From: Oopsacas minuta
Lineage: Eukaryota > Animalia > Porifera
Length of the DNA: 64,000 bases
Reading direction: 5' to 3'
Assembly: GCA_024704765.1 (NCBI GenBank)
Contig: JAKMXF010000343.1
Coordinates: 124,001-188,000 of the forward strand
Below the pieces are notes generated by a model. It was not told the DNA's origin and searched no databases. It was given only the letters and a program-made list of their open reading frames with translations. Shown in pieces: positions 1-64,000 of this stretch; within the stretch, counting starts at the first letter, position 1, and every line of letters starts with the position of its first letter. The position numbers and the translations under genes were made by a program.

Positions 1-2
1 AA

Positions 3-743
3 GTGGGATGTAACTTACTTGTATGTCGTGAAGACATGGCACGACACATTGAGCAGGAGTGCGTAGAGAAGAAGGTAGAGTGTCCGTTTAGAAAATACAA
101 GTGTGAAGTAGGACTAATCAAGAGGAAGGAACTCAATCAACATTTGAAGGAGAAGAGGACTGAACACACAGAATTGAAACTCAGTGCTATGGAAGAGATT
201 ATTATGCAACAGAGCGAAATGAATTCTACACATAACGAAATAATAAGGAAACAGGGCGAATCGATTTCTAAACAGAAAGAAACTATTGAACGTATGTCCC
301 AAGAGATAGATGCATTAAAAACAGAGGCTAACGATTTGAAGCAAGTTTCCCTTAATGCCACTAAACTACACTGGCGAATAAATGACGTACGAAAGATAAC
401 GACTCCATTTTCTGTTTTCACACATCAAGAACAGTTTCATGCCGACGGATATAACATTATACTTAAGCATTATTACGCTACCAGAGATATTTTTGAGATT
501 CAATTCCACCCACATGATGGTTGTAGCTATCCATCTTTCAAAGCATTATTTATAACCTCTCTGATTTGTCATAGCAATCCGAGAGGCACAAAGTTACTCG
601 GGAGTGAATTATTTCAAGTGCATGAACCAATTTTTCATGGTTATAAGACAATTGGTAAATTCCAGAGATCTGTTATTACAGCAGAATTTATCAAAGATGG
701 AGGCATTGACTTTGAAATAATTGTAGATTGGAAGTTCTTATAA
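3..743 (+). CDS. TRAF-like protein, 3' part (last zinc fingers, coiled coil, divergent MATH/TRAF-C domain); 5' end lies outside the window
   Basis: ORF contains VCREDMARHIEQECVEKKVECPFRKYKCEVGLIKRKELNQHL, shared with all paralogs in the window, then a heptad-rich coil and a LHWRI...FKALFITSLICH...EFIKDGGIDFEIIV MATH-like end. Confidence 0.85.
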   Translation: MGCNLLVCREDMARHIEQECVEKKVECPFRKYKCEVGLIKRKELNQHLKEKRTEHTELKLSAMEEIIMQQSEMNSTHNEIIRKQGESISKQKETIERMSQEIDALKTEANDLKQVSLNATKLHWRINDVRKITTPFSVFTHQEQFHADGYNIILKHYYATRDIFEIQFHPHDGCSYPSFKALFITSLICHSNPRGTKLLGSELFQVHEPIFHGYKTIGKFQRSVITAEFIKDGGIDFEIIVDWKFL

Positions 744-845
744 TTTTACAAGTTGTTTACTTGTTGTTTATATCGTTGATTTCATGTTATGATGCTTTCA
801 AACCCTTCAATTTTCAGTACAGCTTATATAGGATATACTCATATA

Positions 846-1029
846 CAGGGTTTCATCCAGATTTTCTGAACCATACGCCTAAAATGTTCGCCTTCATATT
901 TACGCGCGCCTAGAGTATACATTTAGTATTACGGTATGGGGTCTTCCGCTAATTTTGACCCGCCTAGGTCTATTTTTGCGGAAATATATGCGCCTGTAGC
1001 CGCGTCGCATACGCCTGGATGAAACCCTG
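846..1029. mobile_element. hAT-like MITE
   Basis: Perfect 15-bp TIR CAGGGTTTCATCCAG / CTGGATGAAACCCTG; flanks ctcatata (838-845) and gtcatata (1030-1037) are a 7/8 match to an 8-bp TSD. Confidence 0.8.
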
Positions 1030-1358
1030 GTCATATAGGAAGTGCCTTAATGTGTCGGACGTTGTGCAAGTCAGTGTGACTTTCGGCCCACGATGCTGAA
1101 ATATAGTAGTCAAAGACCAGCGGTTCACAACCTTTTTACCCGTGGACCTGTCATTAGAAATTTTCGTGAATATTTTGGTCCCACCCTAGGACCAATATTC
1201 CATGGGAATCGGTCTCAACATTTGTAAGTGGTTTTCGGGTATGCAGAGTTGAGTCCGATTTAGAGGCTTTACTAATCTTATTTTCACACCTTTAGGCTTA
1301 CATTTCAAATGCCATTAATCTCTTATTATACCAACAAATTAGTCATGTAATAGAATAC

Positions 1359-3068
1359 ATGGCAGATAATAGTGTTGAAATTCTTGAGCCTGAGAAAGGA
1401 AGAGATCTGTGTCGAGTAAGAGGAGAGGGAGGAATATTTCTAGGTTTTAGGAAAGATATTCTAACTGAAAATTTGACACACAGAGAGAATACATTCCTGA
1501 GTTGTACCCGTTGTCAAGGAATATTAAGTGAGGTATGTGTATCGAGTACTGGGGAACAATTTTGTTCCTGTTGTACCAAGGGAGAGGAACAAACACACCC
1601 GAATATATATGTGAGGGATACAGTTCTCTCACTCAAGTGCTCGTGTCCCTTGTTCCAACGGGGCTGTGAATGGCTAGGAACACTAGGTGAATGTGAGAAC
1701 CATCTTGATGTGTGTAGTCATGTGCATGAGAAATGTAAACTAGGATGTGATATAGTGTTACCACGTCATGAGCTATCTATACATGTCAGTGAAAAGTGCA
1801 AACTTCGTGAAATACCTTGGGAGCATTGTCAGGCAGATTTCAAAGTTTGTGATATGCCGAATCATATAGAAAAGTGTCCAAAAATGCCACTTAAGTGTGA
1901 ACTTAAATGTGGCAGAGTGATGTGTCGTATGGATATGGCACATCATCTAGAGAAAGAGTGTGGTCGTGTGGTAGAGAAATGCAAACTAGGATGTGGAATA
2001 GCGCTACCACGTGATGAACTCAATATGCATGTGAATGAAAAGTGTGTACAACGTATGATACCTTGTGAGTACTGTCACATAGATCTCAAAGCTTGTGAAA
2101 TGACAGACCATATTGAAAAGTGTCCAGATATGCCACTTAAGTGTGACTTAAATTGGCAAGTGTGTGTCGTAGGATATGGCACACATCTAAGAAAGATGTG
2201 TCGTGTGGTAGAGAAATGCAAACTAGGATGTGGAAAGTACCCGTGATGAACTCATATGCATGTGAATGAAAAGTGTGACAACGATGATACCTTGTGAGTA
2301 CTGTCACATAGATTCAAAGCTTGTGAATGCTAGATATCTAGAAGAATGTCCAAAAATGCCACTAAAATGTGAACTAGGATGTGGCACAGTGTTTTGCCGA
2401 AACAATATGGCACAACACATAGAGGAAGAATGTGTTGAAAAGATGATAGAGTGTCCGTTTATAAAGTACAAGTGTGAAGTAGGACTAATCAAGAGGAAGG
2501 AACTCAATCAGCATTTGAAGAAGAAGAGGACTGAACACACTGAATTGAAACTCAGTGCAATGGAAAAGATTCTTATGAAACAGAGCAAAATGATTGCTAA
2601 ACAGGGCGAAATGATGGAACAAATGTCTCAAGAAATAGAATCATTAAAAACAGAGGCAAAACTAACTAAAATCACAAATCTATACTGGAAAAAAAAGATA
2701 GAACATATACGCATGAGCCATTCCTTTTTTCTCAAGAAGTACAAGAACAGTTCCAAGCTGACAGATATATCTTTATTCTTAAGCTTCAGCACACTTCTGG
2801 ATATACTTTCATGATTAAATTCTACCCTAAGGATGGATTTGATAATGATAAACTAACTCGGCATTTCAAAGCAGTATTTATAACCTCCCTGATCTGTTAT
2901 GACAAACCGAAATACACAAAAAAACTCGGAGCTAAATTGATTGAAGATCAGGAACAAGGATATTTTTCTCCTCCTAACGCAATTGCTACTTTCCGCCATT
3001 CTGTTATTACAAAAAAATTTATCAAAGACGGATGCATTGAATTAGAGATTAGTGTATGTATTCAATAA
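1359..3068 (+). pseudogene. TRAF-like gene with multiple frameshifts (two extra 3-finger modules); pseudogene or unpolished assembly
   Basis: ORFs 1359-2246, 2266-2814 and 2811-3068 are collinear with intact paralogs; clustered single-base deletions at ~2150-2340 and a -1 shift at the T-run ~2725-2732. Confidence 0.75.
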
Positions 3069-3229
3069 CTTAACTGAAGTTATAATTTGCATTTGAATTT
3101 TGTATAAATATACTGAGATATTTGTAATGTATATATAATTATGGTTACTTTAGAAGTCGGATATATTTAAGATATTTTCGTTTGTTCTATTTTTGTTGTT
3201 GTTTTAATAACTGTTTGTAATAGAAATAA

Positions 3230-4770
3230 ATGGCAGATAATAGTGTTGAAATTCTTGAGTCTGAGAAAGGAAGAGATCTGTGTCGAGTAAGATGAGGGGG
3301 TTCCTCAATATTTCTAGGTTTTAGGAAAGATATTCTAACTGAAAATTTGTCAGACAGAGAGAGTGTACTCTTAATTTGTAAGCGTTGCCAAGGAATTCTA
3401 AGAGAAGCGTGTATATCGAGTACTGGGGAACAATTTTGTTCCTGTTGTACCAAGGGAGAGGAACAAACACACCCGAATATATATGTGAGGGACACAGTTC
3501 TCTCACTCAAGTGCTCGTGTCCCTTGTCCCAACGGGGCTGTGAATGGCTAGGAACACTAGGTGAATGTGAGAACCATCTTGATGTGTGTAGTTATGTTCA
3601 TAAGAAATGTAAACTAGGATGTGAGATAGTGTTGCCACGTCATGAGCTAAAAATACATGTCAGTGAACAGTGTAATTTTCGAGAAATACCGTGCGAGCAT
3701 TGTCAGACAGATTTCAAAGCTGGTGATATGCCAGTTCATATAGAAAAGTGTCCAAAAATGCCACTTAAGTGTGAACTTAAATGTGGCACAGTGATGTGTC
3801 GTATGGATATGGCACATCATCTAGAGAAAGATTGTGGTCGTGTAGTAGTGGAATGCAAACTAGACTGTGGACGAAAGCTACCACGTGATGAGCTCAGTAT
3901 GCATGTGAATACAAAGTGTGTACAACGAATGATACCTTGTGAGTACTGTCACATAGATCTCAAAGCTTGTGAAATGACAATTCATTTGGTAGAGTGTCCA
4001 AAAATGCCACTAAAATGTGAACTAGGATGTGGCACAGTGGTTTGCCGAAACAATATGGCACAACACATAGAGGAAGAATGTGTTGAAAAGATGATAGAGT
4101 GTCCGTTTATAAAGTACAAGTGTGAAGTAGGACTAATCAAGAGGAAGGAACTCAATCAGCATTTGGAAGAGAAGAGGACTGAACACACAGAATTGAAACT
4201 CAGTGCTATGGAAGAGATCCTAATGAAACAGAGCGAAAATCCTACACACAACGAAATAATAAGAAAACAGGGCGAAATGATTGAACAAATGTCTCAAGAA
4301 ATGGAATCATTAAAAACAGAGGCAAAACTAAACAAAGAAATTTTAAAGCAAATTTTACCTAAGATCACAAATCTATACTGGAAAATAAAGATGGAAGATA
4401 TACGTACGAGTATAATCGCCATTACGTTATTCCCATACATCTACAAGAACAGTTCCAAGCTGACAGATATATCTTTGCACTTAAGCTAGAGTACACTCTT
4501 GGAGATAATTTCATGATTAAGTTCTACCCTAAGGATGGATTTGATTATGATAAACTAACTCGGCCTTTCAAAGCATTATTTATAACCTCCCTGATCTGTC
4601 ATTACAACCCGAAATACACAAAAAAACTCGGAGCTAAATTGATTGAAGATCAGGAACAAAGATATTTATCACATCTTAACACAATTGCTACTTTCCGCTA
4701 TTCTGATATTACAAAAGAATTTATCAAAGATAAATGCATTGGATTTGAAATATTTGTAAATATTTTGTAA
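3230..4770 (+). pseudogene. TRAF-like pseudogene (one extra 3-finger module)
   Basis: ATG GCA GAT AAT at 3230 is in frame with ORF 3347-4489 but has TGA at 3293-3295; a -1 shift at ~4405-4440 separates the MATH exon-equivalent (4513-4770). Confidence 0.8.
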
Positions 4771-5011
4771 GCTTAGCTGATGATGTATAATAATATTTTT
4801 GAATTATAAATGTATTCAATTGTTGTTTACTTGTGCTTATGATTACAGAGTTATTCTATAATATCAACGAATTTGTAGATCGTTCTTATGAAATGATGTT
4901 TTGTTGACAATATTTATATATGTATAATGTTCCAACACTTTCATTGTCCAGGCCAGGCTACTTCATGTTTCTAAACTATAAATCAATTCTCAGAGTAATG
5001 CACTAGAATAA

Positions 5012-6298
5012 ATGGCAGATAATAGTGTTAAAATTCTTAAGTCTGAGAAAGGAAGAGATCTGTGTCGAGTAAGAGGAGAGGGAGGAATATTTCTAGGTTT
5101 TAGGAAAGATATTCTAACCGAAAATTTGTCAGAGAGAGACAATGCATTCTTGGTTTGTGCCCGTTGTCAAGGAATATTGAGGGAGGTATGTATATTGAGT
5201 ACTGGGGAACAATTTTGTTCCTGTTGTACCAAGGGAGAGGAACAAACACATCCGAATATGCATGTGAGGGACACAGTCCTCTCACTCAAGTGCTCGTGTC
5301 CCTTGTCCCAACGGGGTTGTGAATGGCTAGGAACACTAGGAGAATGTGAGAACCATCTTGATGTGTGTAGTCATGTTCATGAGAAATGTAAACTAGGATG
5401 TGAGATAGCGTTACCACGTCATGAGCTAAAAATACATGTCAGTGAAAAGTGTAAACTTCGTGGAATACTATGTGAACATTGTCAGACAGATCTGAAGGCT
5501 CAGGATTTGCCTAACCATCTGGAAGAGTGTCAGAACATTCCACAGACATGTGAACTAGGATGTGGCATACTGGTTTGTCGTGAGGACATGGCACGACACC
5601 TAGAGGAGGAGTGTGTAGAAAAGAAGGTAGAGTGTCCGTTTAGAAAGTACAAGTGTGAAGTAGGACTAATCAAGAGGAAAGAACTCAATCAGCATTTGGA
5701 GGAGAAGAGGACTGAACACACAGAATTGAAACTCAGTGCTATGGAAGAGATTCTTTTGCAACAGGGTGAAACAAATTTTTCACAAAGCGAGAAGATACAT
5801 ACACAAAATGAACTGATTGAACAAATGTCTCAAGAAATAGAAACATTAAAAACAGAAGCAAAAAAAGAAGCAAAACTAAACAAATCTGAAGAACATCCTT
5901 CTCCTAAAATCACAAAACTTCTCTGGTGGATACATGACGTACAATATAGAATGCGGCCTTTCCTTCGGTTCTCCTCACCTCAAAAACAGTTTCAAGCTGA
6001 TGGATATCATTTCATAATTAGGCTATACTCCTTTCTAGATAATCCAATTGAGATTCAAGTTAACCCGCAATATGGATTTGGTAATGTTCCATTCAAAGCA
6101 ATATTTGTAACATACCTGATCTGTCCTAGCAACCCGAACGGCACTAAGGAACTCGGAAGCACATTGGTTGAGATGCATAAACGAGAAGTCAATCGTTATG
6201 TCTTCAAGACATTCGCTAAATTCTCGAGATCGTATCTCTCTGATGAATTTATAAAAGAGAGAGGAATTCAATTAGAAATATTTTTACACTTTCAATGA
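5012..6298 (+). CDS. TRAF-like protein, intact 428 aa (degenerate RING, TRAF zinc fingers, coiled coil, MATH-like)
   Basis: Single uninterrupted ORF; CARC..FCSCC, CSCP..GCEWLG, C-x3-C-x11/12-H-x3/4-C fingers, LWWI...FKAIFVTYLICP MATH-like C-terminus. Confidence 0.88.
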   Translation: MADNSVKILKSEKGRDLCRVRGEGGIFLGFRKDILTENLSERDNAFLVCARCQGILREVCILSTGEQFCSCCTKGEEQTHPNMHVRDTVLSLKCSCPLSQRGCEWLGTLGECENHLDVCSHVHEKCKLGCEIALPRHELKIHVSEKCKLRGILCEHCQTDLKAQDLPNHLEECQNIPQTCELGCGILVCREDMARHLEEECVEKKVECPFRKYKCEVGLIKRKELNQHLEEKRTEHTELKLSAMEEILLQQGETNFSQSEKIHTQNELIEQMSQEIETLKTEAKKEAKLNKSEEHPSPKITKLLWWIHDVQYRMRPFLRFSSPQKQFQADGYHFIIRLYSFLDNPIEIQVNPQYGFGNVPFKAIFVTYLICPSNPNGTKELGSTLVEMHKREVNRYVFKTFAKFSRSYLSDEFIKERGIQLEIFLHFQ

Positions 6299-6756
6299 AT
6301 TCGTATTTTTCGTATTTTTTTATTTTATAACTATGATAATCTTCCTTTTGTTGTTATTTACCATGTAGTGCTACATTTTCGAACTATTATATTCTATTGA
6401 TCTTATCAAAAGCCGTTGTTAATGAATAACTTGTTTCAGCTCTACATGATGTCCATCTAAGCATGCGGGCTGGCTGGCGGCATTTCAATATAATAATCTC
6501 ATTACTCTGAATTTCAATGACTCGACTTCTAAATATGTTAATTAAGCGTGTTAAAGGTCTGTGAAGATACTTTTCACTCTTACAATATTCATGAAGGAGG
6601 TAAAATGATTCGGGCGGTGGAGCTGAAACAAGTTTCCAACTAACAGTGGCTTGAATGATTAATTAATTACTAGGTGTTGGTCAAATGATATTTGATATGA
6701 GTATGCTCATATGCAGATATATAGTTCTTATGTGTAATACAATCTTACATAGAAAA

Positions 6757-8076
6757 ATGGCTACTAGAAAAACATACAATTCAGTTGATACGAAAAATAA
6801 TTTGTTATTAGTTGAGAGGACAGATGGCGGCTTTGGAGGATATAATGCTGATTTGTTAGTCGACAGTTTAAGTGCGTTAGAATTACAGTTGCTGGTTTGT
6901 ACGAAATGTAACGGGGTAATGAACCAGGCGTGTCAGGTCGGAGAGGACCAATTACACATGTGTGAATCATGTATGGATGAGGGAGATGAATTTCAACCAA
7001 TGAAATTGTCAAGAAATTCCATCCCAGGTTTAAAATCGAAGTGTCCGCTGGATACCAGAGGGTGCATGTGGTCCGGACCATTGGCGGAGACAGAGGCACA
7101 CCTGGACGAGTGCCAGGAGTTTGTCATTAACTGTCCGAACGAGTGTGAGATCATAATTAAACGAAGTGAATTGGAAAATCATTTGACGGAATGCAAATTA
7201 TTAAAAGTTGAATGTGAACATTGTGGTTTGAGAATATTAAATTCTGACTTGGAAGTACACCATGAAGAGTGTTTAGATATTCAGATAACTTGTCCAAACG
7301 AATGTTCTGTAACTCTTAAACGCTGTGAATCAGAGGATCACGTAGCTACTGACTGTCCAAACACATTAATAAATTGTCCTTTTAAGGCGTTTGGTTGTAA
7401 AGAACTTGTAAAAAGAGGCGAACTAGATCAACACCAACAGGATAGCGAATCGAAACACACTCAATTACAGTTGAACTTTGCTTTATCAAAGATAGAATCT
7501 ATGGAAGAAAACAGGAAGAAAGCAGAGAAACAGTACGCGGAGGATGTTGCAGAACTAAAAGAGAGATTAGATACTCAGGAAGAGACGATTATCGGATTGG
7601 AACAAGAAAAATCACAGTTGAGTTCAAAGTTACAAACAAACAGAAAAGGATCATCAAATTCCCTAACTGGCAGTGTCGAGTTAATTCACGATAATATGAG
7701 GTATTCCTCACCATCTTTGAGCACACCGTCCCCTTCCCTAGAAGACCTAGCAAGCAGTATTGTAATCAAAAACATAGGATCGACGGTCGAGTACAAAAAT
7801 ATAATAACTACAACCGAAAAAGTTGTAATACATTTCTTCGATAATTCAAGTGTTTCCCAAATAATTAACTTTCAATACAAACAAACATCAGCAATGTATC
7901 CTAACATCAAGTTCTGCCAGGCTAATGTCAGCAACGATAGAGGTATATCAAAAGTAGCCGGAGTTAAATTCACACATGAGATACATTTCTATAATCAAGG
8001 CGTTAAAATGAGTATATTGAGATGGAAGGACCAGGAGAGCTATGGTTCTGCACTTTATAACCTGGATACAATTTGA
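6757..8076 (+). CDS. TRAF-type zinc-finger protein with coiled coil and C-terminal thioredoxin-like domain lacking CxxC
   Basis: Likely start MATRKTYNS at 6757 (same start as the paralog at 14898); CTKC..CESC, KCPLDTRGCMWSG, several C-x3-C..H-x4-C fingers; C-terminus KVVIHFF..YPNIKFCQANV..VAGVK..EIHFYNQG follows the thioredoxin strand/helix pattern. Confidence 0.75.
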   Translation: MATRKTYNSVDTKNNLLLVERTDGGFGGYNADLLVDSLSALELQLLVCTKCNGVMNQACQVGEDQLHMCESCMDEGDEFQPMKLSRNSIPGLKSKCPLDTRGCMWSGPLAETEAHLDECQEFVINCPNECEIIIKRSELENHLTECKLLKVECEHCGLRILNSDLEVHHEECLDIQITCPNECSVTLKRCESEDHVATDCPNTLINCPFKAFGCKELVKRGELDQHQQDSESKHTQLQLNFALSKIESMEENRKKAEKQYAEDVAELKERLDTQEETIIGLEQEKSQLSSKLQTNRKGSSNSLTGSVELIHDNMRYSSPSLSTPSPSLEDLASSIVIKNIGSTVEYKNIITTTEKVVIHFFDNSSVSQIINFQYKQTSAMYPNIKFCQANVSNDRGISKVAGVKFTHEIHFYNQGVKMSILRWKDQESYGSALYNLDTI

Positions 8077-8202
8077 TACTATTATTAGAATGATGGATTA
8101 TATTGCTATATATATGCAAATGGTTATTTATACTCAAATGTAAATGTAAGAGAGTTTACAAATATTTAATAATTCCTTGATAATCGTCCCGTTTTAGATG
8201 TA

Positions 8203-8485
8203 CAGTCAACTCCTGTTATATCGAAACTCAAGGGACCGTGATAATTACTCCAATATAGCTGATGAAATAAACAGTACACTTGTAGAGCCACCAGTTAATC
8301 TGGCCAACACCTTTATTCCTCTTAATCGGGTCAAAGTGGCCTGGTCCCGATGTGGCCCTAATAAGTGGTGTCTACTGTGTATGTTACTTTTGTTTGTTTG
8401 GCATCAAATCTGTACAATTTAAGACTTGGATATAAGCGGGTACGTATTGCGATATATCCATGTTAGATGTAACGGGAGTTTACTG
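8203..8485. mobile_element. MITE family A (pogo/Tigger-like, TA TSD) with a second MITE nested at ~8272-8380
   Basis: TA|CAGTCAACTCC...GGAGTTTACTG|TA; internal insertion bounded by CAGTACAC...GTCTACTG. Confidence 0.8.
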
Positions 8486-8536
8486 TATGTATATCTATTG
8501 ACCTTTAGCTCTAATTTATTTGTATTATTTAGTTCA

Positions 8537-11500
8537 ATGTCTAGTCGTCATAGAGCAAGAAGCACAACTTCGTCCCGCGGGGGAGCGACAAGAGGAGCAA
8601 CTCCCGCTCGTCGTGATAGAATAAGATCCACACCAACTGTAACAAGCACAGATGGGAATCTGGACTACATCAGTAGATGTGAAAAATGGTGTGCACAATT
8701 GGACAACAATTCTGCCGTAGAAAATATCCTGAATACCTTGGGAGAATTTCAGGTAATGGTTAACAAGGATCAAATGTCTCGGATGGAATTATCTCGATTA
8801 GTTCTGTTGTTTAATCAGCCACAAATAACAGAAAATACTTTTCAAACTATTCTAAGTTTGAACGATTTATTCTGTGTTTTGGTAAACTCTAAGTTTGTTA
8901 CTTCAAAATTTAATCTTTTGAGATTTTTGGTGAAAACTTTGGATGATTTGCAAGCAAATTCAAACACAGAAAATTTGGTTTTTATCCTAAACAATATCAC
9001 GAGTTTGTTAGGAAATTTGATGAACAAGTTCCCAAATGAACACTGCAATTATTCGCATTGTATTTCACGCCTTTTCGAGCGAATAGAATCTGAAAATTTT
9101 GAAGAAATAATTCCTTTTTACGACAGAGAATATATTTACGAACTTAACTTTGAACTTTCGAGAATAACAATCTCAGAAAGAGAAATACAAATACATCAAG
9201 ACAATTACGCTATTTCCTTCCGAGCGATTGAAATATTTCCAAACTATAATGAGATAGAATTTCCTTCAAACACAGAACTCAAAGCGCTAATAAGAGAAGG
9301 ACAATATGAAGATACAGAATCTTATTTGGATATACATTTTAAGCTGTTACGAGAAGATATGATTTATCCTTTGAAAGTGGCAATCAATTTTCTCATCCAA
9401 CTCGATGAAAATTACGCGACTGGATTATTCACATATGACAATGTTAAAATCGCTAAAATATCTACTCTACCACAACATGGATTAGTTTATCGCGTCACTT
9501 TCACACCTTATGGAATGCAGAATATTAAGAGTTATAACTGGGAACGATCCGACAGGTTAAAATATGGATCTCTACTTTGTCTTTCAAAGAAAAATATAGA
9601 AGGTTATCCAACCTTTAAAGATCCTCTCTGGGCTATTGTTATAAACAAGGAAACTCAAAATCGATTCTGTACAACTAACAATAAAATTCCACAACGGATT
9701 TGAAGAAAAATTCGAGTTTAACACAGAATATTTTATGATTGAATCACGTGAAATATATTTCGAAGCATACAGCCATACTCTAAGTGTATTACAAGATACA
9801 TACGAGGATACGTTACCGTTCAAAGATATCCTATTAGGCTATGTGAATACATGCGAAGCGCCTGAATATATTGATGAGGATACAATATTAAATATCGGCG
9901 ATATGGGAATTGATACGAATGAGTTTCGAGTTGTTGATGAATGGCCGGTGTGTGTGGGTATAAATGATTCACAATTTCGAGCTTTAAAATACGCATTTTC
10001 GAGTCGTGTCGCGTTAATTCAGGGCCCCCCTGGCACAGGTAAAACACACGTAGGTCTTAGTATACTGAAAATACTGTTGAGGACGCGAGCAACACAAATG
10101 CGCGTTAGTTATGCGGATCCGAGATTGAAAGAAAGTCTTTGTGATCAGCCAATTTTAATTTTAACTCAGTCAAATCATGTTTTGGATCAGTTTTTGGAAT
10201 TAATAATGATTGAAGACAGGAATATCGTAAGAATTGGATCTCGTAGTGAAAGTGAAATTATTAAAGCACATTCACTTTCTGAGATAAGAAAATATTTCTG
10301 GAAAGGGGATAAACCATCTCTGACCATTTTGAATTTACGGAGTGCTCAAATATCCGTGAGAAAGGAATTGGACAGACTTGAAAAGATAATAGAAAAATAT
10401 GCACGAGATTTCCAAAACGCAACGAAATTCCCAAAAACTATAATTTCGGAGGAAACTCTTAGGATAGTCGCTTCTAAAGAACATTTTGATAGTTTGTATG
10501 ATACTCATCAAGCAGGGTTTAAAGTGGTTATGAATAAGAGACAGAGTATGTGTGATATCTGGCTACGAGAATTGGGGTTACAAGCTAAACTAGGGGAAAT
10601 TCTTCTAACAAAACAGATCCCGTTAGAGAAAAATCCGTTTGCGATTATAGCAGCTAAAGATTTGACTATTCCTGATGGAAATATTATCGATAAATATCTA
10701 ATTTTAGAAAGGAGGGTTGAGTATTTGGATTTAAAAGAAGAAATTGAGGTCGAGGAGACGGCGACTAGTAACCCACAATCGCCGATAAAACCGCAGGAAA
10801 CCCGCAAAGCAATAAAAGAGCGAAAAATCCTCGAAGAAGCATCGAAAAAATTCAAACAAGCTATCAAAGAAAATCAAAAATTTTTGTCACAAGATATTCC
10901 AGATCGCATTTTAGAAACGAGAAATCTTTGGGTTTTGAAACAAGAAGACAGAGAATTGCTGTATAAATATTGGGTGAAACGAATGATACATGCATATGGC
11001 CTGGTTGTCAAGAGCTATTCTGACAAATATGCAAGTAAAATCAAACAATTAGAAGTGATCAACACTTCGATAGATTTATACATTCTTAAACAAGCTACTA
11101 TCGTTGGCATGACAACGACAGGTGCGGCTAGGAATTCTAAATTAATTCGTAAACTTAAACCGAGGATAGTTATAGTAGATGAAGCGGGTGAAGTTCTAGA
11201 AGCTCATATTATTACAAGTTTATCGCAGACAGTGGAGCATTTAATAATGATCGGAGATCCACAAATGTTAAAACCTTCAACAGCAGTTTCTAGACTCTCC
11301 GATCAATTCAATCTGAACCTCTCCCTATTTGAGAGATTAATCATAAATGATTTCCGCCATGCTACACTCACTCTACAACACCGTATGCGACCGGAAATAT
11401 CCTCTATTATGCGACTCATCTACCCAATGATGGAGGATAATCATATAGTAGCTGACTACGAGCATATTAATGGTATTACTAATAATATGTATTTTGTAAG

Positions 11501-13583
11501 TCATAATTTCTATGAAGATAAACTAGCGGAAGATAGTACAAGTAGGGCCAACACGTACGAGGCGAAATTCGTCGTGGAATTAGCTTTGTATTTAGTGAAA
11601 CGCGGCTATAAACAAGATGAAATTACTATTCTTACATTCTATAATGATCAGAAGTATTTGATTGAAGATAGCCTCGCGAAAAGAATCCGCGATAATGTAA
11701 TTAAAGTGAGTACTGTTGATAAATTTCAAGGTGAAGAGAATGAGATAATTCTACTCTCAATTGTCAGGGGTAATAAGGAGAATTATATCGGCCACTGCTG
11801 TGTGGATAATCGTACAGGTGTAGCCTTCTCAAGGGCTAGGTCAGGATTCTATGTTATCGGGAATGGAAATAGTTTTCGTATCGCGAGCAAGAAAACAACC
11901 TCTGGGCTATGGGAGAGAATTCTAGATCTATTTACAGAATTGAATTGTATTGGCAGTAGTTTACAATTATACTGTAGATTACATGGAGAATTTTATGACG
12001 TTGTAAACAGTGAAGATTTCAAAAGAATAAACGCCGATGGTTGTTTCAAAAGTTGTGAAAAAAGTGCAACTATTAATCTTTCACAAAAATGTAATAAATC
12101 ACATCCCTGTGGTCATCATTGTCTTGGAAAAATCGGAGAAGATTGCAGTCAAATTCCTTGTCTTTTTAACAAAACAAAACAAATGAATTGTGGACACGAA
12201 TTACATTTTCCATGTTCTCTCTCTACCTCTGATGTCTTATCATTGAAATGTGAAATTAAATGTGAATTCATGTTGAAATGCGGCCATGCATGTAAAGGCA
12301 CATGCTTCTTATGTTACCATGGTAACCATTTGGAATGTATAGAGAAATGTGGTCGGAATTTAGTTTGTAATCATGACTGCAGTGAGAACTGTCATTATCC
12401 GTACGAATGTCCGCCGTGTAGGAAAGTTATGACCAACAATTGTGAACATATTAAGAGCTCAATTCTCTGTGGAGATTCGCGAGTTTTGTGTACAAAGCCT
12501 TGTGAGTGGAAATGCGAGCATTTGGAATGTACAATGAAATGTTCTGAAATATGTGACAGGCCTCGTTGTAACGATAGATGTAGTTTATTGTTAAACTGTG
12601 GGCATGTGTGTATGGGTATTTGTGGAGAGAAATGTCCACCTATCTGTCGAAAATGTAAATCTTTTGATGAGAATTTCCAGAAGTATTTCGGTGATGAACA
12701 GAACGCCTTCGCTAATTTTATTATTTTACAAGATTGCGGGCATATTTTTGAAGTTTCAGGACTGGATAGACATGTCAAGAAATCTCTAAAAACCGCAGGA
12801 ATTAACCAATTACCACAATGTCCTAAATGCTCAACATTTATACTAAAGCCATTCAGATACCAAAAACAAGTAAATCGGATTATTTGCAATATCGAAAAAG
12901 TTAAACACAGAATTGCGAAAGACAATATTGAAATTATTCAAGAAAACTTGGAAAAACTTAGGGAATTTTTGTCACAAAACATTTTGCATATTCAGCTACT
13001 CAAACAATTAGAAAAAACCCCAATCTTTATGACATTACAAGGAGATTGCAAGTACACAAATCTTCATATTTTCAGCGAACTTTTGAAAATTCTTGTTGCA
13101 TTTTTTACACAAGATTACCCACTTGAAGTATGGACAGAAGATACACCGATAATGAACTTTTTCAATTCAGAACAATTGGAATATCTCTTGAATATTTCCC
13201 CGAAAGATTCAAAACCTGATGGCCAGCGTGTGCTAAAGGAATTGCTGTTAAAATTCCGAATATGCCCTCTGTACACAATTTTCAAACTTGCCGATTCGGA
13301 CAAACTTCAATTATGGGAAAATAAGCTATTTACAGAAATCAAGACTAAGTTTAACAGCCAAACAGCTGCAGGGGTAATGGATGAAATGTTTCTAGCATTT
13401 TGTGAAGCTTTTCTCTTCAGAATTAACGAAAGTTATAATTTGAATTTCCCAGCAATGAAATATGAAAGTTTTAGAAGAAAAGTAACTGATAATGCTATAG
13501 GCTGGGGAGTATGTATAGATGATCATGTCTATGAAATTCTAGAAGGGAAAGAACCGAATTCGTGTCCAGTTTGTAAGAAATAA
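8537..13583 (+). CDS. ZNFX1: ZNFX1-like SF1 (Upf1-like) RNA helicase with NFX1 zinc fingers, RING-like segment and degenerate RZ finger; one frameshift at ~9645-9700
   Basis: MIESREIYFEAY, Walker A QGPPGTGKT, VDEAGEV, IGDPQMLKP, LSLFERL, LQHRMRPEIS, DKFQGEE, VAFSRAR, repeated C-x3-L-x-CGH-x-C NFX1 units; ORF 8537-9703 joins 9735-13583 through a +1 shift (KLKIDSVQLTIKF..FMIES). Confidence 0.9.
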
Positions 13584-13998
13584 CTTCTGAAAAGAGAGAT
13601 TTGATACTTTATTATCTTTATATTTTATATGTTAGCCCAGCGGGTGTTAATTATTAATTAAGTTAGTTTGTGACGTCATAGATGTTATGCTATGTATTAT
13701 TGTGTCTGTTATACACATTGAATGAATTAGATATATTACTGTAGCCAAGATTTTTCGTATTATTGGTTCCTTCAAATCTACTTAATCGGGACAATTTTCA
13801 GGCAGGATTTGGCCCAGTCCATCGAAATAACTTACCAAAATATTGTTCACTCCTAATCGTGAAAAAAACTTGCAGAATGCTGCAGATATATCCATTTAAC
13901 ATTGAAGTATAAAAAACAAATAATAAACAAATAATTGATATTATAGACATCGAAATTGATAAATCTTATATTTTCTTATGGCCAAGAAGGTATAACTC

Positions 13999-14898
13999 TT
14001 AGGACTTGATGGGATATTTCCTTAGAAGTCTATTTTTCTTCGAAACCTCTTTCTTCAAAACCTCTTTCTCATTAACCTCTTTCTCATTAACCTCTTTCTT
14101 CAAACTCTCCAATGTCTTTTGTTGCTCTATTGACTTACGTGTTAATTCTGTAACCTTTCTTTCCAACTGGTCTACCTTATTAACTGTATACATCATGGTC
14201 ATGTTTAGATGTTTAAACTCATCAGTGCTCTTGTGGTCCATTAATTCACACCTCTTGATAGTTTCTTTACAACCAAAATTCTTGTAATCACAAGCCACAA
14301 GCTCGTTAGGACAATCCACTTTTAAATGAGACGCTATCATTCTACGTTTCAAGCTAGCAGTACAGTCGTTGGGGCAAGTTACAACAAACTCATTACACAT
14401 TCCATTATGAAGTTGTATATCCATGAATTGTATTTCCAGGTTACAATATTCACATGACACTTTCCTAAGTTCGCATTTTTTCATATGAAACTCCGTTTCA
14501 GATCGTCTTAAATTCATTATACAATTGTTGGGACAATTTGTAATGAATTCTTCACACACACCAAGGTGTATCTCCACCTCACTTATAGTTCCATTCCATT
14601 TACACCCTCTGGTTGCTAAGGGACATCTAACTTTGAGAGTAGCAATTCTTTTCCTAGAGCGTACCATGGGGATAACGTCTGTACCCGGATTACTACAAGA
14701 TGCACAAACAGGAGTTTGTTCTTCTCCAAACTGAGAAGCGTTACGCATAATTCCTTTACATTTCGTACATAAATAATCCTCACATTCCAATTCACCTAAC
14801 CTGTCGATTAGCAAATCTGTGTTATATCCAGATCCGTTTTCTACATTCAAAAGTATGTCTGTATTGTCAATAGAATTATACGTTTTTCTAGTCGCCAT
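13999..14898 (-). CDS. TRAF-type zinc-finger protein without MATH domain (299 aa), paralog of the 6757 gene
   Basis: MATRKTYNS start, CTKC..CASC, RCPLATRGCKWNG, TRAF fingers, ends in KEVNE/KEVLK/KEVSK repeats. Confidence 0.8.
   Translation of the reverse strand: MATRKTYNSIDNTDILLNVENGSGYNTDLLIDRLGELECEDYLCTKCKGIMRNASQFGEEQTPVCASCSNPGTDVIPMVRSRKRIATLKVRCPLATRGCKWNGTISEVEIHLGVCEEFITNCPNNCIMNLRRSETEFHMKKCELRKVSCEYCNLEIQFMDIQLHNGMCNEFVVTCPNDCTASLKRRMIASHLKVDCPNELVACDYKNFGCKETIKRCELMDHKSTDEFKHLNMTMMYTVNKVDQLERKVTELTRKSIEQQKTLESLKKEVNEKEVNEKEVLKKEVSKKNRLLRKYPIKS
14043..14101. repeat. 15-bp coding tandem repeat (about 4 units)
   Basis: aacctctttcttcaa / aacctctttctcatt / aacctctttctcatt / aacctctttcttc. 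Confidence 0.85.
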
Positions 14899-15048
14899 TT
14901 TTTGGGGATTTATACGAGTTATGACGAAGCTAAAGAACTGCGATTATTAACGTGATATAACCAATGGAATATATGTTACATTGACTGTTTGGGACTATAT
15001 TTATACAATGTTAGACTGCGAGATATGCAGGTAAGAATTTTACATATA

Positions 15049-15284
15049 CCGTAAACTGGGGCTACTTTGGCCCACTGGGTTTGCTTTAGCCCAAATATTG
15101 AAATTTGCTTACGTATCGAATAGATATTGTATTTGTATTCGAAATTGTCTACCGACATTTGAAGATTCGTTAAACATTTGGCTAGTCATTTTCAAGTATA
15201 ATACTGAATCTAATCGAGTTTCTTTGAAACTTTGATATTTGGGCTAAAGCAAACCCAGTGGGCCAAAGTAGCCCCAGTTTACGG
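15049..15284. mobile_element. MITE with ~50-bp perfect terminal inverted repeats, TA-flanked
   Basis: TA|CCGTAAACTGGGGCTACTTTGGCCCACTGGGTTTGCTTTAGCCCAAATAT ... exact reverse complement ending GTTTACGG|TA. Confidence 0.88.
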
Positions 15285-15417
15285 TATCGTGTTTCGTATA
15301 ACGGCACAGTTGACTTTACTGACGATAAAAATATCCAAAAGTTTATTAAAGCAATCGGAACTAGCTTAATTACTTAAATCATTATTTAATAATACAACAC
15401 TAAGGTAAATAAACAAA

Positions 15418-20103
<4,686 letters not shown>

Positions 20104-20207
20104 ATTTTTGACTAAATACCATACAATAATTCACATTTAATAGTTTGGTAATAGCTGAGTCGGATTGGGCTACCAGGACACCTGGGTCACTGCTCCACTG
20201 GGTAATA

Positions 20208-20378
20208 CAGCCAACTCCAGTTATATCGAAACTCAGGTGACCACGATAAGTAATTTGATATAACCGATGGAATATAGGTTAGTTTGAGGCTTAGGACCAT
20301 ATTTGTACAATTTCAAACTTCTATATAAGCGGGTATTCTCATATCCCTGTGTGTTCTATATTACTAACGGGAGGTGAA
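20208..20378. mobile_element. MITE family A
   Basis: TA|CAGCCAACTCCAGTTATATCG..GGACCATATTTGTACAATTTC..AACGGGAG core. Confidence 0.75.
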
Positions 20379-20498
20379 TTTATGTTGATAATAAAAACGA
20401 TAATAATAATAATTTGAAAGTGTAACACGACAAGAATGATAAAACAACAAAATATATTTATACAATAATTCTAATGCAAATTATAACTTCAGTTAAGT

Positions 20499-21991
20499 TT
20501 ATTGAATACATACACTAATCTCTAATTCAATGCAATCATCTTTGATAAATTCTTTTGTAATATCAGATCTGGGGAATCTAGCAATTGTGTTAGGAGAAGA
20601 AAAATCTCCTTGTTCCTGAACTTCAATCAATTTAGCTCCTAGTTTTTTTGTGTGGTTCGGTTTGTCATTACAGATCTGGGAGGTTATAAATAATGCTTTG
20701 AAAGGCCGAGTTAGTTTATCAAAATTAAATCCATCCTTAGGGTGGAATTTAATCACGAAATTATCTCCAGGAGTGGAGTCTAGCATAAGCGTAAAGATAT
20801 ATGTGTCAGCTTGGAACTGTTCTTGTAGATGTACGTAATAGCGATACCTCGGACGTATATCTTCCATCTTTATTTTCCAGTATAGATTTGTGATCTTAGG
20901 TAAAATTTGCTTTAAAATTTCAGATTTGTTTAGTTTTGCCTCTGTTTTTAATGATTCTATTTCTTGAGACATTTGTTCCATCATTTCGCCCTGTTTCATC
21001 AGGATCTCTTCCATTGCACTGAGTTTCAATTCAGTGTGTTCAGTCCTCTTCTCTCCAAATGCTGATTGAGTTCCTTCCTCTTGATTAGTCCTACTTCACA
21101 CTTGTACTTTATAAACGGACACTCTATCATCTTTTCAACACATTCTTCCTCTATGTGTTGTGCCATATTGTTTCGGCAAGCCACTGTGCCACATCCTAGT
21201 TCACATGTTAGTGGCATTTTTGGACACTCTACCAGATGAATTGTCATTTCACAAGCTTTGAAATCTATGTGACAGTACTCACAAGGTATCATACGTTGTA
21301 CACACTTTTCATTCACATGCATATCGAGTTCATCACGTGGTAACTCTATTCCACATCCTAGTTTGCATTTCTCTACCACACGACCACAATCTTTCTCTAG
21401 ATGATGTGCCATATCCTTACGACACACCACTGTGCCACATTTAAGTTCACACTTAAGTGGCATTTTTGGACACTTTTCTATATGATCTGGCATATCACAA
21501 ACTTTGAAATCTGTCTGACAATGCTCACAAGGTATTTCTCGAAAATTACACTGTTCACTGACATGTATGGATAGCTCATGACGTGGTAACACTATATCAC
21601 ATCCTAGTTTACATTTCTCATGAACATGACTACACACATCAAGATGGTTCTCACATTCTCCTAGTGTTCCTAGCCATTCACAGCCCCGTTGGAACAAGGG
21701 ACACGAGCACTTGAGTGAGAGAACTGTGTCCCTCACGTATATATTTGGGTGTGTTTGTTCCTCTCCCTTGGTACAACAGGAACAAAATTGTTCCCCAGTA
21801 CTCGATATACACGCTTCTCTTAGAATTCCTTGGCAACGCTTACAAATTAAGAGTACACTCTCTCTGTCTGACAAATTTTCAGTTAGAATATCTTTCCTAA
21901 AACCTAGAAAGAGGGAGGAACCCCCTCTTCTAAGTCGACACAAATCTGTTCCTTTCTCAGACTTAATGATTTCCAAGGAAATATCTGCCAT
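20499..21991 (-). pseudogene. TRAF-like gene with a single -1 frameshift (one extra 3-finger module)
   Basis: ORFs 21991-21026 and 21029-20499 are collinear; ctctcc at ~21051-21056 versus ctcctcc in paralogs. Confidence 0.75.
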
Positions 21992-22156
21992 TTATTCCTG
22001 TTACAAAAAGTTATTAAAACAACAACAAAATAGAACACCAAACAAAAATATCATAAATATATCCTACTTCTAAAGTAACCATAATTATTTATACATTACA
22101 AATATCTCAATATATTTATACAATAATTCTAATGTAAATTATAACTTTAGTTAAGT

Positions 22157-23956
22157 TTATTGAAAACATACACTAATCTCGAAGTCAAAGCAATTATCTT
22201 TGATAAACTCTTTTGCAATAACAGATCTAGGGCATTTAGCAATTGTGTTAGGAGGGGAAAGATAATCTTGTTCCTGAACTTCAATCAATCTACCTCCTAG
22301 TTTTTTTGTGTACTTCGGGTTGTCATGACAGATCAGGGAGGTTATAAATACTGCTTTGAAAGGCCGAGTTAGTTTATCAAAATCAAATCCATCCTTAGGG
22401 TGGAATTTAATCACGAAATTATCTCCAGGAGTGTACTCTAGCATAAGCGTAAAGATATATCTACCAGTTTGAAACAGTTGTTGTACATGTGTGGGAAAAA
22501 AGTAATGGAGATCACGCCTCCAACTTTTCTCTTCCATTTTTATTTTCCAGTATAGATTTGTGATTTTAGGTGAAATTTGCTTTAAAATTTCTTTGTTTAG
22601 TTTTGCCTCTGTTTTCAATAATTCCATTTCTTGAGACATTTGTTCCATCATTTCGCTCTGTTGCATAACAATCTCTTCCATAGCACTGAGTTTCAATTCT
22701 GTGTGTTCAGTCCTCTTCTCCTCCAAATGCTGATTGAGTTCCTTCCTCTTGATTAGTCCTACTTCACACTTGTACTTTCTAAACGGACACTCTATCATCT
22801 TCTCTACACATTCTTCTTGTATGTGTTGTGCCATATTGTTCCGGCAACCCACTGTGCCACATCCTAGTTCACATGTTAGTGGCATTTTTGGACACTCTAC
22901 CAGATGAATTGTCATTTCACAAGCTTTGAAATCTATGTGACAGTACTCACAAGGTATCATACGTTGTACACACTTTTCATTCACATGCATATCGAGTTCA
23001 TCACGTGATAACTCTATTCCACATCCTAGTTTGCATTTCTCTACTACACGACCACAATCTTTCTCTAGATGATGTGCCATATCCTCACGACACATCACTG
23101 TGTCACATTTTAAATCACACTTAAGTGGCATTTTTGGACACATTTCTATATGATCTGGCATATCACAAACTTTGAAATCTGTCTGACAATGCTCACAAGG
23201 TATCATACGTTGTTCACACTTTGTATTCACATGCATATCGAGTTCATCACGTTGTAGCGCTATTCCACAGCCTAGTTTGCATTGCTCTATCACACGACCA
23301 CAATCTTTCTCTAGATGATGTGCCATATCCTCACGACACATCACTGTGCCACATTTTAAATCACACTTAAGTGGCATTTTTGGACACTTTTCTATATGAT
23401 TTGGCATATCACAAGCTTTGAAATCTTTCTTACAATGCTCACAAGGTATTTCACGAAGTTTACACTTTTCACTGACATGTACTTTTAGCTCATGACGTGG
23501 TAACTCCATATCACATCCTAGTTTACATTTCTCATGAACATGACTACATACTTCAAGATGGTTCTCACATTCTCCTAGTGTTCCTAGCCATTCACAGCTT
23601 CGTTGGAACAAGGGACACGAGCACTTGAGTGAGAGAACTGTGTCCCTCACATGCATATTCGGATGTGTTTGGTCCTCTCCCTTGGTACAACAGGAACAAA
23701 ATTGTTCCCCAGTACTCGATATACACGCTTCTCTTAGAATTCCTTGACAACGCTTACAAACTAGGAGTACACTCTCTCTGTCTGACAAATTTTCAGTTAG
23801 ATTATCTTTCCTAAAACCTAGAAAGATTCCTCCCTCACCTCTTACTCGACACAGATCTCTTCCTTTCTGAGACTTAAGAATTTCAACACCTCTTGTCGCT
23901 CCCCCGCTGGGTGAAGTTGTCCCTTTTGTCTCTTTTTTTATTTTACCCCAAAACAT
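22157..23956 (-). CDS. TRAF-like protein with two extra 246-bp zinc-finger modules and a ZNFX1-derived N-terminus
   Basis: Uninterrupted ORF, likely start ATG 23956 (MFWGK...TTSPSGGATRG then VEILKSQKG); acaagg registers at 23441, 23195 and 22949 are 246 bp apart. Confidence 0.88.
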   Translation of the reverse strand: MFWGKIKKETKGTTSPSGGATRGVEILKSQKGRDLCRVRGEGGIFLGFRKDNLTENLSDRESVLLVCKRCQGILREACISSTGEQFCSCCTKGEDQTHPNMHVRDTVLSLKCSCPLFQRSCEWLGTLGECENHLEVCSHVHEKCKLGCDMELPRHELKVHVSEKCKLREIPCEHCKKDFKACDMPNHIEKCPKMPLKCDLKCGTVMCREDMAHHLEKDCGRVIEQCKLGCGIALQRDELDMHVNTKCEQRMIPCEHCQTDFKVCDMPDHIEMCPKMPLKCDLKCDTVMCREDMAHHLEKDCGRVVEKCKLGCGIELSRDELDMHVNEKCVQRMIPCEYCHIDFKACEMTIHLVECPKMPLTCELGCGTVGCRNNMAQHIQEECVEKMIECPFRKYKCEVGLIKRKELNQHLEEKRTEHTELKLSAMEEIVMQQSEMMEQMSQEMELLKTEAKLNKEILKQISPKITNLYWKIKMEEKSWRRDLHYFFPTHVQQLFQTGRYIFTLMLEYTPGDNFVIKFHPKDGFDFDKLTRPFKAVFITSLICHDNPKYTKKLGGRLIEVQEQDYLSPPNTIAKCPRSVIAKEFIKDNCFDFEISVCFQ

Positions 23957-24039
23957 TTGAACTAAACAATACAAATAAAATTACAGCTAATAGGCAATAG
24001 ATTTAATTATTAATAGTATAATACAAATATTCAATTAAT

Positions 24040-24188
24040 AGTCTACTCCCATTATATGGAAGTCAGAAATTGTACAAATATGATCCAAAACAGTCAAAGT
24101 AATATACTTTCATCAGCTATACCCGCTCCGCTTTTATCAAAGTAATTACCGCGGTCCCTTGAGCTTCGATATAACTGGAGTTGAGAGT
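24040..24188. mobile_element. MITE family A
   Basis: GTCTACTCCC..TTGTACAAATATG..GCGGTCCCTTGAGCTTCGATATAACTGGAGTTGAG. Confidence 0.75.
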
Positions 24189-24282
24189 ACAAAATCTTAC
24201 AATTTATACATTCTTCCGGTACAATTAATAATATCATATAAATACATTTATTTACAAATTCAAAGTAAACAAAAATGATATC

Positions 24283-24648
24283 ACATCCTAGTTTACATTT
24301 CTCATGAACATGACTACATACTTCAAGATGGTTCTCACATTCTCCTAGTGTTCCTAGCCATTCACAGCCTCGTTAGAACAAGGGACACGAGCACTTGAGT
24401 GAGAGAATTGTGTCCCTCACATGCATATTCGGATGTGTTTGGTCCTCTCCCTTGGTACAACAGGAACAAAATTGTTCCCTAGTACTCGATATACACGCGT
24501 CTCTAAGAATTCCTTGACAACGGGTACAAACCAGGAATGTATTATCTCTGTCTGACAAATTTTCAGTCAAAATATCTTTCCTAAATCCTCGAAATATTCC
24601 AGCCTCGTCTTCGACACGACACAGATCTGTCAGCATTTTATCTGCCAT
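24283..24648 (-). pseudogene. Truncated TRAF-like 5' fragment
   Basis: MADK..DLCRV..FRKDILTENL..CSCPLF then TAA (CAA in paralogs); homology stops after KCKLGCDI; 24283-24368 is identical to 23511-23596 of the adjacent gene. Confidence 0.85.
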
Positions 24649-25251
24649 TTATTCTACCACCGGTAACTTATAACTTTTCGTATCTTGCACAAAAATAATT
24701 CCGCAATACCTACGCACTTCTTATCCACTTCCAAATGTTCTTAAATGTAAATAATTAATACTGTGTCTCATAGGCATACAAACTATTGGAGTACTCCTTT
24801 AGGCATTTCATAGAACTGAATGAAGTAATACTATACTTTTGAAATCAAATACAGTAAATATTGTATTCTTATATCCACATGTATTCCCTGAAATAATAAT
24901 ATTTACCTAGAAAGTATCAGGCATATTATAACGGGCGGCGGAGCTAGCAAAATTTCAAATTTACAAACTGTGCCGACAAGTATTCAATAAGTGAATTAAT
25001 CAAAATGCTTAATTATTCTAGGCACTGTATTCTAATGTTTGGCTGCCATTATAATGCCTGCCTCGAAATTTATGAATATTGTCGGCAGAGTTTGTAATTT
25101 TGATTTTTTACTATTCAAAATGGACATAATTTGACAAATTGCATTAACACGAGCTGGAATGTTTATTTGTGTATAAATAAGAAAACATACCGTCGCATAA
25201 GGATAATTGTGCATAAGGATAAAAAAGTACAAAATTATAAAAAGTGATCTT

Positions 25252-26511
25252 CTAAAGTAGAAATAAAAATATTTCGAATTCGATTCCTCCCTCTTTGACA
25301 TATTCATCTGTAATTTCAGATTTAGGGAATGTAGCAAGTTTTATTTTGAGTTTAGAACTTCGATAATCTTCTTTCTTCACCTCAATCATTTCACTCCTGA
25401 ATTCCTTTGTGCCTTTGGTGTTGTTATGACAGATCAGATGAATTACTAATTCTGCTTTGAAAGGCCATTTCAGATTTTGATAACCACGTCCATCTCGAGG
25501 GTAGAATTCAATCAGCATAGTAGCAATATTGCATGAAAATTGAAGCTCAAATAGATATCCAGCAACTTGAAAGTTTACTTGGGCTGGGATTGTAAGATTT
25601 TTGAAATTCATTATATTTTCAATATTGTTAATTCGCCATTCTAGTTTTGTAGCTTTAGTTATGAAAAGTAGAGTTTGTTTCAATTCTCTAGCTTCTATTT
25701 CTAAATCTTCAACCTTGTGAGTCAGCTGTTCAGTTTCTGCTTTTACTAATTCCGTTTCTTTGCTCTGTTGCATAATAATCTCTTCCATAGCACTGAGTTT
25801 CAATTCTGTGTGTTCAGTCCTCTTCTCCTTCAAATGCTGATTGAGTTCCTTCCTCTTGATTAATCCTACTTCACACTTGTATTTTCTAAACGGACACTCT
25901 ACCTTCTTCTCTACACACTCCTCCTCTAGGTGTTGTGCCATGTCCTCACGACACAAGATTATGCCACATCCTAGTTCACATGATAGTGGAATTTTCTGAC
26001 ACTTTTCCAGATGGTTAAGCATATCATAAGGCGTAATCCCTCTCTGACAATGCTCACAAGGTATTTTACGAAATGTACACTCTTCTCTTATATGACTAGA
26101 TAGCTCATGACGTGGTAACACTATATCACATCCTAGTTTACATTTCTCATGTACATGACCACACAGATCTAAGTGGTTCTCACATTCTCCTAGTTTTCCT
26201 AGCCAATCACAGCCCCGGTTGAACAAAGGACACGAGCACTTAAGTGGAAAGACTGTGTTACTTACATGTGCATTTTGGTGAGTCTGTTCCCCCTTTTTAG
26301 AACAACAAGAGCAAAATTGCTCTCCGCTAGTAGTTGATATGCATGCTTCTCTTAGAATGCCTTGACAACGGGTACAACTCAGGAATGTATTGTCTCTCTC
26401 TGTCAAATTTTCAGTTAGAATATCTTTCCTAAAACCTAGAAATTTTCCTCCCTCTCCTCTGACCCGACACAGATCTCTTCCTTTCTCAGACACAAGAATG
26501 TTAAGAGCCAT
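25252..26511 (-). CDS. TRAF-like protein, intact 419 aa
   Basis: Single ORF with family motifs; MATH-like LEWRI..FQVAGY..KWPFKAELVIHLICH..EYVKEGGIEFEI. Confidence 0.88.
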   Translation of the reverse strand: MALNILVSEKGRDLCRVRGEGGKFLGFRKDILTENLTERDNTFLSCTRCQGILREACISTTSGEQFCSCCSKKGEQTHQNAHVSNTVFPLKCSCPLFNRGCDWLGKLGECENHLDLCGHVHEKCKLGCDIVLPRHELSSHIREECTFRKIPCEHCQRGITPYDMLNHLEKCQKIPLSCELGCGIILCREDMAQHLEEECVEKKVECPFRKYKCEVGLIKRKELNQHLKEKRTEHTELKLSAMEEIIMQQSKETELVKAETEQLTHKVEDLEIEARELKQTLLFITKATKLEWRINNIENIMNFKNLTIPAQVNFQVAGYLFELQFSCNIATMLIEFYPRDGRGYQNLKWPFKAELVIHLICHNNTKGTKEFRSEMIEVKKEDYRSSKLKIKLATFPKSEITDEYVKEGGIEFEIFLFLL

Positions 26512-27250
26512 TAATATTTATGTGATCACCGTGCCGTATGAATCTAGGTTTCTTCCATATTCATGTTGATATTAGATATTATAAATTCAAACAAAAACAG
26601 TTCGAAGAAATCACTTTTATTCCACGAACTCAATAAAGTTGTCCAGAATTATTATTACCGTGAACCAAAGGTTAGTCAAATGGTGTAACAATTTAGAAAT
26701 AGTGGAATTTGTAAAAGATTAGAAAGCCCTAGCACTTTTCAATGTATCAGGGCGGATCAAGGAAGATGTAAAGAGGAGCAGCTGGGCTTGTGCGCTGTGA
26801 ACACTTAGGGTTTCCGGGGTAATTACAATATATATTTACACATAATAATACAAAATGAGGGGGGCTTCGGCCCCCTGGATCTGCCTTAGAGTATATCTAG
26901 AATACACAGCCAAGTTAAGCTTACCAAAATGTTAAATAGTCCTGCCTCCAGAGAAAATTGGTAACTTGTAGTAGTTTCATTATTCGTTATGAATAATAAT
27001 TATTATTATTATATTCACACATTATACTAAACACTGAATTCTTTATGTTTTGGTTATTCAAAATAAGTAATTGGCCCCATCGGGCAAATTTGGTATAGAG
27101 ACGATATTCGGTTAAACAGGGTTTAGTACGTACTAACCGAAGTACGTCTTCTCCCGTACAAAATTGATAATAGGTTTAGAATAAAGGACTAACCGTGTAA
27201 TGTTCATTGAAATATATCTCAAAATTAACGTATAACAATAAGATACATAA

Positions 27251-27832
27251 TTATTCTCTAGCATAGCTATAGCCCATTTCTTTGAATCCTCTCAGTATAA
27301 CATGACACTTGACTACAACACGACCTTGAGAACGAACACGTGTTACTTCACGTCCCGCTCCTTGAGCTATAAACGCAGGTGATAAGAACTCAGCTCTTCT
27401 ACCTAATATTGTTCCAAGTATTTCCTGGAATATGGTAGAACTCTTCGGGACAACCATTGGTATACTAAAGGAATGTTCTCCTGACTGACAAGGTAAGTGA
27501 ATAGCGCCATACCCCCTGATTACGTCACGACCCAATATATCTAGTCCATATACACTCAGAACGATTTGAGGCCAGCCAAACGGTGTTGTACTAGAGTAAG
27601 TAAGTTCTAATGGGAAATTCCATATGACTAACGGGTTGCTAAGGTATGATTTTGTATGACTTTTAGTGCTAATTTGTGTTATACCCTCTGATAGCCCTGA
27701 TAATAGTGTCCAGTCTTGTCCCTGATTGAATGAATATTTGCAGTAAAGAGAATCAAATTCGAAAAAGTCTCCCGACTGTATTTCACCAGATAAGGTATAA
27801 AGGAATGTTGTAGCTAAGGAATCTTCTGCCAT
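27251..27832 (-). CDS. B9D1: B9 domain-containing protein 1 (ciliary transition zone)
   Basis: LYCKYSF..GQDW, WNFPLE..STTPFGWPQIVLSVYG.D..GRDVIRGYGA.HLP, GAGREVTRVRSQG. Confidence 0.92.
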   Translation of the reverse strand: MAEDSLATTFLYTLSGEIQSGDFFEFDSLYCKYSFNQGQDWTLLSGLSEGITQISTKSHTKSYLSNPLVIWNFPLELTYSSTTPFGWPQIVLSVYGLDILGRDVIRGYGAIHLPCQSGEHSFSIPMVVPKSSTIFQEILGTILGRRAEFLSPAFIAQGAGREVTRVRSQGRVVVKCHVILRGFKEMGYSYARE

Positions 27833-29053
27833 GAAAGTGTAGAGCTTTCAAATAATTGTTTTTGTTAAGTTAAATAGAGAAAATAATGGGCAAATGGTAT
27901 GTATACGTCGTTAATCGAGCCAACACCTTGTATGGCCGTAATGGGGTCAAAATGGCCTGTCCCACGAATATAAATTTAACAGAATTGACAGGTTCTTTCG
28001 ATAACATATACGAATATATTCTAGCAATTCGTTACTATTCTTCCAGCTGTATACAAACTATAGCTTCAAAAGCTCAGTTATATTCTTAACACAGATTCCC
28101 GAGCTTCTCTGTAGTATTCAATATTTCTATTGAATCATTTTATGTATTACAAAACAATTATGAATTATTTGTCTCACTTATTGGTTTCTGATATTGTATC
28201 CTAAGTTCTAAGGTAGCGGCTGTAATGTGCCTTATAACACAATTAAGGTAATTGTATTATAAGGAAAATTACAGCCTACACAAACGGGACTGTGGAAACG
28301 GAGTAAAAATGAATAGAATGAATTCCTCTTGCCATACAAATGAACTTCTATAAACGGGGTATCATCTTCGGCGTCCCTGGCACCACATCTGTGGAGGTTA
28401 CACTGTAGTCCACATAATTGTTCAGATCCATATTTGCCCAATTGTCCCGGATTTGCAACTATTCTCCATTTTTGTTGTTTGTTGTTGTTGTTGTTACATG
28501 AATTTTAGTTTCATATCAAAATACTAATTAATACTTCTCTAACTTCCTATACAAATTAACTGCCGTGATTAATCCAAAGGGTTTCCATCGTACAAACCTG
28601 GACATTACAGTTATAACATACGAATAAATATAGCACTGATATATCTCATCGAATAATTTTAGTGAAAAAGAGTTTACTTCCCATCTGTAAACTCACCAAA
28701 ATTACACCACAATTCTACGATATACAAACAGATGCGGAAAGACGTATTTTTACAAAATATTTGTAGATTTTCTTTCTAACGGTTAATTAAGCTTCTTAAG
28801 AGAAATACGGTCGGAACACCTGATACAAATGATAACAGACATATATATTTTCTACTGTATTATTGAACTCAAAGCCCTATCAGGATATTCTATAGTTTAA
28901 AAGTATTCTAACGAGGTTAGTCATGGGGGATAAGGTAATACTGCTGTCATAGATTCGTATATAATTGTATTAGTTGCATATTAGTTACGAAATGCAATAG
29001 TTCGAGTGGATAAGGTGTTTAGCTGCGGCAGGTGTTACCTGACTGTTGGAATG

Positions 29054-29179
29054 CAGTCGAATCTCGTTATATTAAGCTCAAGGGATCGCGATAATTACTT
29101 CGAGATAACCAATGGAATTATGTTACTTTGATGGTTTGGGACCATATTTATACAAATTCACACTCCGATATAGTGACTG
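29054..29179. mobile_element. MITE family A
   Basis: CAGTCGAATCTCGTTATATTAAGCTCAAGGGATCGCGATAATTACTTCG..GGACCATATT. Confidence 0.7.
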
Positions 29180-30021
29180 TATTATCAAAGCTCTGAATAT
29201 AATAGGATAGTTTTTAAATTACAAATTTCCAGAAATTTGGTTGTGTCAAGTTGTTTAAAATAGTGAGAAACTAATTTTCACTCCCAAATATTCCACAATT
29301 CCTATTGATATCAAACTTGTAGCAAATAGCCACTTGAATTAGATCAGAGTACTTATCATATACAATATTTCAAAAGTGAGGCCTTCTCTATCATTGCAAT
29401 ATCGTTTATGAAATTAGTAACAATATAATTCAATAGATAATAATGCCTAAGATTCTGTTACACGACATCTCGTATTTAGGTTAATTCTAGAAATTATATG
29501 TTTGAGATGCATAATGGACGTCACTTTAAGTTTATTCTAGGCAATGAATGCCCAAAGCACATTCGAGGGGCCCTCGATTTTAGGTACAATTCCACGTATA
29601 TTTTCAGAGAGTTTTCGCTTACTACGTCACGAATTAACTAATAATATTACAGCATATAGTGTATTTAGTGTAAGCTGGCTTTCCAACAAACAAGACTGTA
29701 TGTGTAGTGAAAACTTAGTTAAACTATTCGAAGCTTATTATTGACTGTAATGAAGTTATAATCGACATCTGGACATTTAGATGTATGCCATCGACTAGTT
29801 CAGGATAAATAGAGCAGAAAATAAGATACGAATTAATCGGTTGGAATAATAGATGCGATTTTAAGTTGATATGATGGAGAATAATACAATTCATAGTGCG
29901 GAGACAGGTAAATATTTGTTGTTTGTTAAAGTTGTTTATTTGATCGGAAATTTGTTGTTTGTTATACAGAAGAAATTCATTCGGGATAATGAGATAAATT
30001 GCGGCCCCCTCCGTATACGTA

Positions 30022-30182
30022 CAGTCAACTCCTGTTATATCTAAGCTCAATGGATCATGATAATTATTTCGAAAGCACCGATGGAATATATGTTTCTTTG
30101 ACGGTTTGGTACCATATTTGTAGAATTTCAGACTTCTATATAAGTGGATCGTGGATATTTCCGATATAACGGGAGGTGACTG
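30022..30182. mobile_element. MITE family A, near full length
   Basis: TA|CAGTCAACTCCTGTTATATC ... GATATAACGGGAGGTGACTG|TA. Confidence 0.85.
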
Positions 30183-30358
30183 TACTTAAAAGAGTATGCT
30201 ATATTGTAAAATTGTGACAATTCAAAAGGGTGAAAATTTTCGAAAAATGTATGCATTAATATATGCTATTTGTCATATGATGTTTTTTCGCATTTCCCGA
30301 AATTTATATATCCCATTCTCAATCTCTAGAACCAGATCACTCCCTGAATGGAGGATTC

Positions 30359-31321
30359 ATGTCTCAATACATCCCTCTACTCTACAAATACGATGCGAGT
30401 CTGAAACACAAAATATATGTTTGGAATGGTTCACTTCTCTTCGACATAGCTCTATTCTTTTTAGTATACTTATATTCACAGAGACTGAAAACATTCAAGG
30501 CCCTGCCCAATAAGCATAAAGTCTTTTGGTGTCTAACCGGTGTACGGGCTATTTTCGGCATCCACACGGTGATTTTCTGTGGATTAACTGCCCTTAAAGA
30601 TTCTGAATTATACAATGACAAAGTGTTTGGCAGGACATTATCCAGTGATTTCTTTATAGCGCGGATAGTTGGCTTTTTCATATTCGAATGTATGTTTCTA
30701 TTCATGTCAGATATCGTGTTTAAAACGCTCAACAAAGGGCTGGCTATCCACCATACTTTGAGTCTTTTAGGCTTCGCTGTGGGCTCGTACATCAACCAAG
30801 GACATTTCTTCGGTATAGTCGGAATAATAATGGAAATGTCGACACCAGCAACGTCGATTTGTTGGATGCTAATCCAAGCCAAACTTTCAAAACATTATTT
30901 CTGGAAAATTAACCAACATATCCTTATCTACCTCTTCAATACGAGACAGAATCTCGGTTTCTATGCCATTTACCATATATGGGCACAATGGAGTTACATA
31001 CACGCTAATATGAACGGGTATTTCCAATGGTTAATATTGGCAAACTCCCTGATTGTAACTCTAATTTTAAACCCGTATTGGACGTATAAGAAAACTGTAC
31101 AATTGTACAGTGGGGAGGATTGGAATTTCACACCTTTAGCCAAGCCAAAAGCGAGTGCTTTCCCAATAATAGCAACAGGAAAGGAAGATATGAGTGAAGA
31201 ATTGGAAACTTTCAAAAGTGGTGATTCGTATGAAGTAACAAAAATCTCAAAAGGTGTGAATACAAACGGAATAATTCGTGGTGTAGTCCCTAATGAAGCT
31301 GTAAGGAATAGAATGAAATAA
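30359..31321 (+). CDS. CLN8: CLN8-like TLC-domain ER membrane protein
   Basis: VGFFIFE, AIHHTLSLLG, MEMSTP..SICWML.QA....FWKINQ..IYLF, LNPYWTYKKT.QL....DWN. Confidence 0.85.
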   Translation: MSQYIPLLYKYDASLKHKIYVWNGSLLFDIALFFLVYLYSQRLKTFKALPNKHKVFWCLTGVRAIFGIHTVIFCGLTALKDSELYNDKVFGRTLSSDFFIARIVGFFIFECMFLFMSDIVFKTLNKGLAIHHTLSLLGFAVGSYINQGHFFGIVGIIMEMSTPATSICWMLIQAKLSKHYFWKINQHILIYLFNTRQNLGFYAIYHIWAQWSYIHANMNGYFQWLILANSLIVTLILNPYWTYKKTVQLYSGEDWNFTPLAKPKASAFPIIATGKEDMSEELETFKSGDSYEVTKISKGVNTNGIIRGVVPNEAVRNRMK

Positions 31322-31606
31322 GTTTAATATTCAGAAATTGTCAGTTTGTGTGATAATTATATACTTTAATTCATTCTGTAATATTTGGTAATTATATTTT
31401 GCACATCATAACTACACTATACAGGGCTTTAACTTGTGACTTTGAACGCTCCTTACAATCACTCGATGTTACAATGTATGCCGGTTATAAGAACATGTAT
31501 TCCCCTCTCAAGGGTGTTCTTATAACCAGTATACACTGTAAATAAAAATCTCTATAGCTCTCGTATAGTTTCCCTCATTAACTGAATTACTGAATATTAG
31601 CTTGTA

Positions 31607-34600
31607 ATGACTACTGTAATAGAGATTTCTAAACTAGGAGAAATCCTAAGAAAGGAATCTCTCCCAATGAAAGCGAGAAACAGAGCATTATTCGGGCTAC
31701 GAGCTGTTACAGATATAGAATTGAGTAAGCTAGCAATTCAGGAAATAAATTCAACTTTCAAAGATAACTCAGCTCTATTGAAACATGAATGTGCTTACTG
31801 TCTCGGGCAAATGACGTCACGTAATGCTGTACCGTTATTGATAGATGTATTACATGACGTAGGACAGGAAGTTATTGTCAGACACGAAGCTGGAGAAGCT
31901 CTAGGTTAATAAAGATAATAAATATAGTTTATTTGCATCTAGGACATTCCTATGGTACATAACAATAACAAGGTAGCCTCATAAGATCAGCTGGCTAATT
32001 ATTTTAGATTTATCGGATTTCTTCTTTTAATGAAAATATATTTTTGCATAGAACTTGGTTGGGTTTACTGTTTTTGCAGCTTTTTTGGCTTTTGATGCAT
32101 ACTTTCGATTCTTAACACTGGCACGTCTAAATAACAGAAACTTATATTTTTGAAAACATACAAATATTTTGTGAGTGATTAACTACAGCCAATTCCCGTT
32201 ATATCGAAGCAGATAATTACTTCGATATCACCGATGGAGTATATGTGTCTTTGATGGTTTGGGGCCATATTTGTACAATTTTAGAATCCGATATAGGCGG
32301 GTATTTGGATATATCCGTGTTCTATATAACGGGAGCTGATTGGGATTTTCTTAAATTTCATCTTTGCACACTCACATTCGCATACGACCGGCAAAATGTG
32401 TCTCTGTTATAAAACTGAATTCACTCATATATGCATATACAGGTGCTATTGGAGACCCTACAGCTATTGAGCATTTACAGAAACACATAACAGATACAAG
32501 CAAACCACTCAGTGAGACTTGTATTATTGCAATAGATAGAATTAATTTCTATCAGAAGCAAAAAACTGAGAAAATAGAATTTAAAGACAATAACCCATTC
32601 CTATCAGTGGACCCAGCGCCTCCTTGGCTAGAGGGGAATTGTGAAAAATGGAGAGAGACACTTCTAGACGCGAATCAGACACTTTTTGATAGATATAGAA
32701 GTTTATTTTCACTGAGAAATGAAGGAACAGATAGCTGTGTTCTGGCTATTTGTGAAGCATTCAATGATAAGAGTATATTATTGAGACACGAGGTAATGTA
32801 TGGCAAACTTAAATGACCAGTTACATGGCAGTAGAACTCGAATAGGGTGTACCCTTTGGGGGTGAAAATAGTAAGTACTATCCGAGTTCTATTGTACTTC
32901 CATAAGAAATCCTCCCAAAAATAAAAATATAGGATAGTGCGTATATTTCACGCGAAAGCCGGCGATCATGTCGGGGAGGGCGAATGAGTCCAATTGATCC
33001 TCAATAACTTTAGAATCGACAATTCGTTGTTGGAGATTTCTCCATAACAACAACCTCTAATACAAGAATGTATAATTGTCCGATAAAGTAGGAAACATTA
33101 CAAATAATAGCCATATATAGTATGCATAGGTGTTCATGACTAGTGACTAATAAATGGAAAGGATGTAATTAGTTTATATTAATTAGATTTGTGGTTGAAT
33201 CCCGACAGCATATATCATATAACACACAGCTATTAGCCAGTAGGAACTCCATATAACATACATATATGATATTATTGAAAGATATTTGAATAGTAAATAT
33301 GCGTCAAGGAAAAGTTGGAGAATTGCTATGGCACGAAAATTACGAGAATAGGAAAACTCCAATACTCAAAAAAGGGAAAATGGGTGACCGTGAAAATGAA
33401 CTGAGCTTGCCAGAGGCTATGGATATTGACTTAGAAACTGGAAATATATATATCACAGATTTGGTAAAAGCACATTTAAAAGTATTTAACGAAGATGGCG
33501 AACATTTATACAATTTCTCACGAAAATTGTGTCAAAATGAAAAATCAATTCCACCATTCTGTGTTGCTATTTGTAGCAGTATCGTATATGTTAGCAATTG
33601 TACTGAAAATTGTATTTCAATATTTAATACAGAAGGATATTTCCTGACAGAATTCGGAAAGAAAGGTACTGCTTTAGGAGATCTGACATCACCTTATAGT
33701 TTGGCGGTTCGTGAGACAGATCAAGACTTATTTGTGTGTGAATTCGAGTCGAATCAACGCGTGCAAATATTCTCAAACAGTTGCCCATACTTTTCACAAA
33801 TAAAGAACAAACATTCACCAAGATTCGTACGTGTAACACGTGACAACATATTTGTTTTATATAAAAACAATCCTTGTTTGTATAAATACAATAACAAATA
33901 TGAATTATTAGATAAACCCATTCTTACACAATCACTAGGAAAGAATAAACAATCACAAACTCCATCAAGTTTCTGTGTAGACAAATTTAATAACATTTTA
34001 ATCGCAGATTGGGGGACGAATCTTATCTCAATTTTCAACCAAAAAAGTCAATTAATTTCTACTATTAGTAATGATATAGAATGTCCAGAGGCTGTTGCTA
34101 CCGATAATAAAGGAAATATTGTCCTGGTGTCTTTCAGGGAAGAGTTTTGTATACAAAAATTCTGAATTTGTATATTAATTTGTGTTTTTGTATATATTTA
34201 TGAAATATAAAAATTATTGAATTTCTTCCAATTTTAATTACAGTCAACTCTCGTCTTATCTAAGCTCAAGGAACCGCGATAATTACTTCGATATAACCGA
34301 ATAAAATTGACAGTTTGGGACCATATTCGCATAATTACATACTTCGATATATCCGCGTTTGAGATAACGGGAGTTCACTGTAGTGCAATAATAGTATTTG
34401 CAAATCAGTGCAATCTTCCTGCTCAAGTACAACCATCCAAACAACAATTTGACATATAATCTCTATTTATAGATAGCCTACGTATTAGGACAGCTACAAA
34501 ACAAACTATCAATCCCAGCCTTACAATCCCATCTCTCAGATCTTACAGAGAACTACATGGTAAGACATGAGAGCGCTGAGGCATTAGGTTCTATTGCAGA

Positions 34601-34727
34601 CCTTCAGTGTAGAGAAATACTCACAGCTTATTTACAAGATTCAGATCAGTGTGTTAGAGAATCTTGTGAAGTAGCATTAGATATTAGTGATTATGTAACA
34701 AGTGGAGAGCTTAGTTATGCAAATTAG
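31607..34727 (+). CDS. DOHH: Deoxyhypusine hydroxylase, 3 exons (31607-31904, 32443-32792, 34473-34727)
   Basis: RALFGLR, LLKHECAYCLGQ, VRHEAGEALGAIG, LLRHE|IAYVLGQ, MVRHESAEALGSIA, VRESCEVALD: four HE motifs of the HEAT-like repeats, spliced in frame. Confidence 0.92.
33299..34165 (+). CDS. NHL-repeat beta-propeller protein nested in DOHH intron 2
   Basis: LSLPEAMDID..GNIYITD, FGKKGTALGDLTSPYSLAV, RVQIF, PSSFCVDKFNNILIADW, PEAVATDNKGNIVLV; lies within intron 32793-34472. Confidence 0.8.
   Translation: MRQGKVGELLWHENYENRKTPILKKGKMGDRENELSLPEAMDIDLETGNIYITDLVKAHLKVFNEDGEHLYNFSRKLCQNEKSIPPFCVAICSSIVYVSNCTENCISIFNTEGYFLTEFGKKGTALGDLTSPYSLAVRETDQDLFVCEFESNQRVQIFSNSCPYFSQIKNKHSPRFVRVTRDNIFVLYKNNPCLYKYNNKYELLDKPILTQSLGKNKQSQTPSSFCVDKFNNILIADWGTNLISIFNQKSQLISTISNDIECPEAVATDNKGNIVLVSFREEFCIQKF
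34241..34380. mobile_element. MITE family A in DOHH intron 2 (another copy in intron 1 at 32186-32343)
   Basis: TA|CAGTCAACTC...GGGAGTTCACTG|TA. Confidence 0.85.
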
Positions 34728-35299
34728 ATGTGTATATTGGATGATTGTTAGACGGATAGGTATTTATTTGGAGTAGAAAAAGTATTCCCAGTTTCTCGAA
34801 GCCCTCTGGCAAAAATGGAATTTCCTATACAATTTGTATTATAACAAGGGAATTTGTACGAATGTTCTTGCGCTTAGATCTCTACTATAAAAGCAGAAAT
34901 TAATAAACCTGTAGCAAGGAGCTTACGTCTGGATAAAATATTATATTTGAATGAAAATCAAAGATTATGAAATGTAATTAAAACACAGTGAAAATTGATC
35001 GGCATTTGTACGTCCAGAATTCTACAAATACAAATCGCCCATAACAGTATAACAGCCACAAACGGGAGGACAGAACGCCGAAAAATGCTACCTCGTTTCC
35101 CGTTTGTGTAGGTTCATTTGTATGGGACAATTCGCTCTATACATTTCACACCGTTTCCCAGAAGTTCCCTGTTTCCACAGGCCCGATTATGGAGGGTTAC
35201 ACCGTATTATCCACTCGTTTATAGCTCTACATATAATATAAATTATACAAGTTTATCCAATAGTGTTAATAATAAATTCTACATCCATAACCTTCAAAT

Positions 35300-35731
35300 T
35301 CAAGCAATACTAAGGCTAGAAATGAAACAATTCAGTTTCTTAGTAAACAAGCTAGACTCTATACTAACTCCTTTAATATCACAGAATGGATTTTTAACAA
35401 CATACTGTACATAATAGCCAGTATATATTTCCTTCAATATCTCATGTACTTTACCTGTATCTGCTTGTAAGTCAGTATTGAGAATGAATTTCAATTTGGA
35501 TTGAGTTTCATAAAAATGGAGACGATTTTTGTTCGTCGCAAAAGATCCGAATTGATTATCAACATCGATCGGGGAAAGACGGTTTATAAGAGATTTTATT
35601 GAAAATATCATTCCATACATTAGTTTGAATTCTTCCACCTGTGATACGTTAGAATCTCCACTTCTTTCCCATTGCCAATAGTAAATACATTGACCATCAC
35701 AATTGAAGATGTAAATGTTGTAGACTGTCAT
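35300..35731 (-). CDS. TRAPPC1: TRAPP complex subunit 1 (Bet5)
   Basis: MTVYNIYIFN..G.CIYY..W, EEFKLMYGMIFSIKS...RLSP, LHFYET..KLKFILNTD, YVQYVVKNP. Confidence 0.92.
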   Translation of the reverse strand: MTVYNIYIFNCDGQCIYYWQWERSGDSNVSQVEEFKLMYGMIFSIKSLINRLSPIDVDNQFGSFATNKNRLHFYETQSKLKFILNTDLQADTGKVHEILKEIYTGYYVQYVVKNPFCDIKGVSIESSLFTKKLNCFISSLSIA

Positions 35732-35896
35732 CAGAGCTAATTTATTAATTTATAGACTTGTAGTGACAGCATAATCAAAGAGAAATGTTTATTACAAAGT
35801 TGACTAATAAAAAATTGGCATCTAATACATTTAAAATATACCGAAGAAGTGCAAAGATTTGTGATATGTATTAGTTCATAGGGATCTGTTTAATTA

Positions 35897-35994
35897 CAGT
35901 CAACTCTTGTTATATTGAACACGGATATATCGATACCCGTTTGTAGCGAAGTAATTATCGTGGTCCCTTGGGACGATACAACAGGAGTCGACTG
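35897..35994. mobile_element. MITE family A, internally deleted
   Basis: TA|CAGTCAACTCTTG...CAGGAGTCGACTG|TA. Confidence 0.8.
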
Positions 35995-36237
35995 TAATCG
36001 GTGGTTCGCGAAGAATCACAATAACAGATTATCTATCAGGGCAATATATCGAACCCTAACTTCTTTCCATAAACAAATATATCAAAACGAATAAATTTGA
36101 AATCAAATTAGACAAGCTTACATATAATCTGCATGCAAGATATTTTTGATTTCTATCTTTGCAATTATTCAAAATATGTAAATACAATATACTAATTTCA
36201 AAATACACACAATTCTCCTATCGAAGTATCTCCCATA

Positions 36238-37479
36238 TTAATTTTTATATCTATCATCTGTATATCTATCTTTCCCTCTATATTCCCTATGTCTAGGTTT
36301 GTAATTATCATAATTATTATCATATTGATTACTGTCTCTATCTTGTTGGTAAGATGGTCGATATTCTGACTGATAATTTCTTTGATTCTTGTTCCTTTCT
36401 TGCTTATACGTCCTTCTAGGTTTATATCTGTAATCATTGCTGGCGTAATAATTGTAGTTATCTCTTGAGTATGATTTTTTGGGAGAAGTTTGTTTTGTTT
36501 TGGTGTTTGCTGTTGTTTGTTTTATTGCTTCATGTTGTGGATCAATTGGCTGTACTTTCTCTTCATCTTTAATTTCTGTAAATATAAATGGGGCATCATT
36601 TACGGGGGTTTTTGCTATTTCTTCTGGCTGGTCAATTTCAGGTTCTTCAACTTTCTCTGGAGAAGGGGGCCTCCATGCTGTGTCCATATCGAACCTAGCA
36701 GCTTCTTCCTTCAAGTCGATAATCCCGCCGGCGGCCATTTGTTTCTGGAACAGCTCCGCTCGCTTTGCTTGCTCGTCTCGCATTGTTTTTGTAAGTTTAA
36801 ATACAGGAACTGAAGCCTGAGAATTGAAGAAACTATCTGGGTGTATTTCCTTAATATCTTCCATACATTGTGAGTCAGCTGATATTATTTCGCGACATAC
36901 CGGGCATTCCAACTGCATTCCATTCTTCTTCAACCCAGCAACCTGATCTTCCATCTCTACCTCACGTATCCTCTCCAGCTCGATCTGGACATAACTCGCG
37001 AAACATGCCAAATGCAGGTAATGAAAACAATTAGTTTTCGTATACTCGTTTTCTGCATCAAATTCACACATACAAACGCAACAAGCTTCCGACGGTTTAT
37101 TCTGTTCGGTTAAATAAACTTTCAATTGCTCAATCACTTCATAGAGCATTGAATGCCCGATTTTAGTCTCAGAAACTTGTCTCGCTTCGGCAAGCAGGTT
37201 ATTAAGAATCTCATCGCTTAATCCACGTGAATTTACCGTGGACCAAATGGGTGATACAGCTGGGTAATCGATTGGAATTACAACTTTAAGTTTTACGAAT
37301 ACAAACTGTTTTGTTTTATCATCAGCTGTGCTGGGTTCTAAATTAAGAAAAAGTATTTTCTCATTTTGGGGAGTGTTTACATCCGAAATTTGGAGTTCTT
37401 CGAAAAATACAGCGCTTAAGAAATCTATTTCATCTTCAAGACAAGTGCTCTCCATACGGGTGAATGGTTTATCTGCCAT
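36238..37479 (-). CDS. RNF25: RWD-RING E3 ligase RNF25-like
   Basis: Likely start MADKPF; RWD (EDEIDFLSAVF, STADD..QFV...L....DYP..SP, RGLSD) and RING-H2 CCVC..CFHYLHLACF..CPVCR; low-complexity R/Y/D/N tail. Confidence 0.85.
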   Translation of the reverse strand: MADKPFTRMESTCLEDEIDFLSAVFFEELQISDVNTPQNEKILFLNLEPSTADDKTKQFVFVKLKVVIPIDYPAVSPIWSTVNSRGLSDEILNNLLAEARQVSETKIGHSMLYEVIEQLKVYLTEQNKPSEACCVCMCEFDAENEYTKTNCFHYLHLACFASYVQIELERIREVEMEDQVAGLKKNGMQLECPVCREIISADSQCMEDIKEIHPDSFFNSQASVPVFKLTKTMRDEQAKRAELFQKQMAAGGIIDLKEEAARFDMDTAWRPPSPEKVEEPEIDQPEEIAKTPVNDAPFIFTEIKDEEKVQPIDPQHEAIKQTTANTKTKQTSPKKSYSRDNYNYYASNDYRYKPRRTYKQERNKNQRNYQSEYRPSYQQDRDSNQYDNNYDNYKPRHREYRGKDRYTDDRYKN

Positions 37480-37977
37480 TTTAACTAAACAGTGGATTCG
37501 AAACAGAATACAATGGAATTCGCCTATTAGCATATCGTATTTTGCATGTATTTCCTTACTAATAGGCGGATGTGCTATTAGACAAATTGCTAATAGGTAA
37601 ACAGTACTGAATACAGTTTTTTCGCTTTGAAAAAGAGTGTTCTATAGCCCCAAACGATTGGAGCATACCAAACATATATATGCGTAACTATGGAAAGCAA
37701 AGGAGAATATATCCAAAAACACCCTGAACCAGGTAATTGGGGAGAACTCAAAAAAATTCGTTATACCTGCTCAGAATCTGCTCAAAACCCTTTGAAATAT
37801 ATTAATTTGAAGCCAAGGATTATCAATTACAACCATTTACCATTATATAAAGGTATTGCATTACTTAATGAACTATAGTGCCACAATACGATTACCATTT
37901 GATTAATATTTCTGTTGTTAAGACTGTATGTATCTTGTTTGTTTACAAATATAGCTGTAATAGTAATAAACAAACAA

Positions 37978-39123
37978 ATGAGTCAAGAAACAGATCTAAC
38001 AAATGAATTCAAACCAACAAGAAAATTCAAAATATTCGGCGGACGCAATCAAATCCTTTGCAATGGCCGTTGTATGACGTCACACCAGCCAGCAGTATTA
38101 ATTATGACATTCTTTCTACTCATAATCGTTGCTATCCTATTTTTCTCATTCGATGCACGGTATTTAGCAATACGCCTGAACCCTGTTATAGTTATACCTC
38201 CGATAATATCAATAGCGTATATGGTTATATTTTTGTTAAAATCCGCATGTATTGACCCGGGAATTATTCCAAAACCAATGCCAGACGAAATTGTCTATTT
38301 CGAACTGAAGAATCCACCTCCACCGAAGGGACACAGTCCCCAATGGGCCACAGAATATTTCGGCAACGAAATTACTCTGAAACAATGCACAACTTGTAAA
38401 TTATACAAACCACCTCGTACCAGCCACTGTTCCACGTGTAATGTTTGTATTGAGAATTTCGATCATCATTGCCCGTGGGTTGGAAATTGTGTCGCCAAGC
38501 GGAATTATCGTTATTTCTATCTATTCGGCTTTACAACATTATTCACATGCATATACGTTTCAGGTTGTAACATCCTGAACGTTGTTTTGACAGCTACGGA
38601 CCCCGGGAATGGTATATTAGATGGTCTTAAAGTCGCGGCAGCCAGCCTCGTCCAATTTGCTATTACAGGATTTGTCTTATGGAGTTTGATCGGCCTTGTA
38701 GGCTACCACACGTTACTAATAGCACAAGCTAAAACCACAAATGAAGCTATAAAGAAAACTTACCGTAACCGACGTAATCCATATTGTCATGCAAATATAT
38801 TCGTGAATTTTTGTAATATATTGTGTGGCCCGTTTTTCCCAAGTTTGTTAGCGAATCGTAAGTTTTTAACACCAGAGGAATTTGAATTCTATTATGGGCG
38901 AGGTGTGAAAACGTATGGTATGCAAAATCCGTTTCTACTTATGATGAAACCGCCAACTGTGGAGAATCTAATCCCTGAAGCTTATCCAAGGCAGGAACCT
39001 ACACAACCGGTTGAATCAAGTGACGAGAACAATGATACGACTAATGAGGTTAAGCCGTTGACAGCTAGCAAACTACTGAGCTCTGCTACACCACTATTGG
39101 ATGATACCATTGTTTCTAGTTAG
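37978..39123 (+). CDS. DHHC palmitoyltransferase, ZDHHC9/14/18 (Erf2) subfamily
   Basis: GRNQILCNGR, DPGIIPK, KQCTTCKLYKPPRTSHCSTCNVCIENFDHHCPWVGNCVAKRNYRYF, TTNE. Confidence 0.92.
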   Translation: MSQETDLTNEFKPTRKFKIFGGRNQILCNGRCMTSHQPAVLIMTFFLLIIVAILFFSFDARYLAIRLNPVIVIPPIISIAYMVIFLLKSACIDPGIIPKPMPDEIVYFELKNPPPPKGHSPQWATEYFGNEITLKQCTTCKLYKPPRTSHCSTCNVCIENFDHHCPWVGNCVAKRNYRYFYLFGFTTLFTCIYVSGCNILNVVLTATDPGNGILDGLKVAAASLVQFAITGFVLWSLIGLVGYHTLLIAQAKTTNEAIKKTYRNRRNPYCHANIFVNFCNILCGPFFPSLLANRKFLTPEEFEFYYGRGVKTYGMQNPFLLMMKPPTVENLIPEAYPRQEPTQPVESSDENNDTTNEVKPLTASKLLSSATPLLDDTIVSS

Positions 39124-39462
39124 GAATACTGTTTATTTTATCAGAGTATGCGAAGTAATTGCTTTCATATGTATTATAATGAATAGTGTATTAAAATATT
39201 TATGCTGGAGGGGCATTGGATCGGTTCCAAGAGGGGTGAAAAAGAGTGGAGGAATGAGGGGTAAATGCTAGCTACGGGTCTGGCTATAATCCCCAGAAAA
39301 GACATAAAAACAAATAGTTTAATAAACAAAACTTTACAATATAAGAAGTATAAAAATAGGAAATAAATATATTAGAATGAAAGAGTTGGTAAATACAAAT
39401 ATAAGAAATATAATAGTTCTCTAATCACTAAGTATAAATATAGTTTAAGGGATCGGGTCACT

Positions 39463-41212
39463 CTAAGATAGGCCTACAAGGATAACAACCGACACGGAAA
39501 AGATCACACAAATAACTACGAACACTGTGAACACAGAGTCTCTAAGCGGCATATCTGTCGGCGTGTAGAAACCCTCCGAACGTGGGTAAGCGGACGAAGC
39601 GAGTGATCCATCAGGAAGGAGTTTATTATCCTGCATGGCCGCCATTTGGTATATCTGTTTATCTTTCTCAATTCTCTCATCAGTAACGTGATAAATATCG
39701 AAAAGAAAGAAGATAGTAGCTGTGCAGAATATCCAAGCCCCCATTAGATAACGTGAAATCCGTGATGGAGGGTAGAAATCGTCAAATATTGTATTGTAAT
39801 AGCAGTTCATACTCTCTGTGATGAATAAGCCCAGCATTATGTAGCCGTTAGATACGATTATAGTGAAGAGTAGAAGATAGAAGTAGATTAGGTCAAATAT
39901 GAACCTATAAGTATATGTGAATATATAATACAGGGAAAATGATGAAAATCACCGGAAATATGTTGGTAAGTATGCTACAATATTGTTTGTAATTGTAATC
40001 AAGTAACTGTTAATAAAATCAGGCGATAAATAAACACAAACAAACCTTGGAGTAGGATGATTAAATTTTGAACACTTCGCGAATGACACAAACGGAATAA
40101 TAATAGCCAATATGAGCACGAATATTCCGATTATTTGATAACTCAGAAATATATCAAAATCCAATATCCATAGTCCAATAACTCTATACTGAGGAGGCAC
40201 AGTCAAACCGGAATAAACCAAGAATAAAACAAATGCGATTATAGCTAACAAGCTACTAGCAAACAATATTAGCCGATGTGTTATGAACCAAATCCTCCTA
40301 TCATCACCTAAGGTTGGTACAAGGAAATGCCATATGAAGCAAGCTATAGGGAATAATAACATCCATGCTAGGATGTTGAGACCGAGATGAGGTTTCCAGT
40401 ATTGACAGTTTGATACCTAAAATAATATATATAATAAAACTTCATGAGTACGTTTATACGAACACTAACGGATGGTCAAAGTATATTAGTAATTATCGTG
40501 GTCGCTTGAGCTTCGATATAATGGGAGTTGACCATATTGCCTTACCTGTACAGTTCTAATATTAGAACTTATAGGTAATTGTACTTCTATGCAAGAAGAA
40601 CTTCTTAATGGAGCAGCAAAAGGTTCATAGATAACATGCCTATCTAGTCTGAGGTTAGATTGGCCAGCTGAGTAGAATTGATAGAGACAATCTGATAGGT
40701 CAGCATCAGCTGGATCTGCTCCTGTAATATTAAAGTGTTATGAATAATTACAAGTAAACTAACAAACAAATAAACAAACCAGAAATCAGCCTCTCAACCT
40801 TACAGTATATCTCCCCGTCAGCAGTATACTCAGCTTCTAGAACACACAGATTCTGACTAGTATCAACATGATTAGCTACAAAATTGCTTCTTCCATTCAG
40901 ACTCAGATCTTTAGCGATTATTCTAGTACAATTGTCTGGGGTATCCTGGAAATACGCACATTCACAAGATATGACGTCATCATCTCCCATGAATAAGTCA
41001 CTTGAGAAACTGGTGGCTACCCATCTAGAGTTTTTAGCTTGCATTTCAATAGTTAGGACATCACCTGCACCTGGCTGATTGTAAGAGAATTGTCTGGAAA
41101 AGTCTTCTTCTATAAAACAAGTTTTATCTCTCCCGCATTCTCCAGAATCTAGTAGACTCCATGTACCGGAAATAAGGAGGGTAAGTGATAAGAAGATTAG
41201 ACACTGTTTCAT
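39463..41212 (-). CDS. DOMON + cytochrome b561 protein (FRRS1-like), 4 exons (41212-40780, 40721-40546, 40416-40046, 39904-39463)
   Basis: Signal peptide, CGRDKTC, WVATSFSSDLFMGDDDVISC and DGEIYCKVER DOMON motifs; PHLGLNILAWM and WFITHRLI b561 helices; all junctions GT-AG in frame. Confidence 0.72.
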
Positions 41213-41825
41213 TAAGAACTTTCGTTTGCTAATAAACACCAGACAGACAAACTAACGAAAAAATAAAATCAGCTGACTCTCCGCCCCTTCATTTGATCAA
41301 GGGCCAAGTTTATGTCATGACCATGGCTTCGTGATTAGACCGCCAAAACGCAATGATTAAGAGTTGTGAACCGGGAAAATTGGCCATAACCTAACACTGA
41401 AAGTATTATTTGAGTAAAACCGCTAGCAAAAAAGGATTACACTTGTGACAATGTTGTTCACCTTCTGTCATCAACAAATGATAGATTTCAATGGGGAAGA
41501 TATTTGTAAAGGAATTCTCTAGTGTATATTTTATGGCTAGAAAGTCAATAAATTCAACATTTCAAAGATTCACATAGTTTTATGAGACCACCCTGATAGC
41601 AGTTATAATTCTAAACGGTTTGTTCTGCATTTATACTTTTAACATCAAGATGCTTAGTCATCACCTCGCCCAGTTGGCCATGTGATATTCGGTGTAGTAT
41701 ACCAAACCAGAGCAGTTGCCCTCGGTGATCCAGGCCTCCAAGGACGACAGCAGGGGGTACACAGGATCTCAAAATTTGCATAACAGTCTATAGGAGGGTT
41801 CCATATAATATGTTAAAATTGGAAT

Positions 41826-41950
41826 AGGGCGGCGGTTCCCAACCTGTGATGCATGGACCCTGTTGATTCACGGAGGACAACAAGGGGTCCACAGGATTTA
41901 TCGCAGTCTATGAGAGGGGGTCCACGGGTGAAAAGGTTAGAAATCGCTGG
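41826..41950. mobile_element. hAT/Charlie-like MITE (family C), with a degenerate tandem copy at ~41705-41800
   Basis: GCGGCGGTTCCCAACC...GGTTAGAAATCGCTG ends. Confidence 0.65.
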
Positions 41951-42321
41951 AATGGGCGAACATCACTGTATTTAGTCTAGTCGGCAAGCGAAAAAGTGCG
42001 TTGCCATGAAACCTGCCTAGATCTGCTACTCCGAAGTACTGACAATTACAGACTTCAAGGTTGTGAAATGTTTGGGATTTTAGGGAATAAGCTCAACTTA
42101 TATATAACGCCCAAAAAAGTTTTTGGACTGCTATTTTCAAGCATTTATATAAGATGAGAGTCCAGTCAAAAAGCGCGACAGTTAGCAAGTATGCTGAAGT
42201 GTGTACATACATGTGTTAGCTAATTAAGTAAATTTACTAAAATAATGAGTAACAACAAAAACATCAAATTCACTCACAAATAGTTCCAAAAGGTAACACT
42301 TATTCCCTCTAAGATTTGGTC

Positions 42322-43599
42322 TCAAAAAACTTTCAAACAACTCACTGGCCTCTGACAACTAACTATAATCTTGTTATGAGCTATCACAACTCCCATACAC
42401 CCGTCAACAACTTCACTCAAAGGTCTATCTTTACCCATCTTCAAAATCATCTTCAATTCCTTACTAACAAATTCTAAAACTTTAATAGCGTCCGCATCGA
42501 AATCTGAAATAATAATTGAACCATCTGGACCAAAGCAAAAAGATTTTGCATTCAGAATTACGTAATTAGAGCCTTTTTTCAAGAAACGTTCCTCGAATTG
42601 ATGATTTTCCCGATTGAAAGAGTGCAGGAAGTGACCTTCTCCGGCGTCAATCACGTAAATCTTATCTTTATGAAACTGGATATATTGCGGTTTATATAAT
42701 TCGTCTTTCCCGAATTCTTCTTGGAAAACAAGCGTTTTATTGAACACACAAACACGTTTGTTATCCAAATCCGCTACGTATATTCTATTTGTATTAGCTT
42801 TGATATCAACAGGGAAACTCAAACATGTTTTCTCACAACCAGGAGTTTCCTTCTGTTTCCGAATATATTCGTATCCCGGATTCGAGAACTGGTAGATAGT
42901 TCTACCAACACTATCAGCGATATAACAGTATGACTCATCAACAGCTACCGAGCATGGAAAATCAAATTTATCATCACCAAACTCATTCACAATTGTCCCT
43001 TCAGTTGTCATAACACATATTCTCCGGTTATTCGCGTCAGGAACGTAAAGATAGTTACTACCTATATCATAAGCGAGCTTCACAGGGCAGTTCAAAACTC
43101 GCTCACCCATTGTTCGTGCTGCGCGACTTTTGGTGGAATAATCGATTTGGATTACTTGTTGATTGTTTTGATTGGGAGTGTCGTTGAAATCCGTTTTCGA
43201 ACTGGGACTTTTTAAACTCGGAAAAAGACTATCTAAGTATTCTTGAAACGTTTCTGCTGGCAGGGGAGTGAAATTCGAATCGAGAGCAAAGTTTTCGCTT
43301 TTTAGACAATCGATTTCCTTCTCTATAGCGATCATTGAAGTATTACGAATTTCAGAAATTGTGTTCTCCCGGATCGTTTGTTCAATACTTTTAAGTACAC
43401 TTTCCAGTTCTTTTATCGATTTATTTTTTATCGCTTTCCTAGACTCATAGTCCTTGAAATTCTCACGAGCTTCGCAAAGAAGGATCACCCTCTTATTGTT
43501 CAATATGTAAATCCAATCATCAAACATTTTATTAATTACATTCTCCAAAACGACAATATCTTCCATCTCAGGAGGAATAACATTCTCATTAGTGCACAT
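42322..43599 (-). CDS. Coiled-coil + NHL-repeat protein (TRIM-NHL-like, no RING or B-box)
   Basis: N-terminal helical coil; YLYVPDANNRRICV, FDFPCSVAVD, LSFPVDIK..RIYVADLDNKRVCVF, FCFGPDGSIIISD. Confidence 0.85.
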   Translation of the reverse strand: MCTNENVIPPEMEDIVVLENVINKMFDDWIYILNNKRVILLCEARENFKDYESRKAIKNKSIKELESVLKSIEQTIRENTISEIRNTSMIAIEKEIDCLKSENFALDSNFTPLPAETFQEYLDSLFPSLKSPSSKTDFNDTPNQNNQQVIQIDYSTKSRAARTMGERVLNCPVKLAYDIGSNYLYVPDANNRRICVMTTEGTIVNEFGDDKFDFPCSVAVDESYCYIADSVGRTIYQFSNPGYEYIRKQKETPGCEKTCLSFPVDIKANTNRIYVADLDNKRVCVFNKTLVFQEEFGKDELYKPQYIQFHKDKIYVIDAGEGHFLHSFNRENHQFEERFLKKGSNYVILNAKSFCFGPDGSIIISDFDADAIKVLEFVSKELKMILKMGKDRPLSEVVDGCMGVVIAHNKIIVSCQRPVSCLKVF

Positions 43600-44269
43600 T
43601 CCAATGTAGAATAATATATTATACTCGACTGGTTAATCTAAACCTTATTTTGCTATTATTGCTATACTGTAAGAAATCAAATTTATTCAAACAAGCTTGG
43701 GGAGTTAGTTAATGTTATTAGCTTAATTATCATAATTATACAAATTTGACCGATGAATGAGCTAATTGCTAACATACCCATGTATGTAGCATCAATTAAT
43801 ATTCCATAATTGGCGTTGATATGACAAATGCAACGAATTATAAGCAAAAGTATGCTATTTTATTATCACGAGCGCGCTTTAATTGAACGCGCTACGCGGC
43901 TTACAAATACTCTGTGAGTGCGTGCTGGGAAACACTTTGTGCCTTGATCTAATACATTTACATAGACTATTATTTGTATTGAAAATTGCAACTCTTCTCC
44001 TTGAGATCAAAGTACAACCTGGCAGTAACAAACCTATCGCCAAATCGATATATCATAGGATTAGGTATGTGACAACTCCAACTATGATAGCATTAGCAAT
44101 TTAGTGGTGGTGTAATCATAAAATAATATCAAAATATAGTTGCAACTATTAATGTAAGTAATTTTGTACTATCAGCAGTTCTAGTAATAAAATGCTAACA
44201 ATCTAACTCAATATTGTTTGAGTATAAAATGGGATAAATTGCAAGAACATATACTCTTATATATCTATC

Positions 44270-45253
44270 ATGAACATATTCCATATAATCACTCTGTTAC
44301 TCACAATAATTTGTGTAACAGAAGCTAATGATAATGTTAACAGTTGTCCTAGCTGTGAGATGCCATGTCGTGTGTCTGCTCCTGACATCAGCAGATCCTC
44401 TTTAATAAAGTTATACTCTAGCTCTGTAGACTCCTATACCATTACTACTATTCTAGATGGATACAATTGTGCTTTCAGGGTAACTGTTTCACAAAACTCT
44501 ACTGTTTATTTAGCTAGGAAAAATGTTTGTAATTGGTCATTTGATACGCACTGTAGAATACTATCCGGGACTCCCAAAATCACGCCGGTTAGAAATGATA
44601 ACACTCGGCTTAAAGTAGGATTTCCAGCTTTCAGAAATTTCCATGTTCATTTGAAACCTGCTGAAGATTATGTTGCGTCCCTTTTCTATGAGAAAGTTGG
44701 ACTTATTCAGAATGAACTATCTATAACAAAGGAACAACTCTCGAATACTAGTGATGAGCTCGCTACCACAAATGAACAACTCTCGAATACTAGTGATGAG
44801 CTCGCTACCACAACTGAACGACTGGAATTACTCATAGAAGAATTAGAAGAGAGAGATTTGATGCGATCTAGACTTAAATATGCTATAGCTAATTCTTTTA
44901 TATCAGGTAATGATTGGGGATGTCAGGAGCCTAATCCCATGATATACCCGAACGGTCAGAAGTATTGTTACTCAACAGCTGGTAACTGGATTCACTTTGA
45001 TCTGAAGGAGAAGTTTACTATTAATCTGATTCGTTTCCACTTGTGGGAACATGATTATCGTGTCTATACCTATCAACTATCTATTTCACCTGATCGTGTA
45101 AATTGGGAATCTATAGCTGCAGGCGTAACTGGTCATTCTATCCAAGAATATAAGTTAGATAATCCTACAGATATCCGTTACATCAGGATGGAGGGGAATA
45201 ATACTTTAAGTAGGTACTTACAGTTGCTTGCTTTATCAGTAGATTGGGTATAG
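44270..45253 (+). CDS. Secreted protein: signal peptide, Cys-containing domain, coiled coil, F5/8C (discoidin/BTBD9-like) domain
   Basis: Hydrophobic N-terminus ending TEA; WIHFDL..FTINLIRFHLW..DYRVYTYQLSIS.D.VNW....IRYIRMEG pattern. Confidence 0.7.
   Translation: MNIFHIITLLLTIICVTEANDNVNSCPSCEMPCRVSAPDISRSSLIKLYSSSVDSYTITTILDGYNCAFRVTVSQNSTVYLARKNVCNWSFDTHCRILSGTPKITPVRNDNTRLKVGFPAFRNFHVHLKPAEDYVASLFYEKVGLIQNELSITKEQLSNTSDELATTNEQLSNTSDELATTTERLELLIEELEERDLMRSRLKYAIANSFISGNDWGCQEPNPMIYPNGQKYCYSTAGNWIHFDLKEKFTINLIRFHLWEHDYRVYTYQLSISPDRVNWESIAAGVTGHSIQEYKLDNPTDIRYIRMEGNNTLSRYLQLLALSVDWV
44732..44815 (+). repeat. 42-bp coding tandem duplication (EQLSNTSDELATTN/T x2)
   Basis: gaacaactctcgaatactagtgatgagctcgctaccacaa repeated twice. 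Confidence 0.9.
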
Positions 45254-46056
45254 AAGTACAACAGCTGATAGTGAATACCAACTGTTGTAGTTATGTAGTA
45301 TGTATCTGTGTTGTTGATTTATCTTTGTAGTATAAACATTATTTTTGCTAGGCCTGTGATCTCAGTACTTTGTTCCACGGGACTGTATTTGGGTGGCCGT
45401 TATTTGCAGGTGACCGTAGGTTCCACTAATTCATAATTGTTAGTCTGATAAGAGATAATAATGATCAAATATACCATATAGTGGGTAGTATGCAAAGTGA
45501 GTTACCAAAGAAGGCATTGTAAGTGAAGTGTATTTAAAATTTTCTGCATTTCATAAGTAGATAGCATGATGCTATTACAAATCAACACTGCAGAAGTTTT
45601 ATTAATATACTCTCTAGCCGTGTTTACTTGTAACTATTTGAAATCTAATAATGTCAAATTGCACCATGGATTATTTGAGTTTTATTTAGGTGTCAGCAAT
45701 TATTTTGTGTAGCATAGTGTTTAGCAAGGTTGAAACCGATCAAACCGAATATCAGTATTCATGAATAGCAACCTAACCGAATACTGATATTCAGTTGCAA
45801 CATTGGTATTTAGCATACGCATGCCTGTTCGACTGTTTAGACACTATATACATAGTTGTCGATTCTCACGGATCCGAAGCGAGACTCAAGTGCTTGAACA
45901 CGATGTCACTTTAATTTTTACCAATTTTTCTGGTAAAGATTGAAGTTATACAGAGTTTCATAACGCCATCAACACTTTTTCCATTTTGGTGGGTAGATTT
46001 CTATAGCCAAACATTTTATTTTAAAACTTGCAAAAGTCAACATCTTTGATTGTTCA

Positions 46057-47115
46057 ATGGCTAATTTGATCTTAGAAAAAGGATTGAACTGGTTTCTATT
46101 AATTATCGGTGGAGATAGTCATATTGATTCATTACAGAACTCCGTTACAGAACTGAAAACTATTTGGGATACTCTTATTTCTAAAAATCTTGTAAACAAA
46201 CAACAAATTAAACTACTAAACACTCGAAACGAGAACTTATTTGGAGATGAAACAACTTTGAAATTAGTAACACCAGAATTAATTATATCAATATTAGAAG
46301 GGAAATATCCAATTTCGAATGACAAAAATCCATCTTTTGTTTCCAAATTGGATACAGTAGTTATATTCTTTGCCGGACATGGTAAGAGCCCTCTCGATTG
46401 GACGATTATACCCCCTTCATGTGGTGAATATGAGGATTTAGGAAGTTGGATGTTGTTTTCAGATTTTAATGAGGCACCAGAACTTTTCACACCTTCCAAA
46501 TGGGGTGAAGTTCAAACAGAATCTAGGATAATTGTATTTTCATTAGCTTGCTATTCAGGGAATTTGTTTAAGCAAAGTTTTGTTGATAAAAATAATTGTT
46601 TGGCAGTTTGTTTTGCTACACAAGATTATCCTGCTAGTTTTGATCAATTAATGGGTAGAGGAATTCGCCATTTCTTTGAACAGGAAAATGTGAAAGAAAG
46701 GAAATTAGGAGATTTGTGTGATAAATTACAAGAATTTTTACTTGATAATGATATAATTCTCTTGAAAAAGAAGGAGAATTTGGCTCAAACGGAACTCGAT
46801 TATAATCGAGAAATAATTGAAAGTAAGGAATTTGCTATCGGGGAATTGCAATGCTACGAGCCGAGGAAAATACCATCTGAATTGTGGGGAATATTTCGTG
46901 AGATCGACGAGATGAAACATACAATAAATGAATTGAAAATTGCAAACATTTCTTCAGATATTATTAGTAAATTCGATAAACATATAGATGTACTAAACTG
47001 GAGAAGATTCGATTTGATGAGGATGTATAAACATAAGCCAAATAATCGAATTCAGATTTGTGGCAATATTTATTTATTACAAAGTGTTAGAATGGATGAT
47101 TTGTTCAATTTATGA
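46057..47115 (+). CDS. Clan CD (caspase/metacaspase/legumain fold) peptidase-like protein with C-terminal coiled coil
   Basis: FLLIIGG first strand; VVIFFAGHG (His108) and IIVFSLACYSG (Cys165) form the dyad signature; intronless. Confidence 0.65.
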   Translation: MANLILEKGLNWFLLIIGGDSHIDSLQNSVTELKTIWDTLISKNLVNKQQIKLLNTRNENLFGDETTLKLVTPELIISILEGKYPISNDKNPSFVSKLDTVVIFFAGHGKSPLDWTIIPPSCGEYEDLGSWMLFSDFNEAPELFTPSKWGEVQTESRIIVFSLACYSGNLFKQSFVDKNNCLAVCFATQDYPASFDQLMGRGIRHFFEQENVKERKLGDLCDKLQEFLLDNDIILLKKKENLAQTELDYNREIIESKEFAIGELQCYEPRKIPSELWGIFREIDEMKHTINELKIANISSDIISKFDKHIDVLNWRRFDLMRMYKHKPNNRIQICGNIYLLQSVRMDDLFNL

Positions 47116-47533
47116 TTCATTTTTATATTCTTGAAAATTGGAGTTTATGCTATTGTTTATTTACCATATTTATTTATTGTATTTGAATGTACTTTTGCGT
47201 GTCTTAATATCTTCAGGGAACCAAATTCTAGTTTGGGGTATAGCGGTATAGAGCATAGGCGTAGCGGAGAACGAATACACAGACCCTTACCCTGTTACCC
47301 ATGATTTTTTGGGACAGCCAGCCCAGGCCCGCCGGAACTACACCCACTTGTCTATTGGCGCTGTAATCAATTGGCTCAGAAATATTCATACTTCTCTTGT
47401 TATTGGTTTCACCCGAAGTTGGGCCTGGGTTATTTTTAGGGCGCACGACAATACCTCTCTGTTATGATTTGCGATTTTCTAATTTACTGGAATATATATA
47501 CATTCCTATTATATTATCCTTAGTAACCAGATC

Positions 47534-49520
47534 ATGTCCTTTCCCAAAGCATTCAAGGGAGATGACGAGTACGCAGAGGTCCGTCCTAAACGGTTGGATC
47601 TTGTGTCAACTAAAATCCCAACCACGAATCCGCTAAATTTCGCAGAAAAATCCACTCTTGCTGTTGGTCCATCACGTGGCTTTGAAGCACCCCCTCAAGC
47701 GATGGAGGTTCCCCATTGGGAGCCCCCTATCAGTCCACAGACCCACTCAGACTTCCCATACCCCTCGAAGGGTTCTGCTCCCCCTCCAGCTGTGCTAGAA
47801 CACCCGATGAAAGCTAAGGGGTACATGAAACATGCTGAGATGATAAAGAGGGAGTTGGAAGATATGCAGGTCAGTTGAGTGAAGAGTAGAGCAGATATAT
47901 TCAAAGCCCGATATCCGGACAACATGCTTGCCAACCCTCCCAGGGTTATCCCAGGATTCCACGTCTTATCCAAAATTTGAAATCTGGTAAATATAATTTG
48001 CTATAGTTTCTGGAATAACGCGGAATAACGGGAAATTTATATAAACACCTTGGTGAGTATGGAACAACAAATACCCTCTCATACCGAAGTCTTATATTGT
48101 ACAAATATAGTCCCAAACAGCCAAAGTAACATATACTTCATTGGTTATATCGAAGTATTATCGCGGTCCCTTGAGCTTCGATATAACAGGAGTTGACTGT
48201 AGTTACAACATATAACCGCCATGGTCACTATTCTCATTTGATTATGATCAGAATTTTCACTGTATTCTACTGTTATCAAATATTGACAATCGATTCTATT
48301 ATTTATTTAGGACAAATTCGGAGATCTTATGAGTCACGCTAAGAACGAGGAGTTGAGAAGACAGTGCAAAGCTCAAGCTATGTCCAGGGAGAATAAACAC
48401 CTGGAGAAGAAGACCCGAGCTCTGGAGTTAGAAGTTGATAGTCTCAAAACTGGCAAGGAGAAACCGAGAAAAGGAGATGAACTGATTACTGATATCAAAG
48501 GTTGTTATTCATACAGTGGACATCATTAATACAAACAGTATGAACAGTATACTGTACGTATAATTGGCAATTGTTTATCACCAATCATATTGTAGGTATC
48601 CTAAATCAGAATGAACAACTCTATCAAGCTAACAATAAATGGGGTACAGCTTATCATGACCTAGAAGACATATACCAAAAGAGATTAGATGAAGAGGAGA
48701 AGATACGTAAGAAAATGGAGATGAGAGCTAAACAGCTAGCTATTGAGAATCATTGTTTGAAGAATAAGTTCTCTGATTATGGGAAGGGTAAGGATGACAT
48801 GTTGGGTGGATTAGGAATCAGTGGAGAAGATGGAGAGTTCAGTGATAATTTGTCAAATGATTCGTTATCTTCTGATGAATCTGATATGGACAAGGTATGA
48901 ACTTATTCATTTAATAACATACAATACTCTCATGCTAAGAACTGATTCTCGTATATTTGCAGTTCTTATCCGAGTTCTACTGTATCTATCTATAGCTATC
49001 CCTTGGTGTACGAGACTTAGCAAAAGCACGTAAGGAGCGCCGTAAAATGTGGAAAGATCTCTACATAGATGAAGGGAAGAAAGGTAAGAGTCTTGGTTTG
49101 AGAAAAACTGAGGACGCACTCAGAAAGAAAATGGCTAGAATAAAGAAAATAGAGGAACAGCTGGGTGGTGGAACAGCTGCTAAGCTTCCAAGTGGCGGTG
49201 GAATGGCTTCTCTATTGAAAGGGGGCAAGCCCAAGAAACAAGTAGATATGGAAGCTCCAGATATGAGAGCTCTTATGGATCATGTCGCGATTCTTCACAA
49301 GAAACTTGATCGATACAGAGACGATGCTAAATCTATTGAGGGTGAGAATAAGCGATTGAAAGATGACATGGAATTCATGACCAGGAGGTATCAGTCCCTC
49401 ACGGACAGGGTTGAGTTGGGGGGACGAGGAGGACTGGGACCTGGGAGAGGTGACCTTATGGGTTATGGTGGGTTGTCGGATCGGTTCGGTATGAATGATC
49501 GCTTGTTTGATTATTATTGA
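47534..49520 (+). CDS. Coiled-coil protein, 4 exons (47534-47869, 48311-48500, 48596-48894, 48996-49520); possibly ABIN/TNIP-like
   Basis: GT-AG junctions keep frame; Pro-rich N-terminus; QLYQANNKWGTAYHDLEDIYQKRL resembles an ABIN segment; product assignment tentative. Confidence 0.6.
48080..48199. mobile_element. MITE family A in intron 1 of the coiled-coil gene
   Basis: TTGTACAAATATAGTCCC..GCGGTCCCTTGAGCTTCGATATAACAGGAGTTGACTG|TA. Confidence 0.8.
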
Positions 49521-49558
49521 AGTAGTGAGGTAATCCGTATTTTATTTGTGTATGTTTT

Positions 49559-49596
49559 GTTGTTTGTTTGTTTGTTTGTTTGTTTGTTTGTTTGTT
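49559..49596. repeat. (TGTT)n microsatellite
   Basis: about 9 consecutive tgtt units. Confidence 0.9.
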
Positions 49597-49949
49597 AGCA
49601 TTTCTCTTATTACAATAATTCTACATTTCCTTAATTTAATGCATTTACATATTATCCATCTTTCAAATTCCTATGATCCAGTTTTATATTTCAAATAGTT
49701 ATTGTACATTGTCTCATGTAATATATGGATATAACGAAACCCGAGTATATTGAAGTCTTAGATTATACAAATATGGTCCCAAACCGTCAAACTAACATAT
49801 ATTCCATCGGTGATATCGAAGTAATTATCGTGGTCTCTTGAGCTTCGATATGCCGGAAGTTGGCTGTAGATGCATTAGAATATACAACTGTATCCTTATC
49901 CATACTGATTAATGATATTTAGATTTACAATATTAGCTCTGTAATAACA

Positions 49950-50924
49950 ATGTGGAAGAACTTAGATCCTACGAGCACTCGCTCTATTCCTGAACAAGTA
50001 CAAGTAACAGAGAATGAACGTAGACTCCGTGAGTTGTATAGTCTCATAAAGAATAAACGCAAGAAATCTGAACTCTACAATAAACATGATACATCAAAGC
50101 GTAAACTACTCCGATCTGGTAAGATCAAGCTCCGAGCTCTTAGAAGAGAATTCGGAGAGGAGAAGTATCCTAGACAAGAGCCACAGACCCTTGAGAACAC
50201 GCGGGTACCTGATGAGACAATCGTAGACAAAGATGACCTCGAAGTCAAAAGAGATTTCGAGACTGACGAACTTTCCACATATTTTAAAGGAGATTTCCCG
50301 CCTAAAGTGCTTATAACTACCCGTTATAAGTGTTCTAAAAATAGCTACAGATTTGCTAGAGAACTTCAAAACTGCATTCCTAACTCGGTTGCTATGCCAC
50401 GACGTGTTTTGCGTTTGAAAAAAATCATAAAAGAATTGATTGAATTAAAATTTACTTGTTTGATTGTGCTTAATGAAGATCGAAATATTCCTAATGGGAT
50501 TCTATTTACACATTTGCCTTCAGGGCCTACAGCTTATTTCAAACTCTCTAGCCTCCGTAGGGGGCAAAGTATTAAGCACCATGGACGGTCTACACCCCAT
50601 TACCCCGAGCTAATACTCAACAACTTCACTACACGTATTGGACACACGATAGGAAGAATTTTCGCGGCAATATTCCCTCAAAAACCAGATTTTACCGGTA
50701 GACAAGCCGTAACATTTCATACCCAAAGAGATTACATATTCTTCAGACGACATAGATATATTTTTCGTAATAAAAAAAAAGTTTCGCTACAAGAACTAGG
50801 ACCTAGATTCACACTTAGGTTACAGTGGATTCAAAAAGGTACATTCGATACGAAATACGGAGAATACCTATGGTTGTATCATAGAAAGACTATGGGAACT
50901 AATAAGAGGAAATTTATACTATAG
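49950..50924 (+). CDS. RPF1: Ribosome production factor 1 (Brix domain)
   Basis: PKVLITT, LIVLNEDR, HLPSGPTAYFKLSS, PELILNNFTTRIGH, TFHTQRDYIFFRRHRY, LQELGPRFTLRL..KGTFD. Confidence 0.93.
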   Translation: MWKNLDPTSTRSIPEQVQVTENERRLRELYSLIKNKRKKSELYNKHDTSKRKLLRSGKIKLRALRREFGEEKYPRQEPQTLENTRVPDETIVDKDDLEVKRDFETDELSTYFKGDFPPKVLITTRYKCSKNSYRFARELQNCIPNSVAMPRRVLRLKKIIKELIELKFTCLIVLNEDRNIPNGILFTHLPSGPTAYFKLSSLRRGQSIKHHGRSTPHYPELILNNFTTRIGHTIGRIFAAIFPQKPDFTGRQAVTFHTQRDYIFFRRHRYIFRNKKKVSLQELGPRFTLRLQWIQKGTFDTKYGEYLWLYHRKTMGTNKRKFIL

Positions 50925-51143
50925 ATTTGTGTGATTAAATATATAAGATAGATGTGGTCTTAGTTAGCTCGGGAAATATAAGCTAATCAGTTCTACAGTC
51001 GCCATATTTGTACAATTAAGACTTCGATATTACGGGAGTTAACGGTATGTTATCCTATTTATCAGAATATATCTCATATATTAGAATAGAATAAATACCA
51101 ATGTACAATACCATCACCATCTTCTGAGCTACACCCAAATACT

Positions 51144-52827
51144 ATGAACGATCAAATCACAACAATAGCACCCGTATATATTTCAGATAAAGTTACTCTA
51201 CATGAACAGTTATCTCACGTACGTGATATCCTGTCCTCCGTCACAGGAGCAAGTTTCACCGAAAAATCGGATCACTACCCCTCTCTCATAGAGGTGTTAC
51301 ATAATATAGGGGGGATGTTTCGCGTGAAGGATAAATCTAAGATAGAATCTGTGATGTATAACCTTATCACATGCTGTGAGGATATCCCTGGTTCATATCG
51401 TACTGAGTTCTTCAATACTCTATGTCAAGGATTCAAAGCTGAATCTTCTAAAGCAGATGTTAATATCAGATTGGAGTATTTAGGTAAACAATATTTGATA
51501 TGTTGTATATGTGCTAACAAATTGGAGCAAGATCGGGATGGGAATTTCTGTCTTATAAACGGAACATTTTATTTGGGGAAAATGCAGATATCTATGCAAG
51601 TATTCCCTGAATTCTCACAATCTTCCTGGATTTCTTGTAAATTCTGGATAATCAAAGGATACGGGAGGGTTGTTAAGTATGTATGATGATGTTTCTTGTT
51701 CGGGCCTACCAAAACCGGGACAATATCGCTTTTGACCACGTGTATTACAGTCATGGATATAGGTTGACAGGTTTGAACTCTTTTTTTATAGAATTATTCT
51801 TCATTTCATTCCCTGAATCAGAACGCGGCAAATCACAACTCCTGAGAGCATATTTAGAGCTCTGTAAGCAGTATAATGCATATTCCCGTCTTTCATGGAT
51901 AACTCTATCTAATCTCAAGAAATGGTGTTCTCAATGGGGGTTACAGCTAGACAGAGAGAAATATGAATTATTATCTCTCGCTAAAGATTGCTTGAAGGCT
52001 GCTGGTAGAGAGCTAGAAGCTCTGGAGATACTTGTTGATATTAACGCTTCATTTCCTCCTAATACGATTAAAGAATTAGCTATTGAGCTTATTTGGTGAG
52101 TTTTTACTATACTTCTTCTTGATTACAATATTTCACAAGTTCCATTAGAACTCAGCTCAATACTTCCTTCGGTTAGAACGTTCTAGAATTACTTTCCCGA
52201 TTTTGTTACTTTGACGGTTTGAGACCATATTTGTACAATTTGAGACTTTGATATAAGCGGGTATTTGGATATATCCGTGTCAGATATAACAGGAGTTAAC
52301 TGTATTTTTACTCAATACATTATTTTAGTACTGTGTTAAACAAGCCAGATGAATTCTACCTAGATGAATACAATAGACTACCCACAATACAAGAAGAGAA
52401 GATAATAAATACTCCAGATCTATATCAGCTGTTCCAAATAATGCTCACTTATCATTACTCTGATTATAAAAAGTTCTTAGACAATCATCCCAACACCTTG
52501 ACAGATTTCAAATTAGATCCTGTCATATTGGAAAATAAAATAAAACTTTTAACACTTGTCGATTTAGGTGCTAAATCAACAATAGTCTCATTCGATCATA
52601 TAGCTCGCTCCCTTGATTTAACCGCGAACCAGGTTGATGCTCTTGTCATCGAGGCTGTCAAATTCGGTTTGTGTCAAGCTAGGATCGATGAAATGGCAGA
52701 GACAGTGCAATTCTTACATGTTCCCGCACGCATATTCAATATAGAACAATGGAAATATTTACACGCAAGGTTAGAACAGTTTAGATCTTTATTAACAACA
52801 TTGCCGAGTGACTTAAAGCTCTCTTGA
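51144..52827 (+). CDS. EIF3M: Translation initiation factor 3 subunit M (PCI domain), 3 exons (51144-51483, 51792-52095, 52329-52827)
   Basis: In-frame splicing; LKKWCSQWGL, KIKLLTLVDLG, FDHIARSLDL..VDALVIEAVK..ARIDE, RIFNIEQWKYL. Confidence 0.85.
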
Positions 52828-53663
52828 TCGATATATCACGTATCATGTATTTCCCAATAGAGATTTATCAGCTGTCTCTTCATGCTATATGGGTTTATTC
52901 CCTCAAATATTTCCTTATATATAGATAATTAGAAATGTTAAGTATGTCGTTACGTTACTGTTTAGGTTGATTTAGGGAATTCAGTTTAGTTTAGTAATTC
53001 TGGCAATTTTAGGCTAATATCTCTGCAGTGAATTGTATAGCTATTATGATAAAATGTATTCTGTATTCTGCGATCATATTTAAGGTAATTTGTTTTGATT
53101 TTAACTTCTCCAATTTTCAGTTTATTTCGCATTGTATTTTGACGAGAACAACCCCCCCCCTAATGCTCATATAGTGGATGGTGGATTAAATATATTTTTG
53201 TTACAGTAAAACCTCCTATCCAGCGAAGAGGTGTTTGCCTCAGAATAATTAATAACATCCATGCAGATATACTAAATCCACCATCCATGGTTGAATATAT
53301 GATTTGTAAGAATTAATTTTCTGAGAAACCCGATGATTTCCATTAATACGTGTTTTTTTCCATATTTAGCACCCGCTTATAGAGGTTGTATTGTATTACT
53401 GATAATGCACATGTGTTTTTGCTTAGAATCTCTCTAAAAGATTTTCTAACCTAATTCTTAGATTTTATTGAAAGTAATAACTTATAACAAATTCAGGTTA
53501 TATCATTATAATACATTGCCAGATATGTTTTCTATGCAAAACTCATTAATATTAAGAGTTCAGCAATTTTAGTATAATTGTCCCTTCGTGTACGTAGATT
53601 TCTTTTCGTATTTAATGCCATTCTAATTCGAAAATTCCAATCCAATTCTGTTTTATACCCAAA

Positions 53664-54938
53664 ATGCTTTCAACATTCGCTACACCAGAGAAAGATATCT
53701 TTTACGAGCTCGAAGTTTTGATTTGTGATAAATTCCGTGAAGTCCAAGAGGTCGTTGCCCTAAGGAAAGATGTCCTCCTCTCCGAGTTGGAGATTTTAAG
53801 AGAAGAACATCGAACAAAATTTACTAACCGTTCAAAAAGCGTTGAAGGTTTGGAGCTACTAAAATCACAAATGAATAATCTAGTTGTACGTGATAATATT
53901 GCCTCGCAATTCTTCGAGTCACAATTGAATGAAATTAGTAAGGAAATAGAAAAGAACCGTTCTGCCATACCAAGAATGAATCTCGTATTGAATTGTGAAT
54001 TGGGACCTTTATTTCAAACAATCAGATGTTTAGGTGAAATAATTGTAAATCAAGCCCCAGGATTTTGTCCGTCGCCGACGCCCAAGAGGCCCCCATTGCC
54101 CTTAGTTAAATCTCGTTCCGAGTCGATTAATTACGATTCAAAATCTTGTCCTTCACTGAGCTTCGCGCTGCGTGGGAGCTGTCCAGGGTATCTCAAGGCT
54201 CCGCGGTCTGTCGTATACGATAATATCTGTGATAGAATTTTCGTTGTAGATGGTGGTAACCATAAAATTGTTATGTACTCCTCGCGTGGCGATTTTATCT
54301 CAGAATTTGGTCACAAAGACCTGAGGAACCCTTGTGGTATCGCTGTATCGGAATCACACTGTTATGTAACTGATATGACACTAAACGCGATCTGCAAATT
54401 CAATTTTAAAACTCTCCAAATTTCGCGAATTTCCATACTTAATGAATTGAAAGAGCCAAAAGGCATTTCATTGGATGAAGAATTCAATGAATTATACGTT
54501 GTAGATAAAAATAAAAATAATTGCGTCTGGATATACACCACAGAATTGAGTTATGACCGCTTATTCGACACCAGTATGCTCAGTACTTTACGGGATATTA
54601 AGGTCACGACGGATACCGTATTCGTACTTGATTCTAGTCAATATTGTCTGCATCTATTTTCCAAAGAAGGTTCGAAATTGCGGTCGATTATCCGAGATCC
54701 AGGAGCGATTGAAACACCACTATTCTTCACATTAACTCGGGAAGGAAATTTCATATTAGGAGGGCAATGGGATAGTTACTTGAGTGTATTCTCACCACAA
54801 GGAAAGTTACTAAACCGCGTTGGTTACCTAACTGACGGTAAGGAATGTCCTACTATGGTAAGAGGAGTTTGTATTACAAGTGATGACAAGATTGTCTGTG
54901 GATTTTATCATGGACATTATGCTATGAAAATGTATTGA
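53664..54938 (+). CDS. Coiled-coil + NHL-repeat protein
   Basis: GSCPGYLKAPRSV..RIFVVDGGNHKIVMY, LRNPCGIAV, LKEPKGISLD, GNFILG, VRGVCITSDDKIV. Confidence 0.85.
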   Translation: MLSTFATPEKDIFYELEVLICDKFREVQEVVALRKDVLLSELEILREEHRTKFTNRSKSVEGLELLKSQMNNLVVRDNIASQFFESQLNEISKEIEKNRSAIPRMNLVLNCELGPLFQTIRCLGEIIVNQAPGFCPSPTPKRPPLPLVKSRSESINYDSKSCPSLSFALRGSCPGYLKAPRSVVYDNICDRIFVVDGGNHKIVMYSSRGDFISEFGHKDLRNPCGIAVSESHCYVTDMTLNAICKFNFKTLQISRISILNELKEPKGISLDEEFNELYVVDKNKNNCVWIYTTELSYDRLFDTSMLSTLRDIKVTTDTVFVLDSSQYCLHLFSKEGSKLRSIIRDPGAIETPLFFTLTREGNFILGGQWDSYLSVFSPQGKLLNRVGYLTDGKECPTMVRGVCITSDDKIVCGFYHGHYAMKMY

Positions 54939-55282
54939 ATATATTTTGTAGAGAATTTTCATTATTTATTGTTTGTTTTGTTTGTTTTGTTTATTTGTTT
55001 ATTTGTAAATAAGGTGCTTGTGATATTTATGTGCATATGCCGAAGTACGTAGAGTTTCATACCCTTGTGACCTGACTACGAATTATCTGAAGTTATCAAT
55101 AACGTAGCGTAATGTGTGATTATTTACTTCTAAATTTGTCAAAATGTGTATTTATCATATGATTAATCATCCTACTTCACTTTTGGGCTTTATTCGAAAA
55201 TAGGATTTGTTTCATCAATTGTCCTGGTCACCCTTGGACAAGCCGCAAACTGGGATTGATAAATTAGTATTAAACAAGAATA

Positions 55283-55403
55283 CAGTCAACTCCTGTCACA
55301 TCAAAATACCCGCTTATATCGAAGCTTACATAGAATTAAAATAACATATTCCATCGATTATACCAAAGTAATTATCGCTGTCCCTTCAGCTTCGAGTTGA
55401 CTG
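55283..55403. mobile_element. MITE family A immediately upstream of RPL21
   Basis: TA|CAGTCAACTCC...GAGTTGACTG|TA. Confidence 0.8.
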
Positions 55404-55444
55404 TACTGTATTAACATATATAACTAGAATAGAGAGCTAATAAA

Positions 55445-56724
55445 ATGGGTAAAACTCACGGATTAAGAAGAGGAACACGATACATGTTCTCAAGAAAATT
55501 CAAAAAGCATGGTTAGTGTATATGAAATAATTCTATCTAAGTACACTTTATAATGTCTGTATATATTTCTCTTTAGGAGTTTTACACTTATCTACGTATC
55601 TACAAGTGTATAAAGTAGGAAACATAGTTGATGTCAAGGTATTATAATGCTGAATGTTGTTATTATGGAAAATTGTATTAACAACAAAAATAGACATGTA
55701 ATTTGCAATTCTCACATTCTTCCCTGTATTTCTTGTAAATCTCTGTATAATCCTGGAAATTGAGAGGTTTATCAAATTTGTAATTCAGATATGATGTATT
55801 TGCATATGATACATTACATAATACAATTACTGATTATACACAGTTACACACCTGTAGGCAGATGGCGCGATACAGAAAGGAATGCCACATAAAATCTATC
55901 ATGGAAAAACTGGCAAAGTATTCAATGTCAGCAAACGAGCAGTGGGAGTAATACTGAACAAACGTGTTGGGTAAATTAGCCAATAGGAATTCAGCAAATG
56001 TTATATTACTAATCTCTATTCAAGTATATATATACAAATTGTTCATTGTGTATTCGTATTAAATTCACATATTCTAACACCTTCTATACAGTAATAGGAT
56101 TATTCCTAAGAGAGTGAACATACGTGTGGAGCATATCAAACTCTCAAAATGCAGAGACGATTTTCTAAAGTGAGTTATTTACCAATTTTCTAATAAATTC
56201 ACAATTTCCCTGTTCTTAAACATACGAATATCAGTTCTTATTTGTTGTTTATTGTTTATTATTGTTATTATTCTATAGACGTGTGAAAGAAAATGGTGAA
56301 AAGAGAAAGCTACATAAAGAGACGGGACAGATCTACTCCTTGAAGAGACAAGTGAGTTTATATTAATTAATTACTTAGCTAGACAACTACAACTATGCAC
56401 TAAATATATTTCAGTTGCAAACTTGGTTAGATTCAAATACTAGGTAGACCTTTTCCGTTATAGAACTCAAATATATTCCCAAACCGTGAAAGTAACATAT
56501 TTTATCGGATATACCGAAGTAAATATCGCGATCCCTTGAGCTACGATGTAACGGGAGTTGACTGTAGTAGACTCAATTCTGGACCAGTTGGAATTTTGGT
56601 CCGAATTTCTACTAAATTGCTTCAAACCATATAGATCGAGGGTCCAAGAAAAGGATTCACATTTAAGATGAAAGGAAAGCAACCAGTGCTGCTGCGTCCT
56701 GCTCCATACCAGCTCTTAGCTTAG
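55445..56724 (+). CDS. RPL21: 60S ribosomal protein L21, 6 exons (55445-55511, 55577-55638, 55858-55970, 56092-56169, 56279-56351, 56635-56724)
   Basis: [79 protein letters not shown]. Confidence 0.93.
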
Positions 56725-56975
56725 TTACCAGTATGGTAAATTGGAATTTAGCCAAATGTACGTAGATAATAGTTCATAGGCAAATATTTCGTATTATAAT
56801 TATATTAAATTTGTTCAGATATATCTATTTTAAGACGACAGACGAAATATTTATTTTTTGCTAACATTTTAGTAGTCCTTGAATTCCCATATTTCAACCT
56901 ATAAATCGCGGTTATAAAACTTCCAATTTTCGTTGTCCCTTTAAATATATTTTCGCAGTTTTAGATCTTAGATAA

Positions 56976-60107
<3,132 letters not shown>

Positions 60108-60502
60108 GATATGCTATCTACCTTGTATAATTATGTAGGTTGTTATTCAATTATTTATTTGATTTTTGTTCGTTTGTCTGTTTTGAATTTGTAACGTTTC
60201 ATTTCAGTAGGGTTCATGGGTGAAAATAGGCGGTTCCCAACCATTTCACCCATGGACCCCCAAGGGGTCTAAGGACTAGGTGGGGAACCGATGATCTAGG
60301 TCGGAGCTTAAAGGTAATTTGAGATTTTTTTTCCTGAAACGAAAGTGAAGATTTGTTGAATTTTATAGTCCCATAGGAATTTTGGTATCAGAAAACAATT
60401 CCACTTTTCCAGACGTTTCTGCGGATATAAAAGCGCCAAATCTGAACATTTGCAAGTTTCGGATCCTCTATATTTTTCAGCAAATTTCTGGTATTTGTAT
60501 TA

Positions 60503-60659
60503 CAGTGGAACCTCGTTAACGAACACCAACAGATGGTCAAATGCGCTCTATCAGGAGTTCATATTGCCCGGAGTTATACCATTCAATGCCATTTAGTGAT
60601 CTGATTATGTGTAAAATATGTTCGTCTTATCCAGAATTCGTATTAACGAGTTTCCAATG
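60503..60659. mobile_element. Tigger-like MITE
   Basis: TA|CAGTGGAACCTCGTTAA...TTAACGAGTTTCCAATG|TA. Confidence 0.75.
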
Positions 60660-60693
60660 TATTTGTATTATTCACTTTCCTTTAATTAGTCAA

Positions 60694-62022
60694 ATGGCTC
60701 GCATATTATGGCAATCTTACTGGTGTAATTATATTACAGAACACAACGAATGGCCTTTATTCTCTAACTCAGAACAAACAGAGATATTACCTGATGATAC
60801 AACCATATTAATCCCTTACCAACACCCTTCATATCAATCTTCACCTAAATTCCTATTAACCAAACTGGTATCCAGCATAGGCAACCTGTTTACTTACGAA
60901 CAATCAGATATTTGTATCGATACTTTGTTGAGATGTCTCGCTTTATCAAGATTCATATACGAATCAGATTCAATACAAATTGCTTCTTTCTATGTCAGTT
61001 TAGCTCTCGCATATTTGGAACTAAAACAGAACTATTTACAAGCCATAAAACACTGTCAAAACGCTATGAAAATTATAGATTTACAAAGATTATCTTTTGA
61101 GAATATTTCCAGTTTTTCCGCAGTTTTGCTTAACATCAAAACAAGCCTAGTTTTCGCCAAATCCTTGTTATTACAGCAAAAACATTCTGAGAGCTTAAAT
61201 CTTTTAAAACAAGCAAATTCTGACTCAAAACTTCTACAAACTTTAAATCCAAACTTCCGTGATTCTACGCATATCGTATTTGTACATTACTTGAAGGGTC
61301 ATGTGCATAAATCTATGATAAAGTACAAATCAGCTCTCGGGGACTTTACGGCATGTCTCGAATTAATAAAACACATATTTGGAGCAAAGGAAGAACATAC
61401 AGTATGGCCTATGATTGAGATTGTCGAAGTATTGATTGAAATAGGTTCTTTTGAAAATGCATTGGGTTATGCAGAGAAATGTTACGAATTGGGTCGTGAC
61501 TTTGAAGTGTTAAAACCGGATGTTGCTCTTGTGCTAGCTAAGCTGCATTTCACTGCAAAGTCCAAAAATGCATACACGAATTCCGCGAAATTTTACGATG
61601 AATGGGCGAGCACAGTTGATATGGAAAAAGCTCAAAATTCAAGTGTGAATTTCTCGAGGCTAGTTTCGAATTTTGAACAATACATTCTAGTCCTTTCTAA
61701 GATAGGAAACCAGCAGAAAACGTATATTATACTAGTCCAGTTAATCTCAATTTACACAACTAAATACGGTGATATGTGTAGCGAAGTTGGGAATCTGAAT
61801 CGTCAATTGGGATTATGTTATCTAACAGAAGGGAACGTTAAAATGGGTGTGGAACAGCTGGAGCAATCTCGTAGATGTTATGATTTCAGTTTAGGGAAGA
61901 ATAATAAAGAGAGTAAAAATATTGAACAGATCCTAAGCCGAGTTGATCCTACACACAAATATCAAACAATTTCTAGTGAAAAGCCGCAAGATAACAAAAT
62001 AAGATTCAAAACTATCGTATGA
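60694..62022 (+). CDS. TPR protein, TTC23-like
   Basis: LLRCLALSRFIY..QIASFYVSLALAYLELK...QAIKHCQNA resembles TTC23; further TPR helices; start set at MARILW because the upstream in-frame part crosses a MITE. Confidence 0.7.
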   Translation: MARILWQSYWCNYITEHNEWPLFSNSEQTEILPDDTTILIPYQHPSYQSSPKFLLTKLVSSIGNLFTYEQSDICIDTLLRCLALSRFIYESDSIQIASFYVSLALAYLELKQNYLQAIKHCQNAMKIIDLQRLSFENISSFSAVLLNIKTSLVFAKSLLLQQKHSESLNLLKQANSDSKLLQTLNPNFRDSTHIVFVHYLKGHVHKSMIKYKSALGDFTACLELIKHIFGAKEEHTVWPMIEIVEVLIEIGSFENALGYAEKCYELGRDFEVLKPDVALVLAKLHFTAKSKNAYTNSAKFYDEWASTVDMEKAQNSSVNFSRLVSNFEQYILVLSKIGNQQKTYIILVQLISIYTTKYGDMCSEVGNLNRQLGLCYLTEGNVKMGVEQLEQSRRCYDFSLGKNNKESKNIEQILSRVDPTHKYQTISSEKPQDNKIRFKTIV

Positions 62023-62404
62023 GTATTTATTAAATGTATTCTCTTAATATTTTTGGCCTTAAAGTTGGGCTGATTAATGGCTAATGTATTATATTATCAA
62101 ACAGATACAGTAGACTCCGTTCACTTCTGGATCAGGCAGGCCATTTTGACCCGATTTCTTATAGCTATTTACATTTTTTAGCCACTATACAGGAATTATG
62201 GAAAATATTCGGTATTTGTTGGCTATTGTTGGCTATTATATGCAGGAATAGGAAAATATTTATGTTATTTTCATTTAAAATTAGAAATCCAGGGAATAGG
62301 TCGGTGAGTATGAATTTGATACTATTTGTATGGTGTTTCTGGCCTTCAAAAGTTGTACAATAATTACCTGTGTATTAATTCCAAGAAGTAAATGCACTAA
62401 AATC

Positions 62405-62521
62405 CAGTCAACTTCAGTTATATCTAACACAGATATACTGAAATACCCGTTTATATGTAAGTCTGAAATTGTGCTAATATCGAGGTAATTATCGCGTTTC
62501 TTGAATAACAGAAGTTGACTG
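62405..62521. mobile_element. MITE family A
   Basis: CAGTCAACTTC...GAAGTTGACTG|TA. Confidence 0.75.
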
Positions 62522-62598
62522 TATTTCAATATTCCTGAAGCCGGTGTGTATCAATATTGCATGTACTATATACACTATTTGTTTGGTATTTAGATAGT

Positions 62599-63550
62599 AT
62601 GGATATTACTAGTGTTACAAATGATGCAGTATCTAGTAATGATAAAGTTTTGAAAGATGAAACAAAGAGGTAACAATTTAATTCTTATGATTATTTACTG
62701 AAAATATATTTAGCATATGGTGGAACCTGCATTACCCACACCTGTATAATCCGTTAGACCTCTATAATCTCGCTTCTTACCTGTATGTGACAGCTATTAT
62801 TCGAGTTAATCTTGCGTGTACGCTTTCATATCCAATAATTACCATATATGGTAGTGTCTTCCTATCAGCAAAAGCAATTCCAAATTTTTCACGTACATTG
62901 AGTGCATTTTGGTATTTTTAAATAGTCGCATAATAGCAAATTCGCGTATTAGCAAATACGAATTGCTAATAGGCGAACATCACTGCAATATGTATGTATA
63001 TTCAATAGGAAATCAGCTACTAAGCTTCAAATACAGAATTACTTCATAATGCTGACGCAAGGCTGTGGTGATCATCTATGTACCAACTCAAATTGCGTTA
63101 CAGCTAATCCTGATAGCAAGCTCTCTCCTAACGAGGCAGCAATTAAGTCTATTACCCTTTTCAAAGCAAAATCTCCTCTCTGTCAGAAGTATAAGACAGC
63201 TGGGAGAGTTCGAGCTGGTGGCCTTAAGAATAGAGTTAACCATCCAAGAGTGTAAGATTATAACTTTTAAATAACTACAGTAGAACTCACATAAGACCCG
63301 ATGGGAAACATAAATGAGTGCGAGTTGAGAATATGTTTCGAGTAAAGTTCATATTAATTAGCCGAGTTCTGCTGTATATAGATTTTCATATTGATACCAT
63401 TTCTTGTGTATGAATTCCAACATATAATTGATTAGAAATATTATTCATTTCTGTTTTAGAATGCAAGAAACTCCCATTGATATGGAGATTGATGGACGTT
63501 CTACTAATTCACTTCCTACTAATTCTACTGCTAGTCAGAATGATCCATTT
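62599..63550 (+). CDS. UBE3A: 5' exons of a UBE3A/E6AP-like HECT ligase (62599-62669, 63009-63251, 63460-63550); probably continues beyond the window
   Basis: AZUL zinc domain KRKSATKLQIQNYFIMLTQGCGDHLCTNSNCVT..NEAAIKSITLFKAKSPLC. Confidence 0.75.
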
Positions 63551-64000
63551 GTAAGTAACACCTTTAAGAAATTTGCTAACTGGGCCACTCAACCCCCTTT
63601 TATTGAACACAGATTTGTCGAAATACCCGAATAATTCGATTGTACAAATATAGTCCCAAAACCTTCAAAATAATATATATTTTATCGGTCATATCGAAGG
63701 AATTTTCCTGGTCCCTTGAGCTTCGATTATTGTATAATAATATAATATCAACAGTAACATACAAATAAATAATTAGAAACATTGCAATGAATAGTTAGAA
63801 TTATCAGATAGAACAAAAATAATTCCTAATTTAGAGATATCAATACCACATGGATAGATGAACTCTCCTTTCTTCTTTCCCTCACGTCCTATGGAGTGAA
63901 TAAGTTTTCCTGATTGTGTGAATATCTTGATACAGTGGTTATTAGTATCGCTTATGATAATATTACTAGCTAGGTCTAAACAGAAGAATCGTGGAAGACA

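Follow-up and report, generated by a model that had tools for sequence, protein, structure and literature searches.

What does it take for a gene to begin with the head of another, and how could such a gene have come about? The locus that raises this question lies on contig JAKMXF010000343.1 (assembly GCA_024704765.1) of the glass sponge Oopsacas minuta, a hexactinellid, and the 64-kb stretch that we analysed is called the window throughout. A preliminary description had read one of its TRAF paralogs as carrying a leader, start codon and N-terminus derived from the gene of a ZNFX1-family helicase, and this reading is borne out by our analysis, with the direction of transfer now read from ZNFX1 orthologs. 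The chimeric gene is genuine and was formed at the DNA level. Very probably, a TRAF gene of a tandem array lost its own head and gained a copy of the head of the neighbouring ZNFX1 gene in the O. minuta lineage. The features of the locus are collected in Table 1.

Table 1. Chimeric TRAF gene, ZNFX1 donor and surrounding features, in window positions.
Feature	Position	Strand	Remarks
Chimeric TRAF ORF, 599 aa (P0001)	22157..23956	-	residues 1-23 ZNFX1-derived, TRAF from residue 24
ZNFX1-derived block in chimera	23889..24005	-	~117 nt, including the 9-nt A-rich in-frame insertion
Parts of the chimera block	leader (49 nt) 24005-23957; ATG 23956-23954	-	followed by codons 2-22 and two bases of codon 23
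Donor-type block at ZNFX1	8490..8595	+	47-nt leader, ATG 8537-8539, first 19 codons and two bases (MSSRHRARSTTSSRGGATRG)
Junction	23888..23889	-	...GCGACAAGAG(G)|TGTTGAAATT
MITE upstream of chimera	24041..24187	-	Tc1/mariner-like; TA at 24189-24188 and 24040-24039
Spacer between chimera MITE and block	24006..24038	-	33 nt, AT-rich
MITE upstream of ZNFX1	8203..8485	+	TA at 8201-8202 and 8486-8487
ZNFX1-family helicase gene (donor)	8537..13583	+	split in the window by a +1 frameshift
Truncated TRAF pseudogene fragment directly upstream of chimera	24278..24648	-	canonical tagaataaATGGCAGAT start, then in-frame TAA 24375-24373
AT-rich stretch between TRAF fragment and chimera MITE	24190..24277	-	about 87 nt, contains AATAAA
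TRAF array stretch: chimera body, spacer and next TRAF unit (21991)	20442..23889	-	3.5 kb

In a blastn search within the window, the two gene heads align with 75% identity over 117 columns (8490-8595 on the plus strand with 24005-23889 on the minus strand, E = 3e-15), and this is the sole such pair in the 64 kb. Its Smith-Waterman score is 93, compared with 14.6 +/- 2.3 for shuffled sequences, none of 2000 shuffles having reached the observed value. The leader and the 19/19 identical string that had first drawn attention are both present at the two places, and the 19-mer, GCGGGGGAGCGACAAGAGG, occurs exactly twice in the window versus an expectation of zero; RNA structure is out as the reason for this identity (z-scores of -0.3 and +0.8). 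The module of T-rich tract, TTAG and ATG is retained in the chimera at 87% identity to ZNFX1. The stretch after the ATG, which had been taken to be unmatched, is in fact homologous, with about 67% identity and an A-rich in-frame insertion of 9 nt in the chimera, and both proteins read TTS..GGATRG, as had been recognized.

The end of the block is equally well defined. Homology to the TRAF paralogs (ATGGCAGATAATAGTGTTGAAATT...) begins at 23889, the same point at which that to ZNFX1 stops; the switch to the paralog consensus, at codon 5, takes place within one base and keeps the reading frame. Microhomology at the junction amounts to at most 1 nt, a single G being common to both sources, and the ZNFX1-derived head stands in place of the ATGGCAGATAATA of the canonical paralogs, which confirms the abrupt replacement of the paralog start reported in the preliminary description. 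Shuffle-tested alignments of the chimera with the ZNFX1 locus gave no similarity 3' of the junction or upstream of the MITEs that precede both blocks; for the flanks left of the two MITEs, 898 of 2000 shuffles reached the observed score. Since the chimera copy is 20-25% diverged from its source and carries the in-frame 9-nt insertion, a read-level misjoin or misassembly is excluded.

Which of the two genes was the donor? The ZNFX1 orthologs P0122-P0124 of three other sponge assemblies, 72-73% identical to the O. minuta protein, open with MSR.YRQRGASRSRGGA[T/V]RG, thus bearing the ...SRGGATRG... peptide at their start, and at their loci the leader ...TTTATTCGTTTGTTAG.. stands ahead of the ATG as in O. 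minuta (T-rich ...TTAG). As the orthologs carry the same head peptide and leader at the same position, ZNFX1 is the donor, and the polarity of the transfer, as read from these sequences, is from ZNFX1 to TRAF. The leader comparison of O. minuta with the related assembly L002 alone was not significant (144 of 2000 shuffles), and it takes a joint reading of L001, L009 and L002 to make the conserved ~25 nt visible. Over the block, 18 sites join the chimera with O. minuta ZNFX1 and one site joins it with the orthologs, and nine changes are private to the chimera versus one to ZNFX1. A ZNFX1 paralog, once considered as donor, is unneeded: the N-termini of the other O. minuta ZNFX1-family proteins are unrelated to the donor head, and the extra divergence lies mostly on the TRAF copy. 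Just one of 132 TRAF-like database proteins (120 TRAF matches and 12 short ones) carries the ZNFX1 head peptide, namely P0001 itself. Six further O. minuta loci, totalling 132 kb and including two more ZNFX1 loci as well as four TRAF clusters, yielded no additional copy of the block; in all, the copy search covered 196 kb of the species, about 0.3% of the genome.

The donor shows 31-34% identity to vertebrate ZNFX1 and comprises the ZNFX1 domain (PF25396, 1e-11) and an SF1 helicase core (PF13086, AAA_11, 9e-27; PF13087, AAA_12, 9e-36). Residues 720-1282 of its second ORF gave no Pfam match for NFX1-type or RZ-type zinc fingers even at E <= 1, and its close orthologs likewise lack PF20173. The gene is a single ORF in the orthologs (1675-1687 aa); relative to the 1686-aa orthologs, it is frameshifted here by an additional C near 9662, which may reflect an error in the assembly.

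From residue 24 on, the chimeric protein has the build of a TRAF, with a Cys-rich N-terminal region, six zf-TRAF stretches (PF02176, E = 3e-29), a coiled coil and a MATH fold; the zf-TRAF region includes an internal 246-nt tandem repeat. Residues 400-599 yielded no Pfam match for the coiled coil or MATH, and they were modelled with AlphaFold2 from a 37-sequence alignment as a long helix and a beta-sandwich (pLDDT 87.7; a single-sequence model, not used, gave 47). The top Foldseek matches of this model in the PDB are the TRAF domain of TRAF5, the MATH domains of SPOP and USP7, and TRAF6/TRAF4. For a RING, the sole match in the Cys-rich region is a sub-threshold zf-RING_6 (E = 0.03, 14.6 bits vs a cut-off of 35). 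The RGG-like peptide thought to have been added with the graft is not supported: the chimera reads SPSGGATRG, and with the arginines of the ZNFX1 head lost, its own head is lysine-rich rather than RGG. An in-frame stop lies upstream of the ORF at 23983-23981, and the next in-frame ATG is codon 101, beyond the N-terminal region common to the paralogs. Thus, the ZNFX1-derived ATG is the sole start that keeps this region and, the join being in frame, it opens a TRAF ORF of 599 codons.

The minus-strand stretch 20442..23889 is collinear with 1372-4828 on the plus strand (87% over 3.5 kb, starting at codon 5), which identifies the TRAF part of the chimera as an in-situ array member. It is the sole intact gene of its subfamily, the siblings at 1359, 3230 and 21991 all being frameshifted or stopped, and most neighbours in the array are pseudogenes; its designation as the largest intact TRAF copy holds within this window and does not extend beyond it. 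Its leader has diverged by about 0.14, comparable with the dS of 0.16-0.21 between the gene and its nearest paralogs, and pairwise dN/dS values of 0.4-0.6 do not set it apart from its broken siblings. On its 5' side, the truncated TRAF fragment breaks off after ...LGCDI and is 92% identical to 23858-23508 of the chimera; splicing of this fragment into the chimera was judged unlikely, a good donor/acceptor site being absent. The adjoining 87 nt have no match in 196 kb of O. minuta sequence, and their likeness by eye to the canonical inter-unit spacer is not significant (p = 0.1-0.28). The presence of this stretch and of the truncated fragment shows that more than one rearrangement took place at the 5' side of the chimera. 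On a larger scale, ZNFX1 is immediately preceded by TRAF genes on its own strand in all six genomes examined, O. minuta and five related assemblies; the related assemblies lack the minus-strand TRAF block at 20.4-26.5 kb. The protein collection yielded no transcript-derived sequence that carries the junction, neither the chimera nor the ZNFX1 gene is named in the O. minuta genome paper, and Rfam and tRNA scans of the window gave no matches.

What can be discerned about the role of the MITEs? As had been pointed out, a copy of the same family lies upstream of both blocks in the same relative orientation. The family has the structure TA|CAGTCAACTCC...GGAGTTGACTG|TA, with terminal inverted repeats, a length of about 165 bp and no ORF, and it fits the Tc1/mariner type (Stowaway-like) in its terminal inverted repeats, TA target-site duplication and many copies; it occupies 18-21 loci in the window, with full copies at about 30031 and 34251. 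At ZNFX1, the block begins 4 nt from the terminal repeat and 2 nt past its TA; at the chimera, it begins after 35 nt, the TA and the 33-nt spacer, where the ZNFX1 locus has only 2 nt. The spacer may be a local duplication of leader sequence, a match that was not significant (210 of 2000 shuffles). The chimera MITE has lost internal sequence near its right end, and it lacks an insertion of about 110 nt that is nested in the ZNFX1 MITE at roughly 8270-8379. Among the about 10 in-window copies that retain the segment, these two alone have the 13-mer ATAGCTGATGAAA and a GGATCA variant in common. Overall identity between them is only 71.6%, which does not exceed that to other copies, and the star-like tree of the family does not group them. 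From the local MITE density, we estimate the chance of independent adjacency at both blocks at about 0.6%. In the related species L001, the ZNFX1 ATG has a MITE of this family 24 nt ahead of it, and none is found there in its relatives L009 and L002, which suggests that the ZNFX1 head was hit repeatedly and independently. A composite transposon, composed of the left end of the MITE and a cryptic right end (GGGAGCGAC) inside ZNFX1, is rejected, as the TRAF junction lacks a TA duplication and what lies left of the chimera MITE is not the TRAF 5' end.

How, then, could the ZNFX1 head have been transferred? In our proposal, one gene of a TRAF tandem array that had recently expanded would have lost its canonical leader and first 13 coding bases. 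The ZNFX1 head, 15 kb off on the opposite strand, would have been copied into their place: the ATG with about 49 nt of leader before it and about 20 codons after it, and probably also the MITE adjoining the ZNFX1 leader. We tentatively favour, at somewhat under even chances, an ectopic repair or template switch between the neighbours, for which homologous MITE copies at both sites would be the simplest anchor and which end joining over 0-1 nt of microhomology would have completed. Against MITE anchoring stand the lack of a sister relationship of the two MITEs, the nested insertion confined to the ZNFX1 copy, the extra spacer confined to the chimera and the repeated, independent hits suggested by L001. 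The lack of a sister relationship and the spacer, which fits separate events, also favour a templated insertion independent of any MITE, in which about 106-117 nt of the ZNFX1 5' end, copied from DNA or from mRNA/cDNA, would have filled a break at the TRAF head and the MITEs would have inserted separately; with an RNA template, the block's left edge would equal the ZNFX1 transcript start. Homology that is abrupt at both edges between unrelated outer flanks, a density of 18 MITEs per 64 kb and the independent MITE at the same gene head in L001 likewise favour it. However, the position of the left block edge immediately past the TA of the ZNFX1 MITE, the common orientation of the MITEs and their private sequence variants run counter to this possibility, and we consider it rather doubtful. 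Distinctly less probable is a segmental duplication, tandem or complex, whose unit would run from TRAF codon 5 to ZNFX1 codon 20 and give an 8595|1372-type join, and whose product would later have been inverted and moved past ZNFX1. Such an event would agree with the conserved position of TRAF just ahead of ZNFX1 and on its strand, with joined pieces ordered and oriented as at an end-to-start duplication junction, and with the absence of the minus-strand TRAF block from related assemblies, but homology upstream of ZNFX1 ends at the MITE, intergenic 8077-8198 and the gene at 6685 were not found upstream of the chimera, the flanking TRAFs are of very different age (dS 0.16 to 0.56; T14898 and T6685 at 43% protein identity), and additional inversion and deletion steps are needed. 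An inverted duplication of the whole array (C-D-ZNFX1 head|A-B) is rejected, as it fits the gene order but not the ages. A dispersed repeat, chance, a transfer from TRAF to ZNFX1 or a misassembly, finally, could draw on the AT-rich leader abutting a repeat and on the 196-kb scope of the genome search, but is highly improbable in view of a coding part that is native to ZNFX1 at the same position in three other species and absent from all TRAF-family paralogs, a 19-mer found only twice, the alignment and shuffle statistics (E = 3e-15, 0/2000) and a divergence of 20-25%, which excludes a read-level misjoin.

Is the chimera a working gene? We think it rather likely, from its sequence features, that the graft rescued a decapitated duplicate, with T-rich tract, TTAG and start codon as a putative splice-acceptor-like or core-promoter-proximal module, and that the gene is functional. 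The other reading, to which we give clearly less credence, is that of a real chimera that is a dead relic, either untranscribed or untranslated, its ORF intact merely by chance or youth. Array neighbours that are mostly pseudogenes, a dN/dS only mildly below 1 and a donor that is itself frameshifted in this assembly would be expected of such a relic, but 599 codons have stayed open while three siblings of similar age each have frameshifts or stops, junction and 9-nt insertion both keep the frame, and the start module is held at 87% identity. That the functional chimera would also share its regulation with ZNFX1 appears unlikely; the upstream sequence common to the two genes is limited to the 47-49 nt before the ATG, plus possibly the common MITE. 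More speculative still is the idea of a portable start module (T-rich tract, TTAG acceptor and ATG, found before ZNFX1 in four glass-sponge genomes) that would have been moved by MITE-anchored ectopic repair within the conserved TRAF-ZNFX1 cluster, making a TRAF processed, e.g. by SL trans-splicing, and co-induced with an antiviral-type helicase.

Chimeric (fusion) genes that arose by capture of a 5' end by a duplicate are known from Drosophila jingwei, Sdic and tandem-duplication chimeras. As in these, the gene described here has two identifiable parents, a sharp junction and a new in-frame ORF on the start codon and upstream sequence of the donor, and it was born within a young, duplicate-rich region. 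Unlike in jingwei- or Sdic-type chimeras, the captured piece is tiny (49 nt of leader and about 22 codons) and brings no domain, and its source gene neighbours the recipient within a conserved immune-type cluster; exon shuffling was not involved, as the parent genes are without introns at this point. Ectopic gap repair, or templated filler insertion, follows transposon excision or double-strand breaks in the P element, Tc1 and Ac/Ds systems. The locus resembles its products in that nearby sequence, which can be copied in either orientation, has one edge at a transposon end and the other joined over 0-1 nt of microhomology, the recipient having suffered a deletion; it differs in that no excision footprint or polymorphism is visible, the MITEs are not demonstrably sisters, and the event is old, at about 15-25% divergence. 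With Pack-MULE or Helitron transduplication it has in common a gene fragment adjoining the end of a transposable element, but this fragment lies outside the terminal repeats rather than between them, no second terminal repeat or target-site duplication surrounds MITE and block, and the left flank is not a TRAF 5' end. As it stands, this is a familiar kind of chimeric gene, and an evolutionary curiosity rather than a new mechanism.

In vertebrates, the TRAF and ZNFX1 families belong to the same antiviral signalling context. The recipient resembles vertebrate TRAFs in its zinc fingers, coiled coil and MATH fold, with no RING detectable above threshold, and the donor resembles vertebrate ZNFX1 in its ZNFX1 domain and SF1 helicase core, with no NFX1-type/RZ fingers detectable. 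The chimera is a cleanly resolvable case of a new gene born by 5'-end capture in a hexactinellid sponge; functional genomics is very scarce for this group. Donor, recipient, polarity and exact junction have all been pinned down, and dating can draw on five outgroup assemblies. If it is co-expressed with ZNFX1, it would provide a handle on whether the TRAF-ZNFX1 linkage is functional, and if the portable start module proves true, an innate-immunity cluster of an early-branching animal would have been rewired with the help of a transposon.

What sets the TRAF gene at 23956-22157 (minus strand) apart is its start, which is copied from the helicase gene ZNFX1, while its body belongs to the local TRAF array. 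When each 5' region was compared with the window by blastn, a single non-repeat pair emerged, 8490-8595 at ZNFX1 against 24005-23889 at the chimera (75% over 117 columns, E = 3e-15), and both matching strings reported in the preliminary description were located where it had placed them. The local alignment score of this block is 93, against 14.6 +/- 2.3 in 2000 shuffles, and its 19-mer has two occurrences against 0 expected. Identity to ZNFX1 is ~87% in the leader and ~67% over the first ~40 coding bases, with a 9-nt A-rich in-frame insertion, and the final 19 bases match at 19/19. The TRAF paralogs start with ATGGCAGATAATAGTGTTGAAATT, and the chimera joins them at GTGTTGAAATT, position 23889; the similarity does not extend downstream of this junction, nor does it reach upstream of the MITEs next to the two blocks, and in both regions the scores are typical of shuffles. 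From 23889 onward, 3.5 kb comprising the chimera body, a spacer and the next TRAF unit are collinear with 1372-4828 at 87%, and the TRAF part is thus an in-place array member, not an inserted copy. An imperfect inverted repeat (GCGGGGGAG ... CTCCCGC, 8577-8607) flanks the ZNFX1 breakpoint on either side, with the left arm alone copied into the TRAF gene; its predicted fold is no more stable than that of shuffled sequence.

Misassembly is excluded, as the chimera block has diverged by 20-25% from its ZNFX1 source. Of 120 TRAF-like proteins, plus a further 12 of shorter length retrieved with the first 150 residues, the chimera protein alone has the motif. Six other loci of O. minuta, among them two with ZNFX1 paralogs and four with TRAF clusters, add up to 132 kb and yielded no further copy of the block. 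As these loci, retrieved via their proteins from assembly GCA_024704765.1, cover ~0.3% of the genome, rare extra copies may exist; ZNFX1 orthology rules out that the coding part stems from a dispersed repeat.

The direction of transfer follows from the relatives of the helicase. A search with the large helicase ORF in ENA sponge-derived assemblies yielded full-length relatives of 1675-1687 aa with 68-73% identity, three of which start MSR.YRQRGASRSRGGA[T/V]RG..., the same peptide at the same position as in the block; residue 1 of the first ZNFX1 ORF aligned to residue 1 of the database protein P0127. The last ~25 nt of the leader, a T-rich tract ending in TTAG just before the ATG, are common to the ZNFX1 loci of three related assemblies (L001, L002 and L009), and this is the module found in O. 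minuta ZNFX1 and in the chimera. Within the block, 18 sites unite the chimera and O. minuta ZNFX1 against two orthologs, with one site pointing the opposite way. Peptide, leader and site patterns together identify the block as native ZNFX1 sequence, copied after the split of the O. minuta lineage from the compared relatives. The unmatched stretch after the ATG, previously read as the mark of an old event or a paralogous donor, mostly reflects changes that the TRAF copy acquired later, with nine private changes in the chimera against one in ZNFX1. As the other O. minuta ZNFX1-family proteins have N-termini unrelated to the block, the neighboring ZNFX1 is the sole candidate donor seen. In five related assemblies, the donor gene reads through as one ORF of 1675-1687 aa. 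In the window it carries a +1 frameshift, an extra C at ~9662 (9655-9670) that separates the N codon from the D codon in ...ETQN|DSVQL...; since the remaining 1282 codons are open, either the lesion is very recent or the assembly is wrong at this base.

Pfam bears out the gene names assigned earlier, TRAF and ZNFX1 (see table). Synteny around ZNFX1 is conserved across six genomes (window 1-31321 compared): ZNFX1 is directly preceded by at least one TRAF gene of the same strand in 6/6 (O. minuta, L001, L002, L009, L010 and L011). Downstream, on the opposite strand, the FtsH/M41-like gene is found in O. minuta, L001, L009 and L010, with an AAA_lid_3 match only in L002 and nothing in L011; B9-C2 and a TLC-domain gene come next after this position in O. 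minuta, L001 and L002. The minus-strand TRAF block that bears the chimera (20.4-26.5 kb), between the M41-like gene and B9-C2, is present in O. minuta only. An older second TRAF subfamily (start MATRKTYNS.D) occupies both sides of ZNFX1 in inverted orientation, and its two genes (6685-8076 and 13999-14898) are reciprocal best matches, yet with only 43% protein identity. The three NHL-repeat genes scattered over the second half of the window are probably another small local family.

Features of the window, with TRAF units named by their start coordinates
Feature	Coordinates	Strand	Basis or remark
TRAF-type zinc-finger genes	1359, 3230, 5012, 6685	+	Pfam
TRAF-type zinc-finger genes	14898, 21991, 23956, 26511	-	Pfam
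Helicase, ZNFX1 domain and SF1 core	8537-13583	+	Pfam
Youngest TRAF subfamily, unit 1359	1359		two frame changes
Youngest TRAF subfamily, unit 3230	3230		stop at codon 22 and frameshift
Youngest TRAF subfamily, unit 21991	21991		frame change near 21047
TRAF fragment directly upstream of chimera	24648-24278	-	truncated; TAA 24375-24373
Splice-acceptor-like motif before ATG	1359, 3230, 5012, 6757, 21991, 24648, 8537, 23956		also ZNFX1 of L001, L002, L009
NHL-repeat / six-bladed beta-propeller genes	33299-34165, 42322-43599, 53664-54938		
Remaining genes: multi-exon FtsH/M41-like, B9-C2, TLC-domain, RWD/RING, DHHC, Brix, TPR			

The chimera has an ORF of 599 open codons, and its product is an exact database record whose named relatives are all from Oopsacas minuta, a hexactinellid (glass) sponge; the window itself belongs to contig JAKMXF010000343.1. 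The three closest siblings of the chimera (units 1359, 3230 and 21991) each carry a frame change or stop. Most members of this youngest subfamily are pseudogenes (1359-4830, 20442-21991, 24278-24648), and mosaic identity along its units suggests gene conversion. The protein contains six zf-TRAF stretches by Pfam, and no RING was detected in it; an internal tandem repeat of ~246 nt (23533-23053 against 23287-22807, minus strand, 83% identity) adds zf-TRAF units and thereby makes it longer than its paralogs. Its C-terminal 200 residues were modeled as a long helix and a beta-sandwich (37-sequence alignment, pLDDT 87.7), with the TRAF domain of TRAF5 and the MATH domains of SPOP, USP7, TRAF6 and TRAF4 as best PDB matches. 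Pairwise dN/dS for the chimera is 0.4-0.6, an uninformative value. At ~0.14, the leader divergence comes close to the dS that separates the chimera from its nearest paralogs (0.16-0.21), which places the graft in the latest round of array amplification. The graft contributes 23 residues, MFWGKIKKETKGTTSPSGGATRG, lysine-rich and of low complexity; they have lost the arginines of the ZNFX1 head along with its one RGG, so that the proposed gain of an RGG-like peptide is not supported.

The MITE upstream of both blocks measures ~165 bp, has terminal inverted repeats (CAGTCAACTCC...GGAGTTGACTG) and shows TA duplications, as is typical of Tc1/mariner-derived elements. The family occupies 18-21 places in the 64-kb window against 3 in 132 kb from the six other O. 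minuta loci; this ~10-fold higher density (18 loci in 64 kb) suggests a local hot spot, which local hopping may have caused. Linking the two copies of the element are the same relative orientation at both genes, the start of the ZNFX1 block 2 nt past the flanking TA, and two private variants common to both MITEs, ATAGCTGATGAAA for the family consensus ATAACCGATGGAA and GGATCA for GGGACC in other copies. Against such a link, overall identity between the two MITEs is 71.6%, which is no higher than with other copies, and a tree does not group them; the TRAF-locus MITE lacks the nested insertion seen in the ZNFX1 MITE, and a 33-nt spacer separates element and block at the TRAF locus. Moreover, L001 has a MITE of this family 24 nt before the ZNFX1 ATG and L009 and L002 have none, so the ZNFX1 head was hit independently in another lineage. 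We regard the odds that the MITE travelled with, or anchored, the block copy as about even. The nested insertion itself (~110 nt, 8270-8379), also absent from the other copies, recurs in part at 27910-27963 (82% over 56 nt) and is thus probably a second small element.

The data fit a repair-type event between neighboring genes, in which the recipient TRAF lost its own leader and 13 coding bases and gained 117 nt, or ~300 nt counting the MITE; the template lies 15 kb away and is inverted relative to the recipient. MITE-anchored ectopic gap repair would account for the coincidence of one homology edge with the MITE end; at the right junction, microhomology amounts to 0-1 nt. The MITE is dispensable if a short insertion was templated by DNA or by the 5' end of a ZNFX1 transcript, which also explains the data. 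Both the orientation and the conserved position of TRAF genes ahead of ZNFX1 fit an end-to-start duplication junction between ZNFX1 codon 20 and TRAF codon 5, but this model calls for additional inversions and deletions, and the ages of the flanking genes are wrong for it. A composite-transposon model was rejected for want of the target duplication and flank that it predicts. The truncated TRAF fragment and 87 nt without assignable origin upstream of the chimera reveal more than one rearrangement at this site.

What would the graft contribute? It probably provides the only usable start codon of the chimera and the sequence directly upstream: a stop codon at 23983-23981 is in frame, the ZNFX1-derived ATG comes first, and the next in-frame ATG is codon 101, past the N-terminal region common to the paralogs. 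The part conserved in four species is the T-rich tract ending in TTAG, 4-7 nt before the ATG, with 3-7 nt counted after TTAG in ZNFX1 and its orthologs; canonical TRAF copies have an analogous YAG + AATAA (tAGAATAA-ATG). Judged by sequence, this motif resembles a 3' splice acceptor and may serve in cis- or trans-splicing; another glass sponge, Aphrocallistes vastus, is reported to use spliced-leader trans-splicing (PMC10282587). The hypothesis that the chimera would be co-regulated with ZNFX1 through the 49 nt or the MITE seems to us rather improbable.

The ZNFX1-TRAF chimera requires no new mechanism. Chimeric genes are well known to arise when a young duplicate captures the 5' end of a neighbor, and transposon-associated ectopic repair is a known means of moving short flanking pieces. 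The O. minuta genome paper mentions neither the TRAF nor the ZNFX1 family, and this chimera thus appears to be undescribed. Its value for follow-up lies in its clean polarity, in the outgroups at hand and in the conserved adjacency of TRAF and ZNFX1.
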